This document shows positions 1-64,000 of a stretch of DNA of 64,000 nt, piece after piece; the first letter of the stretch is position 1, and the number at the start of each line of letters is the position of its first letter. Below the pieces are notes generated by a model. That model ran no database searches. It was not told where the DNA came from and saw nothing but the letters and a program-made list of their open reading frames with translations. This DNA is from an uncultured virus (IMG/VR IMGVR_UViG_3300031247_000001) (Duplodnaviria; Heunggongvirae; Uroviricota; Caudoviricetes): IMG/VR virus record IMGVR_UViG_3300031247_000001, one strand, 5' to 3'. A program made the translations under genes and the position numbers.

Positions 1-2
1 TG

Positions 3-170
3 GCCCATACCGATCTCACGTACACCGAGTCCGGGTACATCGCGAGCTATGAATGGGGCATCGGCTTCGACAGCGAGAACCAGGGGACCGACAACGAGTT
101 CTACAAAGTGGCGCTCGAGGCTTCGAGAGAAGCGTATGAAGAAGAGTACGACGAAGACGCCCCGCCATGA
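3..170 (+). CDS. Partial acidic hypothetical protein (5' truncated by the window edge)
   Basis: Open frame to TGA 168-170, overlapping the next ATG (ATGA). Confidence 0.6.
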   Translation, partial: AHTDLTYTESGYIASYEWGIGFDSENQGTDNEFYKVALEASREAYEEEYDEDAPP

Positions 171-700
171 AGCTTCGCGACGCAGCCCGCTGCGGCAAGG
201 CCGCTGAGGCGATGGTCGATCGCATCAACGCTGCGATCGAAAAGCTCAAGGCGCGCGAGGCAGCGGTGCTGAAAGCGATTGAATCGCTCGAGGCCGTGAA
301 CCCTGCGCTCGAGAAGGCGTTTCAGGAGTGGAATGATCTCGCCGAAGAGCTCGATCCGGACGGGGAGATCTCCATGCCGGTCTCGAGCGTCGCGCCGAGC
401 TTCGACCTCCCGAACCTCACCGAGGCGATCACGGGGGCGTTCTCGGACGCGCGCGAGGAGCTCGAAGCGGAGGTCGGTAGCTTCGAGGAAGTGGTCCAGA
501 ACGCGGCCGACTACGAAGAAGAGCCTGAAGAAGAAGAGGACGACGAGAACACGGAGGAGTTCGTGTTTACGTGCGACCACCCGGGGTGCAAAGCAGAGAT
601 TGAGGCGCCGTCGGAGGCACAGGCGGAGAGCGCAGCGCGGGCGGCTGGGTGGGACATCGAAGACGAGAAGAAGTCTTGGTGTCCGAAGCACGTGCCGTAA
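167..700 (+). CDS. Hypothetical coiled-coil/acidic protein with C-terminal CDHPGC...WCPKH zinc-finger-like domain
   Basis: 177-aa ORF; stop lies 14 bp before CRISPR array 1. Confidence 0.7.
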   Translation: MKLRDAARCGKAAEAMVDRINAAIEKLKAREAAVLKAIESLEAVNPALEKAFQEWNDLAEELDPDGEISMPVSSVAPSFDLPNLTEAITGAFSDAREELEAEVGSFEEVVQNAADYEEEPEEEEDDENTEEFVFTCDHPGCKAEIEAPSEAQAESAARAAGWDIEDEKKSWCPKHVP

Positions 701-714
701 ATGGTCGGAGTGGT

Positions 715-1623
715 GTCTCGGCTTCCGTAGGGGCCGAGCTCCCTTTGCACGAGAGCCTAGAGCTGCTCGAGCTGCGCTGGCCGGCCGTTGTCTCGGCTTC
801 CGTAGGGGCCGAGCTCCCTTTGCACTTCCGCAAAAGCGTCCGCGTCGGTCGGTTCCTCCGCCTGTCTCGGCTTCCGTAGGGGCCGAGCTCCCTTTGCACA
901 CCAGGATGCGGCGATTGCCGCGCGTCTCTTCTCGTCTCGGCTTCCGTAGGGGCCGAGCTCCCTTTGCACCAGGGGGCGCAGGGGTTTCAGGGCGGCGGCT
1001 TCCAGTCTCGGCTTCCGTAGGGGCCGAGCTCCCTTTGCACAGCCAGGGGACGCCGGCGCCGACAGATAGGACCGCGTCGTCTCGGCTTCCGTAGGGGCCG
1101 AGCTCCCTTTGCACGGTCCAAGGTCGCGGCGCGGATCGAAGGGCGGGCGGGGTCTCGGCTTCCGTAGGGGCCGAGCTCCCTTTGCACACGAGCTCGGGTT
1201 GGTGGGGATGTTAGCGCAGGCCGCGTCTCGGCTTCCGTAGGGGCCGAGCTCCCTTTGCACCCCTAGACGGGCTCGTGGCCACCCCGGTATGGCTCGTCTC
1301 GGCTTCCGTAGGGGCCGAGCTCCCTTTGCACGTCGAGCTCAACCGCCGGTACGAAACCGAGCCTCCGCAGTCTCGGCTTCCGTAGGGGCCGAGCTCCCTT
1401 TGCACTTTTCGTCACGTCGTGGGTTTGGCAGTTCCGCGGCAAGTCTCGGCTTCCGTAGGGGCCGAGCTCCCTTTGCACCAAAGGGCAGGGGCGAGGCGAG
1501 GCGAACTATCCGCCTGTCTCGGCTTCCGTAGGGGCCGAGCTCCCTTTGCACTCACGACGTCGGAGTGGGGCCACGGTGGAGGATCTCGTCTCGGCTTCCG
1601 TAGGGGCCGAGCTCCCTTTGCAC
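715..1623 (-). CRISPR. CRISPR array 1: 13 identical 36-bp repeats, 12 spacers of 34-39 bp
   Basis: Minus-strand repeat GTGCAAAGGGAGCTCGGCCCCTACGGAAGCCGAGAC with CTCGGC/GCCGAG hairpin; orientation from leader position and cas gene strand. Confidence 0.98.
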
Positions 1624-1680
1624 TTGTCCTGTTGTCATAGAGCGATTCCGCACACTTGCGGAGCGGTTTGCGAGCGGTTC
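1624..1680 (-). promoter_or_regulatory. Leader of CRISPR array 1
   Basis: 1626-1680 matches 19396-19450 (array 2 leader) at 53/55 bp. Confidence 0.9.
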
Positions 1681-1708
1681 GTTCGGAACGCTCCGAACGC
1701 CCCAATCA

Positions 1709-4700
1709 CTAGCTGATTTCCCGGCACATTCCCACCGACCCTTCGGGCGTCACCTCACCGCTCGCATCGGTGAGCTTTTTGGAGCGGGCTTGCGTGAGGT
1801 CATCGACCTGCCGCTGCAGGTCGCAGATGCGGATGGCGGTGTCTGCGCATCCAGGATACTCGGAATTCCAGTCGACCGCGTCTTTGGTTGTAATGTCGAG
1901 CCCCATCGGGGCCAGGTACTCCCGTAGATCTTGCAGCGTCGCGGTGCGCTCCAGGTTGCCGTCTCGGATGACTAGTTGGGTGGTTGAGTTTTGCAGGCGA
2001 AGTGAGATCTCGCCTGCGAGTGTTCGGGAAGAAGACAAGGAAAGTGGCCTTTCATAAGCTGCCCTTCGATCGAAACCGATCTCTCGGCAGAACACCCAAG
2101 ACCCCCGTCGTCGCCTCGCTGAGCCCGTCGTAGGACTCCCACTCGATCGTGAGCACGCGTGCGGGCCCGGTGATGGCGACCCCGTCGCCGAGGGCCACGC
2201 CATGAGACTGCCCGCACTCGCAAGAGCGACCCTTGTCGATGATCTGCAGCACGTCGTCGCAGCGCGTGCAGTTGAGGAGCTTCATCGGCTGGCGCTTCAT
2301 TGGAGCTCCAGCCAGAGCTTGCGGTAGAGCCGCACCTGGAGCTGCTCGTTGCCGCGGATCTTCCCGATCCGATTAAACTCCCCGATCGCCTTCTCGCGCC
2401 CGCGCCAGAGCACCTGCTCGTGGGGCTTCAAGCGGAGCACGTTGCCCCCGGCCTTACTGAGCTCGGTCCAGAGCCACCCAAAGCGGCGCTTGAGGGCCTC
2501 GCGGCATTCGTACTCCCAATGCGTCGCTGTCTCGGAACCGGTACGCGCGCGGGCGGCGGTCATGGGAGGGGCTCACGCTTCGAGCAGTAACGCTTGACGA
2601 GGGCTGAGATCTCGGGAGCCGGGTCTTCGGTCCGCACCTGGATCTCTTCCAGGGACGCGCTCTCGAGCGCCGCAAACACTTGCGGACGCTGGGATTGAGC
2701 GACGAGCAGGATGAGCCGGGCGTCCTTCAGGCGCTCGATGGCCGCGCGATAGAGGCGCGCCTCAGGGCTCGTCGAGTATGGCCGGAGGATCGAGAAGGCC
2801 TCGATCGCGGAATTCAGGTCAGAGAGGATTCGCGAGTTAGCCATTGAGCCTCGCGATCACGGTCGAGAAAAAGAACCACAGAAAGCTCACCGCGCCGATG
2901 GGCCAGATCAGCATCCCTCGCAGGAACTCCCCATTCGTCAGGGCCCCGTCGAGGAGATCGTTCGCGATGAGCATGGTGAGGCAGCCGATGAGCAGGTAAG
3001 CGGCAACGCCGAGGCAGATCCAGGTGATCATGAAAGCTTGATACTCCTCTCCTGCGCCGGGTCTTCCCCGGTGAGCTCGGTCATCACCACACCCAGGTCT
3101 CAGTGGCAGGGCCAAGGAGTTGCGAGATCTTCTTCTGCGTGTGCCGCTCTTCGTCGAAGGGCTCCACCTTGAACAGCTTGAGCGGCGGATAGAGCCGCAA
3201 CTCGAGCTCCGCTTGTGCGATGGCGTCGGCCGCCGTATGCGCCGATAGGATCCGGACGGCGACGTTCGGTTGATCGAGCAGGTGCGCCTGCAATGCTGGC
3301 GACGGCGACGCGAAGCACACGAATTTCGGAATGATTGCTCGATAGGTCACGAGACCCACGCTACACGAGACAGTTCCGAACTGTCAACAGTTTACGGATC
3401 TGGCTGTTTTCCCCTGCGAAGCTCAGTGAAGAGCCGCACGGCCATCACGAGTTTCTCCTGGAAGTCGCGCTCGGCGGCCGCGAGCGCAAGCCCGACGCTC
3501 GCTCCGCACCCGGCCCCCGCCGTGTGCTGGCCCTCGCCGCTCGTCAGGCCGTGCATGTGGATGAGCGCGGTCCACTCTGGCGGCGTCTCCTTGTCCTGGA
3601 TGTCGCGGTAGATGACGCGCACGCGGATCTTGCCGTGCGCCATCTGCCAGTGGACTTCCTTGGCAGTCGCCGTCGACTGCCGGAACTCCCATCCTCGCCA
3701 CCAGAATTTTTCGTGGGCTGCGATCCGCTGCGTCATCTCACTCGGGAAGCTCGACGAGCGAAGACCCCGTCGAGAAACCGAGCTCGATGTTTCCGTTGTC
3801 GGTCGCGAAGGTCACTGACCCACCGGTCGAGTTGTCGGTGACGCTCTTGACAGTCGCAAACTCCGTGCTCGGCGGGATCGTGTGCCCGTCGATCTGAATG
3901 CGCGTCCCGCCCGAGTTTTGCACGCCGAGCGATCGGCGAAAGCCGCCTTCCATCACGAAGGTGATGCTGAGCTTGTCGGCGGGGACGAAGCAGCTACGGA
4001 TTTTCTTGCCGATGAGGTTGTCGAAGTTCATGGGGTGGGTCCTTGGGTGGTGCCCTGCGGGCGACTTTTTCGAGTGAGCTTCGCTCGCCGTCGTTTGTTA
4101 CAGTGAGCGCATCTGCAGGAACCATACTCTTGCGGCAGTAGCCCGCACAAGAGGCAGAGCGCACCGGGCCACGCGCGACGCTGCTCGGGGGCTGAGGGCT
4201 TCGGAGATCGCGGTAGCCGCGCGCGAGCACCCCAGACGACGTGCATCGATCCGGCGGCGCCGAGCAGGGGTGCGAGTTGCAGCCTGAGCGAGGTAGCCTG
4301 CTGAGCCTCCTCGAACAGCTCCACGAGGGCACACTCGGGGCGATCCGGATCTCGCTCGTCGACAGAGTCATCGGCGCAGGGCTCTTGCTCGGGAGCATCG
4401 CCAGGGGCGCAGCCAAAGCAGCGACCTTTGTTCGTGGGCGAGATCAGCGTGGCGTCCCAACAGGAGCGACAGCGCCCGAGTTTGGCTCCCTCGAGAGTCA
4501 TGGCTTCGGGGCGCTCCGGAACCGGTCGTGCATCTTGCTTTCGGCGTCCAGCATCGCCTCTTCGATGGTGTCTCCCCACCCCGTCACGTATTGAGGCGGC
4601 TCCTGGTGCTGGCCGTCAGCAGGATCCGGTCGTTCCCGGAGAGCGTACCATTCCCCGGTCACCGGAGTTGTCATGGGGTGCCTATTACAATGCGTCATGG

Positions 4701-4872
4701 TGCCCCGATAAAAGTTCGGGTAGGCGAACAGCATCAGCGTGCAACTCACGTCTGGATCGCCGACGTTCCCCTTGAGGAAGCGGATGCTCATGTTGAGGTT
4801 CGTGGTCTGGCGTGTGTAGCGCTGCCAGGCCTTGATGATGCGACCAAAGATCACGTCGGTGCTGGTGGACAT
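1709..4872 (-). other. Run of about 10 small, translationally coupled hypothetical ORFs (e.g. 2052-2300, 2297-2563, 2560-2844, 2837-3031, 3084-3359, 3392-3736, 3738-4031, 4028-4501, 4498-4872)
   Basis: Abutting or overlapping stop/start codons typical of phage early regions; no recognisable family. Confidence 0.65.
3367..3387. promoter_or_regulatory. Operator-like GAGACAG-N7-CTGTCAA overlapping a minus-strand TTGACA -35 box
   Basis: Same arrangement at 18160-18180; related sites at 21402-21430, 23491-23519 and 40067-40098. Confidence 0.65.
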
Positions 4873-5885
4873 CAGAGTAGCCCTCGGCCTGGGTTGTCTT
4901 GGAAGAGGTTCGCTCGGCGAATGTAGCCACGGAAGCTCTCGTAGCTCTTGTGCCGGGAGTGCTGCATGATCTGCCACTCCGCGCGCCCCGCGCGCGCGGC
5001 TTCCGTGATGAATCCTGCCCGAAGCGAGTGCCCGCTAAACTCCACTCCAGGCTGGTCCGGCGCGATCCCGGCTTTCCGCGCCCAGGTCTTCACGACCTCG
5101 TTGATCTCACGGTCGGGGATCCGCTCGGGCACGAGTCCTCCGAAGTACGTGCGCGCGAACAGCGGATCGTCGGGCGCCGCGTGCGAAGAGGCCTCGAGCC
5201 AGGCGCGTAGCGCGGCGACCGGACAGAGGTCGGGGTTCTGGGCGGGCTCGATGGGGATCGAAGCGCCCAGGCCCTCTTGGTCGGTCTTCGAGCTCGCGAT
5301 CGTGAGCACGAGCCCTTCGGTTGTAAACACGGCGTGCCGCCGATCGAAGCCCGCGACTTCGCTCCGCCGAAGTGCGCCGGCCCAGCCGACGAGGAGGAGC
5401 GCCTTGTCCCGCAGGGCGATAGGGTCGGTCGCCGGCATGCGAGCGACGATCTTCTCGAGGTGCCGCACGAGGAGCGGCGGGGCCTGCTCGGGAGCCACGC
5501 GCAGGGTGTTCTTGACCTTCTGGACGTGCTGCTGCACGTGCACCGATTGCCGGGGCGGCACGTAGCCCCTGACCTTGTGGTAGTGCGAGATCGCTGCCAT
5601 GGCCCGCTCGATGGTGGCGGGCTTCTGGGAGCCGCCAGGACGCTCTGGATCGGCCAGGTAGGTCACATACAGGATCACGGTCTGCGGGGCGGCAGGGAGC
5701 GGCCGGTGCCCCCAGGTCTCGCACCAGGCACTGAACCGCTTCCAGTCGCCCTCGTAGGCCCGCTTGGTGTTGGCCGGCGTCCCCGCCCGCTGGAACTCCA
5801 AGCTCCGCGCGTAGAGCCGCTCGGCCTCGAGCCGTTGGGGCGGCGAGAGGTGCAGGGGATCGGGGCGGCGGAGGGAGTCGCTCAC
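4872..5885 (-). CDS. Tyrosine recombinase/integrase, Cre-like
   Basis: RDKALLLVGWAGALRRSE (R), SKTDQ (K), GHSLRAG (HxxR), SRHKS...GY (H, Y); N-terminal SAM-like domain. Confidence 0.95.
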   Translation of the reverse strand: MSDSLRRPDPLHLSPPQRLEAERLYARSLEFQRAGTPANTKRAYEGDWKRFSAWCETWGHRPLPAAPQTVILYVTYLADPERPGGSQKPATIERAMAAISHYHKVRGYVPPRQSVHVQQHVQKVKNTLRVAPEQAPPLLVRHLEKIVARMPATDPIALRDKALLLVGWAGALRRSEVAGFDRRHAVFTTEGLVLTIASSKTDQEGLGASIPIEPAQNPDLCPVAALRAWLEASSHAAPDDPLFARTYFGGLVPERIPDREINEVVKTWARKAGIAPDQPGVEFSGHSLRAGFITEAARAGRAEWQIMQHSRHKSYESFRGYIRRANLFQDNPGRGLL

Positions 5886-6545
5886 TTAGGTGGAGGATAC
5901 CGCCTCTCGAGGGCTTGAGCGAGCGCGCCGTCTTCGATGTTGTAGAATTCACCCTCGAATCCGCCGCCCATGTTTCGAGGGGAGTCGAGGGCGTTGAAGA
6001 GCATTTGGCCTAGGCGTAGCTGTGGGGCGCGAAACCAAGCAGCGGCGACTCGACGCAGGGCGGCGACCTTGCCTCGGGCGGTAGTGGCGCGATCCGGAAG
6101 CGCAGGATCCGCTGGGAGCTCGTCGAGCTTTTTCAGGTAGGCGCGCTCGAGTAGCTCGATAGGCAAGGCATCGGCGATGCGCTGCAAGTCGGGATCGTCG
6201 CCCCAGTACTGCATTTCCTTGATGAGGCGCGTCACGTCGTCGCTGGAGGTGATGAAGGTCAAGATGGTGTCTCCGGGTACTCTTCGAGCAGCACCTGCAT
6301 GACGGTGGTGGCTTGGGCGAGTGCGTCGAGGTGGTTTGATCCCTTTGCGTAGTTGACCAGTCGCATCGGATATTCTCCCCGACGCATTCGTCGATGGCGC
6401 TCTTCGCGCGACATTTCTCCGGGATGGGTAAACGTAACGACTACCTCGCCCTCGCGGAGGGCTGGTTTATAGGTCCAGCCGCGCGCCGTCCACTGCTCCA
6501 AGATCTCGAGGATGCGGAGGGCTTGTTCGGGGGTGGGAGTGGGTT

Positions 6546-7079
6546 TCATACGCGGCTCCGTTCGAGGCGATCGTGCCCGCCTGCGGCGATCTCTTCGAAG
6601 AGTGTATCGAGTTGCATATGGACGGCCCAGCGTTTGTCGTCACCGCAGGCATCACCCATTAGCCGGATCACGACCTCCTCGAGGTCCTGCCATCGGCGCC
6701 CTTTCCACAGTGAATCGCTCAGGGCAACGATCAACTCTTCGGCTGAGCAGGACATGTGACGCCACTGCGCGTGAGTGAGGCAATGGCGCGCGAGCGAGAT
6801 GTCGATCTCCCGGGACACGAGATCGTAGCCAGCGCGCTCGTGCAGGTTACCTGGCTCATCGATCTCATCAGGGTGCAAGATTTTACCGGCATCGTGCAGG
6901 ATTACTCCGGCACGCACTCGATCATCTCGGATTGAGTCGATCTCTAAGTGGAGCAGCTTGTCGAGGATCAACTCGGCGGCTTCCATGACTAGTTCGACGT
7001 GACGCATCAGACGCGGGGGTGGCCCGAGCACTAGGAATTTACGCCAAATCGCTGCAACATAGTCGGAGTCTGGGTTCAC
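6546..7079 (-). CDS. HD-domain metal-dependent phosphohydrolase
   Basis: RHV...ILHDAGK...HE..G...H...ALSD motif. Confidence 0.85.
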   Translation of the reverse strand: MNPDSDYVAAIWRKFLVLGPPPRLMRHVELVMEAAELILDKLLHLEIDSIRDDRVRAGVILHDAGKILHPDEIDEPGNLHERAGYDLVSREIDISLARHCLTHAQWRHMSCSAEELIVALSDSLWKGRRWQDLEEVVIRLMGDACGDDKRWAVHMQLDTLFEEIAAGGHDRLERSRV

Positions 7080-8533
7080 GACTTCACCACCTGCAGATTT
7101 CGGCGCCTCAAGATCTTGCCCACCTGCCGGATGCGCGCCTCGTAGTCGGCGTCTACTTCCTGCTCGTCGTCCTCCCAGCCGAGCTCGGCCTCGAGCAGCG
7201 TGCGGAGCTCACCGAGGTTCTGGGAGTCGGTCGAGGCGTAGCCGAAGTCGCCGAGGGTCTCATTGCCCTCGGCCTCGTCGGCCGCGTACAAGATCTCCAT
7301 CGCGAACTGCCGCGCTTGGTCGGGCTTCATCACCCGCTGGCCCTTGATCTCGACCGTGACGTGGTGCGGATCGGCCGAGACGAGCAGCGAGAGCAGGGTG
7401 TTTAGCGTGACGACGTTGTCTTTTTTCTTGGGAGGCATTCAGATTACCAGCAGGTGTAGTCGAAAGTCCGTGATGAGCCCCGGCGCGCCCTTGAAGCGCT
7501 CGAGATCGGCCCCCGCGAACACGATGCCCTGGGAGGTATCGTCGCGCAGCATGCGCGCGATGTAAGTGTCGGGCCAGTCGGAGATCTCACGCGAGCCGAA
7601 CTTCTTGTCGACCCAGAGCGTTTTCGGTCCGCCCGAGCCCGAGCAAAAGCCTCGCCGGTGGTGATACTGCTCGCGCACGTACTCGGGCAAGTTTTTGGGA
7701 GCGGTATCGCCAATCGCGATGGCTTCGGTGTTGGTGGTCCACCAGATGAGGAGCTCGTTCTTGGGGGCGGCGGGCGGTGTCATCCGGCATCCTCTTCCCA
7801 AGATCCGCCGCAGATCGGATCATCCATGGGGATTCTCGTGCTGCCCGCGCAGAGCTGCATCGTGGCCTTCTTGCCAGGCCCAGGCCTTGATCTCGTCCAG
7901 CTCCCGAGGGGAGGTCCATTTTTGCTTGAGCTGATGGAGCTCTTGTTCGAGCTCGGCGATTCGAGCGTCGGCGAGCTGAAGCTCGCGCTGAATCTTGCTC
8001 ACCCGAACCCCCGAATCCTCGCATGCCGGGTCGCCACGCGCACAGCACGGCAAGAGACCTTCGCGCCGCCATGGAGCGTGAGCGTGACGTTTGCTTTGCG
8101 ATCACTCGGACAGAGAAACCACCAGGCGAGGGTTGCCAGATCCCACCAGCGGAGGGAGACGACGAGCCAGACCGAATCGTCGGCGGAGCTCACGAGGGCC
8201 AGATCCTTGGTGCCAGCGAGGTCGAGCTCGATGCTTTTGAGTGCGCTCAAGAGTGCCTCCGGATCCCGTCGTGGAGATTGTAGTGATCGTTGAAAAACGG
8301 CACGTCGCTAGCGATGCAGAACCATTCGTGCCCGTGGCGTTTGCGTCTCCCGCAGCCCTCGCAGAAACTCGCGGCCTCGACCCGATCGAGGCGCATGATC
8401 TTCCGCACCGTCGATCGAAATTCGGCAACGCGCGCCCTCTGGCGGAGCAGGTGACACGCCCAGTAGGCCAGGAGGTTCCCGATGATCGCGAAGGCGCCTG
8501 CGCGGTGAAACTGAAACACGGCTTCGGTGTGGG

Positions 8534-9706
8534 TCATGCGGATTGCTGCTCTTCTTTCATCTCGATGGGCTTCCAGGTCACGCGCGAGAGCACGGCCTTG
8601 TTGATGCCCTTGTACGTCTCGTGCTTCTTGCACCTCCCCTTGATGGCGAAGCGCATCCCCTGCATGTCGGGCTTGGGCGCGATCCCGGTCGCAAACCAGG
8701 TGAGCTCGTGCCCCGCGTCCGTGCGGAAGGTGCAGATCGCCTTGCTCGTGTTGAAGCGCTCGTCGTGGTGCAAGTAGTGCCGGATGAGCGTCACCTCGCC
8801 CTTGAAGACTTCGCCCTTCTCGACCGCGAAGCCCTCGGGGCGGAGCGGCGCGATCTTCTTCTCGACCTGTTTACCGAGGAAGCGGTTGTAGGCCGCCGGC
8901 GCGCTGGCGAGAAGCCCAGCGTGCTTGCCGATGCCCGGGGCCTTGACGGCGAGGGAGAGGTTCCAGAGGTACTCGGAGGCGTGCTCGCCGGGGCTGGCGG
9001 CCCAGGCGACGATGGCGTGGGCGGCCTCGATCTGGTCTTCGGTGGGCTGCTCTTCCTCCCATTGCTTGGGGCTCTTGGCGGCGAGCGGATGCGGTGGGTT
9101 AGCGAGCCACCAGGCGTCGTCCTTGGTGGCCCCAGGCTCGCTCGCCTTCACGAAGCCATAACGCTCGGTAGAGGCCACCGCGCACGCAACGAACGCCAGC
9201 GGCGCGACCTCCCAGTACCCGCCGTACCCGCCCCAGTGCTCGTCGTCGGTCTCCTCGCCGATGGCTTTGACGAGCTCGGCGAGCGCGACCATCTTCGAGG
9301 GATCGGTCATCAGGAAATCGGCGAGGCAGTTCCGGCCGATCTGGATGAGCGCGACGCCGTACTGGCGGAGGAGAAACGTCTCCTTCCGCGAGCGCTTCTT
9401 GCCGCAGTGAGAGCAGAGCGGCTCGGCGTGGCGCCAGGACTCGTCGAGATCGTGCGTCTCGCCCGGGCCGCGCACGACGAGGTTGCCGTCCTTGGTGTGC
9501 TCGATGCGAGCGGCAAACTCGTAGCCGTTCACGGCGGGGAGATCGCCGATGGTCAGGCGCGCGCAGGTGAGCGTGCGCTTGTCGTCGATGAGGGTCGTCG
9601 TGCCCGGGACTTCTTCGCAGAGCACACCGGCCGTGCGCGCGAGCTTGTCGAGGCGCTTGTAGACCTTCGGGAGGGCTTCTTGGGGGACGAGGAGCGAGAG
9701 CGTCAT
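8534..9706 (-). CDS. Phage-type hypothetical protein with CxxC...C zinc site and possible C-terminal OB-like domain
   Basis: CSHCGKKRSRKETFLL...QIGRNCLADFL; 390 aa. Confidence 0.6.
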   Translation of the reverse strand: MTLSLLVPQEALPKVYKRLDKLARTAGVLCEEVPGTTTLIDDKRTLTCARLTIGDLPAVNGYEFAARIEHTKDGNLVVRGPGETHDLDESWRHAEPLCSHCGKKRSRKETFLLRQYGVALIQIGRNCLADFLMTDPSKMVALAELVKAIGEETDDEHWGGYGGYWEVAPLAFVACAVASTERYGFVKASEPGATKDDAWWLANPPHPLAAKSPKQWEEEQPTEDQIEAAHAIVAWAASPGEHASEYLWNLSLAVKAPGIGKHAGLLASAPAAYNRFLGKQVEKKIAPLRPEGFAVEKGEVFKGEVTLIRHYLHHDERFNTSKAICTFRTDAGHELTWFATGIAPKPDMQGMRFAIKGRCKKHETYKGINKAVLSRVTWKPIEMKEEQQSA

Positions 9707-9714
9707 GGTGGATG

Positions 9715-9741
9715 CTACGCGGGCGAAGCCGGAACCTTCCC
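9715..9741 (-). promoter_or_regulatory. GGGAAG-N16-CGTAG promoter motif (first of 9 copies)
   Basis: Recurs upstream of many start codons; see findings. Confidence 0.75.
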
Positions 9742-21024: not shown

Positions 21025-21052
21025 CTACGAAACTCCCGGTGGAGATCTTCCC
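21025..21052 (-). promoter_or_regulatory. GGGAAG-N17-CGTAG promoter of the cas12m-like gene
   Basis: 9 nt upstream of the ATG; same motif as other viral genes. Confidence 0.7.
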
Positions 21053-21228
21053 TCATCCGAGGCGGCCTACCTGATGATCGATCCGGAGCTGGGCGGCGAT
21101 GTCCCAGTACCCGATGTACACGAGCTCGGATTCCGTCCTCCGCGGGTCGGCCGCGTAAGCCCGCTCGATCATCTCCCGCCACTCGAGCGACTTGTCCTCG
21201 ACCCGCACGCTCACCCGATCCCAGCGCC

Positions 21229-21399
21229 TCAACGAGGCAGCTCCCGGATCTGGTCGACGATGATTTGGGTGTAGGTCACCTGGCGGCGGCTCTTCTTCTC
21301 GATGCGCTCTCGAGCATCCTTCAGGTGCTCGAAGTCTTCGAGGGGCATGCGCACCGTGAGTACGTGGTGGCCTTTCTTCAGCGATTGCTTCTTCTGCAT
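21229..21399 (-). CDS. 56-aa ribbon-helix-helix (Arc/CopG-like) regulator, absent from the ORF track
   Basis: MQKKQSLKKGHHVLTVRMPLEDFEHLKDARERIEKKSRRQVTYTQIIVDQIRELPR; preceded by TTGCCA-N17-TAGTTC and GGAG. Confidence 0.65.
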   Translation of the reverse strand: MQKKQSLKKGHHVLTVRMPLEDFEHLKDARERIEKKSRRQVTYTQIIVDQIRELPR

Positions 21400-21514
21400 C
21401 TCTATCTCCGAACTATCACGCCACTATCTCAATGGCAAGAGTCATGGTAGGGTTAGTGACCATGGAGTAGACCCGCGTTGCCCTGCGCGGCACCTTTAAC
21501 GGGCCCTCACCCTT

Positions 21515-22192
21515 TCAGGTGAGCCACTGCCAGATCGCTCCGGCCCAGGCCGCGTAGCCGCGGGCCACCGGATGAATGCCGTCCGGGCCGCGCGGAAGGT
21601 CGAGGTTTTCGGAATGGAAAATCGAGATCCGGGGCTTCAACTTCGGCAAGTGAATGGCCCGCTCGCTCTCGATGAGCGCCCGCACGCTGACCAGGGACAC
21701 CGCGGCCGGAGGCAGCGTCGGCGGCGCAATCCAGGCAATCGCACGCGGACCGACGCTCTCAACCAACGTGAGGAGCTCGCCCGCGTAGGGCGTCTGGCGC
21801 GCGCCGATGTCCTCGCCTGGCTGGGGCTGCATATAGGCGTCGTTCGTGCCGAGGCTGATGAGCACGATCGTGGGCTGGAAGGCTGTCAGGGCCTGATCGA
21901 GGGGAGCCGACTCTGCCCACTGATCGATGCGGGTGCCGACCGTCGCCATCGACTGAAAGGCGATGCCGTTGTCCTGGCAGAGCGCCCCAAAGGGCGCGGC
22001 GAGACCGACGGCAAGGGAGTCGCCGAGCAGGAAGACTCGGTCACCGGCGCGGAGCGTGGGCGCGCCCAAGATTTCCACCAGGCCGACCGCTGTCAGCGTT
22101 GCGGCACCGAGGCCGACGTAGATCCATGCGCGGTTTGGGGGCATCGGTTTCTGGACTCGCTCGGGGATCCGAGGGTACGATGAGTCTGCCAT
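21515..22192 (-). CDS. SGNH/GDSL hydrolase with N-terminal membrane anchor
   Basis: LLGDSL, SLGTND, DGIHP blocks; start uncertain (22192 or 22144). Confidence 0.88.
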   Translation of the reverse strand: MADSSYPRIPERVQKPMPPNRAWIYVGLGAATLTAVGLVEILGAPTLRAGDRVFLLGDSLAVGLAAPFGALCQDNGIAFQSMATVGTRIDQWAESAPLDQALTAFQPTIVLISLGTNDAYMQPQPGEDIGARQTPYAGELLTLVESVGPRAIAWIAPPTLPPAAVSLVSVRALIESERAIHLPKLKPRISIFHSENLDLPRGPDGIHPVARGYAAWAGAIWQWLT

Positions 22193-22844
22193 GGCGACCG
22201 ACTTCACCGCAAATAACTGTGGCGGTGTCCGTTGGCGCACCAATCCTGGCGGATTCATCGAGCTCGAGGGGGCAGGGGTGCCGCTCCTGCCTTCGTCGGA
22301 CGCGCGCTTGCCCGAGATGGTGGCCACCTGGCAGAACTTCAGCCAATACCTCGGGCCTGCCGCCGACAAGAACGGCCTCCCCCGCTCGTGGGTGCTCGCC
22401 TTCGCGTGTGTCGAGACGGGGTTCCTGTCCAAAGATCCTAACGCGCAGGCGACCGCTGTCTCGGGCGCGGGCGCCGTGGGCGTCATGCAATTGATGCCGC
22501 AGTACTTCACCCAGTACTCGCGCGATCAACTACTCGATCCGAGCGTCAACATCCCCGCCGGAGCGGCCTTCATCAAGGAGCTCTGCGCGAGCGCGGCGTG
22601 CCCCTGGCGCTGCGAGCTCCCTTATCTTGGCTCGGTCTACAACGCTGGCTCCGGCTCGAACTGCATCCAGTGCTCACCCGGTAAGAACGCGTTCAACTTC
22701 ACCGAGGACAGCGACTACTCGATGCAGCTCGTCCTCTACAATAACTCCGCCCTCACGTACCTGCACCTCGACTCCCTGTGGCCCTGGCTCTTGGGAGGAG
22801 CGTTTGTGGTGGGAGCGGGAGCGGCTGCTTGGCTATGGCTCTAG
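22191..22844 (+). CDS. Lytic transglycosylase (SLT-like) with C-terminal TM helix
   Basis: VETGF, AVSGAGAVGVMQLMP, LLDPSVNI, YNAG. Confidence 0.9.
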   Translation: MATDFTANNCGGVRWRTNPGGFIELEGAGVPLLPSSDARLPEMVATWQNFSQYLGPAADKNGLPRSWVLAFACVETGFLSKDPNAQATAVSGAGAVGVMQLMPQYFTQYSRDQLLDPSVNIPAGAAFIKELCASAACPWRCELPYLGSVYNAGSGSNCIQCSPGKNAFNFTEDSDYSMQLVLYNNSALTYLHLDSLWPWLLGGAFVVGAGAAAWLWL

Positions 22845-22861
22845 AGTTGCGCGGATGATGT

Positions 22862-23443
22862 TCATGGGTGGAGCGCGTCGTCGTCGTGACTCGACCCGTC
22901 CGCTGTATGATAGCCGAAGAGCCCGACGATCAGGTCCTGGACGAGCGCGTCCGGATCGAAGTCCATTGCCTTGCCGCTTCGCGTCGCGCCGCGGATCGCG
23001 TAGTACGCCGCCAAGCGCACGAGCGCTTCGTACTCCTTGCGATCCGGGCTCACTCCCATCTGGAGCGGCATCGGGGGCTCGCCCGTCTCTTCGTAGATCC
23101 AGTGATCCTTCGGCAGCGGGTAGGACGCCGTAAAAAACCCCGACCCGTCCGGCAGGCGCGTCATCTCGCTGGCAGAGCTCGCCGCCTCGTAAGTCCCCTC
23201 AAAGATCTCCTTCTTGATCACGTAAAATGGGCCCGTCTGTTCGCGGCAAATGTAGTCCCCTCCCTTCGCAATGAACGGCCCCATGGTCGTCGGGATCACG
23301 ATATCGCCCTCCGTCAGATCGAGACTCGGCTGAAACTTGGCCCCCGGGATACCGAACACCTCGAAGACCGCGCACGCGCCAGCCGGGGTCCCGTCGAATT
23401 GCACAGCGTCGATCACCACCGGTTTTTTACGATATTGGGGCAT
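22862..23443 (-). CDS. Phage protein with YRKKPVVIDAVQF...GDYI...IFE.TYE domain plus an extra C-terminal domain
   Basis: Widespread phage motif recognised; function unknown. Confidence 0.7.
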   Translation of the reverse strand: MPQYRKKPVVIDAVQFDGTPAGACAVFEVFGIPGAKFQPSLDLTEGDIVIPTTMGPFIAKGGDYICREQTGPFYVIKKEIFEGTYEAASSASEMTRLPDGSGFFTASYPLPKDHWIYEETGEPPMPLQMGVSPDRKEYEALVRLAAYYAIRGATRSGKAMDFDPDALVQDLIVGLFGYHTADGSSHDDDALHP

Positions 23444-23974
23444 TCAGAAGTTTTCTTTCCTCGGGAAGTTTTGCCACGTCGGCCGCGTACGTGATAGAAC
23501 ACTACTGTCTCGGAGACAGTTCAGTCAAGCCCAAGAAGGGGACCGTCATGCTCATCAATCCAAACCTGACCCTGAAAGAAGTGGCCGAGCGCCTCACGAA
23601 GGCCAATTGCAAGCTCCACCTCAACTTCGACCACGGCGTCTACCACGCCTACGTGCATGGCGAGTCCCGGGTGACGGCCTACGATCGCGGCGATCTCGCA
23701 GAAGCCATCGAAGGCGCGACGCGGCAGGTCGGATGAGTCGCACCGTCACCATCGGTGCCTTCCAGGTGAAGGTGAAGCCGCGGCCGCTCGTCGGCACGCG
23801 CACGTTCATCAAGGCCACCGAGCGCGACATGCGCGACTACGAATGGTCCGAGGGCTTCATGGAGAGCGGGAAACCCTACGTGGGCGATCCGCGGGCAGGG
23901 CTCAAGTGGCGTCAGCGCGATGAGATCGCGCATCGCGCTCGGCTTGAACGCCTGCCTCGAAAGCCGGTGCTCCC

Positions 23975-24367
23975 GTGAGCGCCACAAGGATCGACCACGC
24001 CCATCCAGGTGATTGCTTGGCGTGCGATCTGGAGACCGTACGCGCTGGTATTGGCGGAGACCGGATGCCTTCGTTCGCCGAAGGCGTAGAGGCTGTTGGG
24101 GCGCTTCGTCGCATCTCTACAGCGCTCACCAGGTTACCGCCCAAGCCACGGTGGATCCCGTGCTCGGAGCGACTGCCCAATGAGGGCGATCCGGTTTTTT
24201 TCGTGGTCGATGGGGACGTGATGGACGGTGACTTTGAGGCGGGGATCGATGGCGGCGTCGGCTGGTGGAACTATTCCGACGGATACTGGACAACCCCGCG
24301 AGTGAGCCACTGGATGCCGCGCTACGTCCAGCCGATCCCCGATCCTCCAGCCAAAGACCCGGCATGA
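23975..24367 (+). CDS. DUF551-like phage protein
   Basis: WIPCSERLP...VSHWMP. Confidence 0.75.
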   Translation: MSATRIDHAHPGDCLACDLETVRAGIGGDRMPSFAEGVEAVGALRRISTALTRLPPKPRWIPCSERLPNEGDPVFFVVDGDVMDGDFEAGIDGGVGWWNYSDGYWTTPRVSHWMPRYVQPIPDPPAKDPA

Positions 24368-24604
24368 CTGTTCGGGCAGTGGCCATCCCGCGGAGTCGTT
24401 CTTGCTGCGCAGTCCAGCGCGACACCTACCGCTGCGTGCTCGACATCACGCGCGTCGTCGAGTCCTGGGATCCGGTTCGCAAGATCTGGACCCCAGAGAT
24501 CCGACTCTGTCACCTGCACGCGATCGAGTACGTGACAGGTGAGAAGGTGTTCTTGCCGACGTTCGCGCAGCAGGAGATCGCGATGCGGGAGCTCGGCGCC
24601 TAAG

Positions 24605-27562
24605 CTAAGGGACGACCACGCGATAGAACCCCGCCTGGAAATTCGCCGAGTACAGTAGGTGGTGCGCTCCGTCATAGGCGAGCTGTCCACCCGAGCTCAG
24701 CCCAGGACTCGTGAGCGGCGTCCAGGGCGCGCCCGCTGCCGCAGGCGCCGTGAAATACGGGTGCAGGTTGCTCCCATAGCTGAAGTAGTAGTTATTGCTC
24801 AGGTACAGCGTCGTGCCGTCACTCGCGAGGCCTCCAGCAAGCGGACCCGTCCCAGCGATCAGCGACCACGAGGCGCCATCGGGGCTACGGAAAACGCCAT
24901 CGGAGGCCGCTAGGTAGAATGTCCCATCTGCGGCGCGGATGATCTGCGAGCCCTGAGGGTGCGCGTCCTTGATCACGGGAGTAATCTGCGCCCACGTCGC
25001 CCCGGCATTCGTCGTCCGCCAAAAGTTATTGGACGACGATCCCCAAAGCCACGTGCTCGAGTTGTCGAGGAAGTAAACGACTTGGCCCTCGGTGCCGTCC
25101 CAGCTCGGATCGCCGTTCACTAGGTGCCAGGTAGCGCCGCCGTCCGTCGTCTCACCGATGCAGTTCTGGTTGTAGGGAGCCGCGCACACGGCGTGGAAGG
25201 TGAGCAGCAGGTGCAGGTGGTTACTCGGGTCCATCGCAAACACGTTCGCGAAGTTGTACTGCACGACATTCGCGAGCTCGGGTTGGGTCGGTGGCGGCCA
25301 GATGGGATCCCAGTCGACTCCGCCGTTCGTGGACTTGTAGGCGCCGTTCGAGTTGCCCTGGTAGCCGCTGTTCGTGTAGACGGTCCCGGTATCGACCGGA
25401 TCGACGACCATCGTCCAGTTCACACCGACATTGATCTGAGCGCTGCTTCGGCCGGACACCGACGACCACGTCGCGCCGCAGTCCGGGCTCTTCCAGAGCT
25501 TCTGCGACATGGTGCCGAGGTAGATCGTCCCGTTGTTCGTGGGATCGATCGCGAACGCAAACACGCCCGTGAGCGTGGTCCCATCGAAGCCCGCGAGCAC
25601 TTGCGGCGGGGTGATGTTCTGCCACGTCCCTGAGCCAGCGAGCGCGTCGCACGCTCCGACGCCGGAGGGCTGACTGAGCGTGACCGTCACGGCGCTCGTC
25701 ACCGAAAGGCCGCCCGAATCCTGAATGGTGACCACCAGAGAGTAGCTGCCGGGCTGACTGAAGGTCGCGGTCGTGTTCTTGGCGGCGTTGCTGCCGTTGA
25801 CGGAGAAATTCGCCGTACCGGGCGGCGTGCCCGTCGTGGCCCAGGTGTAGGTCAGAGCCGGCTCTCCACCATCATCCGCACCGAGCGCGCTGAGCACGCT
25901 AGTGGTCCCCGTCGTCGGATTGGGGCTCGCTGAGGCCGCGGTCGCGACAGTCGGCGCCTGATTGATTGGCCCTCCCGTGGCAAATACCTCAATGCCGCTC
26001 ACCTTGGCGTTGTCCTTGACCCCGACGAAGCTCACCGCGATTTGCCCGCCCGCAGTCGCGGTCGCAGGAAAGTCGAGCGCGACGGCTTTGTTCTGCCCAC
26101 CCGCTGCGGCAAAGATGTCGAAGCTCGTCAGGACTTGCGCGCCATTGATGAATGCGTTCAGGAGGCGACTATTGGCAGCATTGAAGTAGATCTCGGCGAA
26201 GTGGAGCCGCACGGCGTACGCGCCGCCCGCCAATAAGCCCGGGAAGGTGTAGACCGAGTTTCCGTAGCGCTCGCTCTGGTAGACGGCCGCGGGAGCGGCA
26301 TTGGCGACTCCCGCGGTGGCGACCGCATTGCTCGTCGAAAAACCGGAGCCGCCCGAGAAAAATTGATCCGCCGTAAACGGCGTGACGGCGCTTCCTCCGC
26401 AGTCGATGTGGTACGCGATCGGCGGCGCGGCGGAGACGGTGACGCTGGCGGTCCCGCTGACTCCGCCGCCCGTCGCCGTGACCGTGAACGGTCCGCCCGT
26501 CGAGCTACCTGCCGTGAACAGCCCGCTCGCGGAGATCGCGCCGCCGCCCGTGACCGCCCAAGCAATGCTCGGCTGACTGCTCATCGCGGCCCCGAATTGA
26601 TCGGTCGCCGCAGCCCCGAACTGCTTCATCGCAAGCGGCGCGACTGTCGCCGTCAGCGGACTCACCGTGAGCGCGGAGAGGGTTTGGGTGACGACCACGC
26701 TAACCGTGCTCGTCGCGGTGAGGCCGTCCGCATCGCGGATCGTGGCGGTCAGGACGTAGCTGCCCGCTCCACTGAAGGTGGCGACCGTGTTCTTTGCCGC
26801 GTTGGTCGCGTTCGGGGCGAAGGTCGCGCCAGTAGCTGACCAGGTATAGGTCAGCGCTGGCTCTCCGCCATCGTCGGCCCCCAGCACACTCGCAGCGACG
26901 CTCGCGGCGGTCACCGGGCTCGTCGCTATAGCAGGCGTCGCGACGCTCGGGGGCTGGCTCAGCACCGCACTGCCCGACAGGATCTCGATGCCGCTCACCT
27001 TCGCGTTGTCCTTGACGCCCACGAAGCTGACGACGATCTTGCCGCTCGGGTTGGCGGTCGCAGGAAAGTCGCGCACGAGCGCTTTGTTCGCGCCGCCGGC
27101 GGCGACGAAGATGTCGAGGCTCGTCAGCACCTGCGTGCCGTTTACCGACGCATTGAACAGTCGGCTGTTGGCGGCACTGAAGTAGATTTCCGCGAAGTGC
27201 AGCCTCACCGTGTAGGTCCCTCCTACCGTCAGGGACGGGAACGTGTAGCTCACATTCCCGTAGCGCTCCGATTGGTAGACCGCCGCGGGAGCGGCATTGG
27301 CGACTCCCGTGGTGGCGACCGCATTGCTCGTCGAAAAACCGGAGCCTCCAGAGAAAAACTGATCGGCCGTGAATGGGCTTACCGCCCCGGCGCCGCAGTC
27401 GACTTGGTAGACCGGAGTGAGCAGCGCTTGCCGCGACTGGCTCACCCCACGACTCTGGCTCGCCGCGCCCGGGCTGCAGCCGAATGAGCCGAGTGCTGCT
27501 GCGACCATCGCGAGCGCCAGCACCAAATAACGAACCCCGCAGAATGACGATTTGTGGGACAT
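24605..27562 (-). CDS. Secreted lipoprotein: two malectin-like domains, PKD/Ig-like domains, BNR/Asp-box beta-propeller
   Basis: Signal peptide + FGC lipobox; duplicated VYQSERYG...VRLHFAEIYF...AKVSGIE; SPDCGATW, STNGGVDW, TTDGGATW Asp boxes. Confidence 0.88.
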   Translation of the reverse strand: MSHKSSFCGVRYLVLALAMVAAALGSFGCSPGAASQSRGVSQSRQALLTPVYQVDCGAGAVSPFTADQFFSGGSGFSTSNAVATTGVANAAPAAVYQSERYGNVSYTFPSLTVGGTYTVRLHFAEIYFSAANSRLFNASVNGTQVLTSLDIFVAAGGANKALVRDFPATANPSGKIVVSFVGVKDNAKVSGIEILSGSAVLSQPPSVATPAIATSPVTAASVAASVLGADDGGEPALTYTWSATGATFAPNATNAAKNTVATFSGAGSYVLTATIRDADGLTATSTVSVVVTQTLSALTVSPLTATVAPLAMKQFGAAATDQFGAAMSSQPSIAWAVTGGGAISASGLFTAGSSTGGPFTVTATGGGVSGTASVTVSAAPPIAYHIDCGGSAVTPFTADQFFSGGSGFSTSNAVATAGVANAAPAAVYQSERYGNSVYTFPGLLAGGAYAVRLHFAEIYFNAANSRLLNAFINGAQVLTSFDIFAAAGGQNKAVALDFPATATAGGQIAVSFVGVKDNAKVSGIEVFATGGPINQAPTVATAASASPNPTTGTTSVLSALGADDGGEPALTYTWATTGTPPGTANFSVNGSNAAKNTTATFSQPGSYSLVVTIQDSGGLSVTSAVTVTLSQPSGVGACDALAGSGTWQNITPPQVLAGFDGTTLTGVFAFAIDPTNNGTIYLGTMSQKLWKSPDCGATWSSVSGRSSAQINVGVNWTMVVDPVDTGTVYTNSGYQGNSNGAYKSTNGGVDWDPIWPPPTQPELANVVQYNFANVFAMDPSNHLHLLLTFHAVCAAPYNQNCIGETTDGGATWHLVNGDPSWDGTEGQVVYFLDNSSTWLWGSSSNNFWRTTNAGATWAQITPVIKDAHPQGSQIIRAADGTFYLAASDGVFRSPDGASWSLIAGTGPLAGGLASDGTTLYLSNNYYFSYGSNLHPYFTAPAAAGAPWTPLTSPGLSSGGQLAYDGAHHLLYSANFQAGFYRVVVP

Positions 27563-27610
27563 CAGTACTCCAATAGAAACCCGGGCGCGGACTACACTAG
27601 ACTCTCAGGA

Positions 27611-28792
27611 TCAGACCGTCTTGCCGTCGACCGTGACGAGCGAAGCGCCCGTGACCACGATCGTACGCGTGCCAGCCGGAGCTGGCGGAGGCGCGGGAGT
27701 GGGCGTTGGGGCTGGCGGAGGCACGGGCACGGGCGGCGTCGTGCCCTTCAGCGCCGCGAGCAGCTTGTCACCGACGGGCACGCCGTTTCCCGTACAGCAA
27801 TCGTAGCCCGGTCGGGCCACGAAGGTGCCGTTGCTGCCGCTCGTGATGTCACGGCTCCAGCCCTTGAGCGCGTAGAGTGGAGCGTTCAGGGGGCCGACGG
27901 GGGTGCCGAGCGCTTGCGACAGCACGGCCGCGAGCGCGGCCCACATCGGCGCGACGGCAGAGGTACCGCCGATGACCATCGCTTGGCCATCCACGATGAC
28001 GTTCCAGCCGGTCTCAGGATCGGCGAGGCCGCCCACGTCGGGCACACCGCGGTGAGTGGAGCCGGGCACGTTGGAGGCCTTCTGGTAGTCCGGGAGCGCG
28101 AAGAGCGCGCTCGTGCCGCCGCCGGTGGCGCCGCCCTTGCTGCCGTCGTTCCAGACGGTCTCGGTGAGCGGAGCAGTCGACGGGAGGCTCGTGCCGCCGC
28201 AACCGAGCACGTAGGGCGAGCTCGCCGGGAAGTCCACGTGCTGTCCCGCTTCGCCGTCGCCCGAGCCGTTGTCGCCAGCGGCAGCGGTCACGGTGATGCC
28301 AGCGGCCGCGGCCGCCGCGAATGCGCTGTTGAAGCTCGAGATGGCGGAGCTCGTCCACTCGTTTTCGGCGGCTCCCCAGGAGATCGAAATCGCGGTCATC
28401 TTGTCGGCGACCGCCTGATTGATGGCCGCCAGAAAGCCCGCGTCCGTGTTGGGCGCCATGTAGCAGTGGAGCTCGGCGCCGGGGGCCATGCCGCCGATGA
28501 CGCAGAGGTCGAGCATCACCTCGCCATCGGCGCCGTTCGGGTCGCCGGGGGCGTTGGTCGCGCCGCTCACGCTGTGGAAGACGACTGGCTTGACCTTCAG
28601 CCCCAGATCCTTGAAGTACTTGTCGAGATCGGCCTGCACGTAGCCGCCGCCGAGCTCGATGACGGCGACCTTCGTGCCGGTGCCGTCGAAGCCCTTCGGG
28701 AATCCGTAGATCTGGGCAAGTTGCTTGGGCGTGTAACTCACGCCCGCGGTGTTGTGCTTGAAGTGTCGATGCTTGAGGTAGGAACGAAACAT
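27611..28792 (-). CDS. S53 (sedolisin/kumamolisin) serine peptidase, catalytic domain only
   Basis: GEVMLD, ISISWG, AAGDNGS, RGVPDV, GGTSAVAP, GYDCCTG. Confidence 0.93.
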   Translation of the reverse strand: MFRSYLKHRHFKHNTAGVSYTPKQLAQIYGFPKGFDGTGTKVAVIELGGGYVQADLDKYFKDLGLKVKPVVFHSVSGATNAPGDPNGADGEVMLDLCVIGGMAPGAELHCYMAPNTDAGFLAAINQAVADKMTAISISWGAAENEWTSSAISSFNSAFAAAAAAGITVTAAAGDNGSGDGEAGQHVDFPASSPYVLGCGGTSLPSTAPLTETVWNDGSKGGATGGGTSALFALPDYQKASNVPGSTHRGVPDVGGLADPETGWNVIVDGQAMVIGGTSAVAPMWAALAAVLSQALGTPVGPLNAPLYALKGWSRDITSGSNGTFVARPGYDCCTGNGVPVGDKLLAALKGTTPPVPVPPPAPTPTPAPPPAPAGTRTIVVTGASLVTVDGKTV

Positions 28793-28871
28793 AGCTTTTG
28801 CTCTCCAATGCCGAGGTCCCCGCGCCACCAAGGTGCGTAGGGAACCCTAGCAGACCTAGAGAGCGCGAGCG

Positions 28872-29651
28872 TCAGTCTTCGTCTTCGTCGTCGTCCTCGT
28901 CCGAATCATCGTCGTCATCGTCGTCGTCTCCACCGCCTTCGCAGCTCTCGCTGGCGGCGTTCATGAAGGCTTCTTCGAGTTTGCCCGCGCCCGTTCCGTC
29001 TGAAAACTTCCTGAGCTTTCCCTTCAAGAATTTCTCGGCTCGGTCGGTGTCTTCATAGAAGTCGACCCAGTCGCCGTCCCAGATCCCAACGCCCTGCCCC
29101 TGGAGCGTCATGAGCACCAGGTAGGGCCCGTTGGCATTCCAGAGATCGTCGGCCGCTCCATCGTTTTCTGGCGGGTACTTTTCGACGAGTTCCTCGAACG
29201 CCTCACGGAGCGCCTGGTCGTACTCGCGCGCGACCTCGAAGACTTCGTCGTTCGGTTCGGCGTCTTTCCAGTTTTCGAGCTCCATGCTCTCGGCCGCCAT
29301 CTCGCAGAGTTGCCCAAGCAGCACCGGGTCGTCGGCGAGTCCGCGCGAGTCGGGTGGGCGGCGGGAGTTCGGCTTGAGTTGGGGGTAGCGCTTGGCGAGA
29401 TCGACTCGGATCTCGGTTGCAGCCTCATCGAGCTGCTTACCCTCTGCCGGGTAGCCCACGAGGCGCGCCAAGTCCGCTAGGGAAGAGGCCACCTGAGCAA
29501 TGCGCTGCGCCACCAGATCTTCGGAGGCATCGATCTGCGCTTCGTAGTCGAGCGCGCGCATCGCCCGCATTGCGGCAGAGCTCGCCTCGCAGCGCTCGCT
29601 CCCCGGATCGGCAGCGCGGTTCTGGATGGTCTTCTTATTGGGCTTCGGCAT
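28872..29651 (-). CDS. Acidic hypothetical protein with poly-D/E tail
   Basis: 259-aa ORF with AGGAG ribosome-binding site. Confidence 0.7.
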   Translation of the reverse strand: MPKPNKKTIQNRAADPGSERCEASSAAMRAMRALDYEAQIDASEDLVAQRIAQVASSLADLARLVGYPAEGKQLDEAATEIRVDLAKRYPQLKPNSRRPPDSRGLADDPVLLGQLCEMAAESMELENWKDAEPNDEVFEVAREYDQALREAFEELVEKYPPENDGAADDLWNANGPYLVLMTLQGQGVGIWDGDWVDFYEDTDRAEKFLKGKLRKFSDGTGAGKLEEAFMNAASESCEGGGDDDDDDDDSDEDDDEDED

Positions 29652-29671
29652 CTTCTTCTCCTACGTTTACC

Positions 29672-30286
29672 CTACCGGGTACCTTTCCCGCTTGGCAATA
29701 GCACCCAGGAAGCGGCCCCGATGACGACTGCTGCGGCTGCGATCCAGGGCAGCGTCGAGTCCGTGGTCGCGCTCGCGAGGAGCGGCTCGATCGAATAAAA
29801 CCCCGCCACGTGACTCGCCGGGGTCACGCTCGTGCTGACGGCGTCACCCGTGCCGTTGCCATTGACGAGATTGACCGTGCCGTCGGTGTTCACGGCGGTG
29901 ACGACGGCGTGGTGCTCGTTGGTCGTGAAGTAGGCGATGTCGCCGACATCGGGACTCTGGGTCGTCGAGAGGTTTTGCAGGAACCCGGTCCCGACGACCC
30001 AGTTGAGGTTTTTGGCAAGCCCCGCCTGATGCAAGCACCACAGCGCGAACGCCCCGCACCAGTCCTTGGGGTAGCCGCTCGGCGGCGTGCCCGGGAGCAC
30101 GTCTGCCCAGTACACGGACGCGTCCGTGAACCCGACCTGGCTCAGGGCGGCGCGGGCCACCCGCGTGCGCGGCGGGACCGGCCAGAGCGCCCAGGCGCTG
30201 GCCGCTAGCCCCGCTGCCCCGAGTCCTGTCAGCGCCCAGCCCTGGGGCGTGGACGGCAAGAGGCGCGGGGCTAGGGCGGTGGTCAT
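29672..30286 (-). CDS. CHAP-like amidase flanked by N- and C-terminal TM helices
   Basis: WCGAFALWC, PDVGDIAYF, HHAVV, VNGN. Confidence 0.75.
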   Translation of the reverse strand: MTTALAPRLLPSTPQGWALTGLGAAGLAASAWALWPVPPRTRVARAALSQVGFTDASVYWADVLPGTPPSGYPKDWCGAFALWCLHQAGLAKNLNWVVGTGFLQNLSTTQSPDVGDIAYFTTNEHHAVVTAVNTDGTVNLVNGNGTGDAVSTSVTPASHVAGFYSIEPLLASATTDSTLPWIAAAAVVIGAASWVLLPSGKGTR

Positions 30287-30388
30287 GCGGGGGTCGGCCT
30301 CTCCCGTGGAAAAGTAGCATCCTCCGGAGGGGACTGATAGTTTTCGTGGGGAAGAAAGGCGCCCCGGGCGCCGTAGGACACCCTGAGC

Positions 30389-31450
30389 ATGACGCACACC
30401 CCAAACCGCGCCCTCACCCGTCACAAGCTCGAGGCCATTGCTTGGGAGCTGACCCCGCGGGACTACCGGGGGTCGAGCGGCGCGCGGCGCGAGGTGCTCA
30501 TCAACACCACCGAGGGCACGACGCTCGTGCCGCTCGGCGATCTCACGGACTACCAGCTCCGGAAATACATCGGGCCGAGAGCCCTGGAAGAGGCGGGCGA
30601 CATGCGAGCAAATGGACGCGGGATCTACAAGGACACGGCCGCTCAGGAAGACGACTACGTCATCTGGAAGCATGGTACGAGCGGTCTTTACTATGTCGAT
30701 CGCGTCGGCCGGAACGGCACCGCCGTCAAGGCGATCGGCAAGCCCGCGTCGAGCCTCAAAGGGGCAGTCGCCGAGGTCCGCAAGGAAGCTCTCCGGCGTG
30801 GCTACACGAGCGGCCTCATCTTCGAGGCTCGAGGAGATGACCTGGCTCAAATTGGACAGGTCAAGCGCGGCACCGGCATGGACTTCGAGCAAAACGCCTC
30901 CCGCGGCCAGGCCGACGAAGTCGCCGCCCGCGAGCTCAGCCTCTACATCGAAAACGAATACTCGCTCGTCGGCGCCCCCAACTCCCAGGGCAAGGCCATC
31001 GAAAAGAACCTCCTTGGCCATCTCCGCCGCGGCAACTTCGACCTCGCCAAGACCGAGATCGCGTACATGCACCTGATGGAAACGGGGGCCAAGAAGTACG
31101 CGAAAGAGTTCGCGAGCGAGCGCGAGTGGCCCACCATCTTCAGCAAGCCCACGCGCGAGCTCGTTGCCCACGAGTTCGCGACGACGTTTGCGGAAGAGCA
31201 TGGCGCTGCTCGCTCGCTGGCGCGAAATGCAAACATCGAGATCGAGGAGTTCGATGCGCCTGCGCACTGGGCCAGCGCGCTCATCAATGGCGATACATCT
31301 GGCCTCGAAGAAGAGGACTTCAAGGATCTCGAGGCCTGGCAGGAGAAGCACCCGAACCTCTACGTCGTCGGCTGCTCAGATGAGCCGCACATCGGTCGCT
31401 TTAACGGGCTCCAAACAGAACTCCTCACTTACACCGCTCACGTTCAGTAA
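30389..31450 (+). CDS. Multi-module hypothetical protein, possible polyprotein
   Basis: Four apparent modules separated by Phi-x-x-N motifs. Confidence 0.6.
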   Translation: MTHTPNRALTRHKLEAIAWELTPRDYRGSSGARREVLINTTEGTTLVPLGDLTDYQLRKYIGPRALEEAGDMRANGRGIYKDTAAQEDDYVIWKHGTSGLYYVDRVGRNGTAVKAIGKPASSLKGAVAEVRKEALRRGYTSGLIFEARGDDLAQIGQVKRGTGMDFEQNASRGQADEVAARELSLYIENEYSLVGAPNSQGKAIEKNLLGHLRRGNFDLAKTEIAYMHLMETGAKKYAKEFASEREWPTIFSKPTRELVAHEFATTFAEEHGAARSLARNANIEIEEFDAPAHWASALINGDTSGLEEEDFKDLEAWQEKHPNLYVVGCSDEPHIGRFNGLQTELLTYTAHVQ

Positions 31451-31464
31451 AAGGAAACCCTCTC

Positions 31465-31896
31465 ATGACCGCACGACGCGCTTCCCGCAGCAAAGCCGCT
31501 GCTACCCGCTCCTCAAAACCAAACCGCGTCACCGAGTCCGACGTGAAGGCCGCGCTCGATGTGCTGCGCCAGGACTACTGGCAGGACATTCGCGGCGTCG
31601 GCGATGAGATCCTCCAAGCGGTCCGCGACGGGGAAATCACCGACACCGACGAGTTCGAGACGCGCCTCAGCCAGGACATCGACAGCTCTTCGCGGGTGAT
31701 CTACACGATCGAAAATCAACTCACCCTGGTCTGCTCCGACGACGCCGACGCTTATGTCGATGAGTTCGGGGAAGAAGGGCTCGTCAAGGACGGCGCGGTC
31801 AATTGGCCCGCGATGGCCTATGCGGCGTTCATGGCGGACGTGCGAGGCTACATCGACGCCAACGACGACGACGGGCTGCTCTCGAATCTCCGCTAG
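31465..31896 (+). CDS. Acidic protein resembling Ocr-type DNA mimics, with basic N-terminal leader
   Basis: EILQAVRDGEITDTDEFETRLSQDIDS..VIY resembles T7 Ocr as recalled; D/E-rich. Confidence 0.45.
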   Translation: MTARRASRSKAAATRSSKPNRVTESDVKAALDVLRQDYWQDIRGVGDEILQAVRDGEITDTDEFETRLSQDIDSSSRVIYTIENQLTLVCSDDADAYVDEFGEEGLVKDGAVNWPAMAYAAFMADVRGYIDANDDDGLLSNLR

Positions 31897-32285
31897 CGAA
31901 AGATCCCGCTCACCGGCGCCGCGGGCGCTGGCGGCGGGGTTGGCGCTGGCGCGGGCACTGGATCAGCCGCGGGGATCGTCGGGTTCGGGTCCCACTTGGC
32001 GCGCACGCGTGCGCCCGCATCGACGCCGCCGATCTCAGCCAAGAGATCGCAGAGCTCGTTGATGTTCGATTCGCCGGGGACGCGCCGAAGCAGGGCGTGC
32101 CCCATGCCGTGCTCGAGGGAGGCGATGGCGATTTTCGCGACCGTGAAGAAGAGCGCGGCCTTCACGGGTGAGACACCGACGACGCCTGCCACGAAGCCGA
32201 GCCCGAAGTGGAGCGGCGTGTAGAGATCGACCGCAGCCTGCCCGTATTCGGAGCGGTTCTGGGCAACGAGGCGCGCGCGCGGCAT
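31893..32285 (-). CDS. Small membrane protein with Pro-rich tail
   Basis: Hydrophobic segments; start abuts the upstream stop. Confidence 0.6.
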   Translation of the reverse strand: MPRARLVAQNRSEYGQAAVDLYTPLHFGLGFVAGVVGVSPVKAALFFTVAKIAIASLEHGMGHALLRRVPGESNINELCDLLAEIGGVDAGARVRAKWDPNPTIPAADPVPAPAPTPPPAPAAPVSGIFR

Positions 32286-32287
32286 GG

Positions 32288-32992
32288 CTAGCCGTCGATG
32301 TTGAGAATGGACACCTGGTAGCGATTGATCGTCTGGGCGGCAGCGGTCCCCGTGATGCGAAGCACGTGCTGGATGGTCTGCCCGTTGACGAGCGCGCCTT
32401 GGTAGTTCTGCACCAGCTGCACCGACTGACTCAAGACGCCCTGGGAGTAGAAGACCGAGGACGGCAGCTGCGTCGTCGAGCCGATGAGCGAGCCATTGAT
32501 GGATAGATCCATCTCGATCACGCTGGAGACCGCAGAGGCGCTATTGACCACGAGCGTCGCCATGATCAAGAACCGACTCCCTGACGGCCCCTCATACGTC
32601 ATGATCCCGGTCCCCGCGTCGATGGGGAAGAACGGGTTCAGGTTCACGTTAGCGTAGGAGATGTTCGACGATACCGGGAGCGCTTGCCAAACCCCGGTCG
32701 AGGTGATGATACCGAGCCCCGTCGACTCTATCCGCGTCGAGTACGCGCCATCGGCGCCAAGCTTAAACCAGCAGCCACCACCGCTGAGCGGCTGCACGAA
32801 GGCGTCGGTGCCCGCGAGGTTCGTCTGCGCGGAGCCCAAGTCGTAACTATAGATGGCGTGGTTGGCGAGGCAGTAGACCTGGGCGCCGGGGCCGAGCGCG
32901 CTCACGTCTAGGCTCTCGACGGACTTGGACGTGCCGCCCGTAGTGCCAACGACGAGCGAGCAAAAAGACCCGGCGGAGCGTTTGTTCGGCAT
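32288..32992 (-). CDS. Putative spike/receptor-binding protein, paralog A1
   Basis: Full-length paralog of 33004-33711; beta-rich C-terminal domain. Confidence 0.55.
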   Translation of the reverse strand: MPNKRSAGSFCSLVVGTTGGTSKSVESLDVSALGPGAQVYCLANHAIYSYDLGSAQTNLAGTDAFVQPLSGGGCWFKLGADGAYSTRIESTGLGIITSTGVWQALPVSSNISYANVNLNPFFPIDAGTGIMTYEGPSGSRFLIMATLVVNSASAVSSVIEMDLSINGSLIGSTTQLPSSVFYSQGVLSQSVQLVQNYQGALVNGQTIQHVLRITGTAAAQTINRYQVSILNIDG

Positions 32993-33003
32993 GGAAGTGA
33001 CCT

Positions 33004-33711
33004 CTATCCGACGTTGAGAATCGACACTTGGTAGCGATTGACGGTCTGCCCGGCGGCCGTCCCGCTCGCATGCAGCACGTGCTGAATCGTGTCGCCGTGA
33101 TTGGGCTTAAACCGAAAGCCCTGCGTGAGCTGCATCAGCTGCGACACCGTCTCCTGAGTGTAGGCCATCAGCTGCGGGCCCTGCGTGCCGGTGCCGAGCA
33201 GAGCCCCGTTGACGGTGGTGTCGAGCTCGATCGTGCTGCCGACCGGGGAAGAGGAGCCGATGACCATCTGTGCCTGAATCAGGAAATCTTTTCCCGACGG
33301 CCCGTTGTAGGTCATGATCCCAGTCGTCGTGTCGACTGAGAAAAACGGGTTACTGTTGATGTTCGCGTAGAAGCCGGCGCCGGATGGGAGCGCCTGCCAG
33401 TTGCCGGTCGAGATGACGAAGTTACTATACCCCGTCGAGGTGAGCTGCACGAGCGTCGAGTAGTCGCCCTGGGCGTTCTGCTTGAACCAACACCCGCCGC
33501 CAGCGAGCGGCACCACGAAGGTATCGGCGCCGGCGAGGTTCGGTTGGGCGGAGCTCGAGTTGTAGCGGTACACCGCTTGATTGGCGACGCAGTAGCACTC
33601 CGCGCCGTCGCCGAGCGCCGACACATCCAAACTTTCGACCGACTTCGAGGTACCGCTGACGGTGGCAACTACCATCGAGCAAAAGGACCCGGCCGAGCGC
33701 TTATTGGGCAT
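33004..33711 (-). CDS. Putative spike/receptor-binding protein, paralog A2
   Basis: Shares MPNKRSAGSFCS start and NRYQVSILN end with A1. Confidence 0.55.
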   Translation of the reverse strand: MPNKRSAGSFCSMVVATVSGTSKSVESLDVSALGDGAECYCVANQAVYRYNSSSAQPNLAGADTFVVPLAGGGCWFKQNAQGDYSTLVQLTSTGYSNFVISTGNWQALPSGAGFYANINSNPFFSVDTTTGIMTYNGPSGKDFLIQAQMVIGSSSPVGSTIELDTTVNGALLGTGTQGPQLMAYTQETVSQLMQLTQGFRFKPNHGDTIQHVLHASGTAAGQTVNRYQVSILNVG

Positions 33712-33764
33712 GACTCAGCGAAGATTAGCCGTAGGGCGCCCACGCCCGCAACTTTTTGCCGGGA

Positions 33765-34601
33765 TCAGGCTCGAGAGAGCCAAAGCATCCGGTGATCGCC
33801 CGTGTCGGGTCTGGCCGCGTCTTCGAGCGACACCGCCCGCACGATGCCATCGGTACCGATCGCGCGAATAAGGAGCCCCATGGCGACGATCTCATCGAGA
33901 GCCGCCAGAGTGTCTTCGTGATCGCAGGGGGTAAACTCCATGGCGATGGAGATCTTCGGGCTCTTGGCAATCGTCGCCTTCATACCCCTCAGCACCTGCA
34001 TCTCGAGGCCCTGCACATCGATCTTCACGAAGTCGATAGGAGACGCCTCGGAGAGACCAAACCCATCTTCGTCGATCGATGTGGCCGGCCGCTGATCGGG
34101 CTCGTGATGCGCGTGCTTGCCTGGTCGCACCGACGCGCTGCCCAGGTACTCCTTGTACGTGAACAGCGACATCATACCGCGGGACGCGTCCATCACGATG
34201 TCGGTCGACACCTGCGCCTGATGCATCCCGTTGACGGCGAGTGTCTTATTCAAGAGCTCCGCGAGCCTCACCTGCGGCTCGTACGCCTGCACGAAGCCTT
34301 TGTCACCGACGAGATCAGCGAGCAGCGTCGTGTAGTAGCCACAGTTGGCGCCCACGTCGATGCAGCGCATGCCGGGGCGGACGAAGTTTACGACGGCTTG
34401 CGTCACCCACATCTCCCAGAACCCATTCATGAGCAGGTGGGGGGAGAGCGAGAGATCGCGCGTGTCGACGTACATGAGGATATTGCCGAGCACGCGCGCG
34501 AGGGCCGTGTGGTCTCCGAGGTAGCCCTGGCGAGTCTGATCGCGGCACCACTTCTCGATGGCCGTTCGGTTTTCGACCTGGAACAAATCTCTGATCTTCA
34601 T
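33765..34601 (-). CDS. FkbM-family SAM methyltransferase
   Basis: IDVGANCGYYT, AYEP, IDFVKIDVQGLE. Confidence 0.9.
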   Translation of the reverse strand: MKIRDLFQVENRTAIEKWCRDQTRQGYLGDHTALARVLGNILMYVDTRDLSLSPHLLMNGFWEMWVTQAVVNFVRPGMRCIDVGANCGYYTTLLADLVGDKGFVQAYEPQVRLAELLNKTLAVNGMHQAQVSTDIVMDASRGMMSLFTYKEYLGSASVRPGKHAHHEPDQRPATSIDEDGFGLSEASPIDFVKIDVQGLEMQVLRGMKATIAKSPKISIAMEFTPCDHEDTLAALDEIVAMGLLIRAIGTDGIVRAVSLEDAARPDTGDHRMLWLSRA

Positions 34602-35233
34602 AGCTTAAACTTCTCCGGATACAGGTACCGATCGGGGTCGCCCCAGAGCTCCCCAAACCCAATGATCTTGAGCCGCGCCGTGCGGCCCTCGAGAAAATCT
34701 ATCAAGATCCCCCGCGTGAGCGCCGTCGGCGAGATGCCCCAGCGGTCGGCGTGCCAGTCGAGCGCCACCTGCGCACCACGCGTGAGTCGAGCGCGGGCGA
34801 TGAGCTGCGGCACCCTCGGCACGTGAATGACCTCTCCCCGGTAAACCCAGGCCGTCGCCGTCACCTGGGGGCGCTTGGGGTCGAGCAAGAAGCGATGGAG
34901 CAAGCTCCGAAGGACCGTGCCGCGCTGCACCCGAAGTGCCTTGCAGAGCAGCACCCAGTCCTCATTGGCCTTCTTCGGAAGGGTCACCTGCACGATCGTA
35001 AAATCGTGGTCGACATGTCGGCGGCGACTACGCACGCTGGACGGCACCGCCTTCCCGCGCTTACGGATCTCTTGCTCTCGAATAGCGATCGCCTCCAGCA
35101 GCACCGACTCTTGCACCCCGAGCTCGATACAGAGCTCGGGGATCGGCATGCCGCGTGGGGCCGACCAGCGGCTCAGCGTGAGCTGCTTGACGAGCCAGTC
35201 CCGGAACCGGAGCTGGTCGGCGTGGTGGTTCAT
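34598..35233 (-). CDS. Putative DNA-binding protein with two RHH-like segments
   Basis: IVQVTLP...GTVLRSLL and ARARLT...SPTALTRGIL. Confidence 0.4.
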   Translation of the reverse strand: MNHHADQLRFRDWLVKQLTLSRWSAPRGMPIPELCIELGVQESVLLEAIAIREQEIRKRGKAVPSSVRSRRRHVDHDFTIVQVTLPKKANEDWVLLCKALRVQRGTVLRSLLHRFLLDPKRPQVTATAWVYRGEVIHVPRVPQLIARARLTRGAQVALDWHADRWGISPTALTRGILIDFLEGRTARLKIIGFGELWGDPDRYLYPEKFKL

Positions 35234-35625
35234 TAGGGCTTCAGGATGAGCGGCGGAGCCTCGGGCTCTTGCACGGCGACCACTCGCGAGATGGCCGCGA
35301 TGTCGCGCGAGTCGATGAGCGTCGCGAGCGTCGCGATGCGACCCGCGATGAAGCCCTTCGGTGGCGTGCCTGGGATCGATGTCCAGCGCACCTCCACCAC
35401 GTTGCTCGTGCCATCAGTGACCGGATAAATGACCGCCATCGCCAATAGCTGCGTGGCGCTCGGTTGCCCGCCATCCATGCACGGCGTTGGCACCCACTGC
35501 GACTTGTCCGGCTCGGCCAGATACGGCAGCTTTCCACGATCATTGACCACGACGCCGGCGAGCGGGAAGCGCAGCTGCACCAGCACCGGCACCCCCATGT
35601 ATTCTTTAACGCTTGATGGTTCCAC
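35233..35625 (-). CDS. Hypothetical protein
   Basis: Coupled ORF between dam and 34598-35233. Confidence 0.55.
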   Translation of the reverse strand: MEPSSVKEYMGVPVLVQLRFPLAGVVVNDRGKLPYLAEPDKSQWVPTPCMDGGQPSATQLLAMAVIYPVTDGTSNVVEVRWTSIPGTPPKGFIAGRIATLATLIDSRDIAAISRVVAVQEPEAPPLILKP

Positions 35626-36524
35626 TAAGCCTTCTTTCTGTAGTTGCTTTCGATGAGCAGTTCGGAAACGGCGCCGCGCCCGGTGCCGACGGAGTTGACG
35701 TTGCGGCGCGCAGAGACTCGCTTCTTCTTGAAGGCCGCGTACAGCTTCCGCGTGCCGGGGACATCGGAGTTCGAGAGGAGGGCCGGCACTCCGAGATCAG
35801 CGAATTTCGTCATCTCTGACCAAAGATCGGTTTGGCTTTTTAGCCCGAACTCTTCGGCGGTGTAGGAGGTGAAGTTCGAGGTCGGGCGCGTGGGCCAGTA
35901 CGGCGGATCGAGGTAAAGGAATGCCGTCCCGAGTCCATGCGCAGTCACCGCGCGCACATCGAGGCAGATGTTCCGAAAATCGGCGTGCACGATGTTGGCG
36001 ATCTTGAAGGCAAGGTGAGCCGCGAAGATGCCCTCCTCATCCAAGATCTTGGGCGGCGACTTGTGCCAGCCGTAAGGCACGTTGCAAACGTTCTGGCGGT
36101 TCACGCGCCAGAGGCCGTTGTAGCCGCAGGCGTTGATGTACTTGAAGCGCGCGGCGCGTCCCGCATCGCTCGTCGGCTTCGAGGCCCGCACTTCGTAGTA
36201 GCGCTTCTTGCCGAAGCCTTTCTTCTCGAGTTGACTCAGCGCCGCGACCAGTTGGTTTGGCTCATCCTGGATCTGCAGGTAGAAGTTGATGAGCTCTTCG
36301 TTCGAGTCGGAGAGCACGGCGCGCTCAATGCGGCCCGCCGAAAAGAGCGCGAAGAAGATGGCGAGGCCCCCCGCAAACGGCTCGTAGTAGGTCGCGATCG
36401 GCGCCGGGTGCAGGCGATTGATCTCCTTCAGGATCGGGCCCTTCAGTTGCGCCTTGCCACCCACCCACTTGAGCACGGGATAGGCCTCCACGGGCGGCTG
36501 CGTCGCTAGCATGGGTGCGCTCAT
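35625..36524 (-). CDS. dam: DNA adenine methyltransferase (Dam/D12 class)
   Basis: LKWVGGK, YYEPFAGG, YNGLWRVN, YLDPPY, LLSNSD. Confidence 0.93.
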   Translation of the reverse strand: MSAPMLATQPPVEAYPVLKWVGGKAQLKGPILKEINRLHPAPIATYYEPFAGGLAIFFALFSAGRIERAVLSDSNEELINFYLQIQDEPNQLVAALSQLEKKGFGKKRYYEVRASKPTSDAGRAARFKYINACGYNGLWRVNRQNVCNVPYGWHKSPPKILDEEGIFAAHLAFKIANIVHADFRNICLDVRAVTAHGLGTAFLYLDPPYWPTRPTSNFTSYTAEEFGLKSQTDLWSEMTKFADLGVPALLSNSDVPGTRKLYAAFKKKRVSARRNVNSVGTGRGAVSELLIESNYRKKA

Positions 36525-37627
36525 GGGTGCTTCAGCATCTCCACAAACGAGTACGGCTCCCTCGAGAGGGACGCCGTCCAAGACCAGTTGGCACGCAGGG
36601 CGGCGGAGTCGTTCTGGGCCCACATCCAGAGCTCGCGCCAGTTGTCACGCGCCCGCACGAGCGCACGAGCGATCGCCATCGGCGAAAGCGCTGGCGCGAG
36701 GCTCCCCGGTAGATCGTCGATCGACGAAAGCTCCCCCGTCGAGATCGGCTCGAATCCCCGCGTGGTCGGGAGAAGAAACTCCGAGTGCCCTGTCACCGTC
36801 GTCGCGGCGACGGGCACCCCCGAGCAGAGCGCCTCGAGCGGCACGAGACCGAATCCTTCTCCGCGCGATGGCTGGCAGACGACGTGTGACTGGCAGAGCA
36901 GACGCGCCATGCCCTCGGGCGAAGCGTCGATGCGATCTTTGATGTCCACCGTCTCTTTGAGCTTCTCCCAGTTCTCGACTTCGCCATCCATGATGGCCTC
37001 CTCGATCGCGCGCTTGGCCGGGTAGTCCATGACGCAGAGCAGGCGCGCGCCGGACCCTGCCCATCCCGAGCCTTGCAAGATCTCCCAGGCTCTGAGGAGC
37101 TCGACGGTGCCCTTGCGCTGGCGATCGCTCGACGAAAAATGAATGACCCGAAACGTGCCCTGGGCATAGAGGTCGCGGATCTCTTGCGCGTGCTCGGGGT
37201 ACGGGCGAAACTCCGGCGAGACGCCGTGCGGCACGGGCCAGCAACTCCCCAGGTGGCGCTGCACGACTTTCGTGGCCCACCTGCTCGGCGCGATAAACGT
37301 GACCACGTGCTCATCTGCATAGCGATTGAGCTTCGTCACCAGATCGCGCGGGAGCTGGTCGGAGTTCGGGGTGACCATGATGAAATGCTCTTCATGTCGC
37401 CCCCTCTCGAACATCTGCCCGACCGCATCGAGCGGTCCGACGTAGATCCCATAACGCGCGTCGGCGCCCCCGGTCGGCGCTTCGCCATCGACGTAGCTCG
37501 CCGCGAGATCGATCGAATACAGACCTTTGAGGATCCCCGCGTCGCGGAGCGCGCTCTCGAAGCCGCGCGTCACGACAGCGAGAGACCCGTTGCCGAGTGT
37601 GCGGCCGTAGAGGCGAGCGAGCGTCAC
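36521..37627 (-). CDS. Glycosyltransferase, GT4-like
   Basis: VPHGV, RKG, QPSRGEGFGLVPLEALCSGVPV. Confidence 0.9.
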   Translation of the reverse strand: MTLARLYGRTLGNGSLAVVTRGFESALRDAGILKGLYSIDLAASYVDGEAPTGGADARYGIYVGPLDAVGQMFERGRHEEHFIMVTPNSDQLPRDLVTKLNRYADEHVVTFIAPSRWATKVVQRHLGSCWPVPHGVSPEFRPYPEHAQEIRDLYAQGTFRVIHFSSSDRQRKGTVELLRAWEILQGSGWAGSGARLLCVMDYPAKRAIEEAIMDGEVENWEKLKETVDIKDRIDASPEGMARLLCQSHVVCQPSRGEGFGLVPLEALCSGVPVAATTVTGHSEFLLPTTRGFEPISTGELSSIDDLPGSLAPALSPMAIARALVRARDNWRELWMWAQNDSAALRANWSWTASLSREPYSFVEMLKHP

Positions 37628-38979
37628 CGCGTCACCGGCGCGTCGTAGAAATCTCGCGCCCACCGGTGGCTACAGGAGACCGCGATCACCCTCTGTTTCA
37701 TAAACGCTCCCACCGCCTCGAGCGAGTAGCCGCGGAGATCGATCCCCTTGGTCACTTCCACGTCGTGCGTCGTCGGAGCGGTCGCCTTGTCGAGGGCCAC
37801 TGCAAGCTCGTGAGGCCCATAGCTCACCCAGCGAGCATCGCTCTCCCACCCGTAGGACTTGGGCACCGGCGCGCTGCCGCATGGCGCCACCGCGACATGC
37901 CCATTGCCGACGAAGTCGTCGACTCCGCCGCTCGGCACATACACGACTTGGTTGCCTGCGAGGCAGGCCTCGAAGGCTGGCAAATTCCAGGCCTCCCCGT
38001 GGGACGACGAGACGTAGATGTTGTTCCGGTAGTGGAGCTCGAGGATCGCCTGGCGCGGGAAGCGACCTTCGACGAGCTTCACGCGCTCTCGGATCTTCTC
38101 CCGTGTCCAGCCTTTGCTCTGGAGCGCGAGATCTTGCTCGCAACGATCGAGCGTCTCTTCGGGCGTCGGGTACCCGGGCCATTTGCCGCCCGTGTATTTG
38201 ATCGTGAGGATTGCGCGGTCGAGCGGCGTAAACGCGCTCAAGAAGGCGCTCACGAGCGTGTCGTATCCCTTGCGGGGTTCCCAACGACCGATCGAGTAAA
38301 ACTTCCTCCACGCGGGATCAGGCCTACGGCGCTGCAACTTCAGGATCGGATCCACCGGGTCGAACGGATGCGGCACGACGAAGAGCTTGTGCTCGGGGAC
38401 GCCCGAGGCCGCGAGCATGCGGTGATTGGCCCAGCACGGCACCCAGCACTCGGCGACGCGCGACAAGATCTTCACGATGCCGGGATCGACGCGGTCGCGC
38501 TCCCAGACGCTGTAGACGATCGTGGAGGCGAAGATCTGCCGACGCATCTCCGCGAGCTTCTCGAAGTCCTTGTCGACGGCGCCCTGCGGGATCACGGCGC
38601 GCTTCAGGTGCTCAGCGTCGCGCACGACCAGGTGCTTGATGACCGGGAAGTAGTGCTTCGCGGTCGTGAGCTGGAGCGCTCCGACCTCGCGCTCGACCTT
38701 CGGGTCTGGATCGACCGAGTGCGCCGGACGCGGATTGCCATGCTCGTCCACCGTCGTGCCCGTGAAGCTCCGGAGCAGCACCGGCACGCCGGCCTGAGCG
38801 AGCGCGCGGGCGTGCGCGCGCACGGCGACGGCGGTGCCGTCCCAGGGCGTCTCGAACTCCCCCTGATACATGACCGCATACTCGTGGTCGGGCTTTCTCG
38901 GCTCGACGAAGTACGCGACAGCCTTGTCGGGTGGAGTGAAGGGAAGGGCGGGAAGATTCGCGGGCAACTCGTCGGTCAC
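37624..38979 (-). CDS. Glycosyltransferase, GT4-like
   Basis: FYSIGRWEPRKGY, SSSHGEAWNLPAFEA. Confidence 0.9.
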   Translation of the reverse strand: MTDELPANLPALPFTPPDKAVAYFVEPRKPDHEYAVMYQGEFETPWDGTAVAVRAHARALAQAGVPVLLRSFTGTTVDEHGNPRPAHSVDPDPKVEREVGALQLTTAKHYFPVIKHLVVRDAEHLKRAVIPQGAVDKDFEKLAEMRRQIFASTIVYSVWERDRVDPGIVKILSRVAECWVPCWANHRMLAASGVPEHKLFVVPHPFDPVDPILKLQRRRPDPAWRKFYSIGRWEPRKGYDTLVSAFLSAFTPLDRAILTIKYTGGKWPGYPTPEETLDRCEQDLALQSKGWTREKIRERVKLVEGRFPRQAILELHYRNNIYVSSSHGEAWNLPAFEACLAGNQVVYVPSGGVDDFVGNGHVAVAPCGSAPVPKSYGWESDARWVSYGPHELAVALDKATAPTTHDVEVTKGIDLRGYSLEAVGAFMKQRVIAVSCSHRWARDFYDAPVTR

Positions 38980-39464
38980 CGCCAGAGCTCCCAGCAGATC
39001 ACGAGCACTACGACCGTGAGCGACGCCCAGGCGGCCATCTTAAGCGCTATCGGAAGACCCGGGTCAGGAGAATGCGTGGGCATCGGCGTCTGAGCCGCCA
39101 CGGCCTCCGACTCCGCCTCGTACGAGCGCCGGACCCCCGACACATTTTCTGCCGCGGCAAGCGCTTCGGGAGTCACTGGACTCAGGCTTTCATTCAGGCG
39201 GCCCGCACCGTGTAGCGGGCAATAGTCCTTGCCCCGCACGTGAAACCACACGTCCGTTGTCCACGACGCTGGCGCTCCCGTAAACTCATCCGCCGGGTGA
39301 TTCTGGGCGCGCCCATCGATCGAGTCGCGATACGCAGCGCACCCCGGCTCGTCGCACGCGAAAGTCACCCTCCGCTCTTCTGGGTGCGGCAGCGGCGCAT
39401 CCCCGAGCACCGAATGCTCCGAGCTCGGCCCGAAGATCCCACCAAACGGATCGTTGGGCTTCAC
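38976..39464 (-). CDS. Hypothetical protein with CDEPGC...CPLH zinc-finger-like domain and C-terminal TM
   Basis: Same Cys/His pattern as 167-700. Confidence 0.6.
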   Translation of the reverse strand: MKPNDPFGGIFGPSSEHSVLGDAPLPHPEERRVTFACDEPGCAAYRDSIDGRAQNHPADEFTGAPASWTTDVWFHVRGKDYCPLHGAGRLNESLSPVTPEALAAAENVSGVRRSYEAESEAVAAQTPMPTHSPDPGLPIALKMAAWASLTVVVLVICWELWR

Positions 39465-40063
39465 AGGTACCTCATGACCGAGTCATCGATCCGGAACCGC
39501 TTGCCGCACCCAAGCCCCGGGCACATCACCGCATCGGTCAGGTGAATCGTGCCCGCGAGCGTCACAAACTCTTCCGGTAGGTTCGGGTTTACCCAGAGCT
39601 CGCCCGCGCGCCGCGTGTCGAGCTCGAAGCGGCGGTGACGCGATCGAATCGTCATCTGCGCTTGATCCGATCTGTATTTGCGCGCGCAAAACGGGCAGCA
39701 CACGACCAGGATGAGGCCCTGACCTGACTCGTCGGCAGTGTCGGCGGTGAGCTCGCACATGATAAACTCCTCGGGCTTGCCGTCGGAGTTTCTGATCTCG
39801 AGCACGATGGCGGCGTGCGACTGCGTGCCGCCGAGCTTCGTCGTCGAGATGCGGGCGTTCGGGTCGACGGTGGTGGCCTTGCGGCGCGCATCCTCCACAC
39901 CGCGGCGCCTCTCGGCGTCCACGCGCTGATCATGAAGCTGGCGTTCGTAGGCGGCAGTGACGGTGCCGCCGCGCACGAAGGAGGTCATGGGCAGCGAAAC
40001 TTCTCTCGCTGCGGGTGATGGGGGTGATTCCGGAGGCGGCGCGGGCTTCGATTCGTCTGTCAT
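39461..40063 (-). CDS. Hypothetical zinc-binding protein
   Basis: CPFC and CPGLGC motifs. Confidence 0.6.
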   Translation of the reverse strand: MTDESKPAPPPESPPSPAAREVSLPMTSFVRGGTVTAAYERQLHDQRVDAERRRGVEDARRKATTVDPNARISTTKLGGTQSHAAIVLEIRNSDGKPEEFIMCELTADTADESGQGLILVVCCPFCARKYRSDQAQMTIRSRHRRFELDTRRAGELWVNPNLPEEFVTLAGTIHLTDAVMCPGLGCGKRFRIDDSVMRYL

Positions 40064-40135
40064 GAGGTGACAGAAGCGAGATAGCACGCGCCTGTCTCAG
40101 CCGGCAAGCCTCGTTTTGCCGAGCGCGGAGCGTCC

Positions 40136-40432
40136 CTAGTTTTTGCCTAGGATCTTGTACGTGAGGAGCGTGACCGCGAGCGTCGAGACGACCCCGACAA
40201 CGATCGGGAACCACAAGCTCTGCTTGGCCTCCGACACGAGAGACGTGCGGACTCCGTTGACGCATCCCGAGCACTCAGGGAAATCGTCGCCAGCGCCGTC
40301 AGGGCAGATCTCGCAGTCCCCTCCGTAGGAGATCATGCAGGGCCCGCACGCGTCCCCGAGGCCCTTGAGCCCAGGCCCGAAGCGCGAAGGCGCAAGCGGC
40401 CTCACCGGCGATGGAACGCTCGCGTAGCTCAT
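40136..40432 (-). CDS. Small Cys-rich membrane protein (GLG family)
   Basis: LKGLGD; C-terminal TM plus basic tail. Confidence 0.65.
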   Translation of the reverse strand: MSYASVPSPVRPLAPSRFGPGLKGLGDACGPCMISYGGDCEICPDGAGDDFPECSGCVNGVRTSLVSEAKQSLWFPIVVGVVSTLAVTLLTYKILGKN

Positions 40433-40435
40433 GAG

Positions 40436-40849
40436 CTACCTCTTATACGCGATGAGCACGATCCCCACGCACGCCGCGGCAAGGATCGCTACTGTCGGCC
40501 ACGATGTCGTGAGCGTCGAGGTGTCGCCCACGCCGCGCCCCGCGCACGGGCACGCGCCGACGCCGTCGACCGGTCGGTACGTGCTCACCTGCGGGAAATG
40601 CCCGAGGCCGTTGATGGCCTTCTCGTACTCGGGCTTGAAGTACGCGCCGAGACCATTGATGGCCTTCTCGTACTCGGGCTTGAAGTACGCGCCGATCCCT
40701 TCCACCGCGAGGCGCGGGGGACCGACGAGGTTCGGGTTGACGCCGAAGGAGGGCCAGGGCGCGCTCTTCCACCCGGGCGCGCCGGCGTGCCACGGACTAT
40801 CCGGTTGGTGCATCCGGTAGTACTCGGGCTTGATTTCGGCGTAACTCAT
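40436..40849 (-). CDS. Small membrane protein with tandem GAYFKPEYEKAINGL repeat (GLG family)
   Basis: Near-identical 45-bp DNA repeat; C-terminal TM. Confidence 0.7.
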   Translation of the reverse strand: MSYAEIKPEYYRMHQPDSPWHAGAPGWKSAPWPSFGVNPNLVGPPRLAVEGIGAYFKPEYEKAINGLGAYFKPEYEKAINGLGHFPQVSTYRPVDGVGACPCAGRGVGDTSTLTTSWPTVAILAAACVGIVLIAYKR

Positions 40850-41493
40850 GGGGCGGCCTCGTGGTGCTGTTTCAGTAGATCGTAGGCGACGCGTACCTGC
40901 ACGAATCGCGTCTCGGCCCCAGCCCGATCTTGTGGGTTGCGATCGGGATGATGCTTGTGGAGCAGGGCCTTGTAGGAGGCGTCCACCTCAGCCCAACTCG
41001 CCGAGCGCTTGACCCGGAGGAGGCGCCGGGCTGCAGCGAGACGCGCAAGCAAGAGCGGATCTGGCGGAGGACGCGGCGGAGGCGCCGGGCCTGGATCCCC
41101 GGTCGCGGACTTCGGACGGGGAGGTGGCGGGCGCGTATGGGTCTCACGACCACGCGGAGCCGCGGCGCCGGCGTGGTCGTCGATGTCTTGCTTGACGCAA
41201 GGAAAGCAGACGACCTGGCAGGTGCGGGAGGTAAATGCGTGATCGAGGCACGTTGGCTTCTTGCACACGCTGCAGGCGGCGACCGCCGGAGCGCGGCAGG
41301 GCTCGGCTCGGAAGAAGACCTCGCACGGGATCCCGGTGAGCAGGTGCGGGAGCCAAATCTGGGAGGCGTTGCGGGTGAGGTCGGCGACCCAGGGAGCGAC
41401 GGCAGACCAGGCATTCCGAGGGCCCTCGGGCGCGACCTCGCTGAGGTGCGAGGCGAAGCGCCCGAGCACACCGAGGAAGCCTTCTTTCGCCAT
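40846..41493 (-). CDS. J-domain (DnaJ-like) protein with Cys-rich zinc finger
   Basis: YKALLHKHHPDRN...F.QVRVAYDLL; multiple CxxC. Confidence 0.85.
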   Translation of the reverse strand: MAKEGFLGVLGRFASHLSEVAPEGPRNAWSAVAPWVADLTRNASQIWLPHLLTGIPCEVFFRAEPCRAPAVAACSVCKKPTCLDHAFTSRTCQVVCFPCVKQDIDDHAGAAAPRGRETHTRPPPPRPKSATGDPGPAPPPRPPPDPLLLARLAAARRLLRVKRSASWAEVDASYKALLHKHHPDRNPQDRAGAETRFVQVRVAYDLLKQHHEAAP

Positions 41494-41534
41494 CCGAGGG
41501 ATCGTAACATCGTCAGCCTAGTGAGCCAATCGGC

Positions 41535-42029
41535 TCAGCGCTTGAAAATCAGGTAGGCCGCGATGCCGGCGAGCGACACGGCGACGATCTGATTGAACGG
41601 GTCCGCAAGCGCGCGATCCAGGGGCTGCGGGACGGCCAAGAGGCTCGAGATGCACGGCGTCGCAGCGTTGCAGGCCGCGTCCGACACGGCGTCCCCGAGC
41701 ACGCCGTCTTGATACGCCTGCCCGATCCCGCGCACCCCTCGTCGCTTCTGCGGGGAAGGGAATGCCCGGAGGAACGTGCGGCCGAGCGAGCCGTCCTGGA
41801 ATGACTGCGCTTGCCCGACGCCGACGAGCGTGTGCATGCGCATCCCTGGGGCAAACGTGCGGCGCAGGGGGCGTCGCAGAACCGGAGAGCCCGGCACGAC
41901 ACGCGAGCTCGCTCCAAGACTACCGCTCTCGAACTCTTCCAAGCTCGACTGGTAGCCCTGCCACGGAGCCGCCTGGGAGAAGACTCCGTCCTGCCACTCA
42001 CCTTCGGGACCGTTCATTGCTTTGTACAT
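41535..42029 (-). CDS. Small membrane protein (GLG family)
   Basis: LVGVG, VRGIG, repeated QDG; C-terminal TM + KR. Confidence 0.65.
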   Translation of the reverse strand: MYKAMNGPEGEWQDGVFSQAAPWQGYQSSLEEFESGSLGASSRVVPGSPVLRRPLRRTFAPGMRMHTLVGVGQAQSFQDGSLGRTFLRAFPSPQKRRGVRGIGQAYQDGVLGDAVSDAACNAATPCISSLLAVPQPLDRALADPFNQIVAVSLAGIAAYLIFKR

Positions 42030-42053
42030 CGGGAGTCCTTTTACTGTTCAAAC

Positions 42054-43454
42054 TTACTGCAGCAGCACCGACAAGGTCATGCGGGTCACGGTGATGTCCG
42101 CGCCCGTCTTCGTCCCGAATGCCGCCTGGATCGTGTCTCCGGGAGCGAGTACGATCGTGCGCTCGGAGCTCAAGATCTGTGGCGCCGACGATGCCCCGGT
42201 CTCCGTCGTCTGCGTGCCCGGGAGGAAGCTCGTCGCCGGATCGGTGCCGAGCACATCGCCATTGTGCGCGATGACGCCCCAGACCGGACCGCTCGAGGGA
42301 GCCGCCGGAGCCGAGACCGTGTTGCTCTCGAGGTTGACGGCGGTCTGAGACAGGAGCCGGCCGTTCAGGACGGCGCCGGTGATGAGGTTGATGTCGGTGA
42401 AGCACAAGATGACGCCATTGAAGGTCGCCGTCGCACCGATCGAGACGTTGCCCGAGACCTGCCAGAAGACATTCTTGGCGAGCACTCCGCCGCTCAGGAT
42501 CACCGACTGAGCCGCCGACATGGCTAGGTTCCCGGTGATCTGCAGAATGAACACGTCGGTCGCGCTGCCGCTCAGCGTGACGCTCGTCGGGATCGTGACG
42601 CCCGTCGTCCAGTGATGCACACCGGGCGCCAGCGTGAGTCCGCCGATGTTGCCGGCGCCTTCGTTGGTGAAGTTCGCGGTGCGTCCGGCGGCATCCGTAT
42701 ACGCCGCCATCATGTCCGTCACCGCGACCGTCAGCGTCGCCGGAGTCGGCGCAGAATAGTCAGCCGCGTAGACCTTGCCCGTCACCTGCGCAGAGGTCGA
42801 GAACTGCCCGCTGCCATCGAGCGTGAGCGCGAAGCCCGTGATGGCCGTGTGCGCAATGGGGCTCACGCCCATGTCGCCGGTGATGACCGAGGTCGGCACG
42901 TTGGTGATCCCGCTCTTGGCGAGGATCGTGTAGTTGCCGGCCGTGCCGAGATTGACAGCGCCCGGCGTGAGCCCGCCGCCGCCTCCAGCGCCCAGATACA
43001 GCGAGCTGTCGAGGCGCACGATTACTCGAGCACCGACGACGCCGTCGTAAGTGATGACGCCGCCGAGGGCCGTGAGGGAGTAGCCCGCCGGCGTCCCCGC
43101 CGGCTGGAACGCAAAGAACGCGGTGTCCGCCGCTGCGAAGTTGGTCGTCCCCGAAGAGGGCACGGTATTTTCAGCGGTGCCCACGATCTCCACGAGCGCT
43201 TCGGCGCCGGTGCCGTTGTCGAGCAGCACCCAGCGACCGGGGCCCGCGAGCGGCGCCACGATGGTGACGTTGTCAGGAGTCGCGGTACTCGACTTCTGAA
43301 GATTGTAGAGCCCGCGGTTTTCGAGGACGAAGCAGAGCGCTCCGTCGGGGAAAATGTCGGTGATGATGTTGCGAAGACTGGTCCCGTCGCCGGGAGGTCC
43401 AATCACGGCGCGGATGCTGAGTCGCAACGCGACCGCTGCTTTGTCTTCGTTCAT
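42054..43454 (-). CDS. Putative spike paralog B1 with inserted ice-binding-like (DUF3494) domain
   Basis: VNLGTAGNYTILAKSGI...AYTDAAGR...LAPG...NVFWQV...NGRLLSQTAV. Confidence 0.85.
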   Translation of the reverse strand: MNEDKAAVALRLSIRAVIGPPGDGTSLRNIITDIFPDGALCFVLENRGLYNLQKSSTATPDNVTIVAPLAGPGRWVLLDNGTGAEALVEIVGTAENTVPSSGTTNFAAADTAFFAFQPAGTPAGYSLTALGGVITYDGVVGARVIVRLDSSLYLGAGGGGGLTPGAVNLGTAGNYTILAKSGITNVPTSVITGDMGVSPIAHTAITGFALTLDGSGQFSTSAQVTGKVYAADYSAPTPATLTVAVTDMMAAYTDAAGRTANFTNEGAGNIGGLTLAPGVHHWTTGVTIPTSVTLSGSATDVFILQITGNLAMSAAQSVILSGGVLAKNVFWQVSGNVSIGATATFNGVILCFTDINLITGAVLNGRLLSQTAVNLESNTVSAPAAPSSGPVWGVIAHNGDVLGTDPATSFLPGTQTTETGASSAPQILSSERTIVLAPGDTIQAAFGTKTGADITVTRMTLSVLLQ

Positions 43455-43464
43455 GGGGTTTCCT

Positions 43465-44181
43465 TTACGCGATCAGCACGGACAAGGTGCCGCGCGACAG
43501 CACGAGCGGGAGCGCGACGCCGCTCGTGAATACCATCTGAAGCGTGTCGCCTGGCGCGAGCGCGAGCGTGCGCTCGGATGAGACGACCTGCGGCAGATTC
43601 GTGCCTCCGGCCTCGGTCACCTCGGTGCCGGGGAGGAAGCTCGTGGTCGCGTTCGTGCCGATCAGATCGCCATTGTGAGCGACCGCGGCCCAGATCTCGC
43701 CCGATGCCTCGGCATCGTTGATGAGCACTGAGGCCGTGAGCGTCACCCGCGCGCGCACCGCTTCGGCGCCGTTGTAGGTGATGAGACCGCCGGGTTCGCT
43801 CAAGGCCCAGCCCGCGGGCGCTCCGGTCGGCATCCAATCGAACGCCGATCCCGAGACCGCCTTGAAGGTCGGCACATCGGACGACGCGATTGCATTGGTG
43901 GCCGTCCCGACGATCTCCACGAACGCCGCCGCGCCCGGGCCTTCATCGAGCAGCACCCAGCGGCCGGGGCCCGCGAGCGGCGCCACGATGGTGACGTTGT
44001 CGGGGGTCGCGGTACTTTCCTTCTCGAGGTTGTAGAGGCCCCGGTTTTCGAGTACGAAGCAGAGCGCGCCGTCTGGGTAGATGTTCGTGATGATGTTGCG
44101 AAGACTCGCCCCATCACCGGGCGGCCCTATCAGGGCGCGGATGCTGAGCCGCAACGCGACCGATGCTTTGTCTTCGTTCAT
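43465..44181 (-). CDS. Putative spike paralog B2 (no insert)
   Basis: Colinear with the N- and C-terminal parts of B1. Confidence 0.65.
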   Translation of the reverse strand: MNEDKASVALRLSIRALIGPPGDGASLRNIITNIYPDGALCFVLENRGLYNLEKESTATPDNVTIVAPLAGPGRWVLLDEGPGAAAFVEIVGTATNAIASSDVPTFKAVSGSAFDWMPTGAPAGWALSEPGGLITYNGAEAVRARVTLTASVLINDAEASGEIWAAVAHNGDLIGTNATTSFLPGTEVTEAGGTNLPQVVSSERTLALAPGDTLQMVFTSGVALPLVLSRGTLSVLIA

Positions 44182-44251
44182 GGTCTTTTTTCCTTGTTGA
44201 CTACCGATGCTATCCGGAGGAGGGGCCGGAGCGCAAACTTCTGAGGCGATC

Positions 44252-45088
44252 TCAGGATTGCGCCAAAAGCCCCGCCACGAACGCCTGCGCAATGAGACCA
44301 GCGTTCTGGGTGCCGCTCGTCTGCACGACGCCGGTTGCCTTGGTCGCGGTGTTCCCGAAGACCACCACCCAATCAGCCTGGGGAGCCGCGGCATTTTGCA
44401 CCAGCGCCCAGATCCCCGCTTGCTGCCCGGAGGCATCAGCCGCCTGCGGCCATTGCGTGAGGGTGAGCGTGAGGCCCGTCGGATTCTTGGGGCCGGGAGG
44501 CACGGACATGGAGGCGGCGCCCGGGGGCGGCGTCGGGGGCGTCGCGCCGCCCGGAGCCGGCGTCGCTACCGCCGTCGCTGCCTGCGCCTGCGAGTGCTTG
44601 TAGAGCAGCACGCCGAGCACCACCACTCCACCAACCAAGACTACTTTTCCGAGTTCCATCTGAATGCTCCTATCCAAAATGCTTTGAGACGTGATGCCCG
44701 TACTTGATCCCGACGACGGCGCCGGCGCCGAGCGCGAGCACGATCCAGGCCCACATCGGAATGCCCGCCGCCATCTCCGCCTCGCCGAGCCCCACGGCGC
44801 GACCGGCGAGCTTGATGGGGTTCGGGTCGATGCGCATGGCGGCGCCTGCGATCTTCTCGAAGTCGCCCGGACTCATCACGAAGTCCATCACGCCGCTCGC
44901 TTGCGTTTAGGCGGCTGGAGCGTCGCGTAGAAGATGTAGCCGACGGTGCCGATCGCCGCGATCCAGATCCCGATCGTGAGAGGACTCATTTTCGGATCGG
45001 TTACCACAGCTGGACTCGCGGGCGAAACATCGCCCATGCTGCACCCGCAGCCCGAGTCAGTGCCGCGGAGCGCGACGATCTTCGACAT
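44252..45088 (-). other. Three small TM proteins (44252-44659, 44670-44891, 44888-45088)
   Basis: Single hydrophobic helices with basic flanks. Confidence 0.65.
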
Positions 45089-46188
45089 CAGGCGTCCCTC
45101 CGGCCCTGAATGAGCTTGTACGCGCCGACCGCAACCACCGCGCCGAGGGCGACCAGCAGAAGCGCTTTACCACCATTGATCGCGTCCACTCGCGGCACCA
45201 GATCTGAAGTCGGCCCGCTCGTGTCCACGTCCATGGCCGTCTTCGCGAGCTGTTTCCGCCCGCGGGAGTCGCGCGTGTACGGCAGCGGGGTCGGAAAAAT
45301 GTTGACCGTCGTCGCGCCGGACCCGGCGCCGCCGGTGACCGTGGCCGTAAAGTTCCCTTGCGTGTAGGCGTCCGTGCTGGTCGAGGTCGGACTGCGCACC
45401 TCGGTCGCCGTGCGAGTGGGGCTCCGCACCTCGGTGCTCGTCCGCGTTGGGCTCCGCACTTCGGTCCGCGTGGGACTCCTTACGTCGCTTCGGCCCCCAG
45501 CCATGCGTTGCCAGCCGGGGAGGGCCGCCGCGCTCGGCGCGAGCAGCGCCGCTTGCGCGCCCGGCACCGTTGTCGCTTGCACCGCCGGAGTCGCTGGGAT
45601 CGAGAGCGCGACGGGCTGCATCTGCGCGCTGAATGCGCTCGGGAAAGATCCCGACGCGGGGTGCGGGCGGCCGTTTGCCGCGGGCGCAACTTCGAGAATG
45701 TACACGAGCGCGCCGCCCACTTGGGTGGCGGCGGAATTGAGCGAGGCGGTGCCCGACTTCGGATCGGTCTGATCACGAAGCTTGAGCCAGTAGAGGAAAT
45801 AGATCTTGGGCGGGCTCTTCGTGTCGGCCTGCGCGTAGACGGCTTCGGTGTGATCGTACGCGAAGGGCGTGCCCTCGAAGACCGTCTTCACCGCGGTCAT
45901 CTGCGTCAGCACGGGCGATACGACCGCGAGCGACTGCACCTCGCTCGAGGCGGTGCTGGCGACCGATGCAAGCTGCGCATCGCTGACCACGAACGCCTGG
46001 TAGTCCTGAGCGGGAGTCGCTTCGCTCCAGGCCGCGTCCCCCGTCTGCGTCGCCCACTCGGTGTAGACGAGGCTCGGCGCGCTCGAGACGAGCGCAAGGA
46101 GCGCCTGATCGGCGAGCGGGAGCGCGGCGTCGTCGGCGCCGAGGCCCGAGAGGTTGTTCCGGTGGTAGGACGAGCCGAAGCGGATCAT
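45088..46188 (-). CDS. Membrane-anchored structural protein with (E/D)VRSPT repeats (GLG family)
   Basis: LSGLGA near the N-terminus; 4x VRSPT; C-terminal TM. Confidence 0.65.
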   Translation of the reverse strand: MIRFGSSYHRNNLSGLGADDAALPLADQALLALVSSAPSLVYTEWATQTGDAAWSEATPAQDYQAFVVSDAQLASVASTASSEVQSLAVVSPVLTQMTAVKTVFEGTPFAYDHTEAVYAQADTKSPPKIYFLYWLKLRDQTDPKSGTASLNSAATQVGGALVYILEVAPAANGRPHPASGSFPSAFSAQMQPVALSIPATPAVQATTVPGAQAALLAPSAAALPGWQRMAGGRSDVRSPTRTEVRSPTRTSTEVRSPTRTATEVRSPTSTSTDAYTQGNFTATVTGGAGSGATTVNIFPTPLPYTRDSRGRKQLAKTAMDVDTSGPTSDLVPRVDAINGGKALLLVALGAVVAVGAYKLIQGRRDA

Positions 46189-46345
46189 GGGCGCTCCGGA
46201 AGGGATAGAATCGCGAAGGAGCAACCGCGCCCACCTGTCAGGACAGTCCCCAGCCGCTTGAGGTTTTTGGCTCCTCGGTTGGTGGGAAAAGGTTCGGGGG
46301 TGGACACGGTTGCTCCTTCGGGAAGGCTTGGTGCGGGGGCGCGGG

Positions 46346-47179
46346 TTAGACGCCGCCCGATCGCGTGATGCAGGGCGCGATGGCCTTCTGCATCTCGAAC
46401 AAGTGCATGTCGGGGATCATGAACCCGAACACCGATGCCTCGAAGAATCCGATCGGGATCGGGACGGCGCGAAAGACCGCGCAGCTCATGATGAAGCTCT
46501 CGTTCGAGTGAAGGATCCAGGGGGCGGGCACATGGAGCAGGCCCTGGCGGGTGTGCCGCTGCGGCATGAGGCTCAGGCCAATGGAGGAAGACTGCACCTG
46601 CGTCGCGCGCGCGGCCGCGAAGGCATCATCGGACGCGACGCCCGGCTGCGAGCTCGAGATCACGCCGAGGTTCGGTTGGGATTGGTAGGCCGGGCTCGTC
46701 TTGTCGTACGGCGGCAAGGGATTGAGCTCGTAGCGGTAGTTGCCCTGGCGCGTGGCGTTGGTCGTGATGTCCCAGCCGATCTGCGTGGACAAGCGATTGT
46801 CTTCGAGCTCGACGAAGTCGCCTGCCGCCGATCCGCTCGGCCTGTAGATCGCAAAGCGCGTGTCGAGCACGACGAAGCCCATGTCGATGGGCACCTGCAC
46901 GACGCCCATCTCGAACTGACAGGGCGTGCGCGGCGTCGCGGTGAAGATCCCGTCGATCGGCAGCCGTCGAAACACCGCCTCGAACGGCACAATCGAGGAG
47001 GGGATGAGGTAGCTTCCGAGTTGCCCCGCGGCGAGCATCACGCGGTCGGCGGTGCACGGAGTCAGCACGTCGGAATTGCCGCCAGGCATCCCCGCCAAGG
47101 GCGCCGTGAGCTGCGGGTTTGCGGTCCTGAGCGCCGCAAACCCGGCTTGCTGCTGAGGGCTCCAGAGGGGTTTGTTCAT
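46346..47179 (-). CDS. Putative minor capsid/structural protein
   Basis: Beta-rich soluble protein downstream of the capsid candidate. Confidence 0.4.
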   Translation of the reverse strand: MNKPLWSPQQQAGFAALRTANPQLTAPLAGMPGGNSDVLTPCTADRVMLAAGQLGSYLIPSSIVPFEAVFRRLPIDGIFTATPRTPCQFEMGVVQVPIDMGFVVLDTRFAIYRPSGSAAGDFVELEDNRLSTQIGWDITTNATRQGNYRYELNPLPPYDKTSPAYQSQPNLGVISSSQPGVASDDAFAAARATQVQSSSIGLSLMPQRHTRQGLLHVPAPWILHSNESFIMSCAVFRAVPIPIGFFEASVFGFMIPDMHLFEMQKAIAPCITRSGGV

Positions 47180-47191
47180 CCCTCTATCCTA

Positions 47192-48175
47192 TCAGTAAGG
47201 ACCGCTGCCTGCAGGCTGCACGATGCGATACCCGTGGAAGCCGATGTAGAGGATGCCGTTCGGGAGACGAGTGATGGGATCGGTCGCGCCCGCGTCGGTC
47301 GACACCTGATCGTTGATCCCTTCGATGTAATCCCAGCCCGAGGCGACGAAGGGGAAGTTCGAGTTGCCCGACGCGAAGGATTGGATGTTCCCGTAGTCGG
47401 GGTTATTGATGTGGAGCGGCTGCACCTCGAAGGTGAGCGTCTCTCCGCGCTCGAACACATCCAAGGCCGCGAGCGGAAAGGGCGAGTTCACCTGCGGCGT
47501 CCAGAAGGCCGAGGGCACCTCAATATTCGATCGAGGGAAGGAACTTCCGGCGTTCAGGAACTTGATGGTGTAGTCCGCTTCCATCGAGCGGAAGGGCGAG
47601 CCGTTCGAGGGGGAGAGGATGTGGGGGGCGCCGGTGCCGGGGAAGGACATTCCGGACTGAGCGACCTGTTGACGCGGCATGCCGTCCATCAAGTCCCAGG
47701 TGGAATGGATGGGGCGCTGGCGGCCGTAAGAGCGACCGAAGAAGGTCGCTTTCGCCTGCGTGACCGGATCGATGCGCTGGAGCTGGTACTGGCTCAGGAA
47801 GATCGCCATGCGGCTCTCGGCCACGAAGGGCCCTTCCTGGCTCACGAGGATCGATCCCTGCTGCTGCGAGTTGATGCCCGCGCCGATTGGGATCCGCACC
47901 AGCATATCGAACGGCACCCGGCGACCGGGGATGTTCTCGACGTACTGGATGTTCGGGGGGCCGCCGCTTGCTGCGAGGGCATTCGGGGAGCCCGAGCGTC
48001 CGACGGTAAAGTTCTTCTGGATGTCTTCGAGCCGAGCGTTCACCTGGTCGAAGGCCTTCGAGTGGCCCTGGGCGACGGCGAGCGCTTGGTTGGCCGAGTC
48101 CTGCGCGTTGCGCGCGGTGCCAGCGGCGTAGTTCACTTGCTGCGCTAGCTGCTGCGGCGTGATGCTCTGAGTCAT
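47192..48175 (-). CDS. Putative second capsid/penton-like protein with N-terminal coiled coil
   Basis: Beta-rich; ends with LYIGFHGYR strand; adjacent to the capsid candidate. Confidence 0.4.
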   Translation of the reverse strand: MTQSITPQQLAQQVNYAAGTARNAQDSANQALAVAQGHSKAFDQVNARLEDIQKNFTVGRSGSPNALAASGGPPNIQYVENIPGRRVPFDMLVRIPIGAGINSQQQGSILVSQEGPFVAESRMAIFLSQYQLQRIDPVTQAKATFFGRSYGRQRPIHSTWDLMDGMPRQQVAQSGMSFPGTGAPHILSPSNGSPFRSMEADYTIKFLNAGSSFPRSNIEVPSAFWTPQVNSPFPLAALDVFERGETLTFEVQPLHINNPDYGNIQSFASGNSNFPFVASGWDYIEGINDQVSTDAGATDPITRLPNGILYIGFHGYRIVQPAGSGPY

Positions 48176-48250
48176 GAATCGTGCCCTTCGCGCAGGGGAT
48201 CCCTGCCGTGAAGTACCTCGCTCGGGGCGAGTGCCCATCTGCCACGCAAG

Positions 48251-48288
48251 AAGAAAAAGACCGGCGCCCAGGTTTCCCTAGGCGCCCC
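48251..48288 (-). terminator. Intrinsic terminator after the capsid candidate
   Basis: GGCGCCTAGG-GAAA-CCTGGGCGCC followed by GGTCTTTTTCTT on the minus strand. Confidence 0.75.
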
Positions 48289-48365
48289 GTCTTCGATCTC
48301 TAGCCTGACCTCTCTCAGGCGCCGGCCACACGGATGCGGCAAGCTCGAGAGCTCAGGCCAAAGGC

Positions 48366-49121
48366 TTACTGAACGTCCCTGGAGAAGAGCCCATCGAACG
48401 TGAACGTCACGACCTTGTTGATCGCGTCGATCGCGTTCAGGTTGTCCCGCAGGCTCAGCATGTTGCGCTGACCCTGGCTGGTCCCGGCGATGTTCGTGTT
48501 GGGATCCGAGGGCAAGGCGTAGATGTTCGCCGTGCACTTGATGTTCTGGCGCGGGGGGATGAGGATCGCGCGGGCGAGCCGCAAGATCCCGGAGTGGCCA
48601 TCCGTGCCGGAGTTCTGCATGTGGATGAGGTCGGTCGCGCCGCCGAGCTGCGCCGAGAGACCACCACCGGTCGGGAAGTACCAGGTCGGCATGTTGGTGA
48701 TCGAGAACTTCTCGCCGGTGCCGAAGCTCCAGTGAAGTTGCTCTTCCGTCTGCCAGTGCAGACGAAACACGTCCTCGATCTGGCCGGGAGCTTGGCCAAC
48801 GGCCGCGCCCGATCCAGTCCACAAGGCTAGGTTCCCGTAGTCGCCGTTCAGGGCGAGCTCGCCGTCCACGCCGCCGGCGACGCGGAGGATGCTGTTGCGG
48901 TACCAGGAGAACACCCGCAACGCCAAGACGACGTGCGACTGATCGGAGGGCAGCGTGCTGCCGTTCTGGAGGTTGGTGGTGGCCGGAGTCCGGACCGTAC
49001 CCGACCCGCCGAAGAGATCGGTCGTGTCACCGACCGTACCTTGGCTGTAGCCACCGGTGCGGATGAGGGTGTCCCAGAAGGGCTGATGAACGCGTTCGCG
49101 AATGCTGACGACTTTGGCCAT
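48366..49121 (-). CDS. Candidate major capsid protein (single jelly-roll type)
   Basis: 251 aa, beta-rich, no TM; HQPFWDT...TNLQNGSTLP...VLALRV; strong RBS, structured 5' region, own terminator. Confidence 0.5.
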   Translation of the reverse strand: MAKVVSIRERVHQPFWDTLIRTGGYSQGTVGDTTDLFGGSGTVRTPATTNLQNGSTLPSDQSHVVLALRVFSWYRNSILRVAGGVDGELALNGDYGNLALWTGSGAAVGQAPGQIEDVFRLHWQTEEQLHWSFGTGEKFSITNMPTWYFPTGGGLSAQLGGATDLIHMQNSGTDGHSGILRLARAILIPPRQNIKCTANIYALPSDPNTNIAGTSQGQRNMLSLRDNLNAIDAINKVVTFTFDGLFSRDVQ

Positions 49122-49265
49122 GATGTTTTTTCCTTGTGCCGGGCTACCGTGATTAACGAGGCCTGGTTCCTCGTCGGCCCTAACAATGCTTCGAGCCCAG
49201 GGCCTCGGTTTTCCGAGACCTCCTGGGCCGAAGCACTCACCCTTGCGGGTTACTGTCCACTCACC

Positions 49266-51371
49266 TCAGCCGAACACGCCCTGACCGCCGTCGGTCTGCA
49301 GGATGCCGGCCGGCACCATCTCGCTCGCGCTTTGCGGGTTGGAGATGCTGCGGGTCCCTGCCCAGAGCTGTCCGTCGCTCGACCCGGGGATCCAGGTCGA
49401 GCTCGAGGGCACGGTTGAGATCGACCCGAAGCCCGCTGCGGCCTCGTAGGGGGGGAGCGCGCCGACGCCGGCTGCCGCTTCCGCGATGGTCAGCTCGCGG
49501 TCGAGATCACCGTGCGGATCGACGTGGTTCGTGTTCTGGAGCTCGCGAGCGCCCATGCCGGCTGCCGCTTCGGCGAAGTCGGGGTTGGCACCGTAGCCAG
49601 CCGCGGCCTCGTAAGAAGGCAGACCGAGACCGGACACGCCGCTCGAGAAGTACTCGCCCAGGCCATTGACGCCCGAGCTGAAGTACTCACCGAGACCGTT
49701 CACGCCAGAGCTGAAGTACTCACCCATCGGGCGACCGATGGAAGCGTACCGAGGCTGGAGACTCGTCCCAGCGCCGAGGCCGTACATCGCGCTCAAGCGC
49801 GCTGCCGTGCCATCGTCACCAGCGAGCATGCTCGAGTACTGCGGCGCGAACTTCGCGAGCATGCTCCCGAGCAGGGTGTGCGCGAAGCTGACCGCGATAC
49901 CGGTCATGACGGTGTTTCTGGAGGTCGGATCCTTGATGAGCTTCGCCGAAGCGTAGACACCGAGGCCGGCGACCAAGAGGGAGGCACCGATCTTCTGGTA
50001 CGACGGGTCGAGGTTGATGAGCCCGAGACCAGAGGTCGCCGGAGCCACCACCGTCGTCGTCGCAGGAGCGACCGTCGCGGTCGTCGTGGTCGTCGCGGGC
50101 ACCACCGTGGCAGGCGTCGTGACGACGACCGCGGGAGCCCCGAAGATCTTCGAGAACACGTTGTTCACGAGGAGGTTCGTGATGAGCTTGTGCGCGACCA
50201 AGCCGCCGAGCGCCAAGGAGCCGGTCTTCGCGATGAAGAGGATCGGTTCCATGATGCCGTTCCGACGGAACATCCGCCGGCCGTTGCGTCGATGACGCCG
50301 ACGATTGCTCACGTGCCGACGCGACCGACGCGACCGACGACGATTCGAGCTCATCCGAGCGCGGCTTCGACGCCGACGACGGGGATTGGCCGAATACCGA
50401 CGGCTCGAGCGCCGACGACGATTGGCCGCGAGCTTGCGACGCGACCGACGACGCCGACGCTTCGGAGCAACTCCGCCCTTAGCGAGGGCCCGACGACGAG
50501 CGCGTGCCCGCACGGCCGACTTCTTCATCGACAGCTTGCGCTTGCCCCGACGTGCCGTGCGTCGCTTGGACGATCGACGACGCCGACGCTTCGGAGCGAC
50601 TGCGGAAGCCTTTCGGCTCCGACGACGCCGACGCTTCGGAGCCGCTTTGCCCGCAGCTCGGCGCGTGCGCCAGCCCTTGCGAGCGCCCTTGCTCGTGCCG
50701 TAGTTGCGGCGCAGCCGACGCCGACGCTTGTTGGCCTTGAGCGTGACCTTCTTGGCGCGACGACGCCGACGTTTCGGAGCGGCGGTCTTCTTGGCGGCCT
50801 TGCGGCGACGCTTGACAGTGCGGCGCTTGGCCACCCGGCGCTTCGGCGCGGTACGCGCGGCGCTCTTCTTACGGCGACGGACTTTACGAGCCATGGGTTT
50901 CTTCCTTGTTGCTTTCTTTGGCGCCGCACGGCGCCGGGACTTCGGTTTGGCGGCCTTCTTCTTCGGCGCGGCCTTGCGCTTTCGCTTGCGGGGCGGCGCT
51001 TCAGTGCCCCACGGATCTCGATGACGGCTAGCAGCGCGCTCCCAGATCCGCTCTTGCGCGGGGGACACGTCGTTGCGCCGCATGCGGCGCCGAGAATTCG
51101 GCGAATGGCCCTTCCCCTTGGCCGCGCGCATCTTCCGCGCGAAGGCGCTCTTCTTCGCAGCCGAGAGACTCGAGCGCGCTGCGGCTGGGCGACGGTTAGC
51201 CGACAGTCCACTCATCGTGCGGCGCGCGGAGCGGTAGCTCCCGCGGCCATTGATGGCGGCAATGTGCGTCACGGAGCCGTTCCGCTTGAGGGACCGCTTC
51301 TTCGGCGCACGGGTGTAGCCGTAAGCCTTTACAGCGCTCTTTTTGATGCGATACGCGCGTCCAATAGCCAT
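49266..51371 (-). CDS. Protamine-like Arg/Lys-rich core protein fused to a membrane region and GLG repeats
   Basis: About 370 aa of R/K-rich sequence with APKRRRRRS repeats, hydrophobic helices, GEYFSSGVNGL repeats. Confidence 0.75.
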   Translation of the reverse strand: MAIGRAYRIKKSAVKAYGYTRAPKKRSLKRNGSVTHIAAINGRGSYRSARRTMSGLSANRRPAAARSSLSAAKKSAFARKMRAAKGKGHSPNSRRRMRRNDVSPAQERIWERAASRHRDPWGTEAPPRKRKRKAAPKKKAAKPKSRRRAAPKKATRKKPMARKVRRRKKSAARTAPKRRVAKRRTVKRRRKAAKKTAAPKRRRRRAKKVTLKANKRRRRLRRNYGTSKGARKGWRTRRAAGKAAPKRRRRRSRKASAVAPKRRRRRSSKRRTARRGKRKLSMKKSAVRARARRRALAKGGVAPKRRRRRSRRKLAANRRRRSSRRYSANPRRRRRSRARMSSNRRRSRRSRRHVSNRRRHRRNGRRMFRRNGIMEPILFIAKTGSLALGGLVAHKLITNLLVNNVFSKIFGAPAVVVTTPATVVPATTTTTATVAPATTTVVAPATSGLGLINLDPSYQKIGASLLVAGLGVYASAKLIKDPTSRNTVMTGIAVSFAHTLLGSMLAKFAPQYSSMLAGDDGTAARLSAMYGLGAGTSLQPRYASIGRPMGEYFSSGVNGLGEYFSSGVNGLGEYFSSGVSGLGLPSYEAAAGYGANPDFAEAAAGMGARELQNTNHVDPHGDLDRELTIAEAAAGVGALPPYEAAAGFGSISTVPSSSTWIPGSSDGQLWAGTRSISNPQSASEMVPAGILQTDGGQGVFG

Positions 51372-51451
51372 TGTCAGGACAGACCTCTGCGCTCCCTTCA
51401 GAGCGCTCTAGCGGTCCTGACGAACCCGGCTAAACCGTTGCGGTGAATGGA

Positions 51452-51492
51452 AGCCTAAAATACCTGGGGGGCTTCGTCAACTTTTTGCCGGG
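51452..51492 (-). promoter_or_regulatory. Putative late promoter TTGACG-N17-TAGGCT preceded by CCCGGCAAAAAG
   Basis: 15-bp element identical at 33749-33763; related element at 63209-63243. Confidence 0.65.
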
Positions 51493-51547
51493 TCGATCTG
51501 CTCATTTTAGCGGGTGAGCGCGATCCAGCAGGAAATAGGGCTGATCG

Positions 51548-51979
51548 CTAACTCGAGCGACGCACGAGAAAGTAGCCAGCGAGGCACGCGAGACCGATCA
51601 CGAAGTATCGGTTGAGCACCGGGCGTCGCGCATCGGCGTCGAGCTTCTGGTAGTAGACGACCTTCGATGGCTCAGCGAGCTGAGCGGCGTTGACTTGATC
51701 CTTCGTGATGAAGAGCCCCGGCGTGCCGGTCTCGGGGAATCCTGTCGTGTCGCCCGATGGAGGATAGGGCGCTGTCGGCAGTGGTGACCAAGTCGGACCG
51801 AGCTTGGCGATCGATTGCTGAAAGGCAGCGACGGACGCCTGCTGAGTGGCGAGCTCGGCAGCCTGCGCCGCCTTGGCATCGGCCGCGGCCTTAGCATCGG
51901 CTGCAGCCTTGGCATCGGCCGCGGCCTGGGCCTGAACCACATCCGACTCGTGCCAGTAGAAACCGAGCGCGCGCCTCAC
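51548..51979 (-). CDS. Small membrane protein with AAADAK repeats
   Basis: 3x AAADAK; C-terminal TM. Confidence 0.65.
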   Translation of the reverse strand: MRRALGFYWHESDVVQAQAAADAKAAADAKAAADAKAAQAAELATQQASVAAFQQSIAKLGPTWSPLPTAPYPPSGDTTGFPETGTPGLFITKDQVNAAQLAEPSKVVYYQKLDADARRPVLNRYFVIGLACLAGYFLVRRSS

Positions 51980-53556
51980 GACTTCCTCTTCTTCCAGAGC
52001 GTCGCGAGCAATAGCCCCGCTCCGAGCGCGAGCGTTCCGTAGTTTAGGAGGTCGGAGAGATTTTGACCGGTCTTCTTCGCTTGCGCGAGCGCATCGCCGC
52101 GCGCGAGTTGATTTGCGCTGAGCTTCGAGGCTGATTGCTTCAGCTGATCGACGATCGCCTTTTCAGCACCGACCGTCGCTGCGGTCTTCACCAGATCGCC
52201 GACGACGGTGACGCTGATGATGTTCAGGGCCTGCACAGCATTCTGCTCGTTTTGCAGATCCGCGAGCATGCTGTTGATCCAGTTCTGCTTGGTCGGACCA
52301 TCGAGCAGATCCACGCCCGACGGCACCGGGTAGCTGCATTGGTATTGCCGCGCCGACTCCGGGAACCACATCGCGCCGCGCGCTAGGAATGCCTCTGCGT
52401 CGCGCTCTAGTCCCTGTGGGAGCGCGATGCCGCTGACGACTGGATACGGGCAGCCGTAGTCGAACGTGCAGCCGTAGGTATAGACCACGTCGTGCGTGGT
52501 CACGTCCTTGCCCTGCACGGCGTCGTAGTACGTCGTCGAAGATCCCTGTTGCCCGATGATGGTCGCGCGGTTGGTCGTGACCTGCGCGCCCGTGAACCGC
52601 TGCACGGACGGGTCCCACGCGTGCGAGAACGATTGTCCGAGCTTCGAGTAGGTCTCGATCCCGAACCACCTCAGATTGAACTTCCATCCGAGGTTGACCT
52701 CGGCAAGCTCCCATTGGAGCTCGGTCGAGAGCAGCAGCTGATCAAAGGTGCGCCAGTAAGTCGCGCGAGCGCTGGAGCAGATCGCATTTAGCTCGGCGAC
52801 CGTCGCTTTGGCCCAAGAGTTTTGGGCGTTGATCCGCGACTCCATCTCCTCAGCTCCCGACTGGCCGGCGCCGAAGATCTGACCGAGCGTGCCGCCGATG
52901 TCTTGTCCGACGAGCCCACCAATGAAGGCGCCGATCGGAGCCGGGATCCCGAAGGCTTGGCAGATGGCGGCGCCCGCGATGGCGCCCGCCACGCCGCCGA
53001 TCGCTTCGCATTCATCGGGAGTGAGTTTCCCGTCCTTCAGCGCGTCGAAGGTGACCGTGATCATCGACGGATCGATGCCGGTCTCCATCGTCCAGGCCGT
53101 CGCCGCGAGATCGACCGCGACCGATTTTAAGTCTTTGACGTTGGATGGCCAACTCGACGGGATGGTGACCCCGAACTCGCTCGCCGCAACGCTCGCTGCG
53201 TACTCGGCGACCTCCGTCGTATTGGTCGGCACTCCGTTGGCGTGGGCGTACGCGAGGAGCGCCTGCTCCATGAGCGCGACGACCTTATTCGGATCCTTGA
53301 GATCGCTCACGTTGAAGCCGGGGATCGACTTCAAGTAGCCCGCGTACATGTTGTACTCGGCCAGCACCTCGGAAGCGGGGGGATAGTTCGAGAGCTGCTG
53401 CTGGGCGAAGGCGATCGCCTGCTGCTTACTCTGATCAGCGACCGAGGAGGCCGCGCTCTTGAAGAGAGTCGGGATCTGGTTTGGGTTTGGCCCTGGCAGG
53501 TCGTTGTAACCCGCAAAGCCTCGCCCGCGCATACCCGGCACACGCGCGTACGACAT
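51976..53556 (-). CDS. Large membrane-associated virion protein with glycine-zipper region
   Basis: GGVAGAIAGA...GAFIGGLVG; C-terminal TM + KKRKS. Confidence 0.6.
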   Translation of the reverse strand: MSYARVPGMRGRGFAGYNDLPGPNPNQIPTLFKSAASSVADQSKQQAIAFAQQQLSNYPPASEVLAEYNMYAGYLKSIPGFNVSDLKDPNKVVALMEQALLAYAHANGVPTNTTEVAEYAASVAASEFGVTIPSSWPSNVKDLKSVAVDLAATAWTMETGIDPSMITVTFDALKDGKLTPDECEAIGGVAGAIAGAAICQAFGIPAPIGAFIGGLVGQDIGGTLGQIFGAGQSGAEEMESRINAQNSWAKATVAELNAICSSARATYWRTFDQLLLSTELQWELAEVNLGWKFNLRWFGIETYSKLGQSFSHAWDPSVQRFTGAQVTTNRATIIGQQGSSTTYYDAVQGKDVTTHDVVYTYGCTFDYGCPYPVVSGIALPQGLERDAEAFLARGAMWFPESARQYQCSYPVPSGVDLLDGPTKQNWINSMLADLQNEQNAVQALNIISVTVVGDLVKTAATVGAEKAIVDQLKQSASKLSANQLARGDALAQAKKTGQNLSDLLNYGTLALGAGLLLATLWKKRKS

Positions 53557-54853
53557 CAGCCAACGATCCCGTCTTTTTCTACATTCAGGATGTCGCCCGT
53601 GATGATCGCGCAGAGCTCGCTCCGCGTGTAGACGATGAGGAACGTCTCGCGCGACTCCGGATAGACCGCCGCGCCGATGTAGGCCCGAGCGATGTCGACG
53701 CCGTAAAACTCACCGCTCAGAACGAGCTCTTCGTCGTCTTCGCACTCGGCGTAGGGCTGATATTGAAGCCCCAAGATCGGCGCGAGCTCGGCGATGGCAG
53801 TCGGCATCCGGCGCGGGAGAACCACCTCTTCACACGGGAACGGCAGCGGCTTACGCGAGCTATGGTCCCGGATAAACCCGTCGCGCACATAGAGCCGCTG
53901 CGGGCCCTCGGCGACGTGTTTATAGTCCTGGAAATCGCCGCGCTTCTTCCACTTGTCGCTCGAGTACTGCACGGCCTCCGACTGCCCCACGCAGTAGAGC
54001 TTCCGGGGCCACGACCAGTGGATCGGCACCTCCTTCTCCATTTTGCGATCGACGAAGGTCTCCCGGATCCGCTTGGCGGATTGGTAATCGGAAGCGTTGA
54101 CGAGCATTCGGCGAGGCATGGGTTAGCGGCGGCGGCGGCGGACTTTATTCGCTCGACCTTCAGGGTAGTACGTCTCGATGTAGTCAACGAAATCTGATTT
54201 CGCTTTCGCCACCATGTCGGTGACGTTATTGAGCTTGGCGAAAGTGGCGAGTCCCCGCGTGTCTTCGACCGCGAGCCAACCTCCCGAGCGTCCTGCGCGA
54301 CCCACGCGCCCGATCCAGGTGTAGCGACGACGGAGCTCCTGCGCGAGCACGTCGAGCGCCTGATCGGCTTCGTTCGTGAACTCTTCGTCCGTCATCTCGA
54401 CGTGAAGCGGAGGCATCTTGATGTCAAACTCGTACTCCGCGCCCACGTCGCCGATCTTGTATTTTTCGTCCCAACGACAAGACGACTCGAGCGAGTACGC
54501 GGGCCCTAATTCTCCCCTTGCCATCACTTCCTCGCTTTCCCGAGCAGAAACCCAAGCCCCACTCCCGCGAGCACCGCGCCAAAAAACTTCCAGCCCGAGG
54601 TCGTGAGATCGAGGCCAAGGCCGGTGAGGCCGGACTTGTTCATGGGGGCGACCATGCCGCGGGCAAGCGGGCCGGTGCCGATGAGGGTCGCATCGCTCGG
54701 GATCTCACGCCCGATGTCAGTCGACGCCACCCCGAGCGAGGTGGTGTTCTGAAGACGCGGGACGGGCAGATCATCTCCGAGCCCGTAGCGTGTGCTCGGG
54801 CTGTCGAAATAATCATACCCGCCCGTGTCCGGGCGCCAGCGTGAGAAGATCAT
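53556..54853 (-). other. Three hypothetical ORFs (53556-54119, 54123-54527, 54524-54853; the last is GLG family with TM)
   Basis: Coupled ORFs; RYGLGD and LTGLG in 54524-54853. Confidence 0.6.
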
Positions 54854-54868
54854 GCTGATGCTTTTCCG

Positions 54869-55384
54869 TTACTCGGATTCCGGCGTCTCGTAGTACGTCA
54901 CGAACACGCCGCTCTGATCGGTGTCACTCGAGCTCGTGACGAGCACGGTGGTCTCGCTGTCTACTTCAGCGCGGAGCGATCCGGGAGTACCCGCGAAGCT
55001 CGTATACGACACGTGAAACCAGCCGCCGGGGTTTACGTCGAAGCCCGAGATCACGACCGCGCTCGGGCTGCTCTCTCCGGTGAGCGCGAGAGTGCCGATG
55101 CCCATCTGCACGAGCGCCACCCAACGACCATTGGTCGCCGAGGACCCGATGGAGTTGACGACGTTGTCCATCCCGCTCGTGTCTTCCACGATCGAGATCG
55201 CCTGATTTTTCTTCAGGCGGTACATGCGATTCGAGTTCCGAACGAAGACGAGTGCCGCGTTCGGGAATGCGTTGACGTTCAGGCCGCGAAGCGACTGACC
55301 GTCGGAGTCGACGCCCTGAGCCCCGACCTTGTCGACGATCGTGACGCGAAGGCCGACTGCGATAGTTCTCGGTGCGCTGTCCAT
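54869..55384 (-). CDS. Putative spike paralog C1
   Basis: Shares DGQSL...FPNAALVFV...Y.LKK...GRWV N-domain with the A and B paralogs. Confidence 0.55.
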   Translation of the reverse strand: MDSAPRTIAVGLRVTIVDKVGAQGVDSDGQSLRGLNVNAFPNAALVFVRNSNRMYRLKKNQAISIVEDTSGMDNVVNSIGSSATNGRWVALVQMGIGTLALTGESSPSAVVISGFDVNPGGWFHVSYTSFAGTPGSLRAEVDSETTVLVTSSSDTDQSGVFVTYYETPESE

Positions 55385-55434
55385 GATTGATCTCCTCTCT
55401 TCTTCTGATTGACGCGCGGGAGCGCGTGATCGAC

Positions 55435-55899
55435 TCAGCCGCTGTAGGCAACCGAGTAGGTGCTCGTGTCAGCCCCGTTCGTGCTCGTCAGGCTGAGGGT
55501 GTTGGGCGCCGTGATCGCTGCGTGCACGAAGCCCGGCGTTCCGCCCGGAGTGACGAGCGTGATCTCGAAGGTGCCCGTGCCCGTCAAGTCGAAGCCCGTG
55601 ATGCCCGTGGCGCTGCCGCCCGTGAGGGTCACCGTGCGCCACTGCTTGAGCGCGACGAAGCGCCCGGTGTCTTGCGCCGAGCCGATGCCGTCGACGACGT
55701 TGTTGGCGCCCGTCGCGACGACGGCGGCGTTCACATTTTTCTTCAGGGCGTAGAGGCGCCCGGTCGCGCGCACGAAGAAGAGCGCGCCTTCGGGGAAGTT
55801 ATTGACGTTTTGCCCCGCGAGCGATTCTCCGTCATCGGGAGTACCAACGGAGTCAACGATCGTGATGCGCTTGCTGACGGAGATGAGGACGGAATCCAT
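55435..55899 (-). CDS. Putative spike paralog C2
   Basis: Full-length paralog of C1. Confidence 0.55.
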   Translation of the reverse strand: MDSVLISVSKRITIVDSVGTPDDGESLAGQNVNNFPEGALFFVRATGRLYALKKNVNAAVVATGANNVVDGIGSAQDTGRFVALKQWRTVTLTGGSATGITGFDLTGTGTFEITLVTPGGTPGFVHAAITAPNTLSLTSTNGADTSTYSVAYSG

Positions 55900-55926
55900 G
55901 ACGGGTTCTCTTTTCGGTTTGGGTTG

Positions 55927-56823
55927 TTAGGCTGAAGCCTTGCTAGCGAACAGATTCTTGATGAGGTACGGGGCCGACAAGTAGAGCGCATAGACCGCCG
56001 CCCCCGCAACCGCGTAGGGGGCTACTGCTAGCAAGATCTGCTTGATCGCGCTCGGGATCTGGGTGCCCGCTGCACGGTTCGGATCGGTGAGCGTGTTGAC
56101 GCATTGCTGGGTCGTCGCAGCATCTCCCGACGCCTGCGCCTGAGCGCAGATCTTGGCGACGGTCGCGTTCTTTTTCGTGAGATCGACGAGGTTCACGATG
56201 ACCCATGCAAACATGACGATCGCGACGATGATGATCGCCGCGACGGCCGGCGCAATCCCGAGCCCGCTCGTTTGCTGCGCCGCGGGCGCCGCAGGGTTCT
56301 GGGTCTCGTCGATCCCGAGCGCCGTAAAGAACCCCAGGTTCTTCATGATGACGAGGGCGTTCATGGTGCCGACGCACGTGTCGGCGTGAGCTGCGATCTC
56401 CGCATCGGTCATGCCCGAGTGCTGGATGGTTTCGTCGGCGTGCAGCAGGAAGCCGTAGTTGGCGGCCTGGTACGCGTGTGAGACCACGTAGCGCACGGAC
56501 TCGGTCGATAGACCGATGTTGATCGTCAGAAATCCAGGGTTCGGGAGATTGGCGAGCGGCACGAGGGCATTGGCGATGTCCGACAAGACGCTGGCCGTGT
56601 CCGTGTAACTCTGCTGGTTGGTAGTCGGATCGCCGCCCACATCGAACGTCATCCCGCCGACCGCTTCGATCATCGCCGTCTGAGCTGGGATCATGTACTG
56701 GGTGATGTAATCGCGATCCCACACCGAGGATCGACCGTTTGCCGCGAGCGCGGACCAGTCGATGCCCTTCAGTCCAAACTTCGAAACCGCGAGATCGGCG
56801 ATCGTGTAGATCGAATCAAACAT
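55927..56823 (-). CDS. Membrane protein with two TM helices (GLG family)
   Basis: TSGLGIAP directly before the first TM. Confidence 0.65.
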   Translation of the reverse strand: MFDSIYTIADLAVSKFGLKGIDWSALAANGRSSVWDRDYITQYMIPAQTAMIEAVGGMTFDVGGDPTTNQQSYTDTASVLSDIANALVPLANLPNPGFLTINIGLSTESVRYVVSHAYQAANYGFLLHADETIQHSGMTDAEIAAHADTCVGTMNALVIMKNLGFFTALGIDETQNPAAPAAQQTSGLGIAPAVAAIIIVAIVMFAWVIVNLVDLTKKNATVAKICAQAQASGDAATTQQCVNTLTDPNRAAGTQIPSAIKQILLAVAPYAVAGAAVYALYLSAPYLIKNLFASKASA

Positions 56824-57275
56824 CAGCGTCGAGTCCTTGCCCAATAGAGAAGGCCCGCAACGGCCGCTGCGCTGCCGACGAGCAAGACCGCTCCGAGCCA
56901 GACCGATCCGCTGGAGGCGGCCGGCGTCGCTACCGTAGCAGTCGTCGGCTTCGCCGCCGAAGTCGGCACAGCTGGTCCCGTGCCGCAGCCCGCTGAAGCG
57001 TTATTCGGTTGCTTGAAGTCGGTGCAGGTCCCCGGCGCCATCACGATGTCGCCCGGCCCGAGCCCTCCGATCGTGACCGCAGCCCCGCACGTCGCAGCCC
57101 CGAGCTTACCGTCCGCGATGAGCGGACAGAAGCCGTTCTGGATGAGCTTCTGGTTCAGCTGGTTCTGGATGACGAGCGTCTGCGCGGAGTAGAGCCCATA
57201 AGGGAAGTTCACCGCGTCGGATGCGTAGTCACCGACCGCCGCCCGAGCGCTGGCCTTTGGGATCACGTGGTACAT
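56823..57275 (-). CDS. Membrane protein with peptidoglycan-binding-like domain
   Basis: IQNQLN...GFCPLIADGKLGAATCGA; C-terminal TM. Confidence 0.7.
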   Translation of the reverse strand: MYHVIPKASARAAVGDYASDAVNFPYGLYSAQTLVIQNQLNQKLIQNGFCPLIADGKLGAATCGAAVTIGGLGPGDIVMAPGTCTDFKQPNNASAGCGTGPAVPTSAAKPTTATVATPAASSGSVWLGAVLLVGSAAAVAGLLYWARTRR

Positions 57276-57278
57276 GGC

Positions 57279-57749
57279 TCAGCCGCTCGGGTGCGTCTTC
57301 TTCCACTTCTTGTAGCTGTAGTAGCTCGTGGCGAGGGCCGCGAGCGCGATGCCGCCGTACACGTACGGATGCACCTGATTAAACGGCAGCGTCACATCCG
57401 ACCGAAGCGAGCTCACCGGATCGCCCGCCAGCAAAAACTGCTTCACCGCGCCCGGCGCGTTGGATGAGATGCTCGGGAGCTCGGCCGGGTCGACCGCCCC
57501 GAGCCCGAGGCCTTTGACCGAGACGTAGGGACTTTGCGTAGGGGAGTTCATGTGGCCTAGCCCTTGAAGGGTATTGTCCTGAAAGTATCCGAATTCGTCG
57601 TAGGGCGCACGAAAGTGCGCGATGCCGACGTACGATCGCCCCGTCGGCCAACCATTGCGATCGGTCGCCACCTTGCCGAGCCCTTGGAGCACCGCATTGT
57701 CGAAGGGCGCGTGAGCGTGCGATCGATCCACATAAACTCGGCGCGTCAT
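57279..57749 (-). CDS. Small membrane protein (GLG family)
   Basis: 2x LQGLG, VKGLGLG; C-terminal TM. Confidence 0.7.
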   Translation of the reverse strand: MTRRVYVDRSHAHAPFDNAVLQGLGKVATDRNGWPTGRSYVGIAHFRAPYDEFGYFQDNTLQGLGHMNSPTQSPYVSVKGLGLGAVDPAELPSISSNAPGAVKQFLLAGDPVSSLRSDVTLPFNQVHPYVYGGIALAALATSYYSYKKWKKTHPSG

Positions 57750-57753
57750 CGGT

Positions 57754-58800
57754 TTAGACCATGCCCTTCTTCTTGGCATAGTAGTACGCGCCGCCGGCAA
57801 CCAGGAGCGCGAGCCCCCCCATCATGAGTCCGGCGGTCGTGACCGGGTGCGTGCTGGGCGGAGCGCCGGGAGTAGCGGGGGCGCCCGGCGGCGGCTTCGA
57901 GCCCGGAGCGCTGACCGCCTTCTTCGTCGGCATCACGAAGGCCTGGCAGTTCTGGCCGGTCTCGGTCATGAGGTCTTGCCCCATGTTCTGCTTCATCCAC
58001 TGCATCGCGCCGCAGGTCTGCGCGTCGAGCACGCCCGTGACGGGGATGGGGTTGTAGCCAGCGGCTACGAGCGACGTATTGATCTGGGCCTGCGTGTTCG
58101 CGAGTGTCGGCGCCGACTGACCCCACTGCGGCACGGTCGGGGTCGTGATGCCGTTCGATTCCTGAAGCACGACCGTTTGATCGGGCACGGTCGCGCCGAC
58201 CTTGGTGGGGTTCGTCCAGGCCGAGCAGTACGCCGCCATGTTGTAGGCGACGTAGGTCCCGTCCCCGAAGGTCTGCATCATGTAGTTGCCGGCACCGCAC
58301 GTACCCGGTCCGAGTTTCCCGTCGACCGCGATCGTCTTGTAGCCGTTCTTGGTGAGGGCGGCGTTGATGGCCTGCTGAGCCGCGGTCACCTGCGCCGCGG
58401 TCATGCCGCCGGTCTGCACTTTCGGGATCGTCTGCGGGCAGGAGTTCGGAGCGCAGATCTGCATCGAGTACTGATCGGCGTAGACATCCGTGCACGTGTC
58501 CATGTCGCCGCCGAAGTTGGCGGCGGCCTCTCCGCCTTGGCAGTCGGCCTGCGCCTTCGCGAACTGCGTCGCATGGCAGTCGCTGAAGCCGGGCGCATCC
58601 CAGCAGTCACCGGGAATGATCGACGCGATGCCGAGCGCGCGACCGAGCCCGCTCACGGCGCCGTTTGTGAAGTACTCACCCATGCGGTTGTTCTGGGCGC
58701 GGTGAGCGCCGTGGAGACCGCGGATGGGCGTGTAGTTCGGCAGCACGCTGCCGTTTAGGGGGCGCGCTTGTGCGCTCTTCGGAGAAAAAATGCCGCTCAT
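57754..58800 (-). CDS. Membrane protein with two peptidoglycan-binding-like domains (GLG family)
   Basis: QQAIN...VDGKLGPGTCGA and QAQIN...VTGVLDAQTCGA; VSGLG; C-terminal TM. Confidence 0.72.
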   Translation of the reverse strand: MSGIFSPKSAQARPLNGSVLPNYTPIRGLHGAHRAQNNRMGEYFTNGAVSGLGRALGIASIIPGDCWDAPGFSDCHATQFAKAQADCQGGEAAANFGGDMDTCTDVYADQYSMQICAPNSCPQTIPKVQTGGMTAAQVTAAQQAINAALTKNGYKTIAVDGKLGPGTCGAGNYMMQTFGDGTYVAYNMAAYCSAWTNPTKVGATVPDQTVVLQESNGITTPTVPQWGQSAPTLANTQAQINTSLVAAGYNPIPVTGVLDAQTCGAMQWMKQNMGQDLMTETGQNCQAFVMPTKKAVSAPGSKPPPGAPATPGAPPSTHPVTTAGLMMGGLALLVAGGAYYYAKKKGMV

Positions 58801-58802
58801 GA

Positions 58803-64000: not shown

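Follow-up and report, generated by a model that had tools for sequence, protein, structure and literature searches.

The 64-kb stretch of viral DNA analysed here (the window), from a soil phage, carries two CRISPR arrays and a single gene for a Cas12m-like effector. We put at roughly 70% the probability that array 1, the more distant of the two from this gene, functions as the second CRISPR array of a type V-M (Cas12m/Cas12u1) system carried by the phage, by the mechanism outlined below. Its sequence supports a genuine second array of the Cas12m system with its own copy of the leader, and the two-array layout is real, fairly ordinary and common to related phages.

According to the proposed mechanism, array 1 would be transcribed on the minus strand, via an unrecognised promoter in the leader and/or by read-through, and the transcript would be cut into crRNAs whose 5' handle is the 3' stem-loop of the repeat. 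The only Cas12m, with its gene 17.8 kb away, would take up these crRNAs. This N-E-D Cas12m would most likely bind PAM-flanked DNA without cutting it, and the binding would silence relatives that compete with the phage, for instance at their collagen-like fibre genes. In an ancestor, the leader-plus-repeat unit of the array beside the effector would have been copied, with the remnant of a cas12m tail kept in the related phage L050, and the two units per genome would then have been held near-identical through recombination or unit replacement while the spacers of both arrays turned over completely and independently. New spacers would come from machinery encoded outside the phage, and a Cas1-Cas2 of the host that acts in trans is the most plausible candidate; this is the least supported step.

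Arrays, effector and assembly

Array 1 (715..1623, minus strand) has 12 spacers of 34-39 nt between 13 identical 36-bp repeats, and array 2 (18555..19393, minus strand) has 11 spacers of 35-40 nt between 12 identical repeats. An earlier note on this DNA had claimed one perfect repeat for both arrays and no common spacers, and both claims agreed with our data: the 25 copies of the 36-bp repeat (13 + 12) are all identical, and no 10-mer is common to any two of the 23 spacers. The repeat has a stem-loop adjoining the spacer. Array 1 thus shows what defines a CRISPR array: direct repeats of 23-50 bp, at least three in number and nearly identical, with unique spacers of similar length in between. 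When both strands of the window were scanned with up to 13 mismatches allowed, no additional repeat-like copy was found (a single match with 13 mismatches lies at 45362) and no inverted copy, and a search of positions 500-2300 against Rfam, CRISPR-DR families included, gave no family match. Array 1 lies at the 3' end of a block of co-directional genes, next to a convergent gene: its leader end is at 1623, and its trailer end (715) is separated by 14 nt from the stop codon of the plus-strand gene 167-700. The trailer end of array 2 also lies 14 nt from the stop codon of a convergent gene (18245-18541), and array 2 itself lies 68 nt behind the Cas12m/Cas12u1-type effector.

The effector gene (19462..21015, minus strand) encodes 517 aa with the RuvC residues N275, E416 and D504 and a C-terminal zinc ribbon. 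The protein matched the structure 23vw_A in PDB, which is named Cas12m (E 1.4e-37, residues 125-512), and the PADLOC Cas12u1 profile (E 6.4e-50, profile positions 139-530 of 533); the match to Pfam Cas12f1-like_TNB was below the family cut-off, and no match was obtained in NCBIfam. By sequence, the effector belongs to the Cas12m/Cas12u1 family. Its residues N275/E416/D504 align to the D/E/D of solved Cas12m, and NED triads are given for Cas12m clades 3 and 4 in the excerpted text of PMC10442227, where DNA binding without cleavage is left open for these clades. Distant relatives were found on PLSDB plasmids (22-31% identity) and in one GenBank virus record (27%), and none of cellular origin was confirmed in a prokaryote genome set of 185,579 species searched with two peptide patterns only.

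The distance of 17.8 kb between array 1 and the effector given in the earlier note, here measured from leader 1 to the effector stop codon, was reproduced. The label "orphan" that accompanied it had to be given up: because it shares its repeat with array 2, which adjoins the only cas12m at a distance of 17.8 kb, array 1 is, judged by this repeat, a satellite array and not an orphan (cas-less) one.

Identical repeats and near-identical leaders are prone to confuse an assembler, and the Logan contigs of run X1 break inside both arrays. One could therefore suspect that only one array is real and that the other stems from a mis-join or from a repeat region which the assembly collapsed or duplicated. 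We consider this hardly credible given that all four array/flank junctions are distinct and are each confirmed by an independent Logan contig (2-744, 1594-5475, 5446-18584 and 19364-20000+) at similar depth (14.4-16.8), that 4 positions distinguish the two leaders and the flanks upstream of them are unrelated, and that independent contigs from other metagenomes carry an array at the same site. As the Logan contigs break inside the arrays, the allocation and order of the spacers rest on the source assembly; the low cover inside the arrays (bins 668-2001 and 18677-19343) speaks neither for nor against variation at the leader end, and runs X2 and X3, with small shares of the stretch, gave short pieces only. 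One Logan contig suggests an extra repeat-like copy just left of the window.

The leader and its surroundings

Leader 1 (1624..1680, minus strand) and leader 2 (19394..19450, minus strand; beginning 11 nt past the cas12m stop codon) are both 57 nt long, and leader 1 contains a hairpin whose loop reads G(T/C)AAGT, together with the blocks CCGCTCGCAAA and AATCG.TCT.TGACAAC. They differ at 4/57 positions, two of which are the repeat-adjacent bases, and the earlier figure of 53/55 identical positions corresponds to 53/57 over the full leader and to 53/55 without these two bases. The homology between the two arrays ends exactly at the 5' edge of the leader, upstream of which the flanks scored 19 compared to a shuffle mean of 18.1, and no leader motifs were found elsewhere in the window. 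The 57-nt leader is kept, with the same sharp 5' edge, in 10-11 loci, of which 8-9 are in related phages. When the leader hairpin and the repeat stem were taken together 86.4% of the cells paired, compared to 27-41% when the pairing was slid, and the covariation score was reached by 6/500 shuffles; for the leader hairpin, both sides change in 4/6 pairs.

In the complete related phage G001 the conserved leader lies on the side of the uniform repeats, and the distal repeats decay. Because the leader marks the uniform-repeat side there, with decay at the far end, both arrays of the window are assigned from their sequence to the minus strand as the strand that is read. The leader of array 1 accordingly has the properties by which a leader is recognised: it is one-sided, conserved among related arrays and sets the polarity. 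As to its role, promoter, processing element and integration signal are all candidates, and the idea of the earlier note that the conserved 55 bp would be the minimal signal for an adaptation complex working in trans is so far an unsupported option among these.

Between leader 1 and the stop codon of the upstream ORF lies an 8-bp hairpin (1680..1699, minus strand), which reads CGTTCGGA-GCGT-TCCGAACG on the transcribed strand. It had been pointed out earlier and was indeed found, also as part of the minimum-energy fold. It has no U-tract and is missing at array 2, and the 171-nt stretch around it folds like its shuffles (z 0.16). The sequence GGGAAA-N17-CGTT, proposed in the earlier note as a viral promoter, is present at 1696-1722 on the minus strand, where the upstream ORF has its stop codon (1709-1711) within the same stretch; the promoter reading was not supported, as the frequency of the motif was not above chance (5 occurrences with at most one mismatch compared to 2.73 expected, and 5 were reached by 15/100 shuffles). 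No sigma-70-like sites were found in 600-2400 and 18400-21600. Sigma-54 or IHF-like sites in the leader gave partial matches only, by hand inspection, and were dropped. The 8-mer AATCAGCT occurs 38 nt upstream of each leader and might have been what is left of a cas12m tail at array 1, but this was rejected because the flanks align no better than shuffles.

The upstream ORF (1709..2203, minus strand) is the last of a long co-directional minus-strand block that runs into leader 1, and its true start is probably further downstream. The C-terminal part resembles by eye the G001 gene at about 8545-8795, and the ORF had tblastx matches in the related phages L050 and L052.

The second array in related phages

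The window is syntenic with G001, a complete 135-kb IMG/VR phage, and positions 167-21000 are colinear with 6998-28951 of that genome. The assignment to phages is based on the IMG/VR classification with terminal repeats, on PHROG matches of G001 to tail-fibre, DnaB and thymidylate-synthase, and on integrase and DUF551 matches in the window; neither HK97 capsid (PF05065) nor Terminase_6N (PF03237) was detected in G001 or in a second relative, G002. An array is absent from the array-1 site in G001. Two further related metagenome phages, L052 and L050 with L061, have an array at the position of array 1, and these arrays have different repeat variants and no spacers in common. Spacer turnover between such positional homologues is complete, yet the flanking genes are 40-80% identical. 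In L050, about 100 nt of a decayed cas12m 3' end lie in front of the leader (score 71 compared to a shuffle maximum of 27).

The two leaders of the window agree at 53/57 positions, and each is 73-82% identical to its positional counterparts in the other phages. Because related phages have an array at the same site and the two leaders of the window are far closer to each other than to their positional counterparts, the second array is older than this phage and has been homogenised or replaced since. This pattern points to concerted evolution, or to a recent replacement of one unit by the other. The duplication of a leader-repeat unit suggested in the earlier note stands as far as array 1 has its own leader copy, the homology ends at the 57-nt edge and the spacers are disjoint; the duplication is not recent or private to this phage, given the arrays at the same site in L052 and in L050 with L061.

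Spacer supply, targets and known systems

No Cas1, Cas2 or Cas4 was found in the complete relative G001 or in G002, no Cas adaptation family among the 89 ORFs of the window and no Cas family in the 57 ORFs flanking related arrays. In this particular phage, a cas1-cas2 pair could lie beyond the window. From the window ORFs and from G001 and G002, the locus therefore agrees in sequence with type V-M, in which no cas1, cas2 or cas4 is present; acquisition genes are typically missing from V-U1 systems according to the excerpted text of PMC11013384. A degenerate 30-nt pattern of the repeat had 0 matches in the representative genomes of 185,579 prokaryote species, and the same pattern was found in 6 stretches of viral contigs and 27 of metagenome contigs. 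With the repeat family in none of these prokaryote genomes, no cognate host system was found. A host array with a matching repeat, as expected, along with a matching leader, of virus-borne arrays that run on host machinery, was likewise not seen within the representative genomes.

These results also fit a different account of how the arrays are filled, in which array 1 would derive from recombination (array exchange or unit replacement with co-infecting relatives), its spacers would be inherited or swapped as blocks without acquisition of the Cas1-Cas2 type, and the leader would be conserved as a promoter or processing signal. In addition to the complete genome of the clade without adaptation genes and the cognate repeat in no prokaryote genome searched, the homogenisation of leader and repeat within a genome shows recombination acting on such units. 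The leader is found at arrays in several genomic contexts, as a portable promoter would explain, and arrays recovered from two samples were colinear, without gain or loss, in contigs that are cut such that differences at the leader end are not visible. However, the array of G001 has the usual polarity with uniform repeats at the leader end and a decaying far end, spacers are fully replaced between positional homologues despite the 40-80% identity of the flanking genes, the window's 25 perfect repeats and spacers of 34-40 nt are as in adapting arrays, and no promoter consensus was seen in the leader. We regard this account as rather unlikely, and prefer an array 1 that gains spacers of its own.

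Only one of the 23 spacers, in array 1 (970..1004, minus strand), had a significant match in the fetched related loci, and the other 22/23 had none. This spacer is antisense to a collagen-like Gly-X-Y repeat and matches G001:64349-64385 at 33/35 positions (2 mismatches) and, more weakly, numerous sites within fibre genes of G001 and G002; its protospacers have the 5' flank ...CCC. The PAMs used by Cas12m proteins are T- or C-rich, and the proteins bind their DNA targets but do not cut them (excerpted text of PMC11013384). No GenBank phage matched the spacers of either array, PLSDB plasmids gave chance-level matches only (E 0.2-0.8), and exact 24-nt seeds of the two leader-proximal spacers had 0 matches each in IMG/VR. 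The collagen repeat is of low complexity, and fibre genes of the phage itself, outside the window, could match it too.

A binding-only Cas12m with array-1 crRNAs could instead repress genes of the phage itself or of its host, for example fibre genes, and not serve in defence. The N-E-D RuvC site would fit this, in a family that silences by binding (PMC11013384, excerpted text), and so would the single matched spacer, which points to a fibre-type family carried by the clade itself and whose region is matched by three Logan contigs of run X1 at 90% or more. Relatives also carry solo repeats and mini-arrays with short spacers beside genes, including directly in front of cas12m. Such control of own genes is nevertheless very unlikely, given that no spacer matches elsewhere in the 64-kb window at up to 9 mismatches, that the best match lies in another phage at 2 mismatches, that 22/23 spacers are unmatched in relatives, and that full-length variable spacers with complete turnover fit immunity better than hard-wired regulation.

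A more far-reaching idea, which we think unlikely, is that the 57-nt leader and repeat form a portable "array seed" of the clade. Such a seed would have been planted at several sites, homogenised by recombination and filled without a cognate adaptation module in the phage or in sequenced prokaryotes, and arrays, solo repeats and mini-arrays would together form a control network of binding-only Cas12m that also touches the fibre genes of the clade. If true, this would imply spacer uptake through a heterologous host Cas1-Cas2 that reads the leader, or by a Cas1-free route.

The preferred reading, a functional second array served by the distant Cas12m, can be compared with several known systems. 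In E. coli, one cas operon serves the distant arrays CRISPR-1 and CRISPR-2, which have the same repeat and related leaders and are filled independently; multi-array genomes of this type encode Cas1-Cas2 themselves, whereas the clade of the window is without a known adaptation gene. Mini-CRISPR arrays carried by viruses, reportedly described by Medvedeva et al. in 2019, have no adaptation genes of their own and are thought to act in conflicts between viruses; they are said to copy the repeat and leader of the host and to use host Cas proteins throughout. In contrast, the phage of the window brings its own effector, and its repeat is absent from the prokaryote genomes searched.

The type V-M (formerly V-U1) loci of bacteria and plasmids (MmCas12m/Cas12m2, GoCas12m, MsCas12m; PDB 23vw) have an effector of the same family. 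They share with the window a single effector, the lack of adaptation genes, a 36-bp repeat with a stem-loop adjoining the spacer and a non-canonical RuvC site, and by analogy PAM-dependent DNA binding and silencing would be expected here. They differ in that the system of the window resides on a phage of the 100-kb class, that its effector has 517 aa compared to about 577-614 aa for the solved proteins, and that two arrays lie 17.8 kb apart, each with a 57-nt leader conserved in the clade. The myxophage MV-1 likewise encodes a Cas12m (MvCas12m) beside an array and without cas1/2/4, and in the excerpted text of the preprint no tracrRNA is recognised and the spacers are without confident targets (Li & Ni, bioRxiv 10.64898/2026.09.14.751636). 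MvCas12m has 610 aa and D-E-D, compared to 517 aa and N-E-D here, and one array with eight spacers is described, with no second array or leader mentioned in the excerpted text and the word "leader" occurring 0 times in the main text (bioRxiv 10.64898/2026.09.14.751636). The CRISPR systems of huge phages include type V-U, and nearly all of them are without Cas1/2/4. They carry spacers against structural genes of other phages and are proposed to rely on Cas proteins of the host where the repeats resemble host repeats (Al-Shayeb et al. 2020; excerpted text of PMC7162821); the repeat of the window, in contrast, is in no searched prokaryote genome, and its arrays of 12-13 repeats exceed the huge-phage median of six. 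Type V-U systems of phages and a phage Cas12m are thus already published, and it is nothing unusual for a CRISPR system to have two arrays under related leaders.

V-M/V-U1 systems and most CRISPR systems of phages are without adaptation genes, and this clade is a compact test object for how their arrays gain spacers. Its leader is sharply bounded at 57 nt, with three conserved blocks and a covarying hairpin, and occurs at two or more sites per genome, and spacer turnover between relatives is complete. The leader blocks could be used to separate the function of a promoter from that of an integration signal and to identify the machinery that serves cas1-less arrays. For applications, the 517-aa N-E-D effector would also be, as a putative DNA binder of the Cas12m type, a smaller natural protein than the characterised ones of about 600 aa.

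Arrays and their leaders

Array 1 (715-1623, minus strand) consisted of 13 identical copies of a 36-bp repeat with 12 spacers and array 2 (18555-19393, minus strand) of 12 identical copies with 11 spacers. All of these copies were identical to each other (25/25), which confirms the same perfect repeat that the earlier note had described in both arrays. The spacers were 34-40 nt long across the two arrays and not one 10-mer was common to any two of the 23, in line with the claim that the arrays share no spacers; allowing up to 9 mismatches, no spacer matched elsewhere in the window. The four array/flank junctions were carried on separate Logan contigs (assembled pieces of the metagenome run X1, corresponding to 2-744, 1594-5475, 5446-18584 and 19364-20000+) at depths of 14.4-16.8, which argues against a mis-join of the arrays. 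These contigs end inside the arrays and the spacer order and allocation therefore rest on the source assembly; 92% of the window's sampled words were present in one rhizosphere run. Array 1 is real, and the second array claimed in the earlier note was correctly recognised, but it is a satellite array and not an orphan. Next to position 2, the Logan contig covering 2-744 has 34 letters that match 18695-18728 on the opposite strand; these letters, to the left of window position 1, comprise 30 nt of repeat and 4 nt more, and an inverted further repeat-like copy may abut the window's left edge.

Leader 1 (1624-1680) and leader 2 (19394-19450) differ at four positions in 57 nt (53/57), two of which are repeat-adjacent bases, and the previously claimed identity of 53/55 was obtained once these two were set aside. 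In the window, in the related IMG/VR phage records G001 and G002 and in one further related locus (L038), the conserved stretch separates cas12m from its array, and in G001 the eight repeats adjoining it are identical while the farther repeats decay. This position, together with the direction in which the G001 repeats decay, identifies the stretch as a leader and the minus strand as the one on which the two window arrays are read. In an alignment of 11 leader-repeat junctions, conservation was absent upstream of GAACCGCTCGCAAA and good throughout the 57 nt from this motif to the repeat. Conserved within these 57 nt were the block CCGCTCGCAAA, a small hairpin whose loop reads G(T/C)AAGT, and AATCG.TCT.TGACAAC. 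The leader hairpin and repeat stem showed pairing in 86.4% of cells as compared to 27-41% with the partners slid, a contrast that is inflated given that the structure was derived from the same sequences on which it was scored. Four of the six leader-hairpin pairs change on both sides, with a covariation score reached by 6/500 shuffles. The leader motifs did not occur elsewhere in the window and the leader region matched no Rfam family. These results show the leader to be a functional, portable module, which could act as promoter, as processing element or as integration signal.

The 8-bp hairpin upstream of leader 1 (1680-1699) that had been noted before was real and formed part of the minimum-energy fold; the region around it, taken whole, folded no better than shuffles. 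The string GGGAAA-N17-CGTT, which had been read as a variant of the viral promoter, is present at 1696-1722 (minus strand), yet at up to one mismatch it occurred 5 times against 2.73 expected, a count reached by 15/100 shuffles. It overlaps the stop codon of the upstream ORF, and the surroundings of the two arrays contained no recognisable sigma-70-like site. Given these results, it was not accepted as a promoter.

Origin and age of array 1

For the greater part of its length the window shows synteny with G001 (135 kb with direct terminal repeats, estimated 100% complete, effector identity about 70-74%) and G002 (111 kb, estimated 82% complete, effector identity about 80%). Matches to PHROGs in G001 included collagen-like tail-fibre proteins, a DnaB-like helicase and thymidylate synthase, and the window encodes a tyrosine integrase and a DUF551 protein. 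Since the Pfam capsid and terminase models had no match in G001 or G002, the phage assignment leans on IMG/VR and on these matches.

Window 167-21000 is colinear with G001 6998-28951, in which the array-1 site lacks an array: the convergent plus-strand gene, which terminates at 7722, is immediately followed by a minus-strand gene. Two other related metagenome phages do carry an array in precisely this position, seen as a whole array of 13 repeats (L052) and as the leader side and trailer side of another (L050 and L061). The shared site lies where the gene block with the integrase ends, against the same convergent gene for an acidic zinc-ribbon protein, and the arrays there have variant repeats and zero spacers in common with the window. 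In L050 the leader is preceded by ~100 nt of a decayed cas12m 3' end (local score 71, shuffle maximum 27), which would be a footprint of copying from an effector-adjacent unit. In the window the homology of the two units ends exactly at the leader 5' edge (score 19, shuffle mean 18.1).

Leader 1 was 80-82% identical to its positional counterparts and leader 2 73-82% to its own. Given that the leaders are alike within the window and less alike across positional counterparts, the second array is older than the present phage, and the two window units would have been homogenised, unless a copy of one has recently taken the place of the other. The proposed duplication of a leader-repeat unit thus stands in kind, but not in age. 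In one metagenome set three leader-array junctions (L043, L051 and L054) had the same repeat type without cas12m upstream, and from these several leader-bearing arrays per genome or population seem usual in the clade.

Several other features of the window were observed. Synteny with G001 is broken at 33711-33760, where the left side maps to G001 at ~40.5 kb and the right side to its very end (135.4 kb), running backwards, so that the gene order differs from G001 at the terminal repeat of the latter. At 15039-15682 (plus strand) an ORF with a MazE/AbrB-type antitoxin domain (79 aa) precedes a Fic/DOC-family ORF (127 aa); the two look like a Phd-Doc-type toxin-antitoxin pair and their G001 homologues are at another genomic place (about 86.6-87.2 kb). 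Adjacent tRNA-Ala(CGC) and tRNA-Leu(AAG) genes at 16650-16813 (plus strand) lie near ORFs for a PTH2-type peptidyl-tRNA hydrolase (16829-17164) and a dTDP-4-dehydrorhamnose 3,5-epimerase (15942-16517). Internal direct duplications of 100-300 nt with 72-90% identity (25988-27283, 42117-44188 and 61101-61922) are located in or between large secreted-type ORFs, including a malectin/PKD protein (24605-27562) and an ice-binding-like protein (42054-43454) with its neighbour.

Spacer uptake and targets

Models of Cas1, Cas2 and Cas4 gave no match to G001 and G002 in six frames, where the controls matched, and none of these families was found among 89 scanned window ORFs or 57 ORFs flanking related arrays; only one Cas12-type zinc ribbon was present in each of the two records. 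As adaptation genes were not found, spacer uptake in trans is the default inference, and it is likewise drawn from absence for V-U1 systems and for phage CRISPR systems generally (PMC11013384, PMC7162821). A degenerate 30-nt repeat pattern matched 6 stretches in viral contigs, 27 in metagenome contigs and none in 185,579 prokaryote species (one genome each), and with two peptide patterns no cellular effector relative was confirmed in the same genomes. The simplest version of trans uptake, in which the repeat would also occur in an array of the host, was not supported by these searches, and the adaptation complex acting in trans that the earlier note proposed stays hypothetical. Real spacer turnover is favoured by the G001 repeat-decay polarity, by the complete change of spacers from one positional homologue to another and by the perfection of all 25 repeats. 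Against it, arrays present in two samples were colinear throughout their overlap, with no leader-end difference visible on the cut contigs.

A significant target match was obtained for 1/23 spacers. This array-1 spacer (970-1004) is antisense to a Gly-X-Y repeat and matches 33/35 positions at G001:64349-64385, inside a 761-aa collagen-repeat ORF and with the 5' flank ...CCC; weaker copies are numerous among the fibre genes of both G001 and G002. Three run X1 Logan contigs also match the region of this spacer, and the phage's own fibre genes are outside the window. No spacer targets were found in GenBank phages, plasmids or two IMG/VR seed scans.

The effector and related systems

The gene for the cas12m-like effector is a minus-strand ORF at 19462-21015, which encodes 517 aa and stops 68 nt short of array 2. 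Its product matched a protein of solved structure that was deposited under the name Cas12m (23vw_A; E 1.4e-37, residues 125-512) and the PADLOC Cas12u1 model (E 6.4e-50); its sole Pfam match was a sub-threshold Cas12f1-like TNB and it had no NCBIfam match. Aligned to the solved Cas12m, its RuvC positions are N275, E416 and D504, and clades 3 and 4 of Cas12m are listed with NED triads (PMC10442227). Tested Cas12m proteins with D-E-D, H-D-D and N-D-D sites were described to bind DNA without cutting it, with T- or C-rich PAMs for Cas12m and acquisition genes typically absent from V-U1 to V-U5 loci (PMC11013384). Directly upstream of the window cas12m are two small ORFs at 21053-21406 (minus strand), one of which (21233-21406) by eye resembles a ribbon-helix-helix regulator and had no Pfam, PADLOC or NCBIfam match.

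In bacteria it is ordinary for one cas set to serve several arrays whose leaders are homologous. Type V-U systems that lack adaptation genes were described from phages in 2020 (PMC7162821), and a 2026 preprint presents a myxophage Cas12m, called the first phage Cas12m by its authors (10.64898/2026.09.14.751636). The array layout is therefore a known kind of system. The myxophage protein has 610 aa, a D-E-D site and one array with eight spacers, as compared to 517 aa, N-E-D and two arrays in the window, and the word 'leader' is absent from the main text of that preprint (10.64898/2026.09.14.751636). A literature search not aimed at this question brought up no account of satellite arrays with leaders among the V-M systems of phages. 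What the locus usefully adds is a defined leader module of 57 nt, from a clade in which no adaptation genes were found.

Further repeat copies were seen in related phages. Three repeat-like copies with spacers of 14 and 25 nt (L002:9821-9974) lie directly upstream of the G001 cas12m ATG (10001), with 29 nt between the last copy and the start codon; the window cas12m, unlike that of G001, has no repeat copies in front. Six degenerate repeats with spacers of 17-34 nt are found at a contig end of G002 (G002:C1:110353-110630; L014/L034), on the strand opposite to the cas12m-adjacent array and without the 57-nt leader. Single repeat copies occur between or at the ends of genes (L032/L036/L056, L039:5995-6030, L060 and L037/L055), that in L060 (about 1593-1628, reverse strand) after a homologue of the small gene that immediately precedes cas12m in the window (ORF 21053-21232). 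In an 85-kb related contig one single repeat lies ~21 kb from the main array, and a few kb past the trailer of its 27-repeat array there is a 497-aa PD-(D/E)XK nuclease-family ORF (L053:622-2115, minus strand), probably a phage recombination nuclease.
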